Origin: an uncultured Gemmatimonadota bacterium
GTDB lineage: Bacteria > Gemmatimonadota > Gemmatimonadetes > Palauibacterales > Palauibacteraceae
Assembly: GCA_964546375.1 (NCBI GenBank)
Contig: CAZJJO010000001.1
Location: 5,614 to 59,934 of the forward strand
Length of the DNA: 54,321 nucleotides
Direction: 5' to 3'
This document shows positions 1 through 54,321 of the stretch, piece after piece (positions within the stretch are counted from its first letter, which is position 1; each line of letters starts with the position of its first letter). The notes under the pieces were generated by a model that worked only from the letters and a program-made list of their open reading frames with translations, ran no database searches and was not told the DNA's origin. Both the position numbers and the translations under genes were made by a program.

Positions 1-1541
1 GTCGAGTCGTATCCCTGGCCGGCGTCCCGGCCGGGCCGGTCGGCGGGGTCGATGTCGCCGAAGCGGACCGGCGCCCCGCGCTCCCGCTCCTTGGCCCGGT
101 AGAGGGCCTCGTCCGCCCGCCGGAGGAGCGACTCCACGCCGTCGGCGTCGTTCGGGTAGAAGGCGACGCCCGTGGAGACGTGCACGTCCATGGCCTGACC
201 CTCGCCGGTGACCAGGTGGAGGTCCTCGATGTCGGCCTGGAGCCGTTCGGTCACCCGCCGGGTGAGCTCGGGGTCGGCGTTCAGGAGCAGGGCGGCGAAC
301 TCGTCGCCCCCCAGGCGGGCCGTCTCGTCGGTCTCGCGCAGCGAGTGGCGGAGCAGATCGGCCACCTGCCGGAGGGCCCGATCGCCGGCCTGGTGGCCGT
401 GGCGGTCGTTGATGGACTTGAGCTGGTCGCAGTCCAGCAGCAGCAGGGCCAGCTCCTCCCCGTAGCGGTCGGCCCGGGCCACGTGCTCCCGGAACTTCTG
501 CAGGAAGTGGCGCCGGTTGTGGAGCCCGGTCAGCGGGTCCGTGACGGCCAGCCGCCGGGTCTCGGTGTGGAGGCGGACGGTGTGGATCACCGCCGCCACG
601 TGATGGCCGATGACCGAGAGGGTGCGCACCGACTCCTCGTCGAACGCCCGGGGGCGGGTGGTCTCGACGTCCAGCACGCCGAGGATCTCGCCCTCGACCC
701 GCAGGGGGACGGCCATCTCGCTGCGCCCCTCGGGCACGCCCTCGATGTAGTCCGGGTCGTCGCGGACGTCCTGGACGACCACCGGCTCCTCGAGCTCGAG
801 GCACCGGCCGGTCACCCCCTGTCCGGGCCGGATGGCGAGCTCCTCCACCCCTTCCGCGTATCCCTGGGCGGCCCGGACCCGCAGCACGCCCTCGTCGTCC
901 AGCAGGAGGATCGCCGCCCGCCCCTCGGGCATGATCTCACGGGTGATCCGCAGCATCTCCGGCAGCTTCTCCTCGAGGTCGCCGCGGACGCTGGCGAGGC
1001 GCGAGATCCGGTGGAGGGCGTCCAGCCGGCGGATCTGGGACTGGAGCCGGTTGCGGGCCCGCGAGGCCACCAGCGCCAGGGCGGCCTGGGCGCCGAGGAC
1101 CGTGAGCAGCTTCTCGTGCTCCCGGGTGAAGGCGTCCTCCCGCTCCGACTCGGCGTTGAGCACCCCGGCCACCTCGTTGCCGACCATCAGCGGCACCGCC
1201 AGGTTCGAGCGGGCCTCGGCCAGCCCCTCCAGGTACCGGTCGTCGCGCCGGACGTCGCCCACCCGGACGGACTCCCGGTGCTCGGCCGCCCACCCGGAGA
1301 GGCCCTGGCCGGGCTCGATGACCATCCCCAGGACGCGGGAGCGCCGGTCGCCGTACCCCCGCACCCGCCTCACCTCGAGCCGGCCGGTCTCGGGGTCGGG
1401 GAGCATGAGGGCGCAGTGCTCGAAGCCCACCAGCTCCTGGGCCCGGTCCAGCACCTCGTCCACCAGCTCGTCGAGGCTGTCGCGGAGCCCGATCCGCCTC
1501 GTGGCCTCGTAGAGGGCCTCCAGGCTGGCGATGCGGCTCAC
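1..1541 (-). CDS. GAF-GAF-GGDEF diguanylate cyclase (3' end runs off the window)
   Basis: Not in the ORF track because it has no stop in the window. My minus-strand translation gives two GAF-like modules, then ...RYGEELALLLLDCDQLKSINDRHGHQAGDRALRQV...ARLGGDEFAALL...ADEALYRAKERERG (GGDEF motif). A GTG start at 1541..1539 is preceded by GGAGAG 4 nt upstream. The listed + ORF 180..1646 is its antisense artefact. Confidence 0.85.
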   Translation of the reverse strand, partial: MSRIASLEALYEATRRIGLRDSLDELVDEVLDRAQELVGFEHCALMLPDPETGRLEVRRVRGYGDRRSRVLGMVIEPGQGLSGWAAEHRESVRVGDVRRDDRYLEGLAEARSNLAVPLMVGNEVAGVLNAESEREDAFTREHEKLLTVLGAQAALALVASRARNRLQSQIRRLDALHRISRLASVRGDLEEKLPEMLRITREIMPEGRAAILLLDDEGVLRVRAAQGYAEGVEELAIRPGQGVTGRCLELEEPVVVQDVRDDPDYIEGVPEGRSEMAVPLRVEGEILGVLDVETTRPRAFDEESVRTLSVIGHHVAAVIHTVRLHTETRRLAVTDPLTGLHNRRHFLQKFREHVARADRYGEELALLLLDCDQLKSINDRHGHQAGDRALRQVADLLRHSLRETDETARLGGDEFAALLLNADPELTRRVTERLQADIEDLHLVTGEGQAMDVHVSTGVAFYPNDADGVESLLRRADEALYRAKERERGAPVRFGDIDPADRPGRDAGQGYDS

Positions 1542-1659
1542 GGTCTCTCCGGCGCGCGGCGTCGCATTCGGCTCCCCCGTCCCTGGCGTCCCTGGCGTGC
1601 TGGCGGGCGTCCACGGTCCCCCATTCTCGCCGGGTCCGATCGTTGAGACAAGCTGTCGG

Positions 1660-2766
1660 TCACCGGTCCCCCCGTCCGGCCGGGCCCGGTCCGCGCGGAC
1701 CGGGGGCCAGGCCGGCCCGCCGCAGGTGCTCCACGGCCTGCTCCACCGCCGCCTCCGGCCCGCGGTCGCAGCGCACCGGGCGAGCCGCCCGGCGGACCTC
1801 GTCGGAGGGCTCCTCCCGGCGCCGGGCCTCGCGCCGCTCCCCGGCCGGGAGGTCCGCCTGGCGGGCCGAGATCCCCCTGACCTTGGCCCGCACCGCCGCC
1901 CGGTAGGAGACGTAGAGGTCCAGCAGGCGGCGCCCGTCCGGGTCGTCGGAGGCGGCGAAGTAGGCGTCGGCGAAGCGCCGCGCAAGGTCGCGCCGACCGC
2001 GGACCGTCAGGTCCATGACCGGGAACGCGGCGTCCGCCACGGGATCGGCGTAGCGGAACCGGTCGTTGAACTCGATGCAGTCGACGATCACCACGTCCCC
2101 CGGCGGCTCCCGGTCCGGGAAGAGGTAGACGTGCTCCAGCAGCAGGTCGCCGTGGGTGTCGCGCGGCGCGCCGCCCTCGGCCCGCTCCTCGATCAGGCCA
2201 CGCCGCCGGCGCAGCTCCCGCTCGGTGAGCTCACGGGTCCGGTCGTGGACGGCCGCGGTGACGACGTCCCCGACGTGGCCGACGGTCTGCTCGAAGTTCT
2301 CGCGTGCGTTGCCGGCCACGACCTCCCAGCGGCCGTACCGGGCGATCTCGGGGCCGGAGGCGGCCTCCCGGTGGAAGCGGGCCACCCGTCGGGCCACCCG
2401 CTCCAGCGACTCCCGGTCCAGCTCGCCCCGCTCCAGCCGGGCGGCGGCGGTGGCGCCGGGGGGCAGGCGCCGCATCCGGACGGCGTGCTCCAGGACCTCG
2501 CCCTCGCCTCCGAAGCGCGGTCCCTCCGGTCCCCGAGTGACCGGGACGACGCCCAGGTAGACGTCCGGCGCGAGGCGACGGTTGAGGCGCACCTCGTCCT
2601 CGCAGGCGCGGCGCCGCTTCTCCGGGGTCGAGAAGTCGAGGAAGCCGAGGTCGAGCGGCTTCCTCAGCTTGTAGGCGTAGTCGCCGGCCAGCAGGACGAC
2701 CGAGATGTGGGTGCGGTGCACCCGGAGGTCCTCGGCCGGGTGGGGATAGGCCTCCGGCCGCTTCAG
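1660..2766 (-). CDS. APH/choline-kinase-like phosphotransferase domain protein (COG2187 N-domain type)
   Basis: This is the C-terminal part of the artefactual 1150-aa ORF 1660..5112. LKRPEAYPHPAEDLRVHRTHISVVLLAGDYAYKLRKPLDLGFLDFSTPEKRRRACEDEVRLNRRLAPDVYLGVVPV plus HGDLLLEHV (Brenner-type motif) match this family. The start is uncertain: CTG at 2766 overlaps the upstream stop (CTGA), and the alternative GTG is at 2721. Confidence 0.75.
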   Translation of the reverse strand: MKRPEAYPHPAEDLRVHRTHISVVLLAGDYAYKLRKPLDLGFLDFSTPEKRRRACEDEVRLNRRLAPDVYLGVVPVTRGPEGPRFGGEGEVLEHAVRMRRLPPGATAAARLERGELDRESLERVARRVARFHREAASGPEIARYGRWEVVAGNARENFEQTVGHVGDVVTAAVHDRTRELTERELRRRRGLIEERAEGGAPRDTHGDLLLEHVYLFPDREPPGDVVIVDCIEFNDRFRYADPVADAAFPVMDLTVRGRRDLARRFADAYFAASDDPDGRRLLDLYVSYRAAVRAKVRGISARQADLPAGERREARRREEPSDEVRRAARPVRCDRGPEAAVEQAVEHLRRAGLAPGPRGPGPAGRGDR

Positions 2767-3242
2767 GCAGCCGCGGGCGCGGCCCGTACGGCGGCGCGGA
2801 CCTCCTCGTAGTCGGGCTCGACGTCGGGGTCGTCGGTGACCCAGCGGTAGGCGACCCGCCCGTCGGCCCCGACCACGAAGACGGAGCGCCTGGCGACGCC
2901 CTCCAGCCCCATCAGGTCGTCGTGGAGGACGCCCCACTCGTCGGCCACCTCGCGGTTGAAGTCCGAGAGCAGGGGGAAGGGCAGGTCCTCCTCCTCCCGG
3001 AAGCGGGCGTTCACGAACGGGCTGTCCACGCTGATGCCGAAGACCCGGGCGTCCAGCTCGTCGAGCCGGTCCCAGCGCCGGGCGAAGGCGCAGAGCTCGT
3101 CGGTGCAGACGGGGCTGAAGGCCAGGGGGAAGAAGGCCAGCACCACCCGCTCGCGGCCGAACAGCTCGCCGACGTCGATCTCCTCCTCGGGCCCGGCCGG
3201 GAGGGTGAAGCCCGGGGCCCGGTCGCCTTCCCGAACGGACAT
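2763..3242 (-). CDS. AhpE-like peroxiredoxin (AhpC/TSA family)
   Basis: MSVREGDRAPGFTLP...VVLAFFPLAFSPVCTDELC...FPLLSDF... ATG at 3242..3240 is preceded by GGAGGAGG. The track ORF 2763..3308 is trimmed to this internal Met. Confidence 0.9.
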   Translation of the reverse strand: MSVREGDRAPGFTLPAGPEEEIDVGELFGRERVVLAFFPLAFSPVCTDELCAFARRWDRLDELDARVFGISVDSPFVNARFREEEDLPFPLLSDFNREVADEWGVLHDDLMGLEGVARRSVFVVGADGRVAYRWVTDDPDVEPDYEEVRAAVRAAPAAA

Positions 3243-3353
3243 CTCGTCTCTTCCGCCTCCTCCGTGTCGCGTCGCCGGTCGGATGCTCCGGGTCGTCGGA
3301 GGGCGCAAGCCGCGTACCGGGGTCGTCCCGCGGAATCCGCCCCGCCGGCGGCC

Positions 3354-5027
3354 TCAGAAGGTGCCGCCGCCCCCCCCGCCGACGCCGCCGCCCGCGCCGC
3401 CTCCGCCGCCGAAGCCCGAGCCGCCGGAGCCGCGGGGCGAGGAGCTCATGACCGTGGCCGTCCGGGACGACATGTCGTTGAGCGAGCCCACGAAGGCGGC
3501 CGTCCGGAAGCCGTGCGGGTGGCTTCCCCGGTACCAGTCCGGCGGCTCGGTGTACAGCTCCTCGAACGCCGCCGCCCACTTCTTCTCCACCTGCAGGGCC
3601 ATGGCGTAGGGCAGGTAGCGCTCGAAGTCCTCCGGCCCCTCGATCATCCGGCGGAATCGGTCCTCCTCCACCCGCTCCAGGAACTCCTCGAAGCCCAGGC
3701 ACGCCTCGTGGCCCCGGGCCCCCTTGCGGGTCCGGGCCGGCATGAACCAGCCGAAGGCCGCCATCACCAGCCCGCTGACCAGCGATCCGCCCAGCACGGC
3801 GGACTCGGCGAGCTCCATGCCGTCGGAGATCTCGTAGAGGCCGCCCGCCATCAGGAGGACGGTCAGGACGACGGCGCCGCCGATCCACCGCCCCCGCACC
3901 CGGTCGGGCCGGCGCTCGTAGTAGCCGTCGTCCAGGAGCCGGCGGAAGAGGGCGTCCCGCAGGTCGGGGAGCTCCTCGTAGAACTCGTCCTCCAGCTCCG
4001 AGAGCGTCACCCGGTCGAGGGGGGTCGTCCCGAACAGGGCGATCATCAGCCGGTGCTCGTGGGGCGACAGTTCGTCCCACGCATCCGGCTCGGTCCGGCG
4101 CTCGAAAGCGTAGCTGGTGCTCGAGGTGAGGCCGAGCAGCTCCTCCTCCTCGGTCTCCTCGATCACCACGTGCCCCTTCACGGCCAGCTCCACCAGGGTG
4201 GCCGTCACGTCGCGCATGTCGGGCGAGTGGTCGACGAGCACCCCGACCTCGCCCGCCGTCAGGCCGTCGGGCGGCTCGTAGCGCGGGCTCACCGATCGGC
4301 GCTCCGGATCCCGGCCGCGGGTCCACCAGAGCCGCGCCATGACGAGCCCCACCAGCAGCGGCAGGAGCCAGAACCATCGGGTCCGCAGCCACAGACCCGC
4401 CCGGGCCAGCGGACCCGGGCGATCGACGACCCCGGCGTCCCAGGCGACGGCGACGCTGAGCCCCTCGCCCGGGTCCAGCGAGCCGCGGGTCCGGGCCTCG
4501 ACGCTGGGGCCGCGCACCTGGAGCTGGGCCTCGTCCCGCGATCCGAAGCGCCCCTGCCAGGCCCGGGCTCGGGTCCCCGAGGCGCCCTCGGGCAGGTGGA
4601 AGGTGGCCGACGCCGACTCGATCGGCAGGTCCCACTGCTGGCCCGTGACGTTCCAGAACAGCTCGTCGAAGGCGTCGCCCTCGAAGCCCTCGTCCCCGTC
4701 CCGGTGGAAGAGCAGAGCGTTCTCCACCCGGTAGGCGATGACCACGGTGCGGGAGGCGCCGGCGTCGGCCCCGGGCACCCAGACCTTGATCCGGCGGTTG
4801 TCGCCCTCCCGGGAGGTCTCCCAGCGGAGCTCCTCGCCCTGGCCGTCGGTCACCTCCGCCACGTCCACGAAGATCCGCCACCCGGTGCCGTCCTCCCGCT
4901 CGCCCCGGACCCGGACGTCGCGATAGATCCCGTTGCGGTCGGCCGTGAAGCGGAAGTCGAGGTGCTCGGTGACCTCGACGGCGGCGGTGCGGAAGATCCG
5001 CACGTCGCTGTGCCACCGCTCGATCAC
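3354..5027 (-). CDS. DUF2207 domain membrane protein with Gly-rich C-terminal tail
   Basis: 557-aa ORF with an extracytoplasmic N-domain, central TM helices (WFWLLPLLVGLVMARLWW, GGAVVLTVLLMAGGL) and a GGGGAGGGVGGGGGG tail, lying downstream of lemA as is typical. The first canonical start is GTG at 5027, but an in-frame signal peptide is encoded upstream (see findings), so the true start is probably further 5' (up to 5243). Confidence 0.85.
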   Translation of the reverse strand: MIERWHSDVRIFRTAAVEVTEHLDFRFTADRNGIYRDVRVRGEREDGTGWRIFVDVAEVTDGQGEELRWETSREGDNRRIKVWVPGADAGASRTVVIAYRVENALLFHRDGDEGFEGDAFDELFWNVTGQQWDLPIESASATFHLPEGASGTRARAWQGRFGSRDEAQLQVRGPSVEARTRGSLDPGEGLSVAVAWDAGVVDRPGPLARAGLWLRTRWFWLLPLLVGLVMARLWWTRGRDPERRSVSPRYEPPDGLTAGEVGVLVDHSPDMRDVTATLVELAVKGHVVIEETEEEELLGLTSSTSYAFERRTEPDAWDELSPHEHRLMIALFGTTPLDRVTLSELEDEFYEELPDLRDALFRRLLDDGYYERRPDRVRGRWIGGAVVLTVLLMAGGLYEISDGMELAESAVLGGSLVSGLVMAAFGWFMPARTRKGARGHEACLGFEEFLERVEEDRFRRMIEGPEDFERYLPYAMALQVEKKWAAAFEELYTEPPDWYRGSHPHGFRTAAFVGSLNDMSSRTATVMSSSPRGSGGSGFGGGGGAGGGVGGGGGGTF

Positions 5028-5239
5028 GGCCCCCTGGGCGTTCGCCGGCCGCGGGGCCGCGGCGACCGCGCCCAGCGCGAGCGCCGCGGCGGCGAGCAGG
5101 GCCGCCGCGCACCGGCGGAGGGGCGGGAGGAGGCCCTGTCCCGGTGGGGAGGGGTCGTCCCCGTTACGGGCGGGGGCCTCCGGCCGACGTCCGCCGGACG
5201 GCCGGCGACGCGAGGGGGTGCCGCGGGCCGGCGCCGGAA

Positions 5240-5788
5240 TCAGAACTCCACCTCCGGGACCTCCCGCTCGGCCTCGTCGGCCAGGGCGAAGAACTCCCGC
5301 TCCTCGAACCCGAAGGCGCCGGCCACCAGGTTGGTGGGGAACTGCTGGATCGTGGTGTTGAAATCCCGGACGACGGCGTTGTAGTAGCGGCGGGCGTCCT
5401 GGACGGCGGTCTCGATCTCCTCCAGCGTGCCCTGCAGCTCGCGGAAGTTCCCGGCGGCCTTCAGGTCCGGATAGTCCTCCGACAGGGCGAAGAGCGACTT
5501 GAGGGCGTTGCTCAGCATGCCCTCGGCCTCCGCCTGGCGGGCCGGCCCCTCCGCCTCCATGGCCCGATTACGGGCCTCCACCACCTGTTCGAGGGTGTCC
5601 TGCTCGTGCTCGGCGTACCCCTTGACCGTCTGGACGATGTTGGGGATGAGGTCGTGGCGCCGCTTGAGCTGGACGTCGATGTCGGCCCAGGCGTTCTCGG
5701 CCCGCACCCGGAGCTGGACCAGCCGGTTGTAGGCCACGACGACGAAGAGGACCAGCGCCAGCGCGAGCCCCAGGAGGACCCAGCCCAT
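5240..5788 (-). CDS. lemA: LemA family protein
   Basis: MGWVLLGLALALVLFVVVAYNRLVQLRVRAENAWADIDVQLKRRHDLIPN...ARRYYNAVVRDFNT. ATG at 5788..5786 is preceded by AAGGAG. The track ORF 5240..6178 is trimmed. Confidence 0.92.
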   Translation of the reverse strand: MGWVLLGLALALVLFVVVAYNRLVQLRVRAENAWADIDVQLKRRHDLIPNIVQTVKGYAEHEQDTLEQVVEARNRAMEAEGPARQAEAEGMLSNALKSLFALSEDYPDLKAAGNFRELQGTLEEIETAVQDARRYYNAVVRDFNTTIQQFPTNLVAGAFGFEEREFFALADEAEREVPEVEF

Positions 5789-6038
5789 AGGATGCTCCTT
5801 CGCAGGTGGAGAGGCGTCCCGATCGTCGGGTCCGCCCGGGCAAGATGACGACGGAACGCCCCGGCGACAAGACGGGCGATCCCGGCCCTCCGGAGCCGGC
5901 CCGCCCCGCCGGCGGACCGCCCCGAGGGGCGGAGGGGAGCCGGGCCGGCTGGAACACCGGCGGGGGTCGCCGCTAGCATGGAGGGCGGCGTCCGGTCCCG
6001 GCCGCGATGCTGCGCCCTCGAGACCCCGGGAGGGAGAC

Positions 6039-6812
6039 GTGCTCGTCCAGGCCCGCAGGGATCGCCTCCGCCTCGTCCGCCAGCACGACCACGCGCTGGC
6101 GGCGGGAGCCCTGGCCTCGGCGTGGCGGGGGAGCGGCGAGGGGCCGACGCGGCGCCCCCACCGGACGGTCCTGGCCACCGGGCTCCACGACCTGGCGTGG
6201 CGGGAGCTGGACGAGCGGCCCCGGTGGAACCCGGAGACGGGCCGCCCGTTCGCCTTCCACGAGCATCCCCTGGACGAGAAGCTGGCGGCCTACCGGCGGG
6301 GCCTGGACCGCATGGAGGCGATCTCGCCCTGGATCGGGCTGGCGGGCAGCCTCCACTACGCCTCCTTCCTGGGGGCGGAGGAGGCGGCGGGCTTCCTGGC
6401 GGACGAGGACGAGCGCCAGGAGCGGCTGGCCGGCCGGCTGCGGAACCGGGCGCCGGAAGGGCGCGACGATCCGGTGGAGGAGGTCCGCCGGGAGCTTCGC
6501 TGGCTGAAGACCTTCGACGGCCTGTCGATCCGGCTCTGCCTGACCCCGCCCGCCGTCCCCGACGGGGAGCTGCCCCCGTGGCTGGAGCGGGGCGAGGCCC
6601 CGGAGGCGCCCGACGGCACCTCCATCGGGCTGGACTGGGAGGGGCCGGCGGCGGTGCGGGTGCATCCCTGGCCGTTCGACCGGCCGCTCGCCCTGGAGGT
6701 CCCCGTCCGGGACCTGTCGGCCCGACGCTACCCGGACGCCGCCTCGCTGCGCCGTGCCTGGGAGGAGTCCGACGAGGCGACCTGGACCCTGGAGCTGCGC
6801 CCGCCGGCCTGA
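6039..6812 (+). CDS. DUF3891-like hypothetical protein
   Basis: 257-aa ORF with a GTG start preceded by GGGAGGGAG. The N-terminus LVRQHDHALAAGALASAW resembles the DUF3891 signature. Family assignment is from memory only. Confidence 0.6.
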   Translation: MLVQARRDRLRLVRQHDHALAAGALASAWRGSGEGPTRRPHRTVLATGLHDLAWRELDERPRWNPETGRPFAFHEHPLDEKLAAYRRGLDRMEAISPWIGLAGSLHYASFLGAEEAAGFLADEDERQERLAGRLRNRAPEGRDDPVEEVRRELRWLKTFDGLSIRLCLTPPAVPDGELPPWLERGEAPEAPDGTSIGLDWEGPAAVRVHPWPFDRPLALEVPVRDLSARRYPDAASLRRAWEESDEATWTLELRPPA

Positions 6813-6837
6813 GCGGGACGGCGCCCGGCGGCCGACC

Positions 6838-7779
6838 TCAGCCCCGGCGGCGGTCCCGCCAGCTCTCCGCCGCCGCCCGCCCGGTGCCGCCGTGGATCTC
6901 GACGGTGTCCTCCAGCCGCACCGCGTAGCCCCCGGCCAGGCACACGGCCACCGGCACCTCCGCCTCCCGGCAGGCCGCGAGCACGGCCTCGTCGCGCCGC
7001 CGGAGCCCCTCCCGGCTGAGCCCGAGCCCGCCGAGCTGGTCCTCCCGGTAGGGGTCGGCGCCCGCCAGGTAGAAGACCAGGTCCGGGCCGTGGCCCTCCA
7101 CGGCCTCCGGCAGGCGGCCGGTCAGCCGCTCCAGGTACGCCTCGTCGCCGGTGCCGTCGGGCAGGCCGACGTCGACGTCCCCGGGGGGCTTGTGGAACGG
7201 ATAGTTGTGCTCCTGGTGGATCGAGAAGGTGAAGACCGAGGGGTCGTCGGCGAAGATCGCCGCGGTCCCGTTGCCGTGGTGGACGTCGCAGTCCACCACG
7301 GCGGCCCGCTCCAGCCGGCCCGCGGCCCGGAGCGCCCGGATGGCCACCCCGACGTCGTGGAGCAGGCAGAACCCCTCGCCGTGGTCGGGGAAGGCGTGGT
7401 GGAAGCCCCCGCCGACGTGGAGGCACACGCCCTCCTCCAGCGCGCGGCGCCCGGCGCGGGTCGAGCCGTCGGCGCAGAGGCGCGAGGCCCGGACGAAGCT
7501 GTCGGTGGGGGGCACCTCGAGCACCAGGGTCTCCCGCCGGGTGAAGTCCCGCTCCTCGATCTTGCGGAGGTAGTCGTCCCGGTGGACCCGGGCCAGCGCC
7601 TCGCGGCCGGCGGGCTCGGGACGGTCGAGGTCGGCCTCGCGCAGGACGCCCTCCTCCACCAGCCGGTCGCGCACCCGACGGTACTTCGCGGTGGGGAACA
7701 CGTGGGGCCCGATGTCGGCCCGGTAGTCCTCGTGCCACACCCAGGGCAAGCCTCCGCCGGTGCCTCCTCCCGCGCTCAT
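6838..7779 (-). CDS. histone deacetylase-like / acetoin utilization (AcuC-type) amidohydrolase
   Basis: GGGFHHAFPDHGEGFCLLHD and VDCDVHHGNGT metal/active-site motifs. ATG at 7779..7777 is preceded by GGGGAGGA. Confidence 0.9.
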   Translation of the reverse strand: MSAGGGTGGGLPWVWHEDYRADIGPHVFPTAKYRRVRDRLVEEGVLREADLDRPEPAGREALARVHRDDYLRKIEERDFTRRETLVLEVPPTDSFVRASRLCADGSTRAGRRALEEGVCLHVGGGFHHAFPDHGEGFCLLHDVGVAIRALRAAGRLERAAVVDCDVHHGNGTAAIFADDPSVFTFSIHQEHNYPFHKPPGDVDVGLPDGTGDEAYLERLTGRLPEAVEGHGPDLVFYLAGADPYREDQLGGLGLSREGLRRRDEAVLAACREAEVPVAVCLAGGYAVRLEDTVEIHGGTGRAAAESWRDRRRG

Positions 7780-8020
7780 CGGATCGACCGTCCTCCCCGC
7801 GCTCGACGTCGTCGACGGCTCCGCTCCGCGGCCGTCGCCCGGCCCTGCCCCCCCGTGGTGCCCCCACCCCGAAGGTAGGGGGGCGGGCCGGGCCTGGACG
7901 AGCCGCTCCGGCCGCTCGGTCCGCCGGGCGGCGGCGGGGCCCCGCTTGACGAGACGGCCGCGGCCCCGAGGTTCCGGGCCCGCCGACGCGCCCTCCCGCG
8001 CTCCGACCGGCCGAAGGCCC

Positions 8021-8644
8021 ATGCCCCGACTGCCCGCCGCCTGCGCCTCCTGTGGGATCCTCTACCCGTCCCCCCTACGGGCCCGCGAGCTCGAGGCCGA
8101 CGCGGCCTTCGAGGTGCCCGTCCCCTGTCCCGCCTGCGGCTCGGGGGGGCGGGTGCCCGCCGAGGTGCTCCGTCGGCTGGTGGGCCTCGTCGGCACGCTG
8201 GAGGAGACGGCGCCGGAGGAGGAGCGGCTGGAGGCCTTCCTGGAGGAGGCGGAGGAGGTCTGCGCAGCGGCCGACGAGCGGGAGGACGCGGTGCTGGACG
8301 TCCTGCGGGTGGATCCGGGGCTCGGCCGGCTGGCGGGCGGGCTGCCGGGCGGGACGCCCGCCCTCATGTCGGTCTTCCTGCCGCTGGTCCGGCGGCTCGC
8401 GGCGGAGCTCCGGACCGGGACCCAGGAGCCGGCCTTCGTCCTGGTGGAGCGGGTCCTGGAGGAGCTCTACGAGGAGGCCGAGGCGTGGGAGACGGAGGAG
8501 GAGCCCGAGGAGGTGGTCCGGGCCCGGGGACGGCTCGACTCGACGGGCCGCAACGACCCCTGTCCCTGCGGCAGCGGGGACAAGTACAAGGACTGTCACT
8601 GGATGGAGGACCTGCGGGTGACGCGCGGCGGCGAGGAGGGCTGA
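8021..8644 (+). CDS. SEC-C motif protein with N-terminal CxxC...CxxC zinc-ribbon-like module
   Basis: The C-terminus GRNDPCPCGSGDKYKDCH is a SEC-C metal-binding motif. The N-terminus carries C8-x2-C11-x24-C36-x2-C39, followed by an acidic helical middle. ATG at 8021. Confidence 0.75.
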   Translation: MPRLPAACASCGILYPSPLRARELEADAAFEVPVPCPACGSGGRVPAEVLRRLVGLVGTLEETAPEEERLEAFLEEAEEVCAAADEREDAVLDVLRVDPGLGRLAGGLPGGTPALMSVFLPLVRRLAAELRTGTQEPAFVLVERVLEELYEEAEAWETEEEPEEVVRARGRLDSTGRNDPCPCGSGDKYKDCHWMEDLRVTRGGEEG

Positions 8645-8700
8645 CCCTCCTGCCGGAGAGTTCGCCCGGGGCCGAGGGGGCGGTCGGCCGTTCCCGCTGC

Positions 8701-8761
8701 CCCCTCTTCGAGAGGGGCGGGGGGGGGAGCCGGCCCCCTCTTCAAATCGATTTGAAGAGGG
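8701..8761. terminator. convergent-gene hairpins: near-perfect 17-bp palindrome, G9 tract, 26-bp perfect AT-rich palindrome
   Basis: CCCCTCTTCGAGAGGGG lies at 8701..8717, nine consecutive G at 8719..8727, and CCCTCTTCAAATCGATTTGAAGAGGG at 8736..8761. The site sits between the convergent SEC-C gene and the ThDP-enzyme gene. Confidence 0.5.
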
Positions 8762-8834
8762 CGCCGGAAGGGGGTGGTCCGTCCGGGGGAGGGCGTCGGC
8801 GCGGAACGGCGGGATCACGGGACGGACGCGCGCC

Positions 8835-10682
8835 TCATCCCGTGAGCCGCCGCCACAGCGCCCGGCCCACGAAGCGGGCCTTCTCGCCCGGGGGCAGCCG
8901 GCCCAGGGTGGTCTTCACCACGCCCTCGGTGAACCAGGTCTTGCGCCCGTAGTCGATCGCCACGTCCACCAGCACGGGCCGGTCGCCCTCCAGCAGCCGG
9001 GCCAGCTCCTCGACGGCGCCGGCGACCTCCCCGTCGTCGCGGATCGCGAGCGCCTCGGCCCCGACGCCCCGCGCCAGGTCGGCCAGCTCGTAGGAGCCCA
9101 GCCGGCTGGCCGTCCGGCGGTTCAGGGCCACGTCCTGGAACTGGGCGATCTGGGCCAGCTCCCGGTCCCGCAGCACCAGGATCCCCACGGCGGCCTCCTC
9201 CCGCGCCGCGGTCAGGACCTCGAGGCCGGTCATCAGGAAGGCGCCGTCGCCGGCCAGGGCGAGGACCGGCAGGTCGGGGCGGGCCAGCTTCGCTCCCACG
9301 GCGGCCGGCACGGAGTAGCCCATGCAGGAGTAGTCGATCGGGGCCAGCAGCTTGCCGGGCCTCTCCAGGCGCAGCCCCTCCAGGGCCAGGAAGGTGCCGT
9401 TGCCGCTGTCGGCGGTGAAGACGGCGTCCGGCCCGAAGACCCGCTGCAGCTCCCGGAGCAGGCGGGTCGGCGTCACCCGGTCGTCGTCGGTGGGCTCGAG
9501 CTGGCGCTCCCGGACCCGGTCATGGCCCTCGGCGATGCGGCCCCGCAGCTCCGGGTCGGGCCCGCGGTCGGGTCCGTCCCCGCCGGACGGGAGCCGCTCG
9601 AGCAGGGCCTCCACGAAGCGCCGCGCATCGGACCGGACGGCCAGCTCGGCCTCGAAGTTGGCGTCGAAGACCTCCCGATCGACGTCGACGTGGACGAGCG
9701 GGCCGGGGGGCTCGAAGCTCCAGCTCCCGGTGCCCACCTCGCTGAAGCGGCACCCGATCGCCAGGGTGAGGTCGCAGCGGCCGGCCTCCTCCCGCGCGAA
9801 GTCGGGCGCCGTCCGTCCGAAGCCCGGCCAGAGCCAGAGCGGATGGCTCTCGGGGAAGACGCCCTTGCCCTGGAAGGTGGTGGAGACGGGCGCCTCCAGC
9901 CGCTCGGCCAGCGCCGGGAGCCGGTCGGCGGCTCCGGCGGCGCCCAGGCCGACGTAGAGCAGGGGACGGTCGGCCCCGGCCAGCAGGTCGACGGCCCGTT
10001 CGACGGCCCCGGGGTCGGGGCCCGGCGGGTCGGGGTCGGCGGCCACCGAGGGTCGGGGGACCGGAGGCGCCTCGCCCCGGTCGGGGGTCTCGCTCCCGGC
10101 CAGCGGGAAGGAGGCCCGTCCCTCGCCGCCGGCCGGCTTCGGGTCGGGACCGGCCTCCCCGGCCGGCGCCTCGTGGCGATGCAGGTAGTGCTCGGCCGGG
10201 ACCTCCACGATCACCGGGCCCGGGCGGCCGCTCCGGGCGATCCGGCAGGCCCGGCGGACCGTCCCGTAGATCTCCTCCCCCGCGTCGGGACGGAGCTGGG
10301 CCTTGGTGACGGGCCGCGCGATGGCGAGCTGGTCGACGTCGTGGAGCTGGTAGGAGCGGCCGGAGTCGCCCCGCACCCCGCAGGCGAGGACCAGCAGCGG
10401 CACCGTGTCCATCCAGGCCTCGGCGATGCCCGACAGCGCATGGGTCAGCCCCGCGCCCGGGACCAGGTTGACGCAGCCCAGCCGGCCGGACGCGCGCCAG
10501 ACGGCGTCGGCCATGAACGAGGCCCCCTGCTCGTCGGTGACCAGCACGGGACGCACCGCGTCGGACTCGGCCAGGGCGTCGTAGAGCTCGATGTTGTGGG
10601 TGCCGGGGATCCCGAAGGTCAGGGGGACGCCCTCGTCCTCCAGGGCCCGGACCACCGCCTCGCCGCCGGTGCGCTTGCTCAT
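8835..10682 (-). CDS. thiamine diphosphate-dependent enzyme (acetolactate synthase-like family)
   Basis: MSKRTGGEAVVRALEDEGVPLTFGIPGTHNIELYDAL... and LAGDGAFLMTGLEV (ThDP-binding motif). ATG at 10682..10680. A Pro/Gly-rich insertion of about 60 aa follows the N-terminal domain. Confidence 0.88.
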   Translation of the reverse strand: MSKRTGGEAVVRALEDEGVPLTFGIPGTHNIELYDALAESDAVRPVLVTDEQGASFMADAVWRASGRLGCVNLVPGAGLTHALSGIAEAWMDTVPLLVLACGVRGDSGRSYQLHDVDQLAIARPVTKAQLRPDAGEEIYGTVRRACRIARSGRPGPVIVEVPAEHYLHRHEAPAGEAGPDPKPAGGEGRASFPLAGSETPDRGEAPPVPRPSVAADPDPPGPDPGAVERAVDLLAGADRPLLYVGLGAAGAADRLPALAERLEAPVSTTFQGKGVFPESHPLWLWPGFGRTAPDFAREEAGRCDLTLAIGCRFSEVGTGSWSFEPPGPLVHVDVDREVFDANFEAELAVRSDARRFVEALLERLPSGGDGPDRGPDPELRGRIAEGHDRVRERQLEPTDDDRVTPTRLLRELQRVFGPDAVFTADSGNGTFLALEGLRLERPGKLLAPIDYSCMGYSVPAAVGAKLARPDLPVLALAGDGAFLMTGLEVLTAAREEAAVGILVLRDRELAQIAQFQDVALNRRTASRLGSYELADLARGVGAEALAIRDDGEVAGAVEELARLLEGDRPVLVDVAIDYGRKTWFTEGVVKTTLGRLPPGEKARFVGRALWRRLTG

Positions 10683-10824
10683 CGGTCTGCATCCGCGAAC
10701 GGGACGGGGCGGCTCCGCCCGCTCACGGGGCGGCGCAAGATGGTGGTCGGCCTCCGAGACGCCATCGAGGCGGCTCCGCCCGCGCACGGGGCGGCGCGGG
10801 GGCGACGGCGGACCCTCGAGCCGC

Positions 10825-12363
10825 TCACGACAGCAGCTCCCGGGCGTCGCGGCGGATTCCCTCGGCCACCCGGTCGGCCAGCGCCATGATGGTCAGGTAC
10901 GGGTTGATCTCGACCGAGTCGGGGAAGAGGCTCCCGTCGGCGACGCGGAGCCAGGGGAGGCCGTGGACCCGGCCCCGGTCGTCGGTCACCGAGTCGCCCG
11001 GCCCTCGGCCCATGGCGCAGCCGCCCATCAGGTGCGCCGCGGAGACCGGGATCTTCCCCGGCAGGAAGCCCGCCTCGGGGATGCGGTCGCGCAGGGCCCC
11101 GCGGTCCTCCACCCAGTCGGCCTCGGCGGCCTCCAGGGTGGGCGGGGAGGCCTCCGGGGCGTGGACCCGCCGGGCGCCGGCGGCGAAGAAGATGCGGGTC
11201 GCCGCCCGCGTGCCCGCCACCAGCGACCGGACGACGCCCTCGGTGAACTCGTAGTGGACGCGGGGCTCGCCGTCGGGGCCGATCTCCACCCGGTTGCGGT
11301 CCGCCGCGGGGTCGCAGGCGAGCACCAGGATCATCTGGAGGCGCGGGAAGGCCCGCATGAACCGGGCGTGATCGGGGCCGAAGCCGGCCATGTTCTTGGC
11401 CGTGACGAACGGGAAGTACATGCAGGTCTCCAGCACCCAGCCCTCCTCGGCCGCCCGGTCGACGTAGAAGCTCTTCGGGTGGCCCAGGTCGTTGGTGATC
11501 GGCTCGTCGTGCTCGGCCACCAGGATGTGGGCGGGGTGGCAGGTGAAGCCCCGGCCCAGCGCCGGCAGGCGGTCGCCGAGGCCGGATCGGAGCAGGAGGG
11601 CCGGGGTGCCGATCGAGCCGCCGGCCGCCACCACCACGTCGGCCCGGACCTCGTGCCGGCCCGGAGGCCACGAGGAGGGCTCGCCCCGGGCGCCGGGCGG
11701 CTTCTCGCTCACCCGGACCTCCAGGGTCCGGTCCCCGCGGACCCGACGGACGTCCGCCCGGGTCACCACCTCCACGCCGGCCGCCTCGGCCGCCGGGAGC
11801 TGGACCCGGTCGGTCCCCATCTTGGCGGCGTTGGGGCAGCCCAGGTTGCAGAGGCTCGAGCCCAGGCACCCGCGGACGTTGACCGGGAACTGGCGGACGT
11901 CGTAGCCGGCGCGGCGTCCCCCCTCCACGAAGAGCCGGTTGTTCTCGTTGATCTCCTCGGCCGGGAGACGATGGACGTTGTTCTGCTCGGCGTACTTCCG
12001 TGATCGGGCGGCGACGTCCTCGTGCTCGATCCCCGGCACCCCCCAGCCCCGGATCACCCGCTCCGGCGCCACCAGCGAGGTGCCGGTGTAGACCACGGTG
12101 GAGCCGCCGTAGGCGCGGCCGAAGGCGAGGGTCAGGGTCCCCTGCTCGGTGAGGAACCCGCCCCGGTCGGCGAAGAGCGCCTCCGACATCTCCAGCTCGT
12201 CGCCGGTGAACTCGTCGTCCCGGAGCTTCGGGCCCTTCTCCAGCACCAGCACCCGGCGCCCGTCCTCGGCGAGCGGCGCCAGCCCGGCGGCCACCGTGCC
12301 GCCGCCGGCGCCGGAGCCCACCACGGCCACGTCGACCTCGTGGCTCCCGGCGGCGCCGCTCAT
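10825..12363 (-). CDS. GMC family FAD-dependent oxidoreductase
   Basis: VDVAVVGSGAGGGTVAAGLA (FAD fold) and a C-terminal ...HLMGGCAMG...VADGSLFP GMC signature. ATG at 12363..12361 overlaps the upstream stop (ATGA). Confidence 0.9.
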   Translation of the reverse strand: MSGAAGSHEVDVAVVGSGAGGGTVAAGLAPLAEDGRRVLVLEKGPKLRDDEFTGDELEMSEALFADRGGFLTEQGTLTLAFGRAYGGSTVVYTGTSLVAPERVIRGWGVPGIEHEDVAARSRKYAEQNNVHRLPAEEINENNRLFVEGGRRAGYDVRQFPVNVRGCLGSSLCNLGCPNAAKMGTDRVQLPAAEAAGVEVVTRADVRRVRGDRTLEVRVSEKPPGARGEPSSWPPGRHEVRADVVVAAGGSIGTPALLLRSGLGDRLPALGRGFTCHPAHILVAEHDEPITNDLGHPKSFYVDRAAEEGWVLETCMYFPFVTAKNMAGFGPDHARFMRAFPRLQMILVLACDPAADRNRVEIGPDGEPRVHYEFTEGVVRSLVAGTRAATRIFFAAGARRVHAPEASPPTLEAAEADWVEDRGALRDRIPEAGFLPGKIPVSAAHLMGGCAMGRGPGDSVTDDRGRVHGLPWLRVADGSLFPDSVEINPYLTIMALADRVAEGIRRDARELLS

Positions 12364-12860
12364 CGCGCTGCCTCCGGCCTCTCGTCCGATCCGCCCCGGG
12401 GCGTCTCGTCCAGCAGCTCGCCCCGGCCCCGCCCCGCGGTGTCCTCCTGCCGTCCGCGGCGCCCGCGGAGGTGGGCGCGATAGCCGATCTCGTCCCGGGC
12501 CTCCTCCCGGCCGTAGTAGCCCATGAAGGCCAGCGTGCGGAGGCCCCAGAAGCCCCGCCGGAGGAGCAGGATCGGCGCGTCCTGCATGGCCGCGAGCACC
12601 CGGCGCCGGGCGTCGGTCGGGAGGGCGGTGAAGGGGCGGCCCCAGCGGAGGACGGGGAACCACTGGAGGGCCCGGAGGAGGAGGCGAAGCTGGCGGCGCA
12701 TGGCGGGCGGGCGGGCCGCCAGGGCGTCCGCGACCACGGCCTCCAGGCGACTCCAGCTCTCCTCGTCCAGCGCTCCGGCGCGGGGCACCACCGTCGTGGC
12801 GACGGCGCGGAAGACGGAGCGGACGGAAGCCAGCTCGTCGGGCGGTTCGCTGGAGGCCAT
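12360..12860 (-). CDS. gluconate 2-dehydrogenase subunit 3-like small subunit
   Basis: 166-aa ORF translationally coupled to the GMC gene. ...AFMGYYGREEARDEIGY resembles the family C-terminus. ATG at 12860 is preceded by GAGGAG. No Tat or Sec signal is visible. Confidence 0.6.
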   Translation of the reverse strand: MASSEPPDELASVRSVFRAVATTVVPRAGALDEESWSRLEAVVADALAARPPAMRRQLRLLLRALQWFPVLRWGRPFTALPTDARRRVLAAMQDAPILLLRRGFWGLRTLAFMGYYGREEARDEIGYRAHLRGRRGRQEDTAGRGRGELLDETPRGGSDERPEAAR

Positions 12861-13042
12861 GGCTCCTCTTCCGGCCGGTGGGAGGCGGGTCCGGACCCCG
12901 GGACCCGACCGCGCCGGCCAAGCTAGCGCGGGGCGCACTCCGGGCTCAAGCCGCCCGGCGGCCCTTCCGACGACCGGGGGGACGGCTCCCCGTCGCGGAG
13001 ACGGCTCGCGCGGCGCGGCGAAGGCCGCCATGTTTCCGTCCC

Positions 13043-13852
13043 ATGCGGAGTCGGATCTTCCAGGTCGACGCGTTCACCGACCGGCGGTTCGCCGGGAACC
13101 CCGCCGCCGTGTGTCCGCTCCCCTCCTGGCCGGAGGACGCGACCCTCCAGGCCGTCGCCGCCGAGAACCGCCTCTCGGAGACCGCCTTCCTCGTCCCCCG
13201 GGGCGAGGACTACGAGCTCCGGTGGTTCACCCCCCGGGCGGAGGTGGACCTGTGCGGTCACGCCACCCTGGCGGCCGGCCACGTGGTCCTGCGGATCCTG
13301 CAGGGGACCCGCGAGGCCGTGCGCTTCCGCACCGCCAGCGGGCCGCTGACGGTGGAGCGGGAGGGCGAGCGCCTGGCCATGGACTTCCCGGCCGTTCCGG
13401 CCGAGGCGGCGCCGGCGCCCCCGGGGCTCGCCGGGGCGCTGGGCGCCTCCCCGGCGGAGGTGCTGGCGGCGAAGGACTGGCTGGCCGTCTTCGAGGCGTC
13501 CACGGAGGTGGCAGCGCTCGCCCCCGACATGGGGGCGCTGGAGGCGCTCGACCGCCGCGGGGTCATCGCCACGGCGCCCGGCCCGGAGCCCGGGGAGGGG
13601 GAGGGGAGCGGGAACGGGCCCGACTTCGTCTCCCGGTTCTTCGCGCCGAAGCTGGGCGTGCCCGAGGACCCGGTGACCGGGTCCGCCCACTGCACGCTCG
13701 CCCCCTACTGGAGCGGCCGGCTCGGCCGGCGCCGGCTCCTGGGCCGGCAGATCTCGGAGCGGGGGGGCGAGGTGGGCTGCGAGGTCCTCGGCGACCGGGT
13801 CCGGCTCTCGGGCCGGGCGGTGCTCTACCTGGAGGGCCGGATCACCTTCTGA
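13043..13852 (+). CDS. PhzF family isomerase
   Basis: MRSRIFQVDAFTDRRFAGNPAAVC...ETAFL...RWFTP..EVDLCGHATLA...FFAPKLGVPEDPVTGSAH. ATG at 13043. Confidence 0.9.
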   Translation: MRSRIFQVDAFTDRRFAGNPAAVCPLPSWPEDATLQAVAAENRLSETAFLVPRGEDYELRWFTPRAEVDLCGHATLAAGHVVLRILQGTREAVRFRTASGPLTVEREGERLAMDFPAVPAEAAPAPPGLAGALGASPAEVLAAKDWLAVFEASTEVAALAPDMGALEALDRRGVIATAPGPEPGEGEGSGNGPDFVSRFFAPKLGVPEDPVTGSAHCTLAPYWSGRLGRRRLLGRQISERGGEVGCEVLGDRVRLSGRAVLYLEGRITF

Positions 13853-13878
13853 TTCCGAGGCCCGCCCGGAAACGCGAG

Positions 13879-13909
13879 GGGCCGGGGACGGTCCGTCCGC
13901 CCCCGGCCC
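13879..13909. terminator. GC-rich hairpin between convergent genes
   Basis: GGGCCGGGG (13879..13887) pairs with CCCCGGCCC (13901..13909) as a 9-bp stem with a 13-nt loop. There is no U-tract. Confidence 0.35.
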
Positions 13910-13966
13910 ACTCGCGGCCTTCGGCCCTGGCGCCTCCCGTCCCGACGCCGTGCGGGTCCCGCCGGC

Positions 13967-15274
13967 TCAGCTCCCCCCGTCGCGCGCGGGAGGTCGAGGC
14001 CGATCCCCCGGTGGGGCGGACCGGGCATCCGGCCGCGCGTCGCCGGCCTGGGGATCCGCCGCGGCCGGAGCCGGCGCACCGCCGCGTCCCGCCGCGGGCC
14101 GAACGCTCTCGACGCCCGGCGGCGGGGGGGTCCGGCCGCGGGGAAGGCCGATCCCCCGGGCGCGGCGCAGCCTCTCGGCCCGGGCCCGGACGGCGCTTCG
14201 CCAGTCCCCGGTCCGACCCCGGAGGCTCCGCATCCGCTCCAGCGGCACCGCGGCGCCGTCGCGCCGGAGCTCGACGCCCAGCCGCTCCAGCTCCTCCCCG
14301 GCGTCGCGGCCCAGCGAGCGGCCCGCGTCGGCCACCCGCGCCAGGAGCTCGCTCCGGTCGACCCCGGGATCCCCGGGGCCGGAGGGCCCGCCCGCGGTTC
14401 GGTCGTGGCCCGCGCCGGAGCCCGGGGCGCTCGCGATGGTCGCCGGGAGATCGACCCCGGGCACGTCGAGGGCCTTCAGGCGTCGGCGGCAGTCGACGTC
14501 CGGCCCGACGGCGCCCAGCCCGTGGTGGAAGGCGCCCAGCGTCTCCGCGCCGAACAGGCAGGTGACCAGCTCCGGGATCCGGGGATCGGCCTCGAGGCCC
14601 AGGAGCTGGAGCTCGGTCCCCAGCACCAGGTAGGGCGCGTCCGCCTGCAGGTCGCGGGCGGCGAACAGCAGGGGCTCGTTCCGGAACTTCGGGTAGGACG
14701 CCCGGGCGAGCGTCCACGCGCCGGCCGGCCGGTCGCCCAGGATCTCGGCGAGCAGGGCCCCGGCGACCTCCTCCGTGCCCGCGAAGCCGCGGCTGTGCTC
14801 GAAGATCCGTCCGCTCAGCAGTCCGCCCAGCTCGAGCGGCCGCGTCGAGGCCACCGCCACCAGGTGGTTGTGGAGGACCACCGGATCGCGATGCACGAAG
14901 GCGCCGCTCAGGTGGGCGAGCATCGTCCGGCGGTTGAACGCCTGCTGGATCCCGTTGAGCCGAAAGGTGTGCCGGCCCTCGGAGAGCCGGGCCTGCCGGT
15001 CGGCGCCGGAGGGGTGGAGCAGGGTCGCGCCGACGCCGGGCTCGACCTCGAAGACGGCGACGTGGGCCGGCCGCTCCAGGCGGACGGTCGCCCGGGGCTG
15101 GACGTGATCCGAGGTCCCCTCGGTCGTGAGCCGGAGCCAGTCGCCGCCGTAGCCCGTTCCTCCGTCGGGCGTCGGAGCGGACTGGGCCCGGGCGAGGCCT
15201 AGGGGACAGGCGAGGAGGAGTCCCGCCACGAGGAGCGTCTTCGCCGGGCGCGTCGCGGCCTTCGCGCGGCTCAT
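13967..15274 (-). CDS. secreted hypothetical protein (possible DUF4384-like N-domain, Arg/Pro/Gly-rich tail)
   Basis: ATG at 15274 is preceded by GAGGAGGAG. The signal peptide is KTLLVAGLLLACPLGLARAQS. HVAVFEVEPGVGATLLHP resembles DUF4384, and the last ~90 aa are low-complexity R/P/G/A. Confidence 0.7.
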   Translation of the reverse strand: MSRAKAATRPAKTLLVAGLLLACPLGLARAQSAPTPDGGTGYGGDWLRLTTEGTSDHVQPRATVRLERPAHVAVFEVEPGVGATLLHPSGADRQARLSEGRHTFRLNGIQQAFNRRTMLAHLSGAFVHRDPVVLHNHLVAVASTRPLELGGLLSGRIFEHSRGFAGTEEVAGALLAEILGDRPAGAWTLARASYPKFRNEPLLFAARDLQADAPYLVLGTELQLLGLEADPRIPELVTCLFGAETLGAFHHGLGAVGPDVDCRRRLKALDVPGVDLPATIASAPGSGAGHDRTAGGPSGPGDPGVDRSELLARVADAGRSLGRDAGEELERLGVELRRDGAAVPLERMRSLRGRTGDWRSAVRARAERLRRARGIGLPRGRTPPPPGVESVRPAAGRGGAPAPAAADPQAGDARPDARSAPPGDRPRPPARDGGS

Positions 15275-15408
15275 GGGTCTCCTCCTCTCGGGGATCCGAC
15301 CGAGGGCCGGACGATCCGTCCGGCTACCCGCTCACTCGTACCTGGACGTTAAACGTGCAACATGGCCCGCCCCCCTGCAACCGGCCCGTCCCGCCGCCGG
15401 GCTTCACC

Positions 15409-16494
15409 TCAGGCTTCGGGCAGCGCCGCCGCCAGGTACCGGGCCGCCTCCCGCTCGGACCAGAAGTCGATCTCCCACGGCGCGGCGCCCTCGACGAAGC
15501 CGACGTGGCCGCCCCGGTCGACCAGGGCCGGGACCAGCCAGGGCTGCTCCCGGATCGTCGCCTCGGGCAGGGCCCCGGGGGGCAGGAAGGGATCGTCCCG
15601 GGCCTGCACGAGCAGGGTGGGCACGCGGACGCCCTCCAGCCACCGGGCCGCGCTGCAGCGGCGGTAGTAGTCGGCGGCGTCCTCGAAGCCGTGCACCGGG
15701 GCCGTGAAGGCGTCGTCGAACGCCCGCATGGTGTTCGCCCCGGCCAGGCGGTCCAGGTCGTAGTCGTGGCCGCGGCGCCGGACCTTCGCCCGCACCGACC
15801 GCCGCAGGGACCGGAGGAAATAGGCGGTGTAGAGCCGCCCCATGCCGCGCTCCAGCGCCTCGGCGCCCGCCGCCAGGCGGTAGGGGACCGAGATCGCCGC
15901 GGCGGCGTCCACCAGCTCCCGGGCTTCGGCCCCCCGCTCGCCCAGCAGCTTGAGCAGGGCGTTGCCGCCCAGCGAGAAGCCCACCGCGCCCACCGGCGCC
16001 CCGGGCCACCGATCGCGCAGCCGGCCCAGGACGCGGGCGGGATCGCCGGTCTCGCCCGAGTGGTAGAACCGCGGCCGACGGTTGGGTTCCCCGCTGCAGG
16101 AGCGGAAGTTGAGCACCACCGGCCGCAGCCCCCGCTCGACGAGCCGCCGGCAGCAGACCCGGACGTAGCCCGAGGTCGAGGAGCCCTCGAGCCCGTGCAG
16201 GACCAGCACCACGGGCCGCCGGTCCCCGCGGTCGGCGGCCGGGTCGAAGGCGAAGTCCAGGTCCAGGAAGTCGTCGTCCGGGGTCGTCCACCGCTCCCGG
16301 CGATAGCGCACCGGCCGGCCCTTCCGGAGCAGGCGTCCACCCAGGGTCTGGGCGTGGGGGCCCCGCAGCCAGGGGGAGGGACGGAAGGGACGGGGCGTCC
16401 AGTCCCGGACGGCCTCCGGCCCGGCCGCGGGCCGGGGGCGGCCGGGCGACGGTTCGGGTCGGTCCCTCCCGGGGTCGGGGTCGGCGCGGCTCAC
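15409..16494 (-). CDS. alpha/beta hydrolase (YheT/ABHD-like)
   Basis: PVVLVLHGLEGSS...GFSLGGN (nucleophile elbow)...DDPF...GGHVGF. The start is uncertain. I chose the GTG at 16494, and the track ORF extends to 16707. Confidence 0.8.
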   Translation of the reverse strand: MSRADPDPGRDRPEPSPGRPRPAAGPEAVRDWTPRPFRPSPWLRGPHAQTLGGRLLRKGRPVRYRRERWTTPDDDFLDLDFAFDPAADRGDRRPVVLVLHGLEGSSTSGYVRVCCRRLVERGLRPVVLNFRSCSGEPNRRPRFYHSGETGDPARVLGRLRDRWPGAPVGAVGFSLGGNALLKLLGERGAEARELVDAAAAISVPYRLAAGAEALERGMGRLYTAYFLRSLRRSVRAKVRRRGHDYDLDRLAGANTMRAFDDAFTAPVHGFEDAADYYRRCSAARWLEGVRVPTLLVQARDDPFLPPGALPEATIREQPWLVPALVDRGGHVGFVEGAAPWEIDFWSEREAARYLAAALPEA

Positions 16495-16678
16495 GGGCGC
16501 GAATCTAGGCCGGGGGTGCCCGGCGTGCAGGGCCCGCCGCGGGCGAACCGGCTCACCGGGACCCGGACCCCGGCCTCGCCCTGGCGTGGGACCTGCACCG
16601 ACGGAGGGGCCGGCCCGCGGCGGCGACGCCGCGCCGGCCCCGACCGCGAAGCCGTTCACCCGAGCCGACCGACGCGAC

Positions 16679-18703
16679 ATGTCCGCCACCGTCGACGCTC
16701 CCGACATCGCCGGCCTCGACGCCTACCTCGAGCGCTTCCGCGGCCTCGTCGAGCTGGAGCGCGAGGAGGAGATGGAGCGGCACGAGCGGGAGATCCGGTC
16801 GCTCTCGGGCGAGGAGCGCCAGGAGCGCGGGCGGGCGATCCTGGAGATGCGGGGCCGCGACGAGGGGGAGGCCCTGGAGGGCCACCTGGTGAAGTTCATG
16901 CGCCGTCCGGGACGGGAGCTGCCGGAGACCGAGATCACCGTGGGCGACCTGGTGATGCTCTCCCGCGACGACCCCCACCGGGACGACAACCCCACCGGCA
17001 CGGTGGTGGAGAGGACGAACTACTCGATCACCGCCGCCTTCGACGGACGCCCGCCCGGCTTCCTGTTCGGGAAGGGCCTCCGCATGGACCTCTACGTCAA
17101 CGACATCCCCTACCGGCGGATGATCGACGCGCTGGAGGAGCTGTCGGAGGCCGACGGGCGCCTGGCCCGCCTGCGGGACGTGGTCGTGGGCGAGGCCGAT
17201 CCGGAGCCGGGCCGACCGGAGGAGGTCGAGGGCTGGTTCGAGGAGCGGCTGGACGACTCCCAGCGCCGCGCCGTCCGCCGGGCCCTGGGCGCCGGGGACC
17301 TCTTCCTGGTCCACGGGCCGCCGGGCACGGGCAAGACGACCACCGCGATGGAGGTCGCCCGTCAGCACGTGGACCGCGGCCGGACGGTCCTGTGCACGGC
17401 CGACTCCAACGTGGCCGTGGACAACATGGTGGAGATGCTGGTCGCCGGGGGCGCCGACGTGGTCCGGGTGGGCCACCCCGCCCGGGTCACGCCGGCCCTC
17501 CGGGAGCACACCCTGGACGCGCGGGTCCGGGAGCACGAGGCCTGGCAGGCCTCCCGCGAGCTGCGCGACCAGGCCTTCGCGCTCAAGGACCGCCAGGACG
17601 AGCTCACCCACCCGTCGGGCCGCTGGCGGCGGGGGATGTCCAACGAGCGGATCCTGGAGCTGGCCGAGCAGGGGCGGGGCTCCCGGGGCGTGTCGGCGGA
17701 CAGGGTCCGGGAGATGGCCGAGTGGATCGAGCTGCAGGAGGAGGCCGACGAGCTGTTCGAGCGCTCCGACCGGCTCGAGGACCGGGCGGTGGAGGAGCTG
17801 CTCCACCGGGCCGACGTGGTGTGCGCCACGAACTCGACGGCCGGCAGCGACCTGCTGGCCGACCGCAGCTTCGACGTGGTGGTGATCGACGAGGCCACCC
17901 AGGCCACCGAGCCGTCCGCGCTGGTGCCGATCACGCTGGCCGACCGGGTGGTGATGGCCGGCGACCACCGCCAGCTCCCGCCGACGGTGCTCAGCCTCGA
18001 GGCCGCCGACCGCGGCATGGACCGGTCGCTCTTCGAGCGGATGGCGGACCGGCACGGGGACGAGGTGCTGGAGATGCTCGAGGTCCAGTACCGGATGCAC
18101 GAGAAGATCATGACGTTCCCGAGCGAGCGATTCTACGGCGGCCGCCTCCGGGCGGCCGAGCAGGTGCGGACCCACACCCTCCGCGGGCTGGGCTACGACG
18201 ACGCCCGGGTGGAGGGGGACCTCCGTCGTGTCACCCTGCCCGAGGAGCCGCTGGTGTTCGTCGACACCAGCGGCCGGGACGCCCCCGAGCGCCAGCGGAG
18301 CGATTCCCCGTCCCGGGAGAACCCCGTCGAGGCGGAGCTGACGGCGCGGATCGCGGAGAACTTCCTGTGGGCCGGCGTCCGGGCCCGGCAGGTCGGGGTG
18401 ATCTCCCCGTACGCCGACCAGGTGGATCGGATCGAGCGGGAGCTGGACGAGGAGGACCTGGAGGTGCGGACGGTGGACGGCTTCCAGGGCCGCGAGAAGG
18501 AGGTGGTGGTCATCTCGCTGGTCCGCAGCAACGAGCGGGGCGAGCTGGGCTTCCTGGAGGACGTCCGGCGCCTCAACGTCGCGCTGACACGGGCCCGCCG
18601 GAAGCTGGTGGTGGTGGGCGACGCGTCCACGGTGGGGGGGCACGAGGTGTACCGGGACTTCCTGGACCACGTCGGCCGCGTCGGCGACCGGGTGCCCGCG
18701 TGA
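16679..18703 (+). CDS. Upf1/IGHMBP2-like superfamily 1B helicase
   Basis: Motifs HGPPGTGKTTT, VVIDEATQATE, GDHRQLPPTV, QYRMH, TVDGFQGREKEVVVISLVRSN and LNVALTRARRKLVVVGD. ATG at 16679 lacks a clear SD. The alternative GTG at 16586 is the track start. Confidence 0.9.
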   Translation: MSATVDAPDIAGLDAYLERFRGLVELEREEEMERHEREIRSLSGEERQERGRAILEMRGRDEGEALEGHLVKFMRRPGRELPETEITVGDLVMLSRDDPHRDDNPTGTVVERTNYSITAAFDGRPPGFLFGKGLRMDLYVNDIPYRRMIDALEELSEADGRLARLRDVVVGEADPEPGRPEEVEGWFEERLDDSQRRAVRRALGAGDLFLVHGPPGTGKTTTAMEVARQHVDRGRTVLCTADSNVAVDNMVEMLVAGGADVVRVGHPARVTPALREHTLDARVREHEAWQASRELRDQAFALKDRQDELTHPSGRWRRGMSNERILELAEQGRGSRGVSADRVREMAEWIELQEEADELFERSDRLEDRAVEELLHRADVVCATNSTAGSDLLADRSFDVVVIDEATQATEPSALVPITLADRVVMAGDHRQLPPTVLSLEAADRGMDRSLFERMADRHGDEVLEMLEVQYRMHEKIMTFPSERFYGGRLRAAEQVRTHTLRGLGYDDARVEGDLRRVTLPEEPLVFVDTSGRDAPERQRSDSPSRENPVEAELTARIAENFLWAGVRARQVGVISPYADQVDRIERELDEEDLEVRTVDGFQGREKEVVVISLVRSNERGELGFLEDVRRLNVALTRARRKLVVVGDASTVGGHEVYRDFLDHVGRVGDRVPA

Positions 18704-19554
18704 CGGACGGGCCGGGGTCGGCGGGCGGCGGGGAGGAGGAGGGGGTCCGTCTCGCCACCCGCCGGGTCGAGCCGGACGGGACCCCGGGCTCCGGCTGGGT
18801 CCGCTTCCTGCACGGCGTCTTCGGGGCCGGCCGCAACTGGCGGACGGTGGCCCGGCGGCTGACCGAGGCGCGGCCGGACTGGGGCGGGGAGCTGGTGGAC
18901 CTGCGCCTGCACGGGAGCTCGCGTCAGGCCCCTCCTCCCCACACACTGGAGGCGTGCGCCCGGGACCTGGAGGTCACCGTCGAGGCCGGCGGACGTCGGC
19001 CGCGGGTCCTGCTGGGCCACTCGTTCGGCGGCAAGGTCGCCCTGACGGCGGCGGCCCGGAACCCCGAGGGCCTGGAGCAGGTCTGGGTGATCGACGCCTC
19101 GCCCTCGGCGCGGTCTCCCGGGGGGTCGGCGGTGGAGATGCTCCGGGCGGTCCGGCGGCGCCCGGGCCCCTTCGCCGGACGGGGGGAGGCCGTCTCGGCG
19201 CTGGAGGCGGAAGGCTTCCCGGAGGAGGTGGGCCGCTGGATGGCCACCAACCTGGAGGAGGGTCCGGAGGGGCTGCGGTGGGCGCTGGACCCGGACGCGC
19301 TGGAGGAGCTGCTGGCCGACTTCTTCCGGCGCGACCTGTGGGCCGTGATCGAGGATCCGCCCGGGGCGCTGGAGGTGCACCTGGTCAAGGCCGAGGGCTC
19401 CGAGGTCGTGGACGAGGAGGAGGCCGACCGGGTGGAGCAGGCGGGCTCCGCCCACGGACGGGCCCGTCTGCACCGCCTGGAGGGCGGCCACTGGCTCAAC
19501 GTTTCGAACCCCGAGGGGCTCCTGGAGCTGCTGGAGCGGAGGTTGCCGCGATGA
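18700..19554 (+). CDS. alpha/beta hydrolase
   Basis: GTG at 18700 overlaps the helicase stop (GTGA). LLGHSFGGKVAL is a GxSxG nucleophile elbow, and the C-terminus has ...LEGGHWLNVSNPE. Only the last 285 codons of track ORF 15355..19554 are real. Confidence 0.85.
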   Translation: MTDGPGSAGGGEEEGVRLATRRVEPDGTPGSGWVRFLHGVFGAGRNWRTVARRLTEARPDWGGELVDLRLHGSSRQAPPPHTLEACARDLEVTVEAGGRRPRVLLGHSFGGKVALTAAARNPEGLEQVWVIDASPSARSPGGSAVEMLRAVRRRPGPFAGRGEAVSALEAEGFPEEVGRWMATNLEEGPEGLRWALDPDALEELLADFFRRDLWAVIEDPPGALEVHLVKAEGSEVVDEEEADRVEQAGSAHGRARLHRLEGGHWLNVSNPEGLLELLERRLPR

Positions 19555-20051
19555 TCCGATGGACGGAATTCGAGAGCCCGTTCGGGCCCACCTTCCTGGC
19601 CGGGACGCCGAAGGGCGTCCTGCGCCTGCGATGGGGGGTGGACGACCCGGAGGAGCTGGCCGAGGGGCTCACCGAGGACTTCCCCCTCTGGGGGGTCAAG
19701 CGGGCGCCCGACCGCCTGGAGGACGCGGTGGACCAGATCCGCGCCTACTTTACCGGCGACCGGCGCTCGTTCGACCTCTCGACCGACCTCACCGGGCTGA
19801 CGTCGTTCCAGCAGACCGTCCTGGAAGCGACCGCCGAGATCCCGTTCGGCCGGACCGTCACCTACGGGGAGCTGGCCGAGCGTATCGACAGGCCCGACGC
19901 CAGCCGGGCGGTGGGCTCGGCGCTGGGACAGAACCCGGTGCCCATCGTGATCCCGTGCCACCGGGTCGTCCGGAGCGACGGCGGGCTGGGCGGGTACACG
20001 GCGGGGACCGGGTACAAGGAGCAGCTGCTCGAGCTGGAGGCCCGGAGCTGA
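19551..20051 (+). CDS. ogt: methylated-DNA-protein-cysteine methyltransferase
   Basis: ATG at 19551 overlaps the upstream stop (ATGA). ...IPFGRTVTYGELA...RAVGSALGQNPVPIVIPCHRVV (PCHR active site). Confidence 0.92.
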   Translation: MIRWTEFESPFGPTFLAGTPKGVLRLRWGVDDPEELAEGLTEDFPLWGVKRAPDRLEDAVDQIRAYFTGDRRSFDLSTDLTGLTSFQQTVLEATAEIPFGRTVTYGELAERIDRPDASRAVGSALGQNPVPIVIPCHRVVRSDGGLGGYTAGTGYKEQLLELEARS

Positions 20052-20134
20052 TCGCGGGGGCGTCCCGCCGGAGTCCCGCCCCGGCGCCGGCTCGGGCTCC
20101 CGACCGGCCGACACGGCACCGACGAGGAGGCAAC

Positions 20135-20563
20135 GTGAGCGACGACGGATCCGCACGCTGCCGGGCCGCGATCCCGGCCTGGCGCCGGCTCGCCGCGGCG
20201 GCGCTGGTGCTGGCCCTGACGGGCTGCGGCCTCTTCAGCCGCCAGCCCGAGGAGCCCTCGCCCGGGGCGACCGACGGCCCGCAGATCACCGTCCAGGTGA
20301 GGAACCTGGCGTGGAAGAACGTCCACGTGTACGTGATCGCCGGCGCGAACTGGCGGTCGATGGGCGTGCTCAGCAGCCAGGGGGAGGAGACCTACCGGCT
20401 TCCCCGCGACCTGATGGGCGCCCGGCAGGAGATCCGGCTGGCCGCCGACCCGGTGGGCTCCCGCCACGCCTTCATCTCGGATCCGGTGCAGGTGGAGCCG
20501 GGGGACCGGGTGACGTGGACGATCCAGGACAACCTGGCCCTTTCGAGCGTCTTCGTCGAGTAG
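20135..20563 (+). CDS. hypothetical lipoprotein
   Basis: GTG at 20135 is preceded by GAGGAGG. The lipobox is LVLALTGC. No family recognised. Confidence 0.65.
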   Translation: MSDDGSARCRAAIPAWRRLAAAALVLALTGCGLFSRQPEEPSPGATDGPQITVQVRNLAWKNVHVYVIAGANWRSMGVLSSQGEETYRLPRDLMGARQEIRLAADPVGSRHAFISDPVQVEPGDRVTWTIQDNLALSSVFVE

Positions 20564-20585
20564 CGCACCCGACCGGGAGGCGAGC

Positions 20586-21047
20586 GTGAGCGAGGAGCCG
20601 TTCTACGTGGTTCGTTCGACGGTCCGGAAGGTGGAGGGCCTCCGCCGTCGGGCCTCCCTCCCCACGGGCGAGGAGGTGGAGCTGGGCGTCCACGGCCCCG
20701 TCAAGGAGGCCTACGGCATCGAGGCCGAGGACCTGCCGCTCCCGGTGGACTACCTGGTGGCCACCACCGGCGGTTGAATGCTCGGGACCCTGAACGGCGC
20801 GCTGGAGGCGCGCGAGGTCGACCTGGGCCCCGACGACCTGGTGGCCGAGGTGGAGGGGATCAACGAGATGGACGGGAAGGTGCCCGTCCTCACCGAGATC
20901 CGGGTCCACTACACGATCCGGGTGCCGGCTGCGGACCGGGACACCGTCGAGAAGGTCCTCTCCCGGCACCAGGAGTTCTGCCCCTCGGCGCAGACCCTGG
21001 CGGGGGCGGTGGAGGTGAGCTGGACCGCCGACATCCAGGAGGTCTGA
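20586..21047 (+). CDS. OsmC/Ohr family peroxiredoxin with in-frame TGA at codon 64 (candidate selenocysteine, otherwise a disrupted gene)
   Basis: Track ORFs 20586..20777 and 20778..21047 are in one frame, separated only by TGA 20775..20777. Joined, they read ...PVDYLVATTGG[TGA]MLGTLNGALEA...RHQEFCPSAQTLAG..., the two-Cys OsmC architecture with TGA at the first Cys. The GTG start is preceded by GGGAGG, and the second half has no RBS of its own. Confidence 0.7.
20786..20819 (+). other. SECIS-like stem-loop downstream of the in-frame UGA
   Basis: GCGCGC (20797..20802) pairs with GCGCGC (20808..20813) around the loop UGGAG. A lower stem pairs GACC (20786..20789) with GGUC (20816..20819). The apical loop begins 28 nt after the U of UGA. 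Confidence 0.4.
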
Positions 21048-21082
21048 GCGCCGGTGGCAGCCCCCCCGGGACGCGGGGGCGG

Positions 21083-21601
21083 TCAGCCGCCCGCGGCCAC
21101 CTCCATCAGCTCCACCCGGAAGAGCAGGGTGGCGTTCGGGGGGATGGGGCCGCCGCCGCTGCTGCCGTAGGCCAGCTCCGGGGGGATCCGGAGGATCCGC
21201 TCGCCGCCGACCTGCATCCCCTCCAGGCCCTCGTCCCAGCCCTCGATGACCCGGCCGGTCCCGAGGACGAACCGGATCGGCTGGCCGCGGTCGCGGCTCG
21301 AGTCGAACTTCGTCCCGTCGGTGAGGCAGCCGGTGTAGTGGACGGCGACCGTGTCGCCGGCCCCGGCGGTCCGGCCCTGGCCGTCGGCGAGCTGCAGGTA
21401 GCGGAGGCCGCTGTCCGTGGCGGTCATCGAGTCCGACGGCACCGAGGTCAGGGCCTCGCAGGCGTTGTCGGCGGCGGCCGCGTCGGAGGACGCGGCGGCT
21501 ACCGCGTCGCCGTCGGCGGCGGTGTCGGCGTCTCCCCCGCCGCAGGCGACGAGCAGCAGCAGGGCGGCGAGAAGCGGGGCGGCGGGTGCGTGGCGTCGCA
21601 T
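21083..21601 (-). CDS. FKBP-type peptidyl-prolyl isomerase lipoprotein
   Basis: Lipobox LLLVAC, then VAVHYTGCLTDGTKFDSSRDRGQPIRFVLGTGRVIEGWDEGLEGMQVGGERILRIPPELAYG. Confidence 0.92.
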   Translation of the reverse strand: MRRHAPAAPLLAALLLLVACGGGDADTAADGDAVAAASSDAAAADNACEALTSVPSDSMTATDSGLRYLQLADGQGRTAGAGDTVAVHYTGCLTDGTKFDSSRDRGQPIRFVLGTGRVIEGWDEGLEGMQVGGERILRIPPELAYGSSGGGPIPPNATLLFRVELMEVAAGG

Positions 21602-21686
21602 GCGGATCTCTCCCTGTCTCGTTGGGTTCGGACGAGGGCCGGCCGCGGCCCGGGGGACGGCGCGTCCCCCGGCGGGGCGGTTTCCC

Positions 21687-23057
21687 TCAGGGCTCCAGGT
21701 GGACGGTTTGAACGTTGACGAACTCGCGGATCCCGTGGCGGCCCAGCTCGCGGCCGTAGCCGGAGGCCTTCACGCCGCCGAACGGGACGCGGGGGTCGGA
21801 GGCCACCATGCCGTTCACGGCGACCACGCCCGCCTCGATCCGGTCGAGGAAGAGCGACCGCTCGGCGTCGTCGCCGGTCCAGACGGCGGCGCCGAGCCCG
21901 AAGTCGGTCTCGTTGGCCAGCTCCACGGCCTCGTCGGCCCCGTCGGCCCGGAGCACCACCGCCGCCGGTCCGAACAGCTCCTCGGTCCGCGCCGGCGCCC
22001 CCTCGGGCACCGAGGCGAGGACCGTCGGGGGGTAGAACCAGCCCGGGCCCTCCGGGGGCTCCCCGCCCAGCAGCCGCTCGGCACCCGCGTCCAGGCTCTC
22101 GGTGACCTGGCGGTGGAGCCGCCGGCGGAGGTCTTCCCGGGCCAGCGGGCCCACGTCCGTGTCCGACGACTGGGGGTCGCCGACCTCCAGCCCGTCCATC
22201 CGCTCGACCAGCCCCCGGGTGAACGCGTCGGCCACCCGGCGGTGGACCACGAAGCGCTTGGCGGCGATGCAGGACTGGCCGCTGTTCTGGATCCGGGCCC
22301 GGACGGCGGTCTCCAGCGCCGCCTCCAGGTCCGCCGAGGGCATGACGACGAAGGGGTCGCTGCCCCCCAGCTCCAGCACCGTCTTCTTGACCCGGCGGCC
22401 GGCCTCGGCGGCCACGGCGCGGCCCGCCCCGGTGCTGCCCGTGAGGGTGGCCGCCCGGACCCGGTCGTCGGCCAGGACGTCGGCCACACGGTCCTCCTCC
22501 AGGAAGAGGTTCTGGAACGCCCCCTCCGGGAAGCCGGCCTTCCGGAAGACGCCCTCCACGGCCACGGCGCACTGGGGGACGTTGGGGGCGTGCTTCAGGA
22601 GGCCGACGTTGCCGGCCATCAGGGCCGGCGCGGCGAACCGGAAGACCTGCCAGAAGGGATAGTTCCACGGCATCACCGCCAGCACCGGGCCCAGGGGGCG
22701 GTAGCGCACGAAGGTCCGGTCGGCGTCGGCCTCGACCTCCTCGGCCGAGAGGTAGGCCTCGGCGTGCTCGGCGTAGTGGCGGCAGACCCAGGCGCACTTG
22801 CGGACCTCGGCCGCGGCCTGGTCGACGGGCTTGCCCATCTCGAGGGTCATCAGCCGGGCGTAGGCCTGCTCCCCGTCCTCCAGGATCTCCGCCGCCCGCT
22901 CCATCCGTTCGGCCCGCCCGGACAGGGGAGCGTCGCGGAGCTCCCGGAAGGCGCGCCCCGCCCGCTCCAGGCGCTCCTCCAGCGCGTCCCCGTCCAGGGG
23001 CTCGAAGGTCTGCAGGGTCTCGCCGGTGGCCGGGTTCTCGCTCCGGAACGGGGTCAC
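21687..23057 (-). CDS. NAD(P)-dependent aldehyde dehydrogenase (succinate-semialdehyde dehydrogenase-like)
   Basis: ...VMPWNYPFWQV..., LELGGSDPFVV and NSGQSCIAAKRF (catalytic Cys). GTG at 23057 is preceded by GGGAGG. Confidence 0.9.
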   Translation of the reverse strand: MTPFRSENPATGETLQTFEPLDGDALEERLERAGRAFRELRDAPLSGRAERMERAAEILEDGEQAYARLMTLEMGKPVDQAAAEVRKCAWVCRHYAEHAEAYLSAEEVEADADRTFVRYRPLGPVLAVMPWNYPFWQVFRFAAPALMAGNVGLLKHAPNVPQCAVAVEGVFRKAGFPEGAFQNLFLEEDRVADVLADDRVRAATLTGSTGAGRAVAAEAGRRVKKTVLELGGSDPFVVMPSADLEAALETAVRARIQNSGQSCIAAKRFVVHRRVADAFTRGLVERMDGLEVGDPQSSDTDVGPLAREDLRRRLHRQVTESLDAGAERLLGGEPPEGPGWFYPPTVLASVPEGAPARTEELFGPAAVVLRADGADEAVELANETDFGLGAAVWTGDDAERSLFLDRIEAGVVAVNGMVASDPRVPFGGVKASGYGRELGRHGIREFVNVQTVHLEP

Positions 23058-23079
23058 GTCCGCCTCCCGTGGCCGCGGT

Positions 23080-24090
23080 TCACTCGGTCGCCAGCACGGC
23101 ACGGCCCGGGAGCCGTCCGGACTCGACGGCCTCCAGCGCCGCCCCGGCCTCCTCGAGCGGGAAGGTCTCCTCCACCCGGGCGGTCACCCCGTGTCGGGCC
23201 GAGAACTCGAGGCAGGCCCGCAGGTCCTTCCGCGAGCCGGAGGGGGAGCCCATCACCCGCCGCCGGCCCATGATCAGGTCCATGGGGTGGGCCTCGACGA
23301 CGGCGTCCTCGATGCCCAGGACCACCAGCGTGCCGTCGGCGGCCAGCCCCGGCACCAGGGCCGACATGGCCGAGGACGAGGGGGCGGTGCCGAGGACGAC
23401 GTCGGCGCCGCCCTCCTCCTGCAGCGCCTCCGCCGGGTCGCCGGCGTCGAGGCGGACGAAGCGGTCGGCGCCCAGCCGCCGGGCGTCCCGCTCCTTCCCG
23501 GGGCTGGTGGAGAGGACGGTCACGCGCCCGCCCATGGCGTCGGCGTATCGCACGCCCAGGTGCCCGAGGCCGCCCAGCCCCAGCACCGCCACCCGGTCGC
23601 CCGGCTCGAAGCCGGCGTTCCGCAGCCCCTGGAAGACGGTGATGCCGGCGCACATGAGGGGTGCCGCCTCGACGTCGCCCAGCGCCTCCGGGACCGGCGT
23701 GACGTAGTCGGCCGCGGCCACCATGAACTCGGCGTAGCCGCCGTCCCGGGTCGCCCCCGTCACCTCCATCTCGGGGCAGAGGATCCCCTCGCCCTCGACG
23801 CACCGGTCGCAGCGGCCGCAGGCGGCGTACAGCCAGGGGACGCCGACCCGCTCGCCGACGGCCGGCGCCTCGACCCCCGCCCCCCGTTCGACGACCTCGC
23901 CCACCACCTCGTGGCCCGGCACGACGGGGAAGTCGGTGTCGGGCACGTGGCCGTCGCGGACGTTGACGTCGCTGTGGCAGACCCCGCAGGCCCGGACCCG
24001 GAGCAGCACCTCGCCCCGGCCGGGCTCGGGCCGCTCCCGGTCCTCGATCCGAACGGGGGCTCCCGGCTCGTCGACGACGGCGGCTCGCAT
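23080..24090 (-). CDS. zinc-dependent alcohol dehydrogenase
   Basis: ACGVCHSDV, PGHEVVGEV, CGRCDRCVEG and GLGGLGH. ATG at 24090 is preceded by GAGGAGG. This is the C-terminal part of the artefactual ORF 23080..26982. Confidence 0.92.
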   Translation of the reverse strand: MRAAVVDEPGAPVRIEDRERPEPGRGEVLLRVRACGVCHSDVNVRDGHVPDTDFPVVPGHEVVGEVVERGAGVEAPAVGERVGVPWLYAACGRCDRCVEGEGILCPEMEVTGATRDGGYAEFMVAAADYVTPVPEALGDVEAAPLMCAGITVFQGLRNAGFEPGDRVAVLGLGGLGHLGVRYADAMGGRVTVLSTSPGKERDARRLGADRFVRLDAGDPAEALQEEGGADVVLGTAPSSSAMSALVPGLAADGTLVVLGIEDAVVEAHPMDLIMGRRRVMGSPSGSRKDLRACLEFSARHGVTARVEETFPLEEAGAALEAVESGRLPGRAVLATE

Positions 24091-24474
24091 GGCAGGCCTC
24101 CTCGGGCGAGGGGTTCGCGGCGCGACGCGGACGGCCGATCGGCCCCCGGCGGGGCGGGGCGGCCGCGCCCGTCCAGCGGCGCACGATGCGTTCCAGCCGG
24201 AGGCGGTTGCCGGGAGCGGCGCGCCCGGGCCATTCTTCGGGCGTGACGGACGCTCCCACCCCCTCCCGGCCCGCCTGGCCCACCGGTTGCCCCCGGCCCC
24301 GCCGGGCCGGCATCTCCGCCGTCGTTCTTCGGGCGACCGACGGGCCGCCGGAACGGGGATCCTGGTGTCGGTGATCGCCGGCCGGCCCCGGGCCGTGCCA
24401 TGGTGCTGCCCGGCGGTCGACGAGGTGCTGTCGGGCCCGGCCGCGGCCGGATCAGCCGGGAGCGGGGTCGGGAG

Positions 24475-27297
24475 ATGAGCGACCGGGTCTTCCTGTCCTG
24501 GAAGGAGCCGGCGCTGCCGCAGGCGGCCGACCGGCTCGCCGACGGGTACGCCCGGGCAGGCGAGCTCCCTCTGGACGACGTCCTGGTGGTCGTCCCCGGG
24601 CGCCGGGCAGGACGGCGGCTCACCGAGCTGCTGGTCGGCGAGGCCGAGGCCCGGGATCTGGTGCTCACCCCGCCTCGGACGCCCACGATCGGGGCCCTGC
24701 CCGAGCTCCTGTACGAGCCGAGTTCGCCGCTGGCCACTTCCGCGCTGTCCCGACGCGTGTGGACCGAAGCCCTGGTATCTCTGGACCGGGAGCGCCGCTC
24801 CGAGGTCTTCCCGGATCCGCCCGACGACGGCGACCTCCACGGCTGGACGCGGCTGGCGGAGCTCGTCCACGGGCTCCATCGAGAGACGGCGCGCGAAGGC
24901 CTCGACTTCTCCGGCGTGGCCCGGGCCTGCAGAGAGGGGGAAGGATTCGACGACGGGAGCCGCTGGAATCTCCTCTCGGAGGTCCAGAAGCGCTATCGGC
25001 GCCGGCTCCGGGAGTTGGGCTACGTGGATCGGGACGAGGCGCGGCTCCGGGCGGTGGAGGACGATCGCGTCGGGGCGGACCGGGAGATCGTCCTGGTGGG
25101 CGTCGTCGAGATCCCGGGGATCGTCCGATCCATGCTTCGCCGGGCGGGCGTCGCAGTCACGCCGCTGGTCCACGCGCCGGAGGACCTCGCGGACGCCTTC
25201 GACGATCTCGGCTGTGTCCGTGCCCGGACCTGGAGCGAACGGGAGATCGAGATTCCCGAGGAGATCGTCGCTCTTCGCGGCCGACCGCCCTCGCAGGCGG
25301 ACGAGGCCGTCCGCCGTCTCTCCGGGAGCGGCCGGGATCTGGCCCCCGACGAGATCACGGTCGGTGTGCCGAACGAGGAGGTGGTCCCGTACCTGGAGCA
25401 GCGCTTCCGGGCCTACGGGATCCCCCACCGCCGCGGCGCCGGTACGGACCTGCCGCTCACCGGCCCCTACCGGCTGCTCGCCGCGGTCGCCGACTACCAG
25501 GACGGACAGCGGTTCGAGGACTTCTCCGCGCTCCTGCGGCACCCCGAGGTCTCGCGAGCGACCGGGGTCACGGGGGCGCTGGAGGCGGCCGACCGGCACT
25601 TCAGCGAGCGGTTGCCCGCCCGCGCTCCCCTCCGACCGGAGATCGCGGGGGAGCGGGGCGACCGTCGGTTCGAGCAGGTCGCCCGGTCGCTGGACGAGAG
25701 CCTCCAGCTCCGGCGCCTCGCCGGTCGGCGACCGCTGAGCGAGTGGATGCCCGAGGTCCTGGCGCTGCTCCGAAGGGTCTACGGCGGCCGGGAGGTCGAC
25801 CGCACCAGCAGCTCGGGACGGTCGACCGTCGAGGCGCTGGAGGTCGTCCGCGACGCGGCCGCCGAGCTCCATCGACTGCCCGAGGAGGTCGACGTGTCCT
25901 GCTCCGGAGCGGCCGCGATCCGGGTCCTCCTCTCGGAGATCCGGGACGCGTCGGTGCCTCCCCTGCCCGACAGCACGGCGGTGGAGTTGCTGGGCTGGCT
26001 CGAGCTCCACCTGGACGACGCGCCGGTCCTGGTGATCACCGGGTTCGACGAGGATCACGTCCCCGCCACGGTGAGCGCAGATCCCTTCCTGCCCGACGGG
26101 CTCCGCAGCCGGCTCGGTCTGGTCGACAACGAGTGGCGCCACGGCCGGGACGCCTACCTTTTCGCGGCCATCCTCGCCTCGCGGGAGGAGACCCACGTCG
26201 TCGTGGGCCGGCGGAACGCGGACGGGGATCCGCTCCGCCCCAGCCGGCTCCTGCTGGCCGCCTCCGGCCGGGAGCTCGCCCGGCGGGCCCGGCGCCTCTT
26301 CACCGACGAGGTCCCCTCGCCGGCCCCGCTGCCGCGGCTGGGGGGACGGCCGGCGGAGGAGAGCCGCTTCCGGACCCCTCCCGAGCCGGAGCTCGAGATC
26401 GATCCGCCGCCCGAGAGCCTCGGCGTGACCGAGTTCGGCCTCCTGCTCCGGGATCCCTACCGGTGGGCCCTCGAGCACCGGCTCGGCCTGGAGGCGGTGG
26501 ACGACCGGCGCCGCGAGCTCGACGGCCTCCAGTTCGGAGGGCTCGCCCACGAGGTGCTCCGCCGGTTCGGGGAGTCGCCCGCAGTTCGGTCCGCGGATCC
26601 GGAGAGGATCAGGGACCGGCTTCACCGGGAGCTGGACGAGGTGGCGGGCGATCGCTACGCCGGCGCTCTGCCGGCGGTGCGCGTCCAGATCGAGCAGCTC
26701 CGTGCCCGTCTCTCCGACTTCGCGGCCTGGCAAGCCGATCGGGTGCGCGAGGGATGGGAGACGAGGGCCGTGGAGGTCGGGACGCCCGAGGGCGGGGTGC
26801 CGCTGGAGGTCGACGGGGAGCCGGTCGGGGTCCGGGGGCGGATCGACCGGGTCGATCGCCACCGGGAGACCGGTCGGTGGGAGGTTCTGGACTACAAGAC
26901 CTCGGCCACCGCCCGGGAACCGGAGAAGCACCATCGGAAGCGCGGAGAATGGATCGACCTCCAGTTGCCGCTCTATCGGCACCTGCTGTCCGGTATCGCG
27001 GGGGAGGGAGCGCTCCCGGCGGAACTGGCCGACCCCGGCCGCCGGGTGGACCTCGGGTTCGTGAATCTCTCCCGGGACGGGACGGACCGGGCCGTGGCCT
27101 CGTGGTCTTCGGAGGAGCTGGAGCGCGCCCTGGAGGCGGCAAGGAGCGTGGTCCGGCAGCTGCGCTCCGGGAAAGTGCGGTACCGGGAGGACGCCGACGC
27201 CCCCGGGGGAGAGGCTCTCGCGCCGCTCCTGGGCGAGGGCCGGCTGCGGGCGCGGCGCCGCTCGGCAGAGCGTCCGGAGGGGAAGGAAACGGCGTGA
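24475..27297 (+). CDS. AddB/RexB-like PD-(D/E)XK nuclease subunit (no P-loop, no Fe-S cysteines)
   Basis: 940 aa. The C-terminus has GRIDRVDRH...WEVLDYKTS...QLPLY (PD-(D/E)XK). It is coupled by a GTGA overlap to the AddA-like gene. ATG at 24475. Confidence 0.8.
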   Translation: MSDRVFLSWKEPALPQAADRLADGYARAGELPLDDVLVVVPGRRAGRRLTELLVGEAEARDLVLTPPRTPTIGALPELLYEPSSPLATSALSRRVWTEALVSLDRERRSEVFPDPPDDGDLHGWTRLAELVHGLHRETAREGLDFSGVARACREGEGFDDGSRWNLLSEVQKRYRRRLRELGYVDRDEARLRAVEDDRVGADREIVLVGVVEIPGIVRSMLRRAGVAVTPLVHAPEDLADAFDDLGCVRARTWSEREIEIPEEIVALRGRPPSQADEAVRRLSGSGRDLAPDEITVGVPNEEVVPYLEQRFRAYGIPHRRGAGTDLPLTGPYRLLAAVADYQDGQRFEDFSALLRHPEVSRATGVTGALEAADRHFSERLPARAPLRPEIAGERGDRRFEQVARSLDESLQLRRLAGRRPLSEWMPEVLALLRRVYGGREVDRTSSSGRSTVEALEVVRDAAAELHRLPEEVDVSCSGAAAIRVLLSEIRDASVPPLPDSTAVELLGWLELHLDDAPVLVITGFDEDHVPATVSADPFLPDGLRSRLGLVDNEWRHGRDAYLFAAILASREETHVVVGRRNADGDPLRPSRLLLAASGRELARRARRLFTDEVPSPAPLPRLGGRPAEESRFRTPPEPELEIDPPPESLGVTEFGLLLRDPYRWALEHRLGLEAVDDRRRELDGLQFGGLAHEVLRRFGESPAVRSADPERIRDRLHRELDEVAGDRYAGALPAVRVQIEQLRARLSDFAAWQADRVREGWETRAVEVGTPEGGVPLEVDGEPVGVRGRIDRVDRHRETGRWEVLDYKTSATAREPEKHHRKRGEWIDLQLPLYRHLLSGIAGEGALPAELADPGRRVDLGFVNLSRDGTDRAVASWSSEELERALEAARSVVRQLRSGKVRYREDADAPGGEALAPLLGEGRLRARRRSAERPEGKETA

Positions 27298-30200
27298 GCG
27301 GGCGGGCGCCCTCCTTTCCCCGGGAGCTGATCCGTGCCTCGGCCGGGACGGGGAAGACCTTCCAGATCTCCAACCGGATCATCGGACTCCTGGCCGAGGG
27401 GGTGGAGCCGGGCCGGATCCTGGCGTCCACGTTCACCCGGAAGGCGGCCGGCGAGATCCTCGACCGCGTCCTGTTTCGGCTGGCGGAGGGGGCGCTGGAC
27501 GCCGACGCTGCCCGACGGCTCGCCGACCACGCCCTCCTGGAGGGGCGGGACGAGGCGGGGCTGGGCGGTGAGGACGCACTGGCGGTCCTCGACCGGCTCG
27601 TCCGTCGTCTCCACCGCATCGACGTGGGCACGCTCGACGCCCTCTTCGTCCGGATGGCCCGGAGCTTCACCCTGGAGCTCGGCCTGCCGCCCGGGTGGAC
27701 CATTGCCGACGCCGCCGTTCGGGAACGGCTCCGTTCCGAGGCCGTCCAGGCCGCGCTGGAGGGGGGCGATCCCGACGCGATGGTCGAGCTCCTCCGGATC
27801 TCCGCGGGGGGGCGGACGCCGCGACGGGTCCACGACCGGCTGGTCGACGAGGTGGGCACCCTCCGGCGCCATCATCTGGAGATCGACCCCGAAGCGGGGG
27901 ATCCGTGGTCGCCGTTCCGCGACCGGGAGCCTCCGGAAGACGTCGAGTCCACGTGCAGGGAACTGGCGGAGCGGCTGTCCCGGATCGAGCCGCCGACGAA
28001 CAAGGGGGGCGGGCCGAACAAGCGGTGGCTCTCCTCCCTGGAGGACGCCGTCGAGGCGCTCCGGGAGCGGGACTGGGAGGCCTTCTGGCGGAAGGGGCCC
28101 CCGGCCAAGTTCCTGGCGGGCGAGCGGACCTACTGCCGGAAGCCGTTCCCCGAGGGGCTGGACGAGGTCCTCGAGGAGGCCCGTGCCGTGGCGGCGGCCG
28201 ATCTCGCCCGGACGTTCGAGCGGGAGGCGCAGGCGCTGGGCCGGATCGCGCGCCGATACCACCGGGCCCTCCGCGCCGAACAGCGGCGGGCCGGAGCCTA
28301 CGGGTTCCGGGACGTCGCCCAGCTCCTTGGGGGACCGGAGGCCGTCGGTGGACGGGAAGACCTCCATCACCGGCTGGACCGGCGATCGGAGCACGTCCTG
28401 CTGGACGAGTTCCAGGACACGTCGACCCCCCAGTGGCGGGCGCTCCGCCCGCTGGTCGACCGGGTGGCTCTGGATCCCGCCCCGGATCGTTCGACGGTCG
28501 TGGTGGCCGACGCCAAGCAGTCCATCTACGGGTGGCGCGGCGCGGATCCGGAGATCGTCGACCGGGTGGGTCGTCGCTACGAGCTCGAACCCGGCACGCT
28601 GCGCGAGAGCTGGCGGTCGAGTCCGGTGGTGTTGTCCTTCGTCAACCGGCTCTTCGGCGAGATCGAGGCGAACCCGGTCCTTCAGGACCTCGATCACGGA
28701 CCGGACGTCGCCGCCGAGTGGGGGGAGTCGTTCGAAGAGCACCGGCCGGCCTCGCCGCTACGGGACCGTCCGGGGTACGTGGCCGTGGAGATCGGACCCG
28801 ACGACGACGGCCGGGGCGCCGACCGGCCGGGCCTGATGGCCCGGGCCGCCGACCGGGTGGCCCGGATCCACGGAGAGGCGCCGGGGGCCGAGATCGGCGT
28901 CCTGGTCCGCCGGAACAGGACGGTCGCCCGCCTCATCCACGAGCTCCGGGACCGGGGGCTCGAGGCCAGCGAGGAGGGCGGCACCTCCGTCGACGACGCC
29001 GCCCCGGTGGCGGCGCTGCTGGCGCTCCTCCGGCTGGCGGACCACCCGGACCACCGGGTTGCCCGCTATCACGTCGCCGCCTCGCCCCTCGGTCCGATCC
29101 TCGGCTATACGGACCACGATCACGACGGGCGGGCGAGGGCCCTCGCCGACCGGGTCCGGACCCGCCTGCTCCGGGACGGCTACGGCGAGACGCTGTCGGG
29201 GTGGGCCGAAGATCTGGCGCCCGCGGTGAACGCGAGCGAGCTGCGGCGGCTCGAGCAGCTCGTGGAGCTCGGCTTTCAGTGGGAGCGGCGCACGACGCTG
29301 CAGCCCGGCGACTTCGTCCGGTTCGTGGAGGACGAGACGGTCGAGGACCCGCTCTCCACCCCGGTCCGGGTGATGACCGTCCATCAGGCCAAGGGCCTGG
29401 AGTTCGACGTGGTGGTGCTGCCCGAGCTCGAGGATTCGCTGGACACCGGAAGGGTCGAGACCGCGCTTCCCGAGCGCGACCCCGCCAGCGGGCTCGTCAG
29501 GCGCGTCTTTCCGGCCGTGCCGTCGCACCTCCGCCCCCTATTTCCGGAGATGGCGACCGCCCTGCGCCAGCTTCGGACCGCCTCGATACGGGACGAGCTG
29601 AGCTGGCTCTACGTCGGGGCCACGCGGGCTCGCCACGCGCTCCACCTGATCATGGCCGCCGGGGACGGGACGAGCGACGCGAGCTCCTTCGCCCGGCTGG
29701 TCCGGGCGGCGATCGGTCACCACGGGGAGCCGACGGCCGAGGGCGAATTGTTGTTCGAAGCCGGCGACGCGGAGTGGTTTCGCGCGGTCGAAGGCATGGA
29801 GGAGGGGGAGGGTCGCCCGGACCCCGGCGAGGTCGATCTCCGCGTGGACACCGCGGCTCCACGGAGCCGGATTTTCGCCCGGCGGAGTCCGTCGGACCTG
29901 GCGGCGGGGGGCGAGGTGGACCCCGAACGGATCCTGAGCCTCGACACCACCGACGAGCACCGGCACGGGGCGGTCGTCCATCGGTGGTGCGAGCGGATCG
30001 GCTGGATCGAGGACGGAGTTCCGGGGCGGGAGGCGATGAAGTCCGCGGCTCGCTCCGCGGCGCCGGAGCTTCCCGCGGAGGAGGTCGAGCGGCTGATCGG
30101 CCGGTTCCGCGATTGGATGGAGGCGGAGGCGGTGGTCGAGGTCCTGTCCCGCGGCCCTACCGCGGCCCGGCTGCGGGCCCGGTGCGGAACGGCGGAGGAC

Positions 30201-30518
30201 CTGCGGCTGGAGCGGGAGCGGCGGTTCGCCCGGCGCGCGGGAGACGAGGTCGTGTCGGGCGCGATCGACCGGCTGGTGCTCGCGCTCGACGGGGAGGGTC
30301 GGGTGGTCGGGGCCGAGGTCCTGGACTTCAAGACCGACCCGGTGGCGGACGACGCCGAGGTCCTGGAGGAGCGGCGCGAGGCCTACGCGCCGCAGCTGAG
30401 CGCGTACCGGACGGCGGTCACCGAGCTGTACGGGCTGGCCGGTACGGACGTGGCGGCCCGTCTGGTCTTCCTCGTCCCCGGTGCGGTCCTCGAGGTCCCG
30501 CAGGGGAGGGCCCCGTGA
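27294..30518 (+). CDS. AddA/RexA-like UvrD-family helicase-nuclease
   Basis: RASAGTGKTF (Walker A), LLDEFQDTS, YGWRGA and VHQAKGLEFDVVVL. The C-terminal nuclease motif is GAIDRLV...AEVLDFKTD...QLSAY. GTG at 27294. Confidence 0.88.
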   Translation: MSGRAPSFPRELIRASAGTGKTFQISNRIIGLLAEGVEPGRILASTFTRKAAGEILDRVLFRLAEGALDADAARRLADHALLEGRDEAGLGGEDALAVLDRLVRRLHRIDVGTLDALFVRMARSFTLELGLPPGWTIADAAVRERLRSEAVQAALEGGDPDAMVELLRISAGGRTPRRVHDRLVDEVGTLRRHHLEIDPEAGDPWSPFRDREPPEDVESTCRELAERLSRIEPPTNKGGGPNKRWLSSLEDAVEALRERDWEAFWRKGPPAKFLAGERTYCRKPFPEGLDEVLEEARAVAAADLARTFEREAQALGRIARRYHRALRAEQRRAGAYGFRDVAQLLGGPEAVGGREDLHHRLDRRSEHVLLDEFQDTSTPQWRALRPLVDRVALDPAPDRSTVVVADAKQSIYGWRGADPEIVDRVGRRYELEPGTLRESWRSSPVVLSFVNRLFGEIEANPVLQDLDHGPDVAAEWGESFEEHRPASPLRDRPGYVAVEIGPDDDGRGADRPGLMARAADRVARIHGEAPGAEIGVLVRRNRTVARLIHELRDRGLEASEEGGTSVDDAAPVAALLALLRLADHPDHRVARYHVAASPLGPILGYTDHDHDGRARALADRVRTRLLRDGYGETLSGWAEDLAPAVNASELRRLEQLVELGFQWERRTTLQPGDFVRFVEDETVEDPLSTPVRVMTVHQAKGLEFDVVVLPELEDSLDTGRVETALPERDPASGLVRRVFPAVPSHLRPLFPEMATALRQLRTASIRDELSWLYVGATRARHALHLIMAAGDGTSDASSFARLVRAAIGHHGEPTAEGELLFEAGDAEWFRAVEGMEEGEGRPDPGEVDLRVDTAAPRSRIFARRSPSDLAAGGEVDPERILSLDTTDEHRHGAVVHRWCERIGWIEDGVPGREAMKSAARSAAPELPAEEVERLIGRFRDWMEAEAVVEVLSRGPTAARLRARCGTAEDLRLERERRFARRAGDEVVSGAIDRLVLALDGEGRVVGAEVLDFKTDPVADDAEVLEERREAYAPQLSAYRTAVTELYGLAGTDVAARLVFLVPGAVLEVPQGRAP

Positions 30519-30676
30519 GGGTGCGAGAAGAGGAGGCGAGCGTGGAGATCGACACGATCATGGTCCCGCTGGACGGATCGGACTCCTCCCGCCGGGCGCT
30601 CCCGGCGGCGCGGGAGGTGGCCGGGCGTGAGCGCGAGCGGCCGGTCCTGCTGGCCCGTCCGTCGGAAGACGACTGA
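30515..30676 (+). pseudogene. short ORF resembling only the N-terminal ~40 aa of a universal stress protein domain (probable remnant)
   Basis: ...VEIDTIMVPLDGSDSSRRALPAAREVAGRERERPVLL... then a stop. AGGAGG lies 5 nt before the internal GTG at 30542. It is in frame with, and abuts, the DagK start. Confidence 0.3.
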
Positions 30677-31606
30677 GTGAACGAGGCGACGGAGGCGCCG
30701 GCCGGCTCGGCCGGACGCGTGCGGGTGGTGCTCAACCCGGTCGCGGGGCGGACGCCCCGTTATCCCTGCGTCGTCGACGACCTCGCCGACCTCCCGCGGG
30801 CCGCGCTGGTCCGCACCCGGGCCCCGGGCCACGCCGCCGAGCTGGCCCGGGAGGCGGCCCGCGACGGCTGCTCGACCGTGGTGGCCGGGGGCGGCGACGG
30901 GACGGTGCACGAGGTCGTGGGCGGCCTGGCCGCCGGGGACGCGGTCGACCGGGTCCGGCTGGGGCTGGTCCCGCTGGGCACCGGCAACGACCTGGCCCGG
31001 AGCCTGGGCGTGCCCGACGAGCCGCACGAGGCCCTCTCCCTCCTCCGGCGGAACCCGTCGGCGCGCATGGACCTGGTCGACGCGACGGCCGGCGGCCGCG
31101 AGGTCACGGCGGTCAACTTCGCGCTGGGGGGCTTCGCCGGCGACATCGACCGCCACGTGACCCGGGACCGGCGCCGGCTCTGGGGCGGGCTGGTCTATCT
31201 CCGGGCGGCGGCGGCCGGCCTGGCCGACCTGCGGACCTACCGCGCCCGGCTGGTCCTGGACGGCGAGCGCCTGCCGGAGCTGTCGCTGCTGGCCCTGATC
31301 GTGGCCAACGGGCGCGAGCTGGGCCACGGCATCCCGGTGGCGCCGGAGGCCCGCCTCGACGACGGTCGCCTGGACGTGGTGGCGGTGCTGGCGGACCCGC
31401 CGGCCCGGATCCCCCTGACCGTGGCCCGTCTTCTGGCCGGCCGGCACCTGGACGCGCCCGGCGTGCTGTGGCGGCGGGCGCGGCGGATCGAGGTGCGCTC
31501 GGATCCCCCGATGCCCTTCAACGCCGACGGACAGCCCCTGGGCACCGGTCCGGCGACCTTCGAGGTGCGGCCGCAGGCCCTGCGCGTGGTGGCGCCGGGC
31601 GGCTGA
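30677..31606 (+). CDS. diacylglycerol/lipid kinase family protein (YegS/BmrU type)
   Basis: RVRVVLNPVAGR..., VVAGGGDGTVHEVVGGL and LGLVPLGTGNDLARSLG. GTG at 30677. Confidence 0.9.
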   Translation: MNEATEAPAGSAGRVRVVLNPVAGRTPRYPCVVDDLADLPRAALVRTRAPGHAAELAREAARDGCSTVVAGGGDGTVHEVVGGLAAGDAVDRVRLGLVPLGTGNDLARSLGVPDEPHEALSLLRRNPSARMDLVDATAGGREVTAVNFALGGFAGDIDRHVTRDRRRLWGGLVYLRAAAAGLADLRTYRARLVLDGERLPELSLLALIVANGRELGHGIPVAPEARLDDGRLDVVAVLADPPARIPLTVARLLAGRHLDAPGVLWRRARRIEVRSDPPMPFNADGQPLGTGPATFEVRPQALRVVAPGG

Positions 31607-31844
31607 GCCGCGGACCGGAGGCTCCGGCGGGCCCGGCGGCGCCCGGGGCCGACGCTCCCGTCCGCTTCCCCGGGAGCGCGACGCGGGGCGAGGCCCGTCC
31701 CGCGGTCCGGCGCCGGCCGTCGATCCCGCGCCGTCGGGGTCCCGGGCAACCCCGGCCGGCGCCCGCCTGTCCCACCCCCGGAGCCGAGAGACAGGGCCCC
31801 GGCCCGGAGGTCGGGGCCCTCCCCCCGACCCGGGAGATACCGAC

Positions 31845-32795
31845 ATGTTCGACCATCCCACGAGAGCGGCCGCGGCCACCGCCCTGGCGGCGCTCGTCGC
31901 CGCGCCCCTCGCGCTCGGCCCCCTCCAGGCGCAGGAGCGGGACGCGTCCGACCGCGAGCGTCACGCCGAGATCCGGATCTTCCGGAACGCGGGCCCGGCG
32001 GTCGGGGACGGCTGGCTGGGCGTCCGTATCGAGGACCTGGACGAGGCCGGGGCGGAGGCGGCCGGGCTGGACGCCCCCCGCGGGGCCCGTGTGACCGACG
32101 TCCGCGAGGGGACCCCCGCCGCGGAAGCCGGCCTCCGCGAGGCCGACGTGATCGTCCGCTTCGACGGCCGCGAGGTCCGGAGCGTGGCTCACCTGATGCG
32201 GCTGGTCCGCGAGACGCCGCCGGGCCGGGAGGTCGCCGTGCGGATCCTGCGCGAAGGCGCGGAGCGAGAGATGTCGGTCGAGGTCGGCGAGCGGCCCGGG
32301 CCCCGGATCTCCGTCCCGGGCGCCCCCGACGGGTGGGAGGGGCCGGACCTCGAGGGCGAGCTGGACGAGGAGCGGATGCGGCGGATCCGGGAGCGGATCG
32401 AGCGCGCCCGGGAGCGCTGGAAGGAGAGCATGGAGGAGATGGGCGACAGCCTGGAGGCCGTCGCGCCCGAGCTGCGAGGCACCGAGGACCGGGCGGGCCG
32501 CCCTCCGCGGCTCGGCGTCCGGATCCAGCCGCTCACCGACCAGCTCGCCGAACACTTCGGCGTGGGCGACCGGGGCGGCGTCCTGGTGGCGGCGGTCCGC
32601 GAGGGCTCGGCCGCCGCCGCCGGCGGCCTGGAGGCCGGGGACGTGATCGTCCGCTTCGGCGACCGGGACGTGGAGGAGCGGGGCGACCTGGTCCGCGCCG
32701 TGCGCGACGGAGAGGCGGGCCCGGTTTCGATCACGCTGGTCCGGGACGGCGACGAGCGGACCCTGACCGTCGAGCTGCCGGAGCGGAAGCGGTAG
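31845..32795 (+). CDS. secreted double-PDZ domain protein
   Basis: Signal peptide AAAATALAALVAAPLALGPLQAQ. Two PDZ-like units are present (GARVTDVREGTPAAEAGLREADVIVRFDGREV and GVLVAAVREGSAAAAGGLEAGDVIVRFGDRDV). Confidence 0.85.
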   Translation: MFDHPTRAAAATALAALVAAPLALGPLQAQERDASDRERHAEIRIFRNAGPAVGDGWLGVRIEDLDEAGAEAAGLDAPRGARVTDVREGTPAAEAGLREADVIVRFDGREVRSVAHLMRLVRETPPGREVAVRILREGAEREMSVEVGERPGPRISVPGAPDGWEGPDLEGELDEERMRRIRERIERARERWKESMEEMGDSLEAVAPELRGTEDRAGRPPRLGVRIQPLTDQLAEHFGVGDRGGVLVAAVREGSAAAAGGLEAGDVIVRFGDRDVEERGDLVRAVRDGEAGPVSITLVRDGDERTLTVELPERKR

Positions 32796-32802
32796 CCCGC
32801 CT

Positions 32803-33630
32803 TCAGCCCTCCGCGGCCGCGGTCGATCCGCCGGACAGCCGGTCCCGGTAGAGCCAGGCCAGGGCGGCCAGGCCGACCACCGCCTGCAGGGCCGAGAAGA
32901 TCTGGGAGAGGGTGAGCCCGGCCCAGACCCGGGGCTCGACCCGGAGGTACATCAGCGGGAAGCGGAAGAGCCCGTAGGCGGCGACGAAGCTCCAGAAGAG
33001 GGCGCCCGGCCGGGGGGACATGTACCGGGCCTCCAGCCACATCAGCGCCATCACCGCCCACTCCTTGGCCGCCTCGTAGAGCTGGACCGGGTGGCGGCAG
33101 CCCTCGGGCGGGTCGGTCAGGAACCGGCTGTGCTCGTAGTCCACGCAGAGCGGTCCGGTCCAGCGGGTGCCCGGCATCTCCCCGTTGACGAAGTTCGCCA
33201 GCCGGCCCAGCCCCAGCACGAACGCCGTCGGGAGCACCAGCCGGTCCAGGAACGCGTAGGCCGGCAGACCCTTCCGACGGGCGAACAGCCAGGTGGCCAC
33301 CGCCACGCCCACCAGGCCCCCGTGGAAGGCCATCCCCCCCCGCCATACCGTGATCCACGCCAGGGGATCGAAGCCGTAGTGTTCGAACTCGAAGACGAAG
33401 ACGTGGAAGAAGCGGGCGCCGATGAGCACGCCGAGCATCAGCCAGATCAGGTACTCGTAGACCCCGTCCTCGTCCAGGTCGCCGATCGCCCCGCGATCGG
33501 CCGCGCGCCGGAAGATCCACCACGCCAGCAGGAACCCCAGCAGGTAGGGCACGGCGTACCATCGGATCCCGATCTCCCCGGAGAACCGGAGGAGGAAGGG
33601 GTCGAAGTCGTGGAGGATCCGGATCAGCAC
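32803..33630 (-). CDS. lgt: prolipoprotein diacylglyceryl transferase
   Basis: IGIRWYAVPYLLGFLLAWW..., GGMAFHGGLVG, GRLANFVNGEMPG and HPVQLYEA. GTG at 33630 is preceded by GGAG. The track ORF extends to 33789. Confidence 0.9.
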   Translation of the reverse strand: MLIRILHDFDPFLLRFSGEIGIRWYAVPYLLGFLLAWWIFRRAADRGAIGDLDEDGVYEYLIWLMLGVLIGARFFHVFVFEFEHYGFDPLAWITVWRGGMAFHGGLVGVAVATWLFARRKGLPAYAFLDRLVLPTAFVLGLGRLANFVNGEMPGTRWTGPLCVDYEHSRFLTDPPEGCRHPVQLYEAAKEWAVMALMWLEARYMSPRPGALFWSFVAAYGLFRFPLMYLRVEPRVWAGLTLSQIFSALQAVVGLAALAWLYRDRLSGGSTAAAEG

Positions 33631-33961
33631 GACGGCTCCGTTCCGACGGGGTGCGGGGGGTCGGGGTCGCCTCCAACCTGCGGGCCCGACGGGAGGGTGA
33701 CAACGGGGGGCGGGGAAGGGGAGAGGGAGGGCTCGCCGGCGACGCGGTGGGTCGTCGGGCACGAGGCCCTCGGGCCGCATCCTTGCCACAGGAGGGTGCC
33801 GCGCACCGGCGAGGTCCCTCTGATTCCCCGGAGCGGGGTCGACGGGGCTCGCCTCGCCCGCTCCGTCCTCTCCGACAGGCGGGAAGGGCGAAGGGTTGCC
33901 CGACGCCGCTCCTCCCTCCCGTCCACGGGACGAGAGCCGGCGGCGAAGCGTTTCGGGCGGC

Positions 33962-34738
33962 TCAGTCGGCCCGGTCCAGGATCCGCTCGCGGTGCTCGCG
34001 GATGATCTCCACCGCCTCGTCCACCGAGTCGACGGTGCGGGGGATTTCCAGGTCCTCCGGGTCCGCCAGGGCCCGGTCGCCGTCCCGCATGTGCTCCCGC
34101 GCCCAGGCGGTGAGGCCCTCCCACATCTCGCCCACCATCAGCAGGGGGATGTCCCGCACGTGGCGGACCTGGAGGAGCTGCCAGATCATCAGCGCCTCCA
34201 GGGTGGTCCCGATCCCGCCGGGCACCACCACGAAGGCGTGGGAGAGGCGGACGAAGTGGTGGAGGCGCGTGAAGAAGGTCCGGTGCAGGTAGGCCCGGTC
34301 CACGAAGGGGTTGGCGCCCTGCTCGTCCGGGACGTCGATGTTGAGCCCGTACGAGCGGGTCCGGTCGTCGGCGTCGCCCAGCGACTCCCCCTCGTTGGCC
34401 GCCTCCATGAGCCCCGGGCCGCCGCCGGTGACGATGTCGCAGCCCATGGCGGCCAGCTCGCGGGCGAGCCGACGGACGTCCCCGTAGAGGGGGTCGCCCT
34501 CCCGCATCCGGGAGGAACCGAAGATGGTGACACGGTAGTACTTCGTCTCCGCCGGCCGGATGCGGGAGAGGTCGTCCACCACCCGCCAGAGGTCGCGGAG
34601 GGCGTCCTCGACCACGTCGAAGACCTCGGGGCCGGCCGAGACCGAGCGCTCGCGGTCGCCCGCGTCCCCGGGCTCCCCGTCGGCAGGGGACCCCCCCGGT
34701 CGGGGGAAGGGGGCCGGCGGATCGGTGGGGTCGCTCAC
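33962..34738 (-). CDS. LOG family (TIGR00730-type) Rossmann-fold nucleotide-binding protein
   Basis: VTGGGPGLMEAAN and VVVPGGIGTTLEAL (PGGxGTxxE). The start is uncertain, and I chose GTG at 34738. This is the C-terminal part of track ORF 33962..36274. Confidence 0.85.
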   Translation of the reverse strand: MSDPTDPPAPFPRPGGSPADGEPGDAGDRERSVSAGPEVFDVVEDALRDLWRVVDDLSRIRPAETKYYRVTIFGSSRMREGDPLYGDVRRLARELAAMGCDIVTGGGPGLMEAANEGESLGDADDRTRSYGLNIDVPDEQGANPFVDRAYLHRTFFTRLHHFVRLSHAFVVVPGGIGTTLEALMIWQLLQVRHVRDIPLLMVGEMWEGLTAWAREHMRDGDRALADPEDLEIPRTVDSVDEAVEIIREHRERILDRAD

Positions 34739-34942
34739 GGGATCGGTGCTCCGGCGGAAGGTGGGGTCCGGGGACGTCGGGCGGGGTCGCCGCCGCGGGG
34801 CAGCATACCCTCGCGGGGACGGCCCGTTTCCCGCCGGGGGTGGCGGAAGGGGGCGGCGGGGCCCCACACTTCGGGAACGCCCGGATGCCGTACGCTCCGG
34901 GCGTTCGCCCGTCCGTCCGCGTCCGACCCGGAGGCGCCGAGC

Positions 34943-36583
34943 ATGCGGCACGGCCGTCCGAAGCGGCATCTCCCGGCGATCGTCCTGGCGCTCCTGGTGG
35001 CGGTCCCCTCGTGGGCCGACGCCCGGCAGGCCGGCGGGCCCGACACGGTCCTGGTCCGACGCCCCGCCGACGTCGGCGGCGTCGACACCGTCCGGGCCCG
35101 GGGCGAGGGACCCTACGAGCGGCTGGTGATCCGGGACGCCACCCTGGTGGACGGGACCGGAGCGCCCGCGCGGGGGCCGGTGGACGTGGTGGTCGAAGGG
35201 GACCGGATCGCGGAGGTCCGCGTGCGCTCGGCCCCGGACATGCCCGAGGGGCGGACGGGGACGGCGGCCGACGGGGACGCCCGCGTGATCGACGCCCGGG
35301 GCATGTACCTCCTCCCGGGCTTCGTGGACCTGCACGGCCACCTCCACGGGGGGCGGGCCTGGACCCCGCCCGCCTACGTCTGGAAGCTGTGGCTGGCCCA
35401 CGGCGTCACCACCGTGCGGGATCCCGGCTCGGGCAGCGGCCTCGACTGGACCCTGAGGATGCGGGAGCGGAGCGCCGCGGGGGAGATCCCGGCGCCCCAC
35501 CTGCGGCCGTACGCGTTCGTGGGCAGCGGATGGGATCGCGGGCCGGTGCGCACGCCGGAGCGGGCCCGGGCCTGGGTCCGTTGGGCGGCCGAGCGCGGGG
35601 CCGAGGGCGTCAAGATCCGGGACACCTACGACCCCGCGGTGGCCCGGGCCGTCCTGGACGAGGCGGAGAAGCGGGGCCTCGGCTCCGCGGCGCACCTGAC
35701 CCAGATGGGGGTGGCCCGGCTGGACGCCCTCGACGCCGCGGCCGCGGGCCTGGGCACGCTGGAGCACTGGTATGGCCTGCCGGAGGCGCTGTTCGACGAC
35801 CGGACCGTGCAGGACTTCCCGCCGGGCTACGACTACGGCGACGAGTACGACCGGTTCCGCGAGGCGGGCCGGCTCTGGAAGCAGGCCGCCGACCCCGGCA
35901 GCGCCCGGTGGAACGCGGTGCGCGACTCGCTGCTGGCGCTGGGCCTGGTGCTGGATCCGACCCTCACCATCTACGAGGCCAACCGCGACGTGATGCGGGC
36001 CCGGGAGGCCGAGTGGCACGACCGCTACACCCTCCCGGCCCTGCGCGACTTCTTCCGCCCCGACCCCGAGAGCCACGGCTCCTACTGGTACCGGTGGACC
36101 ACGGCCGACGAGATCGCCTGGAAGGAGAACTTCCGGCGCTGGATGCGGTTCCTGGAGGACTACAAGAACCGCGGGGGCGCCGTCTGCACCGGCTCCGACT
36201 CGGGCTACATCTACAAGCTGTACGGCTTCGGCTACGTCCGGGAGCTGGAGCTGCTGCAGGAGGCGGGCTTCCACCCGCTGGAGGTGGTGCGGTCGGCCAC
36301 GCTCTGCGGGGCCCGGGCGCTGGCCGCCCCGTCCGGCTCCGATCCCGGGTTCGGCGCCGTCCGACCGGGCATGCGGGCCGACCTGGTCCTGGTGCCGGCG
36401 AACCCGCTCCGGGACTTCAAGGTGCTGTACGGCACGGGCGCCGTCCGCCGGGACGAGGAGAGCGGCGAGGTGCGGCGGGTCGGGGGCGTGCGGTGGACGA
36501 TCAGGGGCGGGATCGTCTATGACGCCCGGGCGCTGCTGGGGGACGTGCGGCGGATGGTGCGCGAGGCCGGGGGCGATCGGTGA
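34943..36583 (+). CDS. secreted amidohydrolase family protein
   Basis: Signal peptide LPAIVLALLVAVPSWADA. GFVDLHGHLHG is the HxH metal motif, and the C-terminus has ...ADLVLV..NPL... ATG at 34943. Confidence 0.88.
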   Translation: MRHGRPKRHLPAIVLALLVAVPSWADARQAGGPDTVLVRRPADVGGVDTVRARGEGPYERLVIRDATLVDGTGAPARGPVDVVVEGDRIAEVRVRSAPDMPEGRTGTAADGDARVIDARGMYLLPGFVDLHGHLHGGRAWTPPAYVWKLWLAHGVTTVRDPGSGSGLDWTLRMRERSAAGEIPAPHLRPYAFVGSGWDRGPVRTPERARAWVRWAAERGAEGVKIRDTYDPAVARAVLDEAEKRGLGSAAHLTQMGVARLDALDAAAAGLGTLEHWYGLPEALFDDRTVQDFPPGYDYGDEYDRFREAGRLWKQAADPGSARWNAVRDSLLALGLVLDPTLTIYEANRDVMRAREAEWHDRYTLPALRDFFRPDPESHGSYWYRWTTADEIAWKENFRRWMRFLEDYKNRGGAVCTGSDSGYIYKLYGFGYVRELELLQEAGFHPLEVVRSATLCGARALAAPSGSDPGFGAVRPGMRADLVLVPANPLRDFKVLYGTGAVRRDEESGEVRRVGGVRWTIRGGIVYDARALLGDVRRMVREAGGDR

Positions 36584-37512
36584 ACCCGTCCGGGGCCTCC
36601 GACCTGCTGGCCCGCCTGCCCGACCGCGTCACCGGGCTGGCCTTCCGGGACCTCCTCCTCTGGCTGGCCCTGGCCCTGGCGGTGGCCGTCGTGGTCCGGA
36701 TCGTCCGCCGGTGGGTGGACCGGGAGATCGAGGACGTCAACCGCCGGCACAAGGTCCGCAAGGCGGTGGGCTACACCGGCGTCGCCGTGGTGCTGATGGC
36801 CGGGGTGGCGATGCTGGTGGGCCACTTCACCTCGGTGGCCGCCGTGCTGGGGATCCTGGCCGCGGGCGCGGCGGTGGCCCTCCAGGACACCGCGAAGAAC
36901 GCGGTGGGCTGGCTGTACCTCTCCAGCCGGTCCGGGCTGGCCCCCGGGGCTCGCGTGGAGGTGGACGGCGTCGTGGGGGAGATCATCGACGTGGGCGTGA
37001 TGAAGACCACCGTCCTGGAGGTGGGCCACCTGGTGGAGGGGCGCCAGTCCAGCGGGCGCCTGGCCTCGATCCCCAACGCGAAGTTCATGAACCAGTCCGC
37101 CCTCTACTCGCCCGACTACGCCCCCTGGGCCTGGCACGAGACGAGCTTCCTGCTCACCTACGAGAGCGACTGGGAGCGGGGGGCGGAGCTGCTGGAGGAG
37201 CTGGGCGAGGAGCTGCACGGGGAGCTGGAGTCGGAGATGATGGAGGGCTTCCGGCGGCTGGAGCGGAACTTCGCGTTCAAGCACGGCCCCCTCACCCCCA
37301 TCGTCTACGTCCAGGCCCGGGACTCGGGCGTCCAGCTCACCCTCCGGTTCCTGACCCACATCCGACGCCGCCGGGGGTCGGAGGACCGGCTGGTGCGCGC
37401 CGTCCTCCGGGCGGTCGACCGGGAGCCGGAGCTGGAGATCGCCTATCCCACCTGGCGCATCTACCGCCGCGGGGAGGAGCGGGACGAGGGGGCGGGCGCG
37501 CTGCCCGGCTGA
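36580..37512 (+). CDS. mechanosensitive ion channel (MscS) family protein
   Basis: GTG at 36580 overlaps the upstream stop (GTGA). It has TM helices followed by GARVEVDGVVGEIIDVGVMKTTVLE (MscS beta-domain signature). Confidence 0.85.
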   Translation: MNPSGASDLLARLPDRVTGLAFRDLLLWLALALAVAVVVRIVRRWVDREIEDVNRRHKVRKAVGYTGVAVVLMAGVAMLVGHFTSVAAVLGILAAGAAVALQDTAKNAVGWLYLSSRSGLAPGARVEVDGVVGEIIDVGVMKTTVLEVGHLVEGRQSSGRLASIPNAKFMNQSALYSPDYAPWAWHETSFLLTYESDWERGAELLEELGEELHGELESEMMEGFRRLERNFAFKHGPLTPIVYVQARDSGVQLTLRFLTHIRRRRGSEDRLVRAVLRAVDREPELEIAYPTWRIYRRGEERDEGAGALPG

Positions 37513-37671
37513 GCGCGGCCGCGGTCGCTCCGCCCCCGGCTCCGGCGCGGCGGGCGGCGGCGGGCCGGAAGGCGGGTCGACGGCTTGTCCCCGGCCCCGT
37601 CTCCGGCGATCTTGCCGGCCGAGCCCGGCGCCGTCCCCGGCGTGACTCGCCCCCCGACAGGAAGCCCCGAC

Positions 37672-38436
37672 ATGCGCATCGTCACCGCCCTCGCGACCGT
37701 CCTCGTGCTGGCCGTCGCCTCCGCCTGCGGCGGCGACGGCCGGGCCGCTCCGTCCGACCGGTCCGCCGGCGACCGGGCCGGGGCCGGCGGGGCGGCCGCC
37801 GCCGCGGCGGAGGAGGGGCGTCCCTCGGGTCAGGAGAGTCCGCTCCGCTCGCCGGAGAGCGAGGCGATGAACGCCCGGGCTCCCGACGTCTTCCGGGCGG
37901 TCCTGCACACCACCGAGGGGCCGGTCACGGTCGAGGTCCGCCGGGACTGGGCGCCCCGGGGGGCGGACCGGTTCTACAACCTGGCCCGTCACGGATTCTT
38001 CGAGGACGCCCGTTTCTTCCGGGTGATCGAGGGGTTCGTGGCGCAGTTCGGGCTCTCGGGCCGGCCCGAGCTGGACCGTCTCTGGCGGCGCCATCCCATC
38101 CCGGACGACTCGGTGCGCCGGAGCAACGAGCGGGGCACGCTCACCTTCGCCAGCGCGGGCGAGGACACGCGCACCACCCAGCTCTTCGTCAACCTGGCCG
38201 ACAACGAGCGTCTGGACGGGATGGGCTTCGCGCCCATCGGCCGGGTCGTCGACGGGATGGCGGCCGTCGATTCCCTGTATGCCGGCTACGGCGACGGCCC
38301 GCCCCGCGGAAACGGACCCTCCCAGCAGGAGATCCTGGAGCGGGGCAACGAGTATCTGGAGGCGGAGTTCCCCGAGCTGGATCGGATCGAGTCGGTCGAG
38401 GTCCGGGAGGGCGCGGGCGAGTCCGGGGAGGGATGA
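37672..38436 (+). CDS. cyclophilin-type peptidyl-prolyl isomerase lipoprotein
   Basis: Lipobox LAVASAC, then FYNLARHGFFEDARFFRVIEGFVAQFG...GTLTFA...TQLFVNL. ATG at 37672. Confidence 0.9.
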   Translation: MRIVTALATVLVLAVASACGGDGRAAPSDRSAGDRAGAGGAAAAAAEEGRPSGQESPLRSPESEAMNARAPDVFRAVLHTTEGPVTVEVRRDWAPRGADRFYNLARHGFFEDARFFRVIEGFVAQFGLSGRPELDRLWRRHPIPDDSVRRSNERGTLTFASAGEDTRTTQLFVNLADNERLDGMGFAPIGRVVDGMAAVDSLYAGYGDGPPRGNGPSQQEILERGNEYLEAEFPELDRIESVEVREGAGESGEG

Positions 38437-38578
38437 GTCCCCCGGCGCCCCCCGTCGGCGGGGGCGTCGGCCCGGACGCACGGCCCCCGGAGGGACCGGC
38501 CCGCTCCGCGCCGGCTCGGGCCGGAGCGCGCGCCGCCCGAAGGATCGGAGCCAACGGATCACGGGAGGGAGCAGGACG

Positions 38579-38890
38579 ATCGGAGAGCTGGTCGAGCTCT
38601 GTCACGTCTCGGAGCTGAACCCGGGCGAGGGCACGACGGTCCACGCCGCCGACCGGGACGTCGCCGTCTTCAACGTCGACGGCGAGTTCCACGCCCTGGA
38701 GAACGCCTGCACGCACGAGGGCGGGCCCCTGGGCCAGGGGATGCTCTTCGGATCGACGGTGAGCTGTCCCTGGCACTTCGCCGAGTTCGACGTCACCACC
38801 GGCGAGTCGCTGGACGACATCGCCCCCTGCGACGCCAGGACGTATCCGGTGACCGTGGAGGACGGGGTGGTGAAGGCGGAGCTCGACTGA
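38579..38890 (+). CDS. Rieske [2Fe-2S] ferredoxin-like protein
   Basis: CTHEGGPL...CPWHFAEFD is the CxH...CxxH Rieske motif. There is no canonical in-frame start between the cyclophilin gene and the first Rieske motif. I placed the start at ATC 38579, which is 7 nt after GGGAGGGAG. CTG at 38588 is an alternative. Confidence 0.7.
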   Translation: MGELVELCHVSELNPGEGTTVHAADRDVAVFNVDGEFHALENACTHEGGPLGQGMLFGSTVSCPWHFAEFDVTTGESLDDIAPCDARTYPVTVEDGVVKAELD

Positions 38891-38908
38891 TCCTCCGGGA
38901 GGGAGCCC

Positions 38909-40147
38909 ATGGCAGCGTCGAAGCCGTCCCCGGCCCCCGCGTCCCGGCCGCCGGCGACGGTCGCGGCGGCCGCGGCGGCGCTCCTGGCCCTCGGCTGCGG
39001 CGGCGACGGCGTCCCGGTGGCCCCGGGGGACGGAGGCGCGGATCCGTCCCCGCCCGCCTCGTGGTCGGCGGTGGCGGCGGGCGACGGCTTCACCTGCGCG
39101 TCGGCCGGGGACGGCCGGACCTTCTGCTGGGGGAGCCGCCGGGCGGGCCGGATCGGCGACGGCGGGACCGAGGGCGTGGCCGAGCGGCCGGTCCGGGTGG
39201 AGGCGAACCTGCGGCCGGACCTCCGGCTGGACACGGTGGTCGCCGGTCCGGGGCACGCCTGCGGCCTCACCGACGACGGCGAGGCCCTGTGCTGGGGACG
39301 AAACGACGCGGGCCAGCTCGGAGCCGGCGCCCCCGGGCGCTGTCCGACCGGCGACGACCGTGTCGCCTGCTCGACGCGGGCGGTCCGGGCGGCCGCCCCG
39401 CTCCGCTTCCGCGCCCTCTCGGCCGGCGGCTCCCACACCTGCGGCATCACCGGGGACGGGTTCCTCGCCTGCTGGGGGAGCAACGCCGCGGGCCAGCTCG
39501 GGATCGGGCGGTTCGGGGGCGGAGGCGCCGGGCCCCGCGCCGTCCTCCGGGCCACGGAGCGGGTGGCCGCCGGGGCGCTGCACACCTGCGCGCTGGCCCT
39601 GGGCGGCGACGTCCTGTGCTGGGGCGCCAACGGGGACGGCCAGCTCGGCGACCGGACGTTCGTCCCGCGCACCGCGCCGATCGTGGCCACCGCCCGGGGG
39701 GGCTCCGGCCTGGCGGCGGGGGCCCGCCACACGTGCGTGCTGGCGCCGGCCCACTGCTGGGGGCGGGGCGCCGAGGGGCAGATCGGCGACGGCGAGTCGC
39801 GGACGGTGCCGTTCCCGGCGCGGGTGACGGGCGACCACGACTTCGAGGCGCTGGCCGCCGGCGCCTTCCACACCTGCGGGCTGGACGCCGGCGGCCGGGC
39901 CTTCTGCTGGGGGCGGGGCGACGAGGGGGCCCTCGGGACGGGAGCGACGCCCGAGCTCCGCACGAGCCCCGTCCCGCTGGCGGAGGACCGCGCCTGGCGG
40001 ACGCTGTCGGCCGGCCGGGGCCACACCTGCGGCGTCGACGCCGACGGCGCCCTGCTGTGCTGGGGACGCAACGACCGGGGCCAGGTCGGCGACGGCACGC
40101 GTCAGGACCGGTCGGTCCCGACGGCCGTCGGCGACCCGGCGGGGTGA
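38909..40147 (+). CDS. RCC1-repeat (beta-propeller) lipoprotein
   Basis: Lipobox LLALGC. Repeated units follow, such as HTCG...G...CWG.N..GQLG (seven or so blades). ATG at 38909 is preceded by GGGAGGGAG. Confidence 0.88.
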   Translation: MAASKPSPAPASRPPATVAAAAAALLALGCGGDGVPVAPGDGGADPSPPASWSAVAAGDGFTCASAGDGRTFCWGSRRAGRIGDGGTEGVAERPVRVEANLRPDLRLDTVVAGPGHACGLTDDGEALCWGRNDAGQLGAGAPGRCPTGDDRVACSTRAVRAAAPLRFRALSAGGSHTCGITGDGFLACWGSNAAGQLGIGRFGGGGAGPRAVLRATERVAAGALHTCALALGGDVLCWGANGDGQLGDRTFVPRTAPIVATARGGSGLAAGARHTCVLAPAHCWGRGAEGQIGDGESRTVPFPARVTGDHDFEALAAGAFHTCGLDAGGRAFCWGRGDEGALGTGATPELRTSPVPLAEDRAWRTLSAGRGHTCGVDADGALLCWGRNDRGQVGDGTRQDRSVPTAVGDPAG

Positions 40148-40237
40148 GCCGGCCGACGGGGGTCGGCCGGAGGCCGGGGCGAGGGCCCGGGCACGAGCCG
40201 AGATCGAGCACGAACCGGTGACCGGGAGAGGACGACG

Positions 40238-41560
40238 ATGAGCGTGGGCGAGGCGACGGAGGCCGGCGTCGGGACGGAGCGCCTGAAGGCCTGGGTGGTG
40301 GAGGCCCGCCGCCGGAGCCTGGAGCTGGTGGCCGACCTGGACGACGACCAGCTCGTGGGGCCTCACCTGGACGTGATCAACCCGCTGCTCTGGGAGATCG
40401 GGCACGCGGCCTGGTTCCAGGAGCGATGGGTCCTGCGGCAGGGGATCGGTGCGTCGCCGATCCGCTCCGACGCCGACGACCTCTGGGACTCCATCGCCAT
40501 CCCCCACGACGACCGCTGGGAGCTGCCGCTGCCGGAGCGCGACGAGACGGTGGCCTACATGACGGACGTCCGCGACCGGGTGGTGGAGGCGCTGGAGCGC
40601 CGGCCGGAGGACGAGCGCCTGCGGTACCTGGCCCGGTACTCCGTCCACCACGAGGACATGCACGCCGAGGCCTACACCTATGCCCGACAGACGCTGGCCT
40701 ACCCCCGCCCCCCGATCTCCGAGGTCCCGTCCCGGCCGGAGGAGGGCGGCCCCCTGCCGGGCGACGTGGAGGTCCCGGGCGGGACCTACCGGCTCGGCGT
40801 CGAGCCGGACGGAGGCTTCGCGTTCGACAACGAGAAGTGGGCGCACGAGGTCGAGCTGGAGCCGTTCCGCATCGGCCGCGCCCCGGTCACGGCGGGAGAG
40901 TTCGCCGAGTTCGTCGAGGACGGCGGCTATCGCCGGCAAGAGCTGTGGAGCGAGGCCGGCTGGCGATGGCGCCGGGAGGCCGGGGCGGAGCGGCCGGCCT
41001 ACTGGCGGCGCGACGGGGAGGGCGGCTGGGAGGTCCGGAGGTTCCGGCGCTGGGAGCCGCTGGCGCCCCACCGGCCGATGATCCACGCGAACTGGCACGA
41101 GGCCCGGGCCTGGTGCCGGTGGGCCGGGCGCCGGCTGCCGACCGAGGCCGAGTGGGAGGCGGCGGCCGCGGCCGTCCCGGACGGCGGCGGGGGACTCGCC
41201 GGGGGGCGGCGCACCTATCCCTGGGGCGAGGAGGCGCCGTCCCCGGAGCGGCTGAACGCCGACTGGCGGGCCATGGGCACGGTGGACGTCGGCGCCCTGC
41301 CGGCGGGCGACAGCGCCTTCGGCTGCCGGCAGATGCTCGGCAACGTCTGGGAGTGGACCGTCGACGCGTTCGAGCCCTATCCCGGCTTCGAGCCCGACAT
41401 GTACCGGGAGTACTCCCGGCCCTGGTTCGGCGACCACCGGGTCCTGCGGGGCGGAGGGTGGCCGGCGCGCTCGCGCCTGCTTCGGAACACGGTCCGGAGC
41501 TTCTACACGCCCGACCGCCGCGACGTGTGGGCGGGCTTCCGCACCTGCGAGGCGACGTGA
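40238..41560 (+). CDS. senA: EgtB/SenA family sulfoxide/selenoxide synthase (DinB-like + FGE-sulfatase domains), likely selenoneine synthase by context
   Basis: The DinB-like N-domain carries the His triad candidates (WEIGHAAWF, SVHHEDMHAE). The FGE-type C-domain has ...NVWEWT...RVLRGGGW. It lies directly upstream of a SenB-type glycosyltransferase. Confidence 0.7.
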   Translation: MSVGEATEAGVGTERLKAWVVEARRRSLELVADLDDDQLVGPHLDVINPLLWEIGHAAWFQERWVLRQGIGASPIRSDADDLWDSIAIPHDDRWELPLPERDETVAYMTDVRDRVVEALERRPEDERLRYLARYSVHHEDMHAEAYTYARQTLAYPRPPISEVPSRPEEGGPLPGDVEVPGGTYRLGVEPDGGFAFDNEKWAHEVELEPFRIGRAPVTAGEFAEFVEDGGYRRQELWSEAGWRWRREAGAERPAYWRRDGEGGWEVRRFRRWEPLAPHRPMIHANWHEARAWCRWAGRRLPTEAEWEAAAAAVPDGGGGLAGGRRTYPWGEEAPSPERLNADWRAMGTVDVGALPAGDSAFGCRQMLGNVWEWTVDAFEPYPGFEPDMYREYSRPWFGDHRVLRGGGWPARSRLLRNTVRSFYTPDRRDVWAGFRTCEAT

Positions 41561-41600
41561 CGCCGGCGTCGGGCCGGCCGGCCGGAAGGGGAGGGACGGC

Positions 41601-42602
41601 GTGAGGGTCCTCCTGGTCAGCCCGAAGGACCCGGACGCCCGGTCCGGCAACGCCGTGACCGTCCGCCGCTGGGCCGGCCACCTCCGCGCCCTCGGCCACG
41701 GCACGGAGATCGTCCGGGGATGGGAGCCCGGGTCCGGGGAGGAGGCCGACCTGATGGTGGCGCTGCACGCCCGGCGCAGCGCCGACGCGGCGCTGGCCTG
41801 GCGACGGGAGCGCCCGGCGAGCCCGCTGGTGGTCGCGCTCACCGGCACCGACCTGTACCGGGACCTGGACGAGCACGAGGAGGCCCGGCGCGCCGTACGG
41901 GCCGCCGACCGCCTGGTGGCGCTCCAGGAGCGGGCCCCGGCCCGGCTCCCGCCGGAGCTGCGGGACCGCCTGCGGGTGATCCACCAGTCGGCCGAGCCCC
42001 CGGAGGATCCGCCTCCGCCCCTGGCGGACGTCTTCGAGGCCGCGCTGCTCTGCCACATGCGGCCGGTCAAGGACCCTTTCCGGGCCGCCGAGGCCGTCCG
42101 CCTGCTGCCCGAGGACTCGTCGATCCGGGTGACCCACGCCGGCCGCGCCCTCGGCGACGAGGCCCGCCGCCGGGCGGAGCGGGAGGACGCGTCGAACCCG
42201 CGCTACCGGTGGCTGGGCGAGCTGGACCGGGACGACGCCCTGCGCCTGCTGGCCCGGGCCCGGCTGCTGGTAGTGAGCTCGCGGCTGGAGGGCGGGGCCA
42301 ACGTGGTCACCGAGGCCCTGGCCTGCGGGACCCCGGTGCTGGCGTCCCGCATCGACGGCAGCGTGGGGCTGCTGGGGCCGACCTACCCCGGCTACTTCCC
42401 GGTGGGCGACACCGGGGCGCTGGCGCGGCTGCTCCGGCGGGCGGAGACCGACGGGGCGTTCCTGGAGCGGCTGGCCGAAGCCTGCCGCGGCCGGGCGGAG
42501 CTGGCCGACTCGGCCCGGGAGCGCGGGGCGTGGGCCGACCTGATGGAGGAGCTGGATCCGGCGGCCGAACCGCCCGGGATCGGGCCCGGCGGATCGGGGT
42601 GA
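41601..42602 (+). CDS. senB: TIGR04348/SenB-type glycosyltransferase (selenosugar synthase-like)
   Basis: MRVLLVSP...RSGNAVTVRRWAGHLRALGH...LMVALHARRSA...VVALTGTDLY...RVIHQSA...SSRLEGGANVVTEALACGTPVLASRIDGSVGLLGPTYPGYFPVGD matches my recollection of the family hallmarks. GTG at 41601 is preceded by GGGAGGGA. Confidence 0.65.
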   Translation: MRVLLVSPKDPDARSGNAVTVRRWAGHLRALGHGTEIVRGWEPGSGEEADLMVALHARRSADAALAWRRERPASPLVVALTGTDLYRDLDEHEEARRAVRAADRLVALQERAPARLPPELRDRLRVIHQSAEPPEDPPPPLADVFEAALLCHMRPVKDPFRAAEAVRLLPEDSSIRVTHAGRALGDEARRRAEREDASNPRYRWLGELDRDDALRLLARARLLVVSSRLEGGANVVTEALACGTPVLASRIDGSVGLLGPTYPGYFPVGDTGALARLLRRAETDGAFLERLAEACRGRAELADSARERGAWADLMEELDPAAEPPGIGPGGSG

Positions 42603-42618
42603 GCGGGCCGCCGCCGGA

Positions 42619-43479
42619 TCAGAGGGCGTCGAGGATCCGCTCCAGGCGCTCGGCGGCCCGGCCGGTCCCCAGGTTGCTGACATAGAAGCGCCGGACGCCC
42701 GCGTTCCGGAGACGCCGGATGGAGCGGGCGCAGATCTCCTCGGGCGCGTCCCCGCGCTCGAACGCCCGGGTGACCTCGTCGGCCGGCACGGGGAAGAAGT
42801 CCGACAGGTGCTCCAGGGTGTCGGGGTTCGCGCTCCGGTAGTAGAAGACGCCGAAGACACCGGGCAGCGAGAGGCCCCGGCGACGGACGGCCTCCAGGAA
42901 GGCCTCCACCCGGTCCAGGTGGTGGTGCGAGACCACCTGGGTGAGGTAGAACTCGGCGGTGAACGCCTCGTCCGCCAGGTAGCCCGCCTGGGTCTCCGGA
43001 TCCCGGTGGGGGTTGGCCCACCCGCCCAGGGCGAGCCCGGGGGTGCGTTCCCGGATCTTCCGCCGGAGCTGATAGGCGTGGTCCACGCACCGGGGCGGGC
43101 CCGTCGACCGGTCGCCGCCCAGCACCACCAGCGCCTCGAGGCCGGCCGAGTAGGCCCGGTCGGCGTAGCCCAGGCAGTAGGAGAGCGGGTGCTTGCAGGT
43201 GAGGAACGGAGCCATGAGCGACGGGTCCATGTCCCCGGCCAGGTTGGAGGTGAGGTGGAGGAGGTTCTCCTCCTCGGCCTCCCCGACCGCGTTGTCCGTC
43301 AGGAAGACCGGCGTCTCCCTCCGCTCGAGGCGGTGCATGGCGTGATGGAGGTCGATCCAGTCGGAGAGGCTGTCGCGCCCCGAGCCGTCGCGGCGAGGGG
43401 GACGGAACTCGGCCGCCACCAGGGGGGCGCGGCGACGCAGGCGACGGACGAAGGCGACGTCCTCGGGGCGGCGGTTCAT
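42619..43479 (-). CDS. methylenetetrahydrofolate reductase-like protein
   Basis: AEFRPPRRD..., ...TCKH... and ALVVLGGD are reminiscent of MetF family motifs. ATG at 43479, with TTG at 43491 as an alternative. Confidence 0.55.
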   Translation of the reverse strand: MNRRPEDVAFVRRLRRRAPLVAAEFRPPRRDGSGRDSLSDWIDLHHAMHRLERRETPVFLTDNAVGEAEEENLLHLTSNLAGDMDPSLMAPFLTCKHPLSYCLGYADRAYSAGLEALVVLGGDRSTGPPRCVDHAYQLRRKIRERTPGLALGGWANPHRDPETQAGYLADEAFTAEFYLTQVVSHHHLDRVEAFLEAVRRRGLSLPGVFGVFYYRSANPDTLEHLSDFFPVPADEVTRAFERGDAPEEICARSIRRLRNAGVRRFYVSNLGTGRAAERLERILDAL

Positions 43480-43544
43480 GGCGGCCGGCAAGCTAGCCGC
43501 CGCGGCCGCGCCGAAAAAGCGGCTTCGGCCGGGGGAAACGGCCG

Positions 43545-44312
43545 GTGAGCGGCGTGGAGGACCCGCCCGCCCCGCCGCCGAGGGAGCCGCTGGGCGGGCC
43601 GCTGGCGCCGGCCCGGCTGGTCGAGCGGCCGAACCGCTTCCTGGTCCGGGCGCGCCGGGAGGGGGAGCTGGTGGAGGCCCATCTCCCCAACCCCGGCCGG
43701 CTCGAGGAGCTGCTGGTGGACGGGCGGCGCCTGCGCCTGAGGCCGGCCCCGGAGGGCGCCGACCGCAAGACCGACTGGACGGCGGTGCTGGTGGAGACGC
43801 CGCAGGGGGACGGATGGGTGTCGCTCGACACCACCCTCCCGAACCGGCTGGTCGGGCGCGCCCTGCGACGCGGCTGGATCGAGGAGCTGGCGGGCTGGAC
43901 GCTCGAGGGGACGGAGGTGGCGCTGGGCGATTCGCGCCTGGACTTCGTCCTGTCCGACGGCGAGCGCCGGCTGGCGCTGGAGGTGAAGAGCGTGACGCTG
44001 GTCCGTGAGCGGGTGGGCCGCTTCCCCGACGCCGTCACCGCCCGGGGCACCCGCCACGTCCGGGAGCTGGCCGGGCTGGCCGGGCGCGAGGGCTGGTCCG
44101 CGGCCGTGCTCTTCGTCGCCCAGCGGCCCGACGTCGACCGGGTCGTCGCCGACGAGGCGATCGATCCCGCCTTCGCCGCCGCCCTGCGGTCGGCCCGCGC
44201 GGAGGGGGTGCGGGCCCTGGCGCGGCGCTGTCGGGTCGATCCCGCCGCGGTGGAGCTGGGAGGCGGGGTGCCGGTCGGCCGGTCCGACGGGGCCCGCCCG
44301 GCCGGGGGGTGA
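43545..44312 (+). CDS. sfsA: sugar fermentation stimulation protein SfsA (DNA/RNA nuclease fold)
   Basis: RPNRFLVRAR...EAHLPNPGRLEELL...SRLDFVL...LEVKSVTL...FPDAVTARGTRHVRELA. Confidence 0.88.
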   Translation: MSGVEDPPAPPPREPLGGPLAPARLVERPNRFLVRARREGELVEAHLPNPGRLEELLVDGRRLRLRPAPEGADRKTDWTAVLVETPQGDGWVSLDTTLPNRLVGRALRRGWIEELAGWTLEGTEVALGDSRLDFVLSDGERRLALEVKSVTLVRERVGRFPDAVTARGTRHVRELAGLAGREGWSAAVLFVAQRPDVDRVVADEAIDPAFAAALRSARAEGVRALARRCRVDPAAVELGGGVPVGRSDGARPAGG

Positions 44313-44343
44313 CGGGGCGCCGGCGCGGCCCGTCGCCGACGGC

Positions 44344-45228
44344 TCAGCCGCAGCCGGTGACCTCGTCCAGGAAGGGGAGCAGGGCGTCCCAGAAGCCCTC
44401 GTCGTCCCACAGGTCGTTGTGTCCGGCGCCGGGCGCCTCGTGCCACCGGGCCGGCCCGGCCAGGGCACGGTGGACCGCCCGGGTCTGCTCGCGGGGCACT
44501 ACCCGGTCCCGGGCCCCCCGGGCCACCAGCGCGGGCAGGGTCAGCTCGGCCGCCCGGGCCCGGGTCTCGAACCGCTGGGTGGGCCAGCCCCGGAAGACGG
44601 CGTCGGGCAGCCACCCGTACAGCTCCGCGCCGAGCTCGGGCACGCTGGTGAAGGCCCCGGTCAGGACCACCCCCGCGGCCGGTCGCCGGGTGGCCAGGCG
44701 GGCGGCCACCGCGGCCCCGAGGGAGTGCCCCGCCACCACGAGCCGCTCCGGGGCCACGTCCCGGTCCTCCACCAGGTGGCGGTGGGCCGCCAGCGCGTCC
44801 CGGCCCAGCCCCTCCTCGTCGGGCGAGCCCTCGCTTCGCCCGTAGCCCCGGTAGTCCAGCAGGAGGGCGGCCCGACCGGACGCGGCCAGCCGCCTCGCCA
44901 CGAAGGCGCGCCCGGCCAGGTGTCCGGCGTTGCCGTGCAGGAAGAGGACGGCCCCGCAGCCCTCGCCGCGCGCCGGGGGCACCCACCAGGCGTGCAGGCG
45001 GACGCCGTCGTCGGCGCGGATCCAGACCTCCTCGCCCGCGGCGAGGCCGTGGTCGACCGGGGACGAGCGCTCGGCCGGCAGGTCGGGCGGGAAGAAGACC
45101 AGCGCGGGCGCCAGGTGGCGCGCGACGAGGCCGGGCAGGGTCACCGCGGCCCCCAGCAGGAGCCCGAGCGCGGCGACCACGGCCAGCGCCGTCGCCAGGC
45201 GCCTTCGGAGGCCCGCACGGGAGCTCAC
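44344..45228 (-). CDS. membrane-anchored alpha/beta hydrolase
   Basis: N-terminal TM helix LATALAVVAALGLLLGAAV. It also has VLFLHGNAGH, the nucleophile elbow VAGHSLGAAVA and ...GAGHNDL. The start is uncertain, and I chose GTG at 45228. Confidence 0.8.
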   Translation of the reverse strand: MSSRAGLRRRLATALAVVAALGLLLGAAVTLPGLVARHLAPALVFFPPDLPAERSSPVDHGLAAGEEVWIRADDGVRLHAWWVPPARGEGCGAVLFLHGNAGHLAGRAFVARRLAASGRAALLLDYRGYGRSEGSPDEEGLGRDALAAHRHLVEDRDVAPERLVVAGHSLGAAVAARLATRRPAAGVVLTGAFTSVPELGAELYGWLPDAVFRGWPTQRFETRARAAELTLPALVARGARDRVVPREQTRAVHRALAGPARWHEAPGAGHNDLWDDEGFWDALLPFLDEVTGCG

Positions 45229-45520
45229 CCGCTCCGGCGGGGGCGGACCGGTCCCTGCGCCCGCTCCCGTCCTCGCATCGATGCGTCCTCCCTCCGTCGT
45301 ACGCCCCGGCGGTCGATCCTCGGCCGCGGGACAAGGTAGGCGCCGGCCCGCCCCGCCCGAACCGGCGGGTCGGGCCGAACGAGGAGCGGGGACGGATCGG
45401 GCCGGGAGGCGCGGGCGAGGGGGCTCGGGGCGGTCGCGATCTTGCACGTTCCTCTTCCCCGACCGGGGAGGGTGCGCCCCCGGCAGCTCGCGCCACCTCG
45501 AACTCGTGGAGCGGACCCCC

Positions 45521-46426
45521 ATGGAGATCTTCGTCACCGGCGTCACCGGCCACGTGGGCGGCGCGGTGGCCCGCAGGCTCGCGGAAGCGGGCCACCGGGT
45601 CACCGGCCTGCTCCGGTCGGCGGGCAAGCGGGACCGCCTGGCGGACGCCGGGATCGAGCCCGTCTACGGCGACATGACCATCCCCGCCAGCTACCGGCCG
45701 GCCGCCCGGGAGCACGACGCGCTGATCCACTGCGCCTTCCGCGGGGAAGGGGACGCCGTCGGCGGCGACCGCACCGCGCTGGACGCCCTGCTCGACGCGG
45801 CCCGCCTGGGCGAGCGGCCCCGGACGGTGGTCTACACCTCGGGCTGCTGGGTGCTGGGCGACACCGGCGGCGAGGTGGCCGACGAGGACACGCCGGTGGA
45901 GGATCCCGCCGAGGTGGTGGGCTGGCGCCCCCGGCACGAGCAGATCGTCCTGGAGGCCGACGGCGAGGAGGGGCTCACCACCGCCGTCGTCCGGCCGGGC
46001 CTCGTCTACGGCGGCGCCGGCTCCCTCACCGGCCGCCTCTTCGCCACCGCCGAGCGGGAGGGAGCCGCCGAGGTGCCCGGCGACGGGGAACAGCACTGGT
46101 CGTTCGTCCATCGCGAGGACCTGGCGGATCTCTACCTGCGGGTGCTCGAGGAGGGGGCGTCCGGGATCTTCCACGGCGTGGACGGCGTGCCCGTGCCGGC
46201 CCGGGAGGCGGCGCGCGCGGCCTCGGAGGCGGCCGGCGCCGGCGGCCGGGTCCGCACCGTGGACGTCGAGGAGGCGCGCCAGGAGCTGGGGGCGATGGCC
46301 GACGCCCTCTGCCTGGACCAGCGGCTGGCCGCGCGCCGCTCGGCGGAGATCGGATGGGGGCCGGAGCGGCCCTGCTTCCCGGAGGCGGCCGAGGCGGCCT
46401 GCCGGGCCTGGCGGCAGGCACGATGA
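45521..46426 (+). CDS. NAD-dependent epimerase/dehydratase family protein
   Basis: [20 protein letters not shown] is a Rossmann GxxGxxG. ATG at 45521. This is the C-terminal part of track ORF 44930..46426. Confidence 0.85.
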
Positions 46427-47082
46427 GCGGCGCCGGCGGTCGGGCCGGGGGGGACGCGCCGGAGCGGCCCGTGCTCGGCTGGCGGGAATGGGCGCGGCTC
46501 CCGGGGCTGGGCGTGGACCGGATCAAGGTGAAGGTCGACACGGGCGCCCGCTCCTCCTCGCTCCACGCCTACGACGTCGAGCGGGTGGAGCACGACGGCG
46601 AGACCCACCTCCGCTTCCAGATCCACCCCGTCCAGCGGGACGACTCGGTGGTCGTCGAGGCCGAGGCGCCCCTGCACGAGGAGCGGAAGGTCCGCCCCTC
46701 GACGGGACGGCAGACGACCCGGCCCGTCGTCGTCACCGAGCTGGAGGTGGCGGGGCGACGGTTCTCGGTCGAGGTCACGCTGGCCAACCGCGACCGGATG
46801 GGCTTCCGGATGCTGCTGGGCCGCGAGGCCCTGGCGGGCCGCTTCCTGGTGGATCCCTCCGGCTCCTTCCTGGCCGGAGGCACCCGCCGGCGTCCGCCGG
46901 ACCGGTTCGGGGCGTCGGGAGAGGGGGACGACGGCGGGCCGGCACGGCCGGCCGACGCGAAGGACGCCGGGGGACCGGGACGCGGCGGCGCCCGGCGCGA
47001 CCCCACCGATCCGCCGCGCCAGGCGCCGGGAGCGGAGGGCGAGGGGGGAGGCGGCCCCGACGAGCCGGGAGGGGAAGGGTGA
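46423..47082 (+). CDS. RimB-like retropepsin-fold protease (COG4067, 'ATP-dependent zinc protease') with low-complexity tail
   Basis: ATG at 46423 overlaps the upstream stop (ATGA). [32 protein letters not shown]...[16 protein letters not shown]. It lies directly upstream of rimK, as in rimB-rimK arrangements. Confidence 0.8.
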
Positions 47083-47984
47083 AGCTCGGCATCCTGTCTC
47101 GGAAGGCCTCGCTCTACTCCACCCGCCGCCTGCGCGAGGCGGCCCGCGAGCGGGGGCACGAGGCCCGCGTCGTCAACTACCTCCGCTGCACGATGAACAT
47201 CACGGCCCGCCGTCCGGCGGTGGTCCTGGGCGAGGAGCGGCTGGCCTTCGACGCGGTCGTCCCCCGGATCGGGGCCTCCGCCACCTTCTACGGCACGGCC
47301 GTGGTCCGCCAGTTCGAGATGACCGGCACCTTCACGGCCAACGAGTCCCAGGCCGTCGCCCGGTCCCGCGACAAGCTCCGCGCCCTGCAGCTCCTCTCGC
47401 GGGAGGGGATCGACCTCCCGGTGACCGGCTTCGCGCACTCGGTGAAGGACACCGCGGCCCTGCTGGACCTGGTGGGCGGGCCGCCGGTGGTGGTGAAGCT
47501 GCTGGAGGGGACGCAGGGCCGGGGGGTCATCCTGGCGGAGACGCGGAAGGCCGCCGAGTCGGTGATCGACGCCTTCCGGCAGCTCGACGCCAACATCCTG
47601 GTGCAGGAGTTCGTGGCCGACGCGGGCGGCGAGGACCTCCGCGTCTTCGTCGTCGACGGGGAGGTGGTCGCCGCCATGGTCCGCCGCGCGGCCCCCGGCG
47701 AGTTCCGGGCCAACCTCCACCTGGGAGGCACCGCCGAGGAGGCGGAGCTGAGCGACGAGGAGCGGGAGATCTCCGTCCAGGCCGCCGAGTGCCTGGGGCT
47801 CGGGGTCTGCGGCGTGGACCTGTTGCGCTCGGGCCGCGGGCCGCTGGTCCTCGAGGTCAACTCGTCGCCGGGGCTGGAGGGGATCGAGTCGGCCACCGGC
47901 GTCGACGTCGCCGGCGCCGTGGTGGCCTACGTCGAGCGGGCCGTGGAGGCCGGCGCCTCGCCGCGGGGGCGCGGAGCGGGCTGA
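47079..47984 (+). CDS. rimK: RimK family alpha-L-glutamate ligase
   Basis: GTG at 47079 overlaps the upstream stop (GTGA). VKLGILSR...[11 protein letters not shown]...[14 protein letters not shown]...LVQEF...DLRVFVV...NLHLGG...GVDLL...[14 protein letters not shown]. Confidence 0.92.
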
Positions 47985-48126
47985 GGGCCGGCGCGGCCGG
48001 CCGGTCCGTCGGGGCCGTCCGACCCCCGAACCCGCGGTCGGGCGGCCGGTATGATAGGTGCTGCGATCCGCGTGAGGGGCGGCCGGCGGGTCCGCCGGCC
48101 GCCGCCACGGGCCGGAGCCGCCGACG

Positions 48127-48155
48127 ACATCGACACGATCGGAACATCGACACGA
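48127..48155 (+). promoter_or_regulatory. 12-bp direct repeat ACATCGACACGA x2 in the aconitase leader
   Basis: Copies lie at 48127..48138 and 48144..48155, 17 bp start to start, ending 16 nt before the GTG at 48172. A TATGAT -10-like hexamer lies at 48050..48055. Confidence 0.3.
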
Positions 48156-48171
48156 CCGGAAGGGAGTCGCC

Positions 48172-50145
48172 GTGGGTCAGAACGTCGCCGAGAAGCTGAT
48201 CTCCTCCCACCTGGTGGAGGGTGAGATGGTCCCGGGCGAGGAGATCGCCGTCGAGGTGGACCAGACCCTCACCCAGGACGCCACCGGGACCCTGGTGATG
48301 CTGGAGCTGGAGGCCATGGAGCTGGACCGGGTGAAGACCGAGCTGTCGGCGCAGTACGTCGACCACAACCTGATCCAGGAGGACAACAAGAACCCCGACG
48401 ACCACTTCTTCCTCCAGAGCGCCTGCAAGCGCTTCGGCGTCTGGTACAGCCGGCCCGGCAACGGCGTCAGCCATCCGGTCCACCAGGAGCGCTTCGGCGT
48501 GCCGGGCAAGACGATGGTGGGCTCCGACAGCCACACCCCCGCGGCCGGCGCCATCGGGATGCTGGCGATCGGCTCGGGCGGCATGGACATCGCCATGGCC
48601 ATGGCCGGGGAGCCCTACCACTTCAAGATGCCCGAGATCTGGGGCGTCGAGCTGACCGGCGAGCTGCCCGACTGGGTCAGCGCCAAGGACGTCATCCTCG
48701 AGATGCTCCGGCGCCACGACGTCGACGGCGCCGTGAACCGGATCATCGAGTACTACGGCCCCGGCCTCGACTCGCTCTCGGCCATGGACCGGCACGTCAT
48801 CGCCAACATGGGCACCGAGCTGGGGGCCACCACCACCGTCTTCCCCTCGGACGACGAGGTGCGGCGGTTCCTGCGGGCCCAGGACCGGGAGGAGGACTGG
48901 AGCCGGATCGAGGCCGACCCGGACGCCGGCTACGACGTCCACGAGCAGATCGACCTCTCGGAGGTGGAGCCGCTCATCGCGCTCCCCTCGAGCCCGGGCA
49001 ACGTGGTGCCGGTGACCGAGGTGGCCGGGAAGCCCCTGTCGCAGGCCTACATCGGCTCCTCGGCGAACCCCGGCTACCGGGACTTCGCCGTCCCCGCCGA
49101 GATGGTGAAGGGCCGGCAGGTGGACGAGGGCGTGAGCTTCGACGTCAACCCGACCTCGCGGCAGATCCTCGAGAACCTGGACCGCGACGACCACCTGCTC
49201 AGCCTCATCCACTCCGGGGCCCGCATCCACCAGGCCGGCTGCAACGGCTGCATCGGGATGGGCCAGGCGCCGGCCACCGACACCAACAGCCTGCGCACCG
49301 TGCCCCGGAACTTCCCGGACCGCTCGGGGACCGAGGAGGACCGGGTCTTCCTCTGCAGCCCGGAGACGGCCACCGCCTCGGCGCTGACCGGCGAGATCAC
49401 CGACCCCCGGGAGATGGAGGAGCGGTTCGGGATGAGCTATCCGCGGATCGAGGACCCCGACGACCCCATCGTCAACACCGAGTCGCTCACGCCGCCCCCG
49501 CCGCCCGAGGCGTCGCGGAAGGTGGAGCTCCGCAAGGGACCCAACGTCTCCAGCGTGCCGACGATCGAGCCCATGCCCGACGTGCTGGAGGTGCCGGTCA
49601 ACTTCGTGGCCGAGGACGACATCTCCACCGACGAGATCCTCCGGGCCGGGACCGACGTGCTGCCCTACCGGAGCAACATCCCGGAGATCGCCAAGTTCTC
49701 CTTCGACGTGGTCGATCCGGACTACTACGACAAGGCGATGGACGTCCGCGACGAGGGCGGCCACGCCGTGGTGGGCGGGAAGAACTACGGCCAGGGCTCG
49801 AGCCGCGAGCACGCCGCCCTGGCGCCCCGGTACCTGGGGCTCCGCCTGGTGGTGGCGAGGGACTACGCCCGCATCCACTGGCAGAACCTGGTCAACTTCT
49901 CGGTCCTGCCGCTGACCTTCGAGGACGAAGCCGACTACGGCCGCGTCGAGGAGGGCGACGTCCTGCGGGTCACCGACATCCACGACACGCTCCGGAACGG
50001 CGACGGCACGGTGGAGGTCGAGAACACCACGAAGGGCGAGAGCTACGCCTGCCGCCACGACCTCTCCGACCGCCAGGTGGAGGTGCTGCTGAAGGGCGGC
50101 CAGATCGAGTGGATGAAGGAGCGGCTCGGGAACGGCGGCCGGTGA
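48172..50145 (+). CDS. aconitate hydratase family protein (~650-aa type)
   Basis: ...VDQTLTQDATG...GSDSHTPAAGA... and the Fe-S ligand region ...HQAGCNGCIGMGQAP...RNFPDRSG. The swivel domain has GKNYGQGSSREHAA. GTG at 48172 is preceded by GGAAGGGAG. Confidence 0.9.
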   Translation: MGQNVAEKLISSHLVEGEMVPGEEIAVEVDQTLTQDATGTLVMLELEAMELDRVKTELSAQYVDHNLIQEDNKNPDDHFFLQSACKRFGVWYSRPGNGVSHPVHQERFGVPGKTMVGSDSHTPAAGAIGMLAIGSGGMDIAMAMAGEPYHFKMPEIWGVELTGELPDWVSAKDVILEMLRRHDVDGAVNRIIEYYGPGLDSLSAMDRHVIANMGTELGATTTVFPSDDEVRRFLRAQDREEDWSRIEADPDAGYDVHEQIDLSEVEPLIALPSSPGNVVPVTEVAGKPLSQAYIGSSANPGYRDFAVPAEMVKGRQVDEGVSFDVNPTSRQILENLDRDDHLLSLIHSGARIHQAGCNGCIGMGQAPATDTNSLRTVPRNFPDRSGTEEDRVFLCSPETATASALTGEITDPREMEERFGMSYPRIEDPDDPIVNTESLTPPPPPEASRKVELRKGPNVSSVPTIEPMPDVLEVPVNFVAEDDISTDEILRAGTDVLPYRSNIPEIAKFSFDVVDPDYYDKAMDVRDEGGHAVVGGKNYGQGSSREHAALAPRYLGLRLVVARDYARIHWQNLVNFSVLPLTFEDEADYGRVEEGDVLRVTDIHDTLRNGDGTVEVENTTKGESYACRHDLSDRQVEVLLKGGQIEWMKERLGNGGR

Positions 50146-50242
50146 GCCCCGCCGCCCCGGGCGGCGTCCCCGGTCGCCCGGGACCGGCACCGGGCGCGGG
50201 CCGGCGGACGCCCGGAAGGGCGGTCCGCGGATCGTCGTCCGG

Positions 50243-51085
50243 TCAGTCCTCCCCGACCAGGAGCACGGGACAGCCCGCCGAGCGCAGCAGCCGGCCCAGC
50301 TCCTCCCCCTCCTCGCGGAAGGGCGGCCTCGGGGCCACCAGCACGCCCCCGTCCACCTCGGCCAGGGCGGCGCAGATCCCGGTGACGCTGGCGCCGGGCA
50401 GGTGCCGGTAGGCGGCCGAGAGCCCGGCCTCGGCCAGGCGCTCCTCCGCGCGGTCGCGCAGCTCGCGGGCCGCTCCCGCATCCGCCGCCGTGAGCAGGAC
50501 GGTGAGCCGGGCGTCGTCCCGGCCGGCCAGGGCGGCGCCGGTGCGGACGGCCTCCCAGCCCGCCTCCGAGCCGTCGTGCATCACCTGCACCGACCGGCCG
50601 AGGTGGGTCCCCTGGCGGAGGACCAGGACGGGGCGGCCGAGGGTGCGCACCAGCTCGCGGACGGTGGTCCCGGGCGCCCGCCACGGGGACCGGCCGGTGG
50701 CGCCCAGCGCGACCAGGTCGGCCTCCTCGGCGGCCGCGGCCAGCTCCCGCGAGGGCCGGCCGCGCAGGGTCCGGAACGTCCACGAGACCCGGGCCCGGTC
50801 GGCGGCCGCCTCCAGGGCCTCGCGGGCCCGCCGGGCCTGGGCCCGGATCTCCCGCGCCAGCTCGTCGGGATCGAGCTCGCGGGGCTCGCCGCCGAAGAGC
50901 GTCACCTCCCGGCTGGACGGGAGCTGGCCGGCCCGCAGGAGGTCGGACTCCTCGACGAAGACGCCGGTGACCTCGGCGCGGAGATCGGCGGCGAGCTGGA
51001 CGGCCGCCTCCAGCCCGGCCAGGCTGTCGGCCGAGGCGTCCAGCGCCACCAGGATGCGGCGGATCCGGCGGGGCTCGGCGCTCAC
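50243..51085 (-). CDS. tandem universal stress protein domain protein
   Basis: IRRILVALDASADSLAGLEAAVQLA...PVLVL, then a second unit ...VMHDGSEAG...CPVLLV. GTG at 51085 overlaps the Lon-like stop (GTGA). Confidence 0.85.
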   Translation of the reverse strand: MSAEPRRIRRILVALDASADSLAGLEAAVQLAADLRAEVTGVFVEESDLLRAGQLPSSREVTLFGGEPRELDPDELAREIRAQARRAREALEAAADRARVSWTFRTLRGRPSRELAAAAEEADLVALGATGRSPWRAPGTTVRELVRTLGRPVLVLRQGTHLGRSVQVMHDGSEAGWEAVRTGAALAGRDDARLTVLLTAADAGAARELRDRAEERLAEAGLSAAYRHLPGASVTGICAALAEVDGGVLVAPRPPFREEGEELGRLLRSAGCPVLLVGED

Positions 51086-53523
51086 GGGCCCGATCCCTCC
51101 TCGCCCGGTCCGCCGTCGGCGGCGAACGCGCGCCGTCGCTCGGCCAGCTCCGCCAGCCGCGCCTCCACCCGGGCGTTGAAGCTCCCCTCGGGGAACGTCC
51201 CGTCCTCCCGGCGCTCGCCCACCTCCGTCCCGGTGAGCACCGCCAGCCCCTGGTCGACGTGCTCGACCGCCCAGACGTGGAAGTCGCCGTCGGCCACCGC
51301 CTCGCGCACGTCCTCCCGCAGCATCAGGTGATCGACGTTGGCGGCCGGGATCAGCACCCCCTGCTCGCCGGTGAGGCCCCGGTCGCGGCAGACGTCGAAG
51401 AAGCCCTCGACCTTCTCGTTGACGCCGCCGATGGGCTGGATCTCGCCGTGCTGGTTCACCGAGCCCGTCACGGCCACGTCCTGCCGGAGCGGCGCTTCGG
51501 CGATGGCCGACAGGAGGGCGTACAGCTCGGCCGAGGAGGCGCTGTCCCCCTCGATGCCGCCGTAGGACTGCTCGAAGACCAGGCTGGCCGAGAGGGACAG
51601 CGGCCGGTCGGACGCGTAGCGGGATCCCAGGAAGCCCTGCAGGATCAGGACGCCCTTCGAGTGGATGGGTCCGCCCAGCTCCACCTCCCGCTCGATGTCG
51701 ACCACCTCGCCGCCGCCCAGCCGAACGCGGGCCGTGATGCGGTTGGGCCGCCCGAAGGACTGGTCGCCGAGCTGCAGCACCGACAGGCCGTTGATCTGGC
51801 CGACCTCCCGGCCCTCGGTGTCGATGAGGATCGTCCCGCGCTCGATCTCCTCGCGGGTCCGCTCCCGGAGCCGGTCGGACCGATGGATCCGCTCGTCGAC
51901 GGCCTGCTGGACGTGCTCGGCCCGCACCACCTCGGCCCCGTCCTCGCCGGCCCAGAAGTCGGCCTCCCGGACCAGGTCCAGCACGCCGCGGCTCCGGACG
52001 GCCAGCTTGCGGCCGTCGCCCACCATCCTGGCTCCGCGCTCCACCACCCGGCCGACCGCCTCCCGGTGGAAGGGGCGCAGGCCCTCCTCGCGGACCAGGC
52101 CGCCCACCAGTCGGGCGTAGAGCGCCTCGTTCTCGGGGGTCCGGTCCAGGCGGTCGTCGAAGTCCGCCTGCACCTTGAAGAGGTCGCCGAAGTCCGGGTC
52201 GAACTGGGAGAGGAGGTAGTAGACCAGCCGGTCGCCCAGGAGGACCACCTTCACGTCCAGGTCCACGGGCTCGGGCTCCAGCGAGACGGTGCTCATCAGC
52301 CCCAGGGCCTCGCGGGGCGACTCGATCCGGATCTCCCCGGCCTGGAGCGCCCGCTTCAGGCCCTCCCAGGCGAAGGGCTGGAGCAGCACCCGGTGGGCGT
52401 CCAGCAGGAGGTAGCCCCCGTCGGCCCGGTGGAGCGCGCCGGGCTTGATCAGGTTGAAGTCGGTGACCAGCGCGCCCATCTGGGGCAGGTGCTCGACCCG
52501 CCCCACCAGGTTCTGGTAGGTGGGGTTGTCCTCGTACACCACCGGCGCGTGCTCGTCCTCGCCGTGATCCACCAGCACGTTCACCCGGTAGCGGCGGAGC
52601 TGGGGCTCCTCGGCCACCCGGCTGATCGGGCCCCCCACCCCGCCGGCCGGCGCCCGCCCGTCGCCGTCGTCGCCCAGGAAGTCGCGCACGTTCTCGACCA
52701 CGTGCTCCTGGACGTCGTTGAGGTGCTTCCGGATCTGCGGGTGGTCGGCGTACTCGTTCCGCAGCTCCTGGAGCAGGTCCCGGAGCGCGTAGCGGGCCAC
52801 CTCGCGGTTCAGCTCGCGCAGCCGCTTCCGGGCGCGGCGCTGCTGGCCCGGCACCTGGCGGAGGATGCGCTGGAGCTCCTCCTGCAGCTCCTCGATGGCC
52901 GACTCCAGCCGCTGGCGCTTCTCCTCGTCGTAGCTCTCCAGCCGGTCGGGCGAGACGACCTCGTCGTCCTCGATGGGGGCGAACACGAAGCCCGAGGGGG
53001 TCCGGACCAGGGCCAGGCCGCGCTCGCGGGCCTCCTCCTGGAGCCGCTCGAAGGCCTCCTGGTGCTCCTCGCCCACCTCCTCCTGGACCGCCTGCCGGCG
53101 CGTCTGGTACTCCTCGCTCTCGAAGGCCGCCGTGAGCGCGGGGCGCAGCTCCTCGAGCACCCGGTCCATGTCCCGCGACCAGGCGGCGCCCACGCCCGGC
53201 GGCAGCCGCAGCAGGGTCGGACGGTGCGGCTCGTCGAAGTTGTTGACGTAGCAGACGTCGGCCGGGACCTCGTCCTCCCCGGCGCGCTCCTCCACCAGGT
53301 GCCGGACCAGGGTCCGTCGGTCGGTGTCCTCCCGCCCCAGGGCGAAGATGTTGAACCCGTCCCCGCGGACCCCGATGCCGAACCGGACGGCCCGGGCGGC
53401 CCGGGCCTGGCCGACGATGTCGGTGACGTCCTCCAGGTCCTCGGTGGTCTCGAACGAGAAGGCGTCCGGATCGGCGGCCCGGTAGAGGCGGTCCGGCTCC
53501 AGCGGGGAAGGGGCGTCGGACAC
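51082..53523 (-). CDS. Lon-like protease with degenerate AAA module (LonC-like)
   Basis: The C-terminal Lon protease domain has GDSASSAELYALLSA (Ser) and PIGGVNEKVEGF (Lys). The position expected for Walker A reads NIFALGREDTDRRTLV. GTG at 53523 is preceded by AAAGGAG. Confidence 0.88.
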   Translation of the reverse strand: MSDAPSPLEPDRLYRAADPDAFSFETTEDLEDVTDIVGQARAARAVRFGIGVRGDGFNIFALGREDTDRRTLVRHLVEERAGEDEVPADVCYVNNFDEPHRPTLLRLPPGVGAAWSRDMDRVLEELRPALTAAFESEEYQTRRQAVQEEVGEEHQEAFERLQEEARERGLALVRTPSGFVFAPIEDDEVVSPDRLESYDEEKRQRLESAIEELQEELQRILRQVPGQQRRARKRLRELNREVARYALRDLLQELRNEYADHPQIRKHLNDVQEHVVENVRDFLGDDGDGRAPAGGVGGPISRVAEEPQLRRYRVNVLVDHGEDEHAPVVYEDNPTYQNLVGRVEHLPQMGALVTDFNLIKPGALHRADGGYLLLDAHRVLLQPFAWEGLKRALQAGEIRIESPREALGLMSTVSLEPEPVDLDVKVVLLGDRLVYYLLSQFDPDFGDLFKVQADFDDRLDRTPENEALYARLVGGLVREEGLRPFHREAVGRVVERGARMVGDGRKLAVRSRGVLDLVREADFWAGEDGAEVVRAEHVQQAVDERIHRSDRLRERTREEIERGTILIDTEGREVGQINGLSVLQLGDQSFGRPNRITARVRLGGGEVVDIEREVELGGPIHSKGVLILQGFLGSRYASDRPLSLSASLVFEQSYGGIEGDSASSAELYALLSAIAEAPLRQDVAVTGSVNQHGEIQPIGGVNEKVEGFFDVCRDRGLTGEQGVLIPAANVDHLMLREDVREAVADGDFHVWAVEHVDQGLAVLTGTEVGERREDGTFPEGSFNARVEARLAELAERRRAFAADGGPGEEGSGP

Positions 53524-53665
53524 GGTGCCGCTCCTTTCGGTCAGGTGCGCGTCTCGGCCATCATCGGGCTGGAAGAAGCGTTCCGCGGGCGGCCCCTCGT
53601 CGACGGGGGAGAGGGCGCGGCCGCGGGCGGGCGAGCGGATCCGGGAGGCCGGGCGGAGGTCCGAG

Positions 53666-54321
53666 GTGATCGACGAGCGCCGCGACGGGAGCCGGGACGG
53701 GGGAGGGCCGTCCGCCGTGGAGGGGGCGGCGGTCCTCCTGGTGGCCGCCCTGGGGGCCTGGCTGCGGTGGCGGCTGATCGACCAGCCGATCCGCTACGAC
53801 GAGGCGGTCACCTGGCTCCGCTACGTCTCCGAGCCCCTGTCGGCCGGCCTCTCGCGGTACGACCTGCCCAACAACCACGTCTTCCACACCCTGCTGGCCC
53901 ACCTCTCCACCGACCTGCTCGGCGACGGCCCCCGGGCGCTCCGGCTGCCGGCCTGGCTGGCGGGGACGGCGCTGGTGCCGGCCACGTGGTGGCTCGGCCG
54001 GGCGACGGCGGGCCCGGGGGCCGCCCTGGTGTCCGCGGCGGCGACGGCGGTCTCGCCGGCCCTGGTCCTCTTCTCGACCAACGCCCGGGGCTACGGGCTG
54101 GTGGTGCTGGCCTTCGTGGTGCTCGCGCGGCTGGCGGCGGACCTGCGGCGCCGCCGGTCGGCGGCGCGGCTCGCCGCCTTCGCCGTCGTGGCGGCGCTGG
54201 CGGGCTGGACGATGCCCGCCGCCCTCTATCCCGCGGTCGCCGTCGCGGCGTGGCTGGCGGCCCCGGCGGCGCCGGGCGAGCGGGTCCGGCCGCTCCGGGA
54301 GCGCCTGTGCTCGCTGGCCGC
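53666..54321 (+). CDS. glycosyltransferase family 39 / ArnT-PMT-like membrane protein (3' end runs off the window)
   Basis: Not in the ORF track because it has no stop in the window. My translation reads ...LLVAALGAWLRWRLIDQPIRYDEAVTWLRYV...NNHVFHTLLAHL... followed by multiple TM helices. GTG at 53666 follows GGAGG, with GTG at 53717 as an alternative. Confidence 0.75.
   Translation, partial: MIDERRDGSRDGGGPSAVEGAAVLLVAALGAWLRWRLIDQPIRYDEAVTWLRYVSEPLSAGLSRYDLPNNHVFHTLLAHLSTDLLGDGPRALRLPAWLAGTALVPATWWLGRATAGPGAALVSAAATAVSPALVLFSTNARGYGLVVLAFVVLARLAADLRRRRSAARLAAFAVVAALAGWTMPAALYPAVAVAAWLAAPAAPGERVRPLRERLCSLA

Follow-up and report, generated by a model that had tools for sequence, protein, structure and literature searches.

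The window analysed here, a stretch of DNA of 54,321 nt with 75% G+C, carries two abutting open reading frames on its forward strand (20586..20777 and 20778..21047), which an initial annotation had read as one gene split only by a single in-frame TGA. Reading the sequence bears this out: the two ORFs have a common frame, TGA 20775..20777 is their sole interruption, and the joined ORF holds no other stop or frameshift. This single recoded coding sequence (20586..21047) starts at GTG 20586, 5 nt downstream of a Shine-Dalgarno motif seen in the sequence (GGGAGG, 20575..20580, same strand), and comprises 63 + 1 + 89 = 153 codons followed by the true stop, a TGA at 21045..21047. The interrupting UGA is codon 64, at the peroxidatic (Cp) position, and is the proposed selenocysteine (Sec) codon; the peptide across it would read VDYLVATTGG-U-MLGTLNGALEAR. 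Further downstream, a TGC codon at 20979..20981 encodes Cys132, the resolving (Cr) cysteine, in the motif HQEFCPSAQTL. Both halves bear a coding signature, with a GC3 of 0.85 in the N-terminal half and 0.99 in the C-terminal half. The downstream ORF opens with ATG 20778 directly after the TGA, and no purine-rich Shine-Dalgarno-like motif precedes this ATG in the sequence, in keeping with the earlier observation that this half lacks a ribosome-binding site of its own. We regard the apparent pair of small genes as most likely one gene for a 153-residue, peroxide-detoxifying enzyme of the OsmC type, of ~16.6 kDa.

The family assignment was made with sequence profiles and structural comparison. 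With Cys put at the TGA position, residues 50-146 match the Pfam OsmC profile PF02566 with 53.5 bits (cutoff 27.5 bits; E = 3.3e-14). The match extends across the TGA, in line with the 153-aa OsmC/Ohr-fold protein proposed for the joined product. The best sequence match among solved structures is the Thermus thermophilus OsmC protein 1ukk, and its active-site Cys is aligned to the TGA (AAHAGCFSMAL versus ATTGG[U]MLGTL). The same column holds a Cys in four full-length close homologs (P0001, P0003, P0006 and P0007) and in 52 of 64 distant full-length relatives, among which C-x-x-G-T is a common motif. The initial claim that the TGA falls at the first conserved, peroxidatic Cys was thus correct, and the check proposed with it, for a Cys aligned to codon 64 in Cys-containing orthologs, supports it. 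Correct, too, was the claim that the second conserved Cys is intact: Cys132 is invariant in alignments A1, A2 and A5, and its column keeps a Cys in 52 of the 64 distant full-length relatives. Both redox positions of the OsmC/Ohr superfamily are thereby filled, the Cp column by the predicted Sec64 and the Cr column by Cys132. An AlphaFold model of P0001, a Cys homolog with 60% identity (pLDDT 84.3, pTM 0.81), was compared with the PDB, and all 50 matches listed were OsmC/Ohr-superfamily entries with a probability of 1.00; by way of this modelled homolog, the window protein is assigned an OsmC/Ohr fold. In the model the Cp residue is located in the N-terminal third of a long central helix, and the Cys132 position lies beside a short C-terminal helix. 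Arg21, Asp55 and Tyr56 are invariant and are candidates for the remaining active-site residues.

The narrower curated models do not capture the protein. It scores 28.7 bits against NF041052 (OsmC-related (seleno)protein; cutoff 95 bits), 16.5 bits against TIGR03562 (OsmC sensu stricto; cutoff 85.8 bits) and 18 bits against TIGR03561 (Ohr; cutoff 88.85 bits); against NF041052, the Cys form P0006 reaches 28.6 bits and ten wider relatives score at most 23. The redox motif of the window protein is U-M-L-G-T, with Thr at +4 (UxxxT), and does not match the published UxxT; family-wide it takes the form C/U-x-x-G-T. Since all three cutoffs are missed and the motif is UxxxT, we place the OsmC-like clade in a separate subfamily, one without a curated model, whose members would act in the manner of the OsmC-like selenoproteins already known.

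A protein search recovered 317 relatives, and of the 120 listed all except 6 are fragments of about 89-110 aa, confined to the C-terminal 58% of the query. At the DNA level, a scan with one genome per species found that 189 genomes encode a relative, and 80 loci were kept. In all 80 the tblastn matches run from residues 1-7 to residues 151-153 in one frame, and in 81 of 81 loci the codon before the MLGTLNG motif is TGA, with the N-terminal half recognisably conserved upstream. The search patterns left that codon out, so there was no pattern-match bias toward TGA. The same gene is therefore present in at least 80 other bacterial species, and TGA occupies the codon in 83 of 83 sequences: the window, the 80 genomes, the strain L001 and the JGI contig L086. 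L001 is an independent assembly of a diverged strain that keeps the TGA despite many other differences. Most carriers are Gemmatimonadota, Palauibacter and Longimicrobiales among them, joined by several Acidobacteriota, a single Eisenbacteria MAG and bacterium HR33; complete or near-complete genomes with the TGA form include CP070670.1, OZ241352.1, OZ220691.1, OZ242312.1, NZ_OZ253465.1, NZ_OZ250143.1 and OY970342.1. The median dN/dS is 0.29 upstream of the TGA versus 0.32 downstream (more than 2,700 pairs each), which indicates that the upstream half is translated and constrained like the rest. A search of 1.84 billion cluster representatives returned many entries that start at residue 1 and match query residues 64-151, and many others of about 62-63 aa that match residues 1-62 and end before the Cys/Sec column.

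Several sequences depart from this pattern or seemed to do so. Two relatives, P0015 and P0162, display a Trp at the Sec column; their DNA has TGA there, and the stored proteins cannot be translated from the DNA under table 11. P0162 (locus L088) is a TGA form with 33% identity from an organism of 37% G+C, and thus Sec forms also occur in a distant branch. A double-Sec idea for P0124 was discarded on finding real GGA and GGC codons in the DNA of what is a decayed copy. L085 has a genuine GGA (Gly) at the codon with the hairpin described below intact, and L087, in which neither catalytic residue survives, seems to be a decayed copy. Genome-wide reassignment of UGA was also rejected: TGA ends 41 of 43 genes in the window, as well as the OsmC-like gene itself in 55 of 82 loci. 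As TGA is a normal stop in the window, the recoding is site-specific.

Downstream of the UGA, at 20797..20813 on the forward strand, lies a hairpin of the bacterial SECIS (bSECIS) apical type, in which a 5' arm (20797-20802, GCGCGC) and a 3' arm (20808-20813, GCGCGC) enclose the loop UGGAG (20803-20807); with the U of the UGA numbered 1, positions 23-28 pair with 34-39. We compared this element across 82 sequences, 74 of them distinct. Paired cells make up 99.3%, compared with 3-69% in controls whose 3' side was displaced by 1-3 columns, and the covariation score was reached by 0 of 500 shuffles. At pair 27-35 there are 46 A-U, 22 G-C and 5 G-U combinations, and at pair 26-36 there are 71 C-G and 2 U-A. 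As such raw counts tally sequences rather than events, the pair states were placed on a neighbour-joining tree for which the remainder of the protein was used; at least 13 independent state changes fall on pair 27-35, which is paired in 81 of the 82 sequences. The RNAalifold consensus recovers the same helix with an additional U-G/U-A closing pair. The base that sets GCG or GCA at Ala72, a synonymous choice, is matched by the second position of a codon for Ala or Val that lies three codons away, a pairing that protein coding alone does not explain. Moreover, the hairpin codons, and they alone, show almost no synonymous variation (Gly GGC in 77 of 82, Leu CTG in 77 of 82, Val GTG in 57 of 58); elsewhere in the gene three or four codons are in use for Gly, Leu and Val.

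Under the published bSECIS criteria (PMC13188914), the apical loop has 3-9 nt with a G in its first two positions (typically G then G or U), the upper stem has 4-16 bp, the loop lies 16-37 nt from the UGA, and the MFE does not exceed -7.5 kcal/mol. The window hairpin, with its UGGAG loop, 6 bp, 25 nt from the UGA and MFE of -11.2 kcal/mol, agrees with all four, as do the hairpins of 77 of the 82 sequences. The 5 exceptions have a common remodelled element, in which the 7-bp outer stem shows a compensatory change of its own and the apical loop is CGU or GUUC. A decisive natural control comes from the Cys forms L082-L084, which have TGC or TGT at the codon and in which 2-3 of the 6 hairpin pairs are broken. 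Folding of the single window sequence gives a z-score of -1.46, only marginally better than shuffles, and the case for the hairpin therefore rests on the comparison. Rfam searches in gathering and E-value modes returned no SECIS or other credible match. The initial annotation had drawn a longer stem-loop at 20786..20819; its apical 6-bp stem with the UGGAG loop stands, and its lower stem does not, as only the apical 6-7 bp are conserved among relatives. The bSECIS-compatible geometry it proposed agrees with the criteria above, its figure of 28 nt differing from our 25 nt by counting convention. The element resembles the Escherichia coli fdhF-type SECIS and the bSECIS model in being a hairpin in the coding region after the UGA, in the small size of its apical loop, where a G is followed by G or U, and in its 25-nt spacing (range 16-37), 6-7 bp upper stem and MFE below the -7.5 kcal/mol limit. 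It differs in being much shorter than the fdhF element of roughly 40 nt, in that RNAalifold detected no conserved lower stem or bulged U, and in the presence of one sub-clade with a different architecture.

Evidence for selenium use comes from elsewhere in the window, where senA (40238-41560) and senB (41601-42602), both on the forward strand, form a selenoneine biosynthesis pair spanning 40238..42602. As had been noticed earlier, both are genuine, scoring above the curated cutoffs (NF041186 SenA, 507.7 bits against 420; TIGR04348 SenB, 377 bits against 300), and SenB requires selenophosphate supplied by the SelD homolog SenC (bioRxiv 10.1101/2022.04.13.486033). The presence of senA and senB means that the organism uses selenium and needs selenophosphate; they imply a SelD-type selenophosphate synthetase elsewhere in the genome, there being no senC or selD beside them. 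Neither the 54-kb window nor the ±10 kb around the gene in 80 relatives yielded selA, selB, selC or selD, so that any sel genes of these organisms would be unlinked to the OsmC-like gene. All ORFs of the window and loci were probed with E. coli SelA, SelB and SelD. As validation, the probes for SelD and SelA recovered the solved E. coli structures from the PDB, at 774 and 1012 bits; in the window and loci only the SelB probe gave matches, and these were IF-2 (798 bits). An NCBIfam scan of all 45 window genes likewise gave no sel gene. The window has no tRNA genes, and ARAGORN found no tRNA-Sec in the window and 81 loci; two odd 96-nt calls (L007 and L029) were discarded for want of Rfam support. 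When the window and flanks were scanned for in-frame TGA codons with a coding signal on both sides, only same-frame gene junctions turned up, and no second selenoprotein gene. The neighbours of the OsmC-like gene in the window are unrelated housekeeping genes, and among the loci synteny is weak, with no universal neighbour, sel gene or obvious reductase. A TrxB-like gene is present in only 12 loci, about 2.9 kb away, and the Prx-like gene of the window (2766..3242) has no internal stop.

The absence of Sec machinery from the window and the ±10 kb flanks of the relatives, the shortness of the conserved stem and the Gly codon of L085 beside an intact hairpin are what one might cite for site-specific read-through of the UGA without Sec, in which a near-cognate or suppressor tRNA would insert Trp, Cys or Gly under stimulation by the hairpin and independently of SelA, SelB and tRNA-Sec. 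We know of no precedent in bacteria for conserved SelB-independent read-through of a UGA at a catalytic Cys. The position is the redox-active Cys of the family, a classic site of Cys/Sec exchange, the spacing, the loop (G then G or U) and the energy of the hairpin agree with the bSECIS model, and senA and senB attest to the use of selenium by the organism. Furthermore, OsmC-like proteins are an accepted predicted selenoprotein family (PMC1088965). We therefore consider read-through of this kind very unlikely, and hold it highly improbable that the catalytic position of this peroxidase receives a standard amino acid, or Sec in some other way, through a conserved recoding that depends on the hairpin but not on SelB.

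Less likely still is a split enzyme, with translation stopping at UGA 20775 and re-initiating at AUG 20778 through UGAAUG coupling, and the resulting 63-aa and 89-aa parts assembling non-covalently. An ATG does follow the TGA in 81 of the 83 Sec-form sequences, and gene callers give the halves as separate proteins. Against this, the split would delete exactly the catalytic Cp residue. The codon after the TGA is no start in the remaining two sequences, being CTA in L011 and CTG (Leu) in L086, nor in the distant L088, where it is again a CTG Leu codon. The uninterrupted Cys homologs read C-M-L-G-T, with Met following the Cys. In view of this Met, and of the Leu in L011 and L086, ATG 20778 is best seen as an ancestral residue and not as a restart. 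The lack of a Shine-Dalgarno motif before it also speaks against re-initiation, and a split enzyme would have no role for a covarying hairpin that is absent from the Cys forms. Finally, the chance of a pseudogene, or of an assembly or sequencing error for TGC or TGT, is negligible: TGA is one base away from either codon and one relative, L087, has decayed with the loss of both catalytic residues, but purifying selection acts on both halves, no other stops or frameshifts occur, and the retention of TGA in strain L001, 80 other species and contig L086 excludes a sequencing error.

We conclude, with a probability of roughly 0.9 and on the basis of sequence comparison, that the gene at 20586..21047 encodes a putative two-Cys-type peroxidase of the OsmC superfamily with a predicted selenocysteine at residue 64. 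The replacement of Cys by UGA had been taken in the initial annotation as a Cys/Sec signature, and this reading is supported by TGA in 83 of 83 sequences, by the Cys homologs and by the covarying hairpin that the Cys forms lack. During translation, the hairpin at 20797..20813 would act as a bacterial SECIS, recruiting SelB-GTP-Sec-tRNA(Sec) so that UGA 20775..20777 is read as Sec rather than as a stop; dependence on SelB and incorporation of selenium are what we would predict for this gene. By analogy with the OsmC/Ohr proteins, Sec64, positioned where the long central helix begins, may attack a hydroperoxide through its selenolate to give a selenenic acid, which Cys132 would resolve to a selenenylsulfide. 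A thiol reductant, for example a lipoyl protein or thioredoxin, could then recycle the selenenylsulfide, as in Cys-based OsmC/Ohr enzymes.

The closest known counterparts are the OsmC-like selenoproteins (COG1765/YhfA type, NF041052), and the statement in the initial annotation that such proteins had been predicted in metagenomic surveys was accurate: they were predicted in 2005 from three sequences of the Sargasso Sea metagenome, assigned to COG1765 and with the motif UxxT (Zhang, Fomenko & Gladyshev; PMC1088965), and they are also included in reviews of 2022 and 2026. That family is like ours in its PF02566 domain, the in-frame UGA at the redox Cys, the existence of Cys homologs, a SECIS-like hairpin directly downstream of the UGA, and in being a computational prediction. 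The window protein differs from it in falling short of the NF041052 cutoff (28.7 versus 95 bits) and in having UxxxT versus the family's UxxT. In the structural comparison YhfA (1ml8) is placed only at rank 21 for the P0001 model, with OsmC proper and Ohr ranking above it. Moreover, the Sargasso family came from a surface-water metagenome, whereas the window clade is found mainly in Gemmatimonadota and Acidobacteriota.

The best structural matches to the P0001 model are OsmC proteins sensu stricto (E. coli 1nye/1qwi and T. thermophilus 1ukk; probability 1.00, TM about 0.57-0.58), which agree with the window protein in both catalytic positions and are of comparable length. These are Cys-based peroxidases of organic hydroperoxides, whereas the window protein has a predicted Sec at Cp; in addition, Asp55 of the window protein is aligned with the Glu of their PEEL motif and may be its functional equivalent. 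The lipoyl-dependent Ohr proteins have the same fold and the same Cp/Cr arrangement, but the window locus has no linked lipoyl-protein or OhrR gene. The Sec-containing peroxiredoxins (Prx, PrxU; NF040737) are functional analogues in which Sec likewise takes the place of the peroxidatic Cys, on a thioredoxin fold that is unrelated to the OsmC fold.

The clade is large and has been systematically mis-annotated, and the case is a clean one of an established concept; as predictions that Sec replaces Cys in OsmC-like proteins go back to 2005, the concept itself is unchanged. Named members among the 120 listed relatives are called 'OsmC family protein', OsmC-like or 'hypothetical protein', and the databases also contain numerous free-standing N-terminal halves of about 62 aa. 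As most members are stored as fragments of about 90 aa, the catalytic residue is absent from most annotations of the subfamily, and NF041052, the curated selenoprotein model of the NCBI pipeline, misses it. Recognition of the Sec codon would correct a large number of gene models. The clade also provides a natural dataset of SECIS covariation that is unusually clean, with a remodelled sub-clade and with Cys forms without the element. We see about even odds that the clade is a selenoprotein subfamily for which no model existed before, spread across Gemmatimonadota and using two alternative SECIS architectures. No literature on Sec use in Gemmatimonadota or Palauibacterales came up in targeted searches, and the predicted protein would add a selenoprotein to phyla with barely described selenium biology. 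The co-occurrence of the predicted OsmC-like selenoprotein gene with the selenoneine genes suggests a heavy investment in selenium-based antioxidant defence.

Across the OsmC-family homologs, a few relatives carry an unusual residue at the Sec column, the alignment column of the TGA and the peroxidatic Cys. In the database proteins P0015 (L086:278) and P0162 (codon 65 of locus L088) this residue is Trp; the underlying DNA reads TGA followed by CTG, and the stored translations disagree with the standard bacterial code (table 11). Since L088 has this TGA, comes from a host with a GC content of 37% and encodes a protein of only 33% identity, Sec forms are also present in a very distant branch of this OsmC subfamily. 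Two further homologs show Gly codons. The locus L085 of a 75% GC relative (protein P0002), which is represented by one short Logan contig, has GGA in place of the Sec codon (L085:552) and a fully intact SECIS-type hairpin, including its U-A covariant; either Sec was lost to Gly very recently or the contig contains a read error. The 76% GC homolog P0124 (L087:923-1384) has the Gly codons GGA and GGC at the two catalytic positions and changes in otherwise invariant residues at many sites, and is probably a decaying or neofunctionalized copy.

The hairpin itself varies within the family. An “ALAVR” sub-clade (L033, L037, L053, L057 and L067) has a different element in place of the GCGCGC-UGGAG-GCGCGC hairpin, spanning positions +22 to +49 after the TGA and built from an outer stem of 7 bp and a small apical stem whose loop is CGU or GUUC, in an apparent remodeling of the SECIS inside a single gene family. 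At a shorter evolutionary distance, comparison with the same gene from an independent, diverged strain (L001) across window positions 20500-21100 revealed uneven synonymous divergence, with a dS of 0.336 upstream of the TGA and 0.078 downstream of it, and an identical 134-nt block covering both the TGA and the hairpin. This pattern could reflect recombination or an added constraint at the RNA level.

The window holds a second in-frame TGA (30674-30676, forward strand), flanked on either side by coding-like GC3; a YegS-type lipid kinase gene begins directly after it, with a GTG at 30677. This TGA lacks a Cys context and is probably due to a short upstream ORF or a wrongly placed start codon, not to recoding. 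Unusually long (96-nt) tRNAs called by ARAGORN in two relatives, a tRNA-Arg(tct) at L007:19043-19138 (reverse strand) and a tRNA-Leu(aag) at L029:120-215 (forward strand), are probably false positives, as Rfam at the gathering threshold detected no tRNA at either site.

The selenoneine biosynthesis genes senA and senB (window 40238-42602, forward strand) score above the curated cutoffs. The published cassette consists of three genes; no senC/selD adjoins this pair or occurs elsewhere in the 54-kb window.

In 12 of 81 loci, the OsmC gene is followed, at a distance of about 2.9 kb, by a gene for a TrxB-like pyridine-nucleotide disulfide oxidoreductase (e.g., L073:12588-13541, reverse strand, from a Palauibacter MAG), which is on the opposite strand in all but one of the 12 and weakly hints at a possible reductant system. 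The window also encodes a Bcp/PrxQ-type thiol peroxiredoxin (2766-3242, reverse strand) with no internal stop; hence, the organism possesses an ordinary, uninterrupted peroxiredoxin besides the Sec-OsmC.

Follow-up and report, generated by a model that had tools for sequence, protein, structure and literature searches.

The stretch of DNA that was analysed, referred to below as the window, covers 54,321 nt out of the 59,934 nt recorded for its contig, and 45 genes were called in it. Two of them lie side by side on the plus strand: a senA candidate (40238..41560), coding for a 440-residue predicted non-haem-iron selenoxide synthase of the SenA clade, and a senB candidate (41601..42602), coding for a 333-residue predicted selenosugar synthase, SenB, a GT-B Se-glycosyltransferase. 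An earlier reading of the sequence alone (the sequence-only reading) had placed the two genes at these positions, and both reading frames are indeed found there, intact and with a GC3 of 0.96, which is of the coding type. Purine-rich stretches resembling ribosome-binding sites precede each gene; the gap between them is 40 nt and senB has its own RBS-like GGAAGGGGAGGGA. A scan of 37400..43700 found no promoters or terminators, a null result from which nothing can be concluded for a Gemmatimonadota genome with 75% GC. The Rfam scan of the 54-kb window returned zero matches, and the window contains no tRNA. The sequencing runs that contain the region are DNA or unclassified soil metagenomes only; none is labelled as RNA.

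Upstream of the pair, on the same strand, are found a gene for a stand-alone Rieske [2Fe–2S] ferredoxin (38579..38890; PF00355, 65.7 bits), whose translation contains both Cys/His ligand motifs (CTH and CPWH), and a gene for an RCC1-repeat lipoprotein (38909..40147; PF25390, 315 bits). Downstream, a convergent MTHFR-like gene, a distant member of the MTHFR superfamily, occupies 42619..43491 on the minus strand; its product scores 22.4 bits against PF02219, just below the gathering score of 24, and its orthologue in the related locus L001 scores 26.7. The sequence-only reading described these neighbours correctly, but the setting is less noteworthy than it implied, the MTHFR-like gene being backbone and the RCC1 gene a passenger. 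In a related contig that has the same backbone (L124), a PPIase gene and the MTHFR-like gene converge directly, 43 nt apart, with nothing of the Rieske–RCC1–senA–senB series between them, so that this series can be delimited as a 4.2-kb block (38437..42618, plus strand) bounded by two backbone genes, PPIase and, on the right, the MTHFR-like gene. Judging from the contigs compared, the gene context of senA and senB is lineage synteny.

The contents of this block vary from locus to locus. The Rieske gene precedes senA in L001 and in L037 (14 nt away in the latter). In L123, RCC1 and a VTT gene come between the Rieske gene and senA, and L002, L004, L038, L036 and the block-less backbone L124 lack the Rieske gene. 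It is thus linked with senA and senB in one subclade only, and any role that it has there is putative. The RCC1 gene, found in L123 (71% identity), is missing from L001 and L037, and a remnant of its 5' end persists in L001. It is a passenger whose presence between Rieske and senA varies, and we rejected it as a sen accessory on account of these two absences. The MTHFR-like gene was likewise rejected, since it is a widespread backbone gene which occurs without senA and senB in L124 and which, in L125, adjoins metH and an MTHFR fusion. It has 7,946 homologues at E ≤ 1e-5; of the 120 listed, those that have names are from Gemmatimonadota. By sequence it has no relative among solved structures, nor is it related to the Meth_synt_2 genes close to the sen genes of L004 and L041.

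The product of 40238..41560 has the architecture that is common to EgtB and SenA, as had been proposed: Pfam recognises an N-terminal DinB_2 domain (PF12867) and a C-terminal FGE-sulfatase domain (PF03781). The score, the active-site motif and the distance tree all point to SenA rather than EgtB. The protein scores 507.7 bits against the NCBIfam SenA equivalog model NF041186 (curated cutoff 420) and 334.3 bits against the EgtB model TIGR03440, which is under the cutoff of 360. Alignment to the structures of EgtB, SenA and OvsA predicts that H56, H138 and H142 bind iron and that Y389 is the catalytic tyrosine, that H90 and Y423 line the selenosugar pocket, and that Y392, S421 and F422 line the hercynine pocket. 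The signature of the SenA selenosugar pocket is the replacement of Arg87 and Asp416, the thiol-binding residues of EgtB, by His and by Phe or Tyr, respectively, and this is what H90 and Y423 represent. Fold, three-histidine iron site and catalytic tyrosine are those of SenA from Variovorax (V.) paradoxus (PDB 8K5I and 8K5J), as are the tyrosine and phenylalanine that contact hercynine and the adjacent senB. EgtB type I from M. thermoresistibile (PDB 4X8B; 278 bits) has the same fold and iron site, but its motif, xSDH--RRHQHYYNWDR, has SDH, RR, Q, W and D where the candidate has NEH, HR, M, F and Y. In a neighbor-joining tree (distance-based, with no support values), the clade of the candidate has P0008 as its sister and lies inside the SenAs that have Asn at the hercynine contact (N-type), far from EgtB-I.

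The best match among solved structures is not SenA from V. paradoxus (252 bits with phmmer) but OvsA from Halomonas utahensis (PDB 8U41, 8U42 and 8UX5; 347–355 bits). The candidate could on this basis be an OvsA of the ovoselenol type, which acts on free histidine, and this would explain why no egtD is found in the window. We consider this very improbable. The residues that define OvsA, Met401, Gln430 and Ala431 (...HYMQAYR), correspond to Tyr392, Ser421 and Phe422 in the candidate, and Y392 and F422 are of the type found in enzymes that use hercynine, whereas OvsA has Met and Ala at these positions; it is on this motif that we rejected the OvsA identity despite the structural match. The 54-kb window contains no methyltransferase resembling OvsM, and no ovsM adjoins the candidate, although ovs genes can be chromosomally separated. 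The candidate comes from a Gemmatimonadota lineage, unlike OvsA, which is from aquatic gammaproteobacteria; what the two share is the selenosugar-pocket motif NEH..HR..HMH..Y. The higher score is explained by the SenA tree, in which OvsA branches on the candidate's side and V. paradoxus SenA on the other main branch, and by an extra segment in the candidate, some 50 residues long, which V. paradoxus SenA lacks. The OvsA-YNF mutant, which is SenA-like (8ux5), gives the 355 bits, above the 347 bits of wild-type OvsA. From its sequence, we therefore assign the product to the SenA clade; it is neither OvsA nor EgtB.

The second gene had been recognised from its motifs as a member of the TIGR04348/SenB family. 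All of these motifs are present and the score of 377 bits exceeds the curated cutoff of 300. SenB is represented among solved structures by PDB 8JJQ, 8FBX and 8K5U; the protein is 42% identical to the structures of SenB from V. paradoxus (E 8e-59), and the residues whose importance was established by mutagenesis are kept. It conserves N17, T20, H56, R59, T81, T83, D84, Q129, R154, V156, K157, E230 and E238. Among these, K157 corresponds to the catalytic Lys158, and N17, T20 and E230 to the residues N20, T23 and E231 that determine sugar selectivity; the selenophosphate pocket (N20, H58, R61, T83, T85 and R155) is represented by N17, H56, R59, T81, T83 and R154. Unlike the SenBs of known structure, the candidate has Ala in place of T214, and EGGANV in place of EGGAHV. 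We rejected the latter change (H235 to N) as an unusual feature, since it is a common natural variant, found in 18 of 43 SenBs.

The arrangement of the two genes, adjacent on the same strand and 40 nt apart, is that of the senABC cluster described by Kayrouz et al. (2022), but the partners are missing. The definition of this cluster places a selD-type senC within about 5 kb of senA and senB; no senC adjoins the candidate, in contrast to V. paradoxus senA, and no SelD is encoded anywhere in the window. Pfam found neither SelD, EgtD, SelA/B nor a methyltransferase among its 45 called genes, and tblastn with three SelD queries (which were verified) and two EgtD queries gave no match in it. The sequence-only reading was right about this absence, although it is not the remarkable trait that was implied. 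Of the 2,353 TIGR04348 genes surveyed by Kayrouz et al., no more than 827 formed part of a complete set of the three sen genes within 5 kb, and so an arrangement without linked senC/selD is implied for many of these genes. In our own census of 25 senA–senB loci, each flanked by 5 kb or more on either side, 8 have neither selD nor egtD nearby, that is, about a third of them. The find is therefore mostly ordinary apart from the change in the SenA pocket that is described below. The nearest canonical relatives, of the N-type, are senA–senB–egtD operons that lack selD within 10 kb, and egtD and selD occur in the flanks of none of the eight loci of the candidate's own clade, the window included.

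The pair could be sulfur-based, converting thiophosphate into a thiosugar and then into ergothioneine, or it could be a non-functional relic in a genome without selenophosphate synthetase. The lack of selD in the 54 kb and in the flanks of any locus of the clade is consistent with this, but we think that it is quite improbable: thioglucose is a very poor substrate of SenA, the intact reading frames combine coding-type GC3 with conserved catalytic residues, and the pair is kept across at least seven related loci at 73–85% SenA identity. Besides, the same contig carries a gene which implies that the genome encodes a working SelD. This is an OsmC-family gene (20586..21047, plus strand) with an in-frame UGA at 20775..20777, which had been put forward as a second selenium signal and appears to be genuine. 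The match of the read-through product to PF02566 (53.5 bits) spans the UGA, and four full-length homologues have Cys at this position. Among 120 clusters of homologues, 114 are called as truncated ORFs, 94 of which start with MLGT, the residues that follow the UGA. A SECIS-like hairpin that follows the UGA is no more stable than shuffled sequence (z = 0.04) and was not counted as evidence. Altogether the read-through and the homologues are convincing, and the gene probably codes for a selenoprotein; an unlinked SelD is very likely to be present in the genome.

The best explanation for the pair is that it forms a two-gene selenoneine module in the genome of a soil Gemmatimonadota, to which we give a probability of about 70% based on the sequence comparisons; selenoneine is the most likely product. 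By analogy with the enzymes from V. paradoxus, SenB would convert selenophosphate and a UDP-sugar, most likely UDP-GlcNAc, into a 1-seleno-sugar, which SenA, a non-haem-iron, O2-dependent enzyme, would couple to the imidazole C2 of hercynine. The resulting selenoxide would lose the sugar by elimination, and reduction would then yield selenoneine. Selenophosphate would be supplied by an unlinked housekeeping SelD, needed for the selenoproteins of the organism, and hercynine by an EgtD encoded elsewhere in the genome, or by uptake. We infer these substrates and this product, the existence of SelD and EgtD outside the window, and the co-transcription of senA and senB. Taken at face value, the pair adds soil Gemmatimonadota to the known range of the selenoneine pathway, and shows again that the sen module often consists of senA and senB alone, with selenophosphate from a housekeeping SelD. 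It is a copy of the known SenA/SenB pathway, mostly ordinary save for a small lineage-specific change in the SenA pocket.

Only this change is of wider interest; the sequence-only reading had noticed neither it nor the match to OvsA. The Asn by which SenA contacts the trimethylammonium group of hercynine (Asn395 in V. paradoxus SenA) is Ser421 in the candidate. This Asn is otherwise conserved in the hercynine-using enzymes of this class: it is part of all published motifs of hercynine-using non-haem-iron sulfoxide/selenoxide synthases (NHISS). The composite motif published for SenA, xNEH--HRHxHYYN(F/Y)(F/Y)R, includes it; that of the candidate reads NEH HR HMH Y Y S F Y R, with 13 of the 14 mappable positions SenA-type and Ser421 as the exception, which puts the protein in the class 'Other' under the strict published criteria. 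In a small Gemmatimonadota clade, Ser or Thr at 421 co-varies with three pocket-proximal features, H137, Y146 and the loss of Trp419. The four changes are fixed in every member of the clade that was found (11 sequences and three further loci, L037, L038 and L123) and absent from the 112 nearest relatives outside it, all of which keep Asn at 421. A metagenome scan for further loci of this clade gave only relatives at 63% identity or less, all with Asn.

It may be that the pocket of this clade has been remodelled, so that the enzyme selenylates an acceptor other than hercynine, such as a partly methylated histidine, or does so with altered regiochemistry, giving a selenoimidazole that is not selenoneine, possibly with the help of the Rieske protein. 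We regard this as unlikely, but as the least unlikely of the alternatives. The fixation of the four changes and the 'Other' motif argue for it, as does the precedent of OvsA, in which three pocket mutations suffice to switch between histidine and hercynine; also, egtD is joined to senA and senB in the nearest N-type relatives but adjoins them in no locus of the clade. Yet the aromatic hercynine contacts Y392 and F422 are kept, the hydroxyl group of Ser or Thr could stand in for the dipole of Asn, residues 137, 146 and 419 differ among experimentally validated enzymes as well, and the block contains no methyltransferase or other tailoring gene. Since the clade is one lineage, the co-variation counts as a single evolutionary event.

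The selenoneine reading thus remains the one that we prefer. We note that Ser421, the associated changes at 137, 146 and 419, and the eight clade-locus flanks devoid of egtD and selD were counted against it. There is a small chance that enzymes of the Ser/Thr421 clade accept a different histidine derivative and lead to a selenoimidazole other than selenoneine or ovoselenol, which would make the clade a possible route to a further selenometabolite. Because three mutations are enough for the histidine/hercynine switch, a natural clade with a remodelled pocket offers a cheap test of how the choice of substrate is encoded.

The 40238..42602 stretch holds a real senA–senB pair, one of whose two products departs slightly from its family. 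The window (GC about 75%) has 45 likely genes, picked by frame-specific GC3, and both open reading frames of the pair are intact, with a GC3 of 0.96. The product of the first (40238..41560, + strand, 440 aa) contains the Pfam domains DinB_2 and FGE-sulfatase, the architecture recognized in the sequence-only reading; it scores 507.7 bits with the NCBIfam SenA model NF041186 (cutoff 420) versus 334.3 bits with the EgtB model TIGR03440, under the cutoff of 360. In a distance (neighbour-joining) tree without support values, it falls within the SenA family and does not cluster with EgtB. The second gene (41601..42602, + strand, 333 aa) starts 40 nt 3' of senA, just after a GGAAGGGGAGGGA stretch, and its earlier assignment to SenB is borne out by 377 bits with TIGR04348 (cutoff 300). 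We consider it likely, with a probability of about 0.7, that this pair makes selenoneine, fed by unlinked SelD and EgtD supplies.

Unexpectedly, the top solved-structure matches of the window SenA are OvsA, the ovoselenol enzyme (347–355 bits), followed by the EgtB of M. thermoresistibile (278 bits) and the SenA of V. paradoxus (252 bits). This order is explained by the tree, in which the window SenA is nested in the SenA family, with OvsA branching on the same side and V. paradoxus SenA lying on the other, Burkholderiales, side, and by the fact that the V. paradoxus enzyme is about 50 residues short relative to that of the window.

Non-haem-iron sulfoxide/selenoxide synthases have been sorted by a composite active-site motif, which is xNEH--HRHxHYYN(F/Y)(F/Y)R in SenA, xNEH--HRHxHYMQAYR in OvsA and xSDH--RRHQHYYNWDR in EgtB-I (Kayrouz et al. 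2024, PMC11030361). Mapping by pairwise phmmer alignments and MAFFT gives N48 E53 H56 / H90 R93 / H138 M141 H142 / Y389 Y392 / S421 F422 Y423 / R427 for the window SenA. The selenosugar-type His90 and Tyr423 replace the thiol-binding Arg and Asp of EgtB, and the hercynine-type Tyr392 and Phe422 stand where OvsA has Met and Ala; in line with this, the SenA-like triple mutant OvsA-YNF (8ux5) outscores wild-type OvsA against the window SenA. The sole motif departure from V. paradoxus SenA is Ser421, the equivalent of Asn395, whose side chain touches the trimethylammonium group of hercynine; owing to this Asn→Ser/Thr pocket variant, the window SenA formally fails the published SenA motif.

This clade-specific variant is the small novelty of the find. 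Asn occupies position 421 in all 112 N-type homologues of the comparison set (about 60–68% identity), whose source names, where given, are Acidobacteria, Terriglobia, Poribacteria, Thermodesulfobacteriota and similar; it is also found in all non-Gemmatimonadota SenA homologues adjoining the SenBs retrieved, and in the metagenome loci where the equivalent residue is readable. Among near homologues, Ser or Thr is confined to one tight monophyletic clade (at least 73% identity) comprising the window, loci L001, L002, L004, L037, L038 and L123, and the proteins P0001-P0007; of these, L001 and L004 belong to Gemmatimonadota MAGs, and L002 is labelled just "uncultured bacterium". Elsewhere in a library of representatives at 50% identity, Ser appears at this site in only three proteins (P0250, P0349, P0373), all more divergent. 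Three other changes are fixed in the clade and separate it from its closest relatives: H137, which adjoins the iron ligand H138, Y146, one helical turn past the iron ligand H142, and the loss of Trp419, two residues ahead of position 421. The sister sequence L036/P0008 is intermediate.

Together with Ser/Thr421, these changes point to a mildly remodelled pocket in the clade. Such a pocket might mean that the enzyme uses a different substrate, which we regard as unlikely: the hercynine-type Tyr392 and Phe422 are present. The window SenB, 42% identical to that of V. paradoxus, keeps every SenB residue shown important by mutagenesis, that is, the sugar-selectivity triad N20/T23/E231, the selenophosphate pocket H58/R61/T83/T85/R155, and Q131, V157, the catalytic K158 and E239 (PMC10891094). 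Its EGGANV in place of EGGAHV recurs in 18 of 43 sampled SenBs, some of which adjoin SelD and a canonical SenA.

If the pair makes selenoneine, its partners would be encoded elsewhere. As noted earlier, the window has neither a selenophosphate synthetase nor egtD: Pfam detects no AIRS/SelD, PF10017/EgtD, methyltransferase or SelA/SelB among the 45 called genes, the window contains no tRNA, and tblastn finds no SelD in it with an E. coli SelD sequence and SelD genes from compared loci as queries (all four locus SelD genes checked pass TIGR00476, and two of the four served as queries). The absent senC had been thought noteworthy, which does not hold, since such absence is not rare: egtB and selD both lie within 5 kb of only 827 of 2,353 dereplicated TIGR04348 genes (10.1101/2022.04.13.486033), and among 25 senA-senB loci flanked on each side by 5 kb or more, window included, selD is within 5 kb in 13, egtD in 11 and neither in 8, the window being one of these. 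Where the closest N-type relatives lie on long contigs (L039/L040, L042), senA, senB and egtD form operons of overlapping genes and the 10 kb around them contain no selD. L041 has egtD, senA, selD and senB all together, and none of the eight Ser/Thr-clade loci, window included, shows egtD or selD in the flanking sequence available.

The second selenium signal proposed earlier, a UGA-containing OsmC gene (20586..21047, + strand, UGA at 20775..20777), is upheld. Read-through yields a product of 153 aa in which the OsmC domain extends across the UGA, and in four full-length homologues this very position is occupied by Cys (...ATGGCMLGTLNG...). Mis-called selenoproteins typically show up as short ORF calls that start after a UGA; 114 of the best 120 homologue clusters are annotated as ORFs of 89–110 aa, and 94 start with MLGT, the residues right after the UGA. 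Named matches are mostly from Gemmatimonadota. A hairpin 3' of the UGA is no better than shuffles and an Rfam scan of the window gives no match, so the case rests on comparative evidence. The protein scores 28.7 bits with the NCBIfam model OsmC_like_Se NF041052 (cutoff 95) and may belong to a separate Sec-OsmC family. SelD is obligatory in any Sec-decoding genome; the simplest source of selenophosphate for SenB would be an unlinked housekeeping SelD.

The surrounding genes are ordinary too. The neighbours are those described earlier, a Rieske ferredoxin (38579..38890), an RCC1-repeat lipoprotein (38909..40147) and a convergent MTHFR-like gene (42619..43491, - strand; MTHFR match of 22.4 bits, under the gathering score of 24), beyond which lies SfsA; that this setting is special is not sustained. 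L124 shares with the window its left backbone (AddB-like nuclease, DAG kinase, PDZ, LOG, MscS-like, PPIase) and its right one, from the MTHFR-like gene through aconitase, and in L124 the PPIase is directly convergent on the MTHFR-like gene (10876..10919, the counterpart of window 38437..42618). Therefore, Rieske-RCC1-senA-senB is a 4.2-kb block (38437..42618), either present or absent, and the MTHFR-like gene belongs to the backbone.

The content of the block varies. L123 is a contig of 273 kb; its SenA has the same motif as that of the window and is 85% identical to it. The gene order there is PPIase, Rieske, RCC1, a VTT/DedA-family membrane protein, senA, senB, a PAS sensor, the convergent MTHFR-like gene, SfsA and, further on, aconitase. 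In L001 and L037, RCC1 is missing and Rieske-senA-senB precedes the convergent MTHFR-like gene; 14 nt separate Rieske from senA in L037, and a vestige of the 5' end of RCC1 survives in L001. RCC1 is a passenger. The other Ser/Thr subclade (L002, L004, L038) has NUDIX-senA-senB then a PhnD-type ABC transporter, and the sister L036 has PPIase-senA-senB; neither has the Rieske gene, whose linkage to senAB is thus limited to one shallow lineage. The Rieske protein might, for example, hold the iron of SenA in its reduced state, a conceivable but unsupported function. The sequencing runs that contain the window sequence are soil metagenomes, and none of them is labelled RNA; the window makes up most of a contig recorded as 59,934 nt.

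The MTHFR-like protein (about 290 aa, 7,946 homologues at E ≤ 1e-5) is a distant member of the MTHFR superfamily, very widespread in Gemmatimonadota, mostly with no Pfam match, and sequence comparison gives it no relative of solved structure. In L125, its gene has metH and an S-methyltransferase-MTHFR fusion as neighbours (10001..16381), suggesting a part in one-carbon metabolism or the methionine cycle.

Among the compared loci, a PhnD-type binding protein follows senAB in L002 (5990..9458, with the remaining ABC transporter genes) and L004 (11181..13408), and MetE-like (Meth_synt_2) genes adjoin sen genes in the unrelated L004 and L041 (8742..9851); both may be accessory functions. The senB of L004 (10001..11184) is split across two reading frames, owing to a frameshift or to an error in the assembly. 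L036 has genes for histidine utilisation (17708..21356: urocanase, an imidazolonepropionase-like amidohydrolase and an arginase-family protein), starting some 6 kb past senAB on its downstream side. In the window, adjacent genes for a PD-(D/E)XK nuclease and a UvrD-type helicase (24247..30518, + strand, about 1,016 and 1,074 aa) look like an AddAB-like pair, the nuclease gene being also part of the conserved L124 backbone. Four ORFs of coding-type composition (1660..2721, 12360..12860 and 13967..15274 on the - strand, 20207..20563 on the + strand) have no Pfam or NCBIfam match. A gene for the associated putative zinc protease (PF05618), upstream of one for a RimK ATP-grasp ligase, forms with it a pair (46423..47984, + strand) kept in L123.
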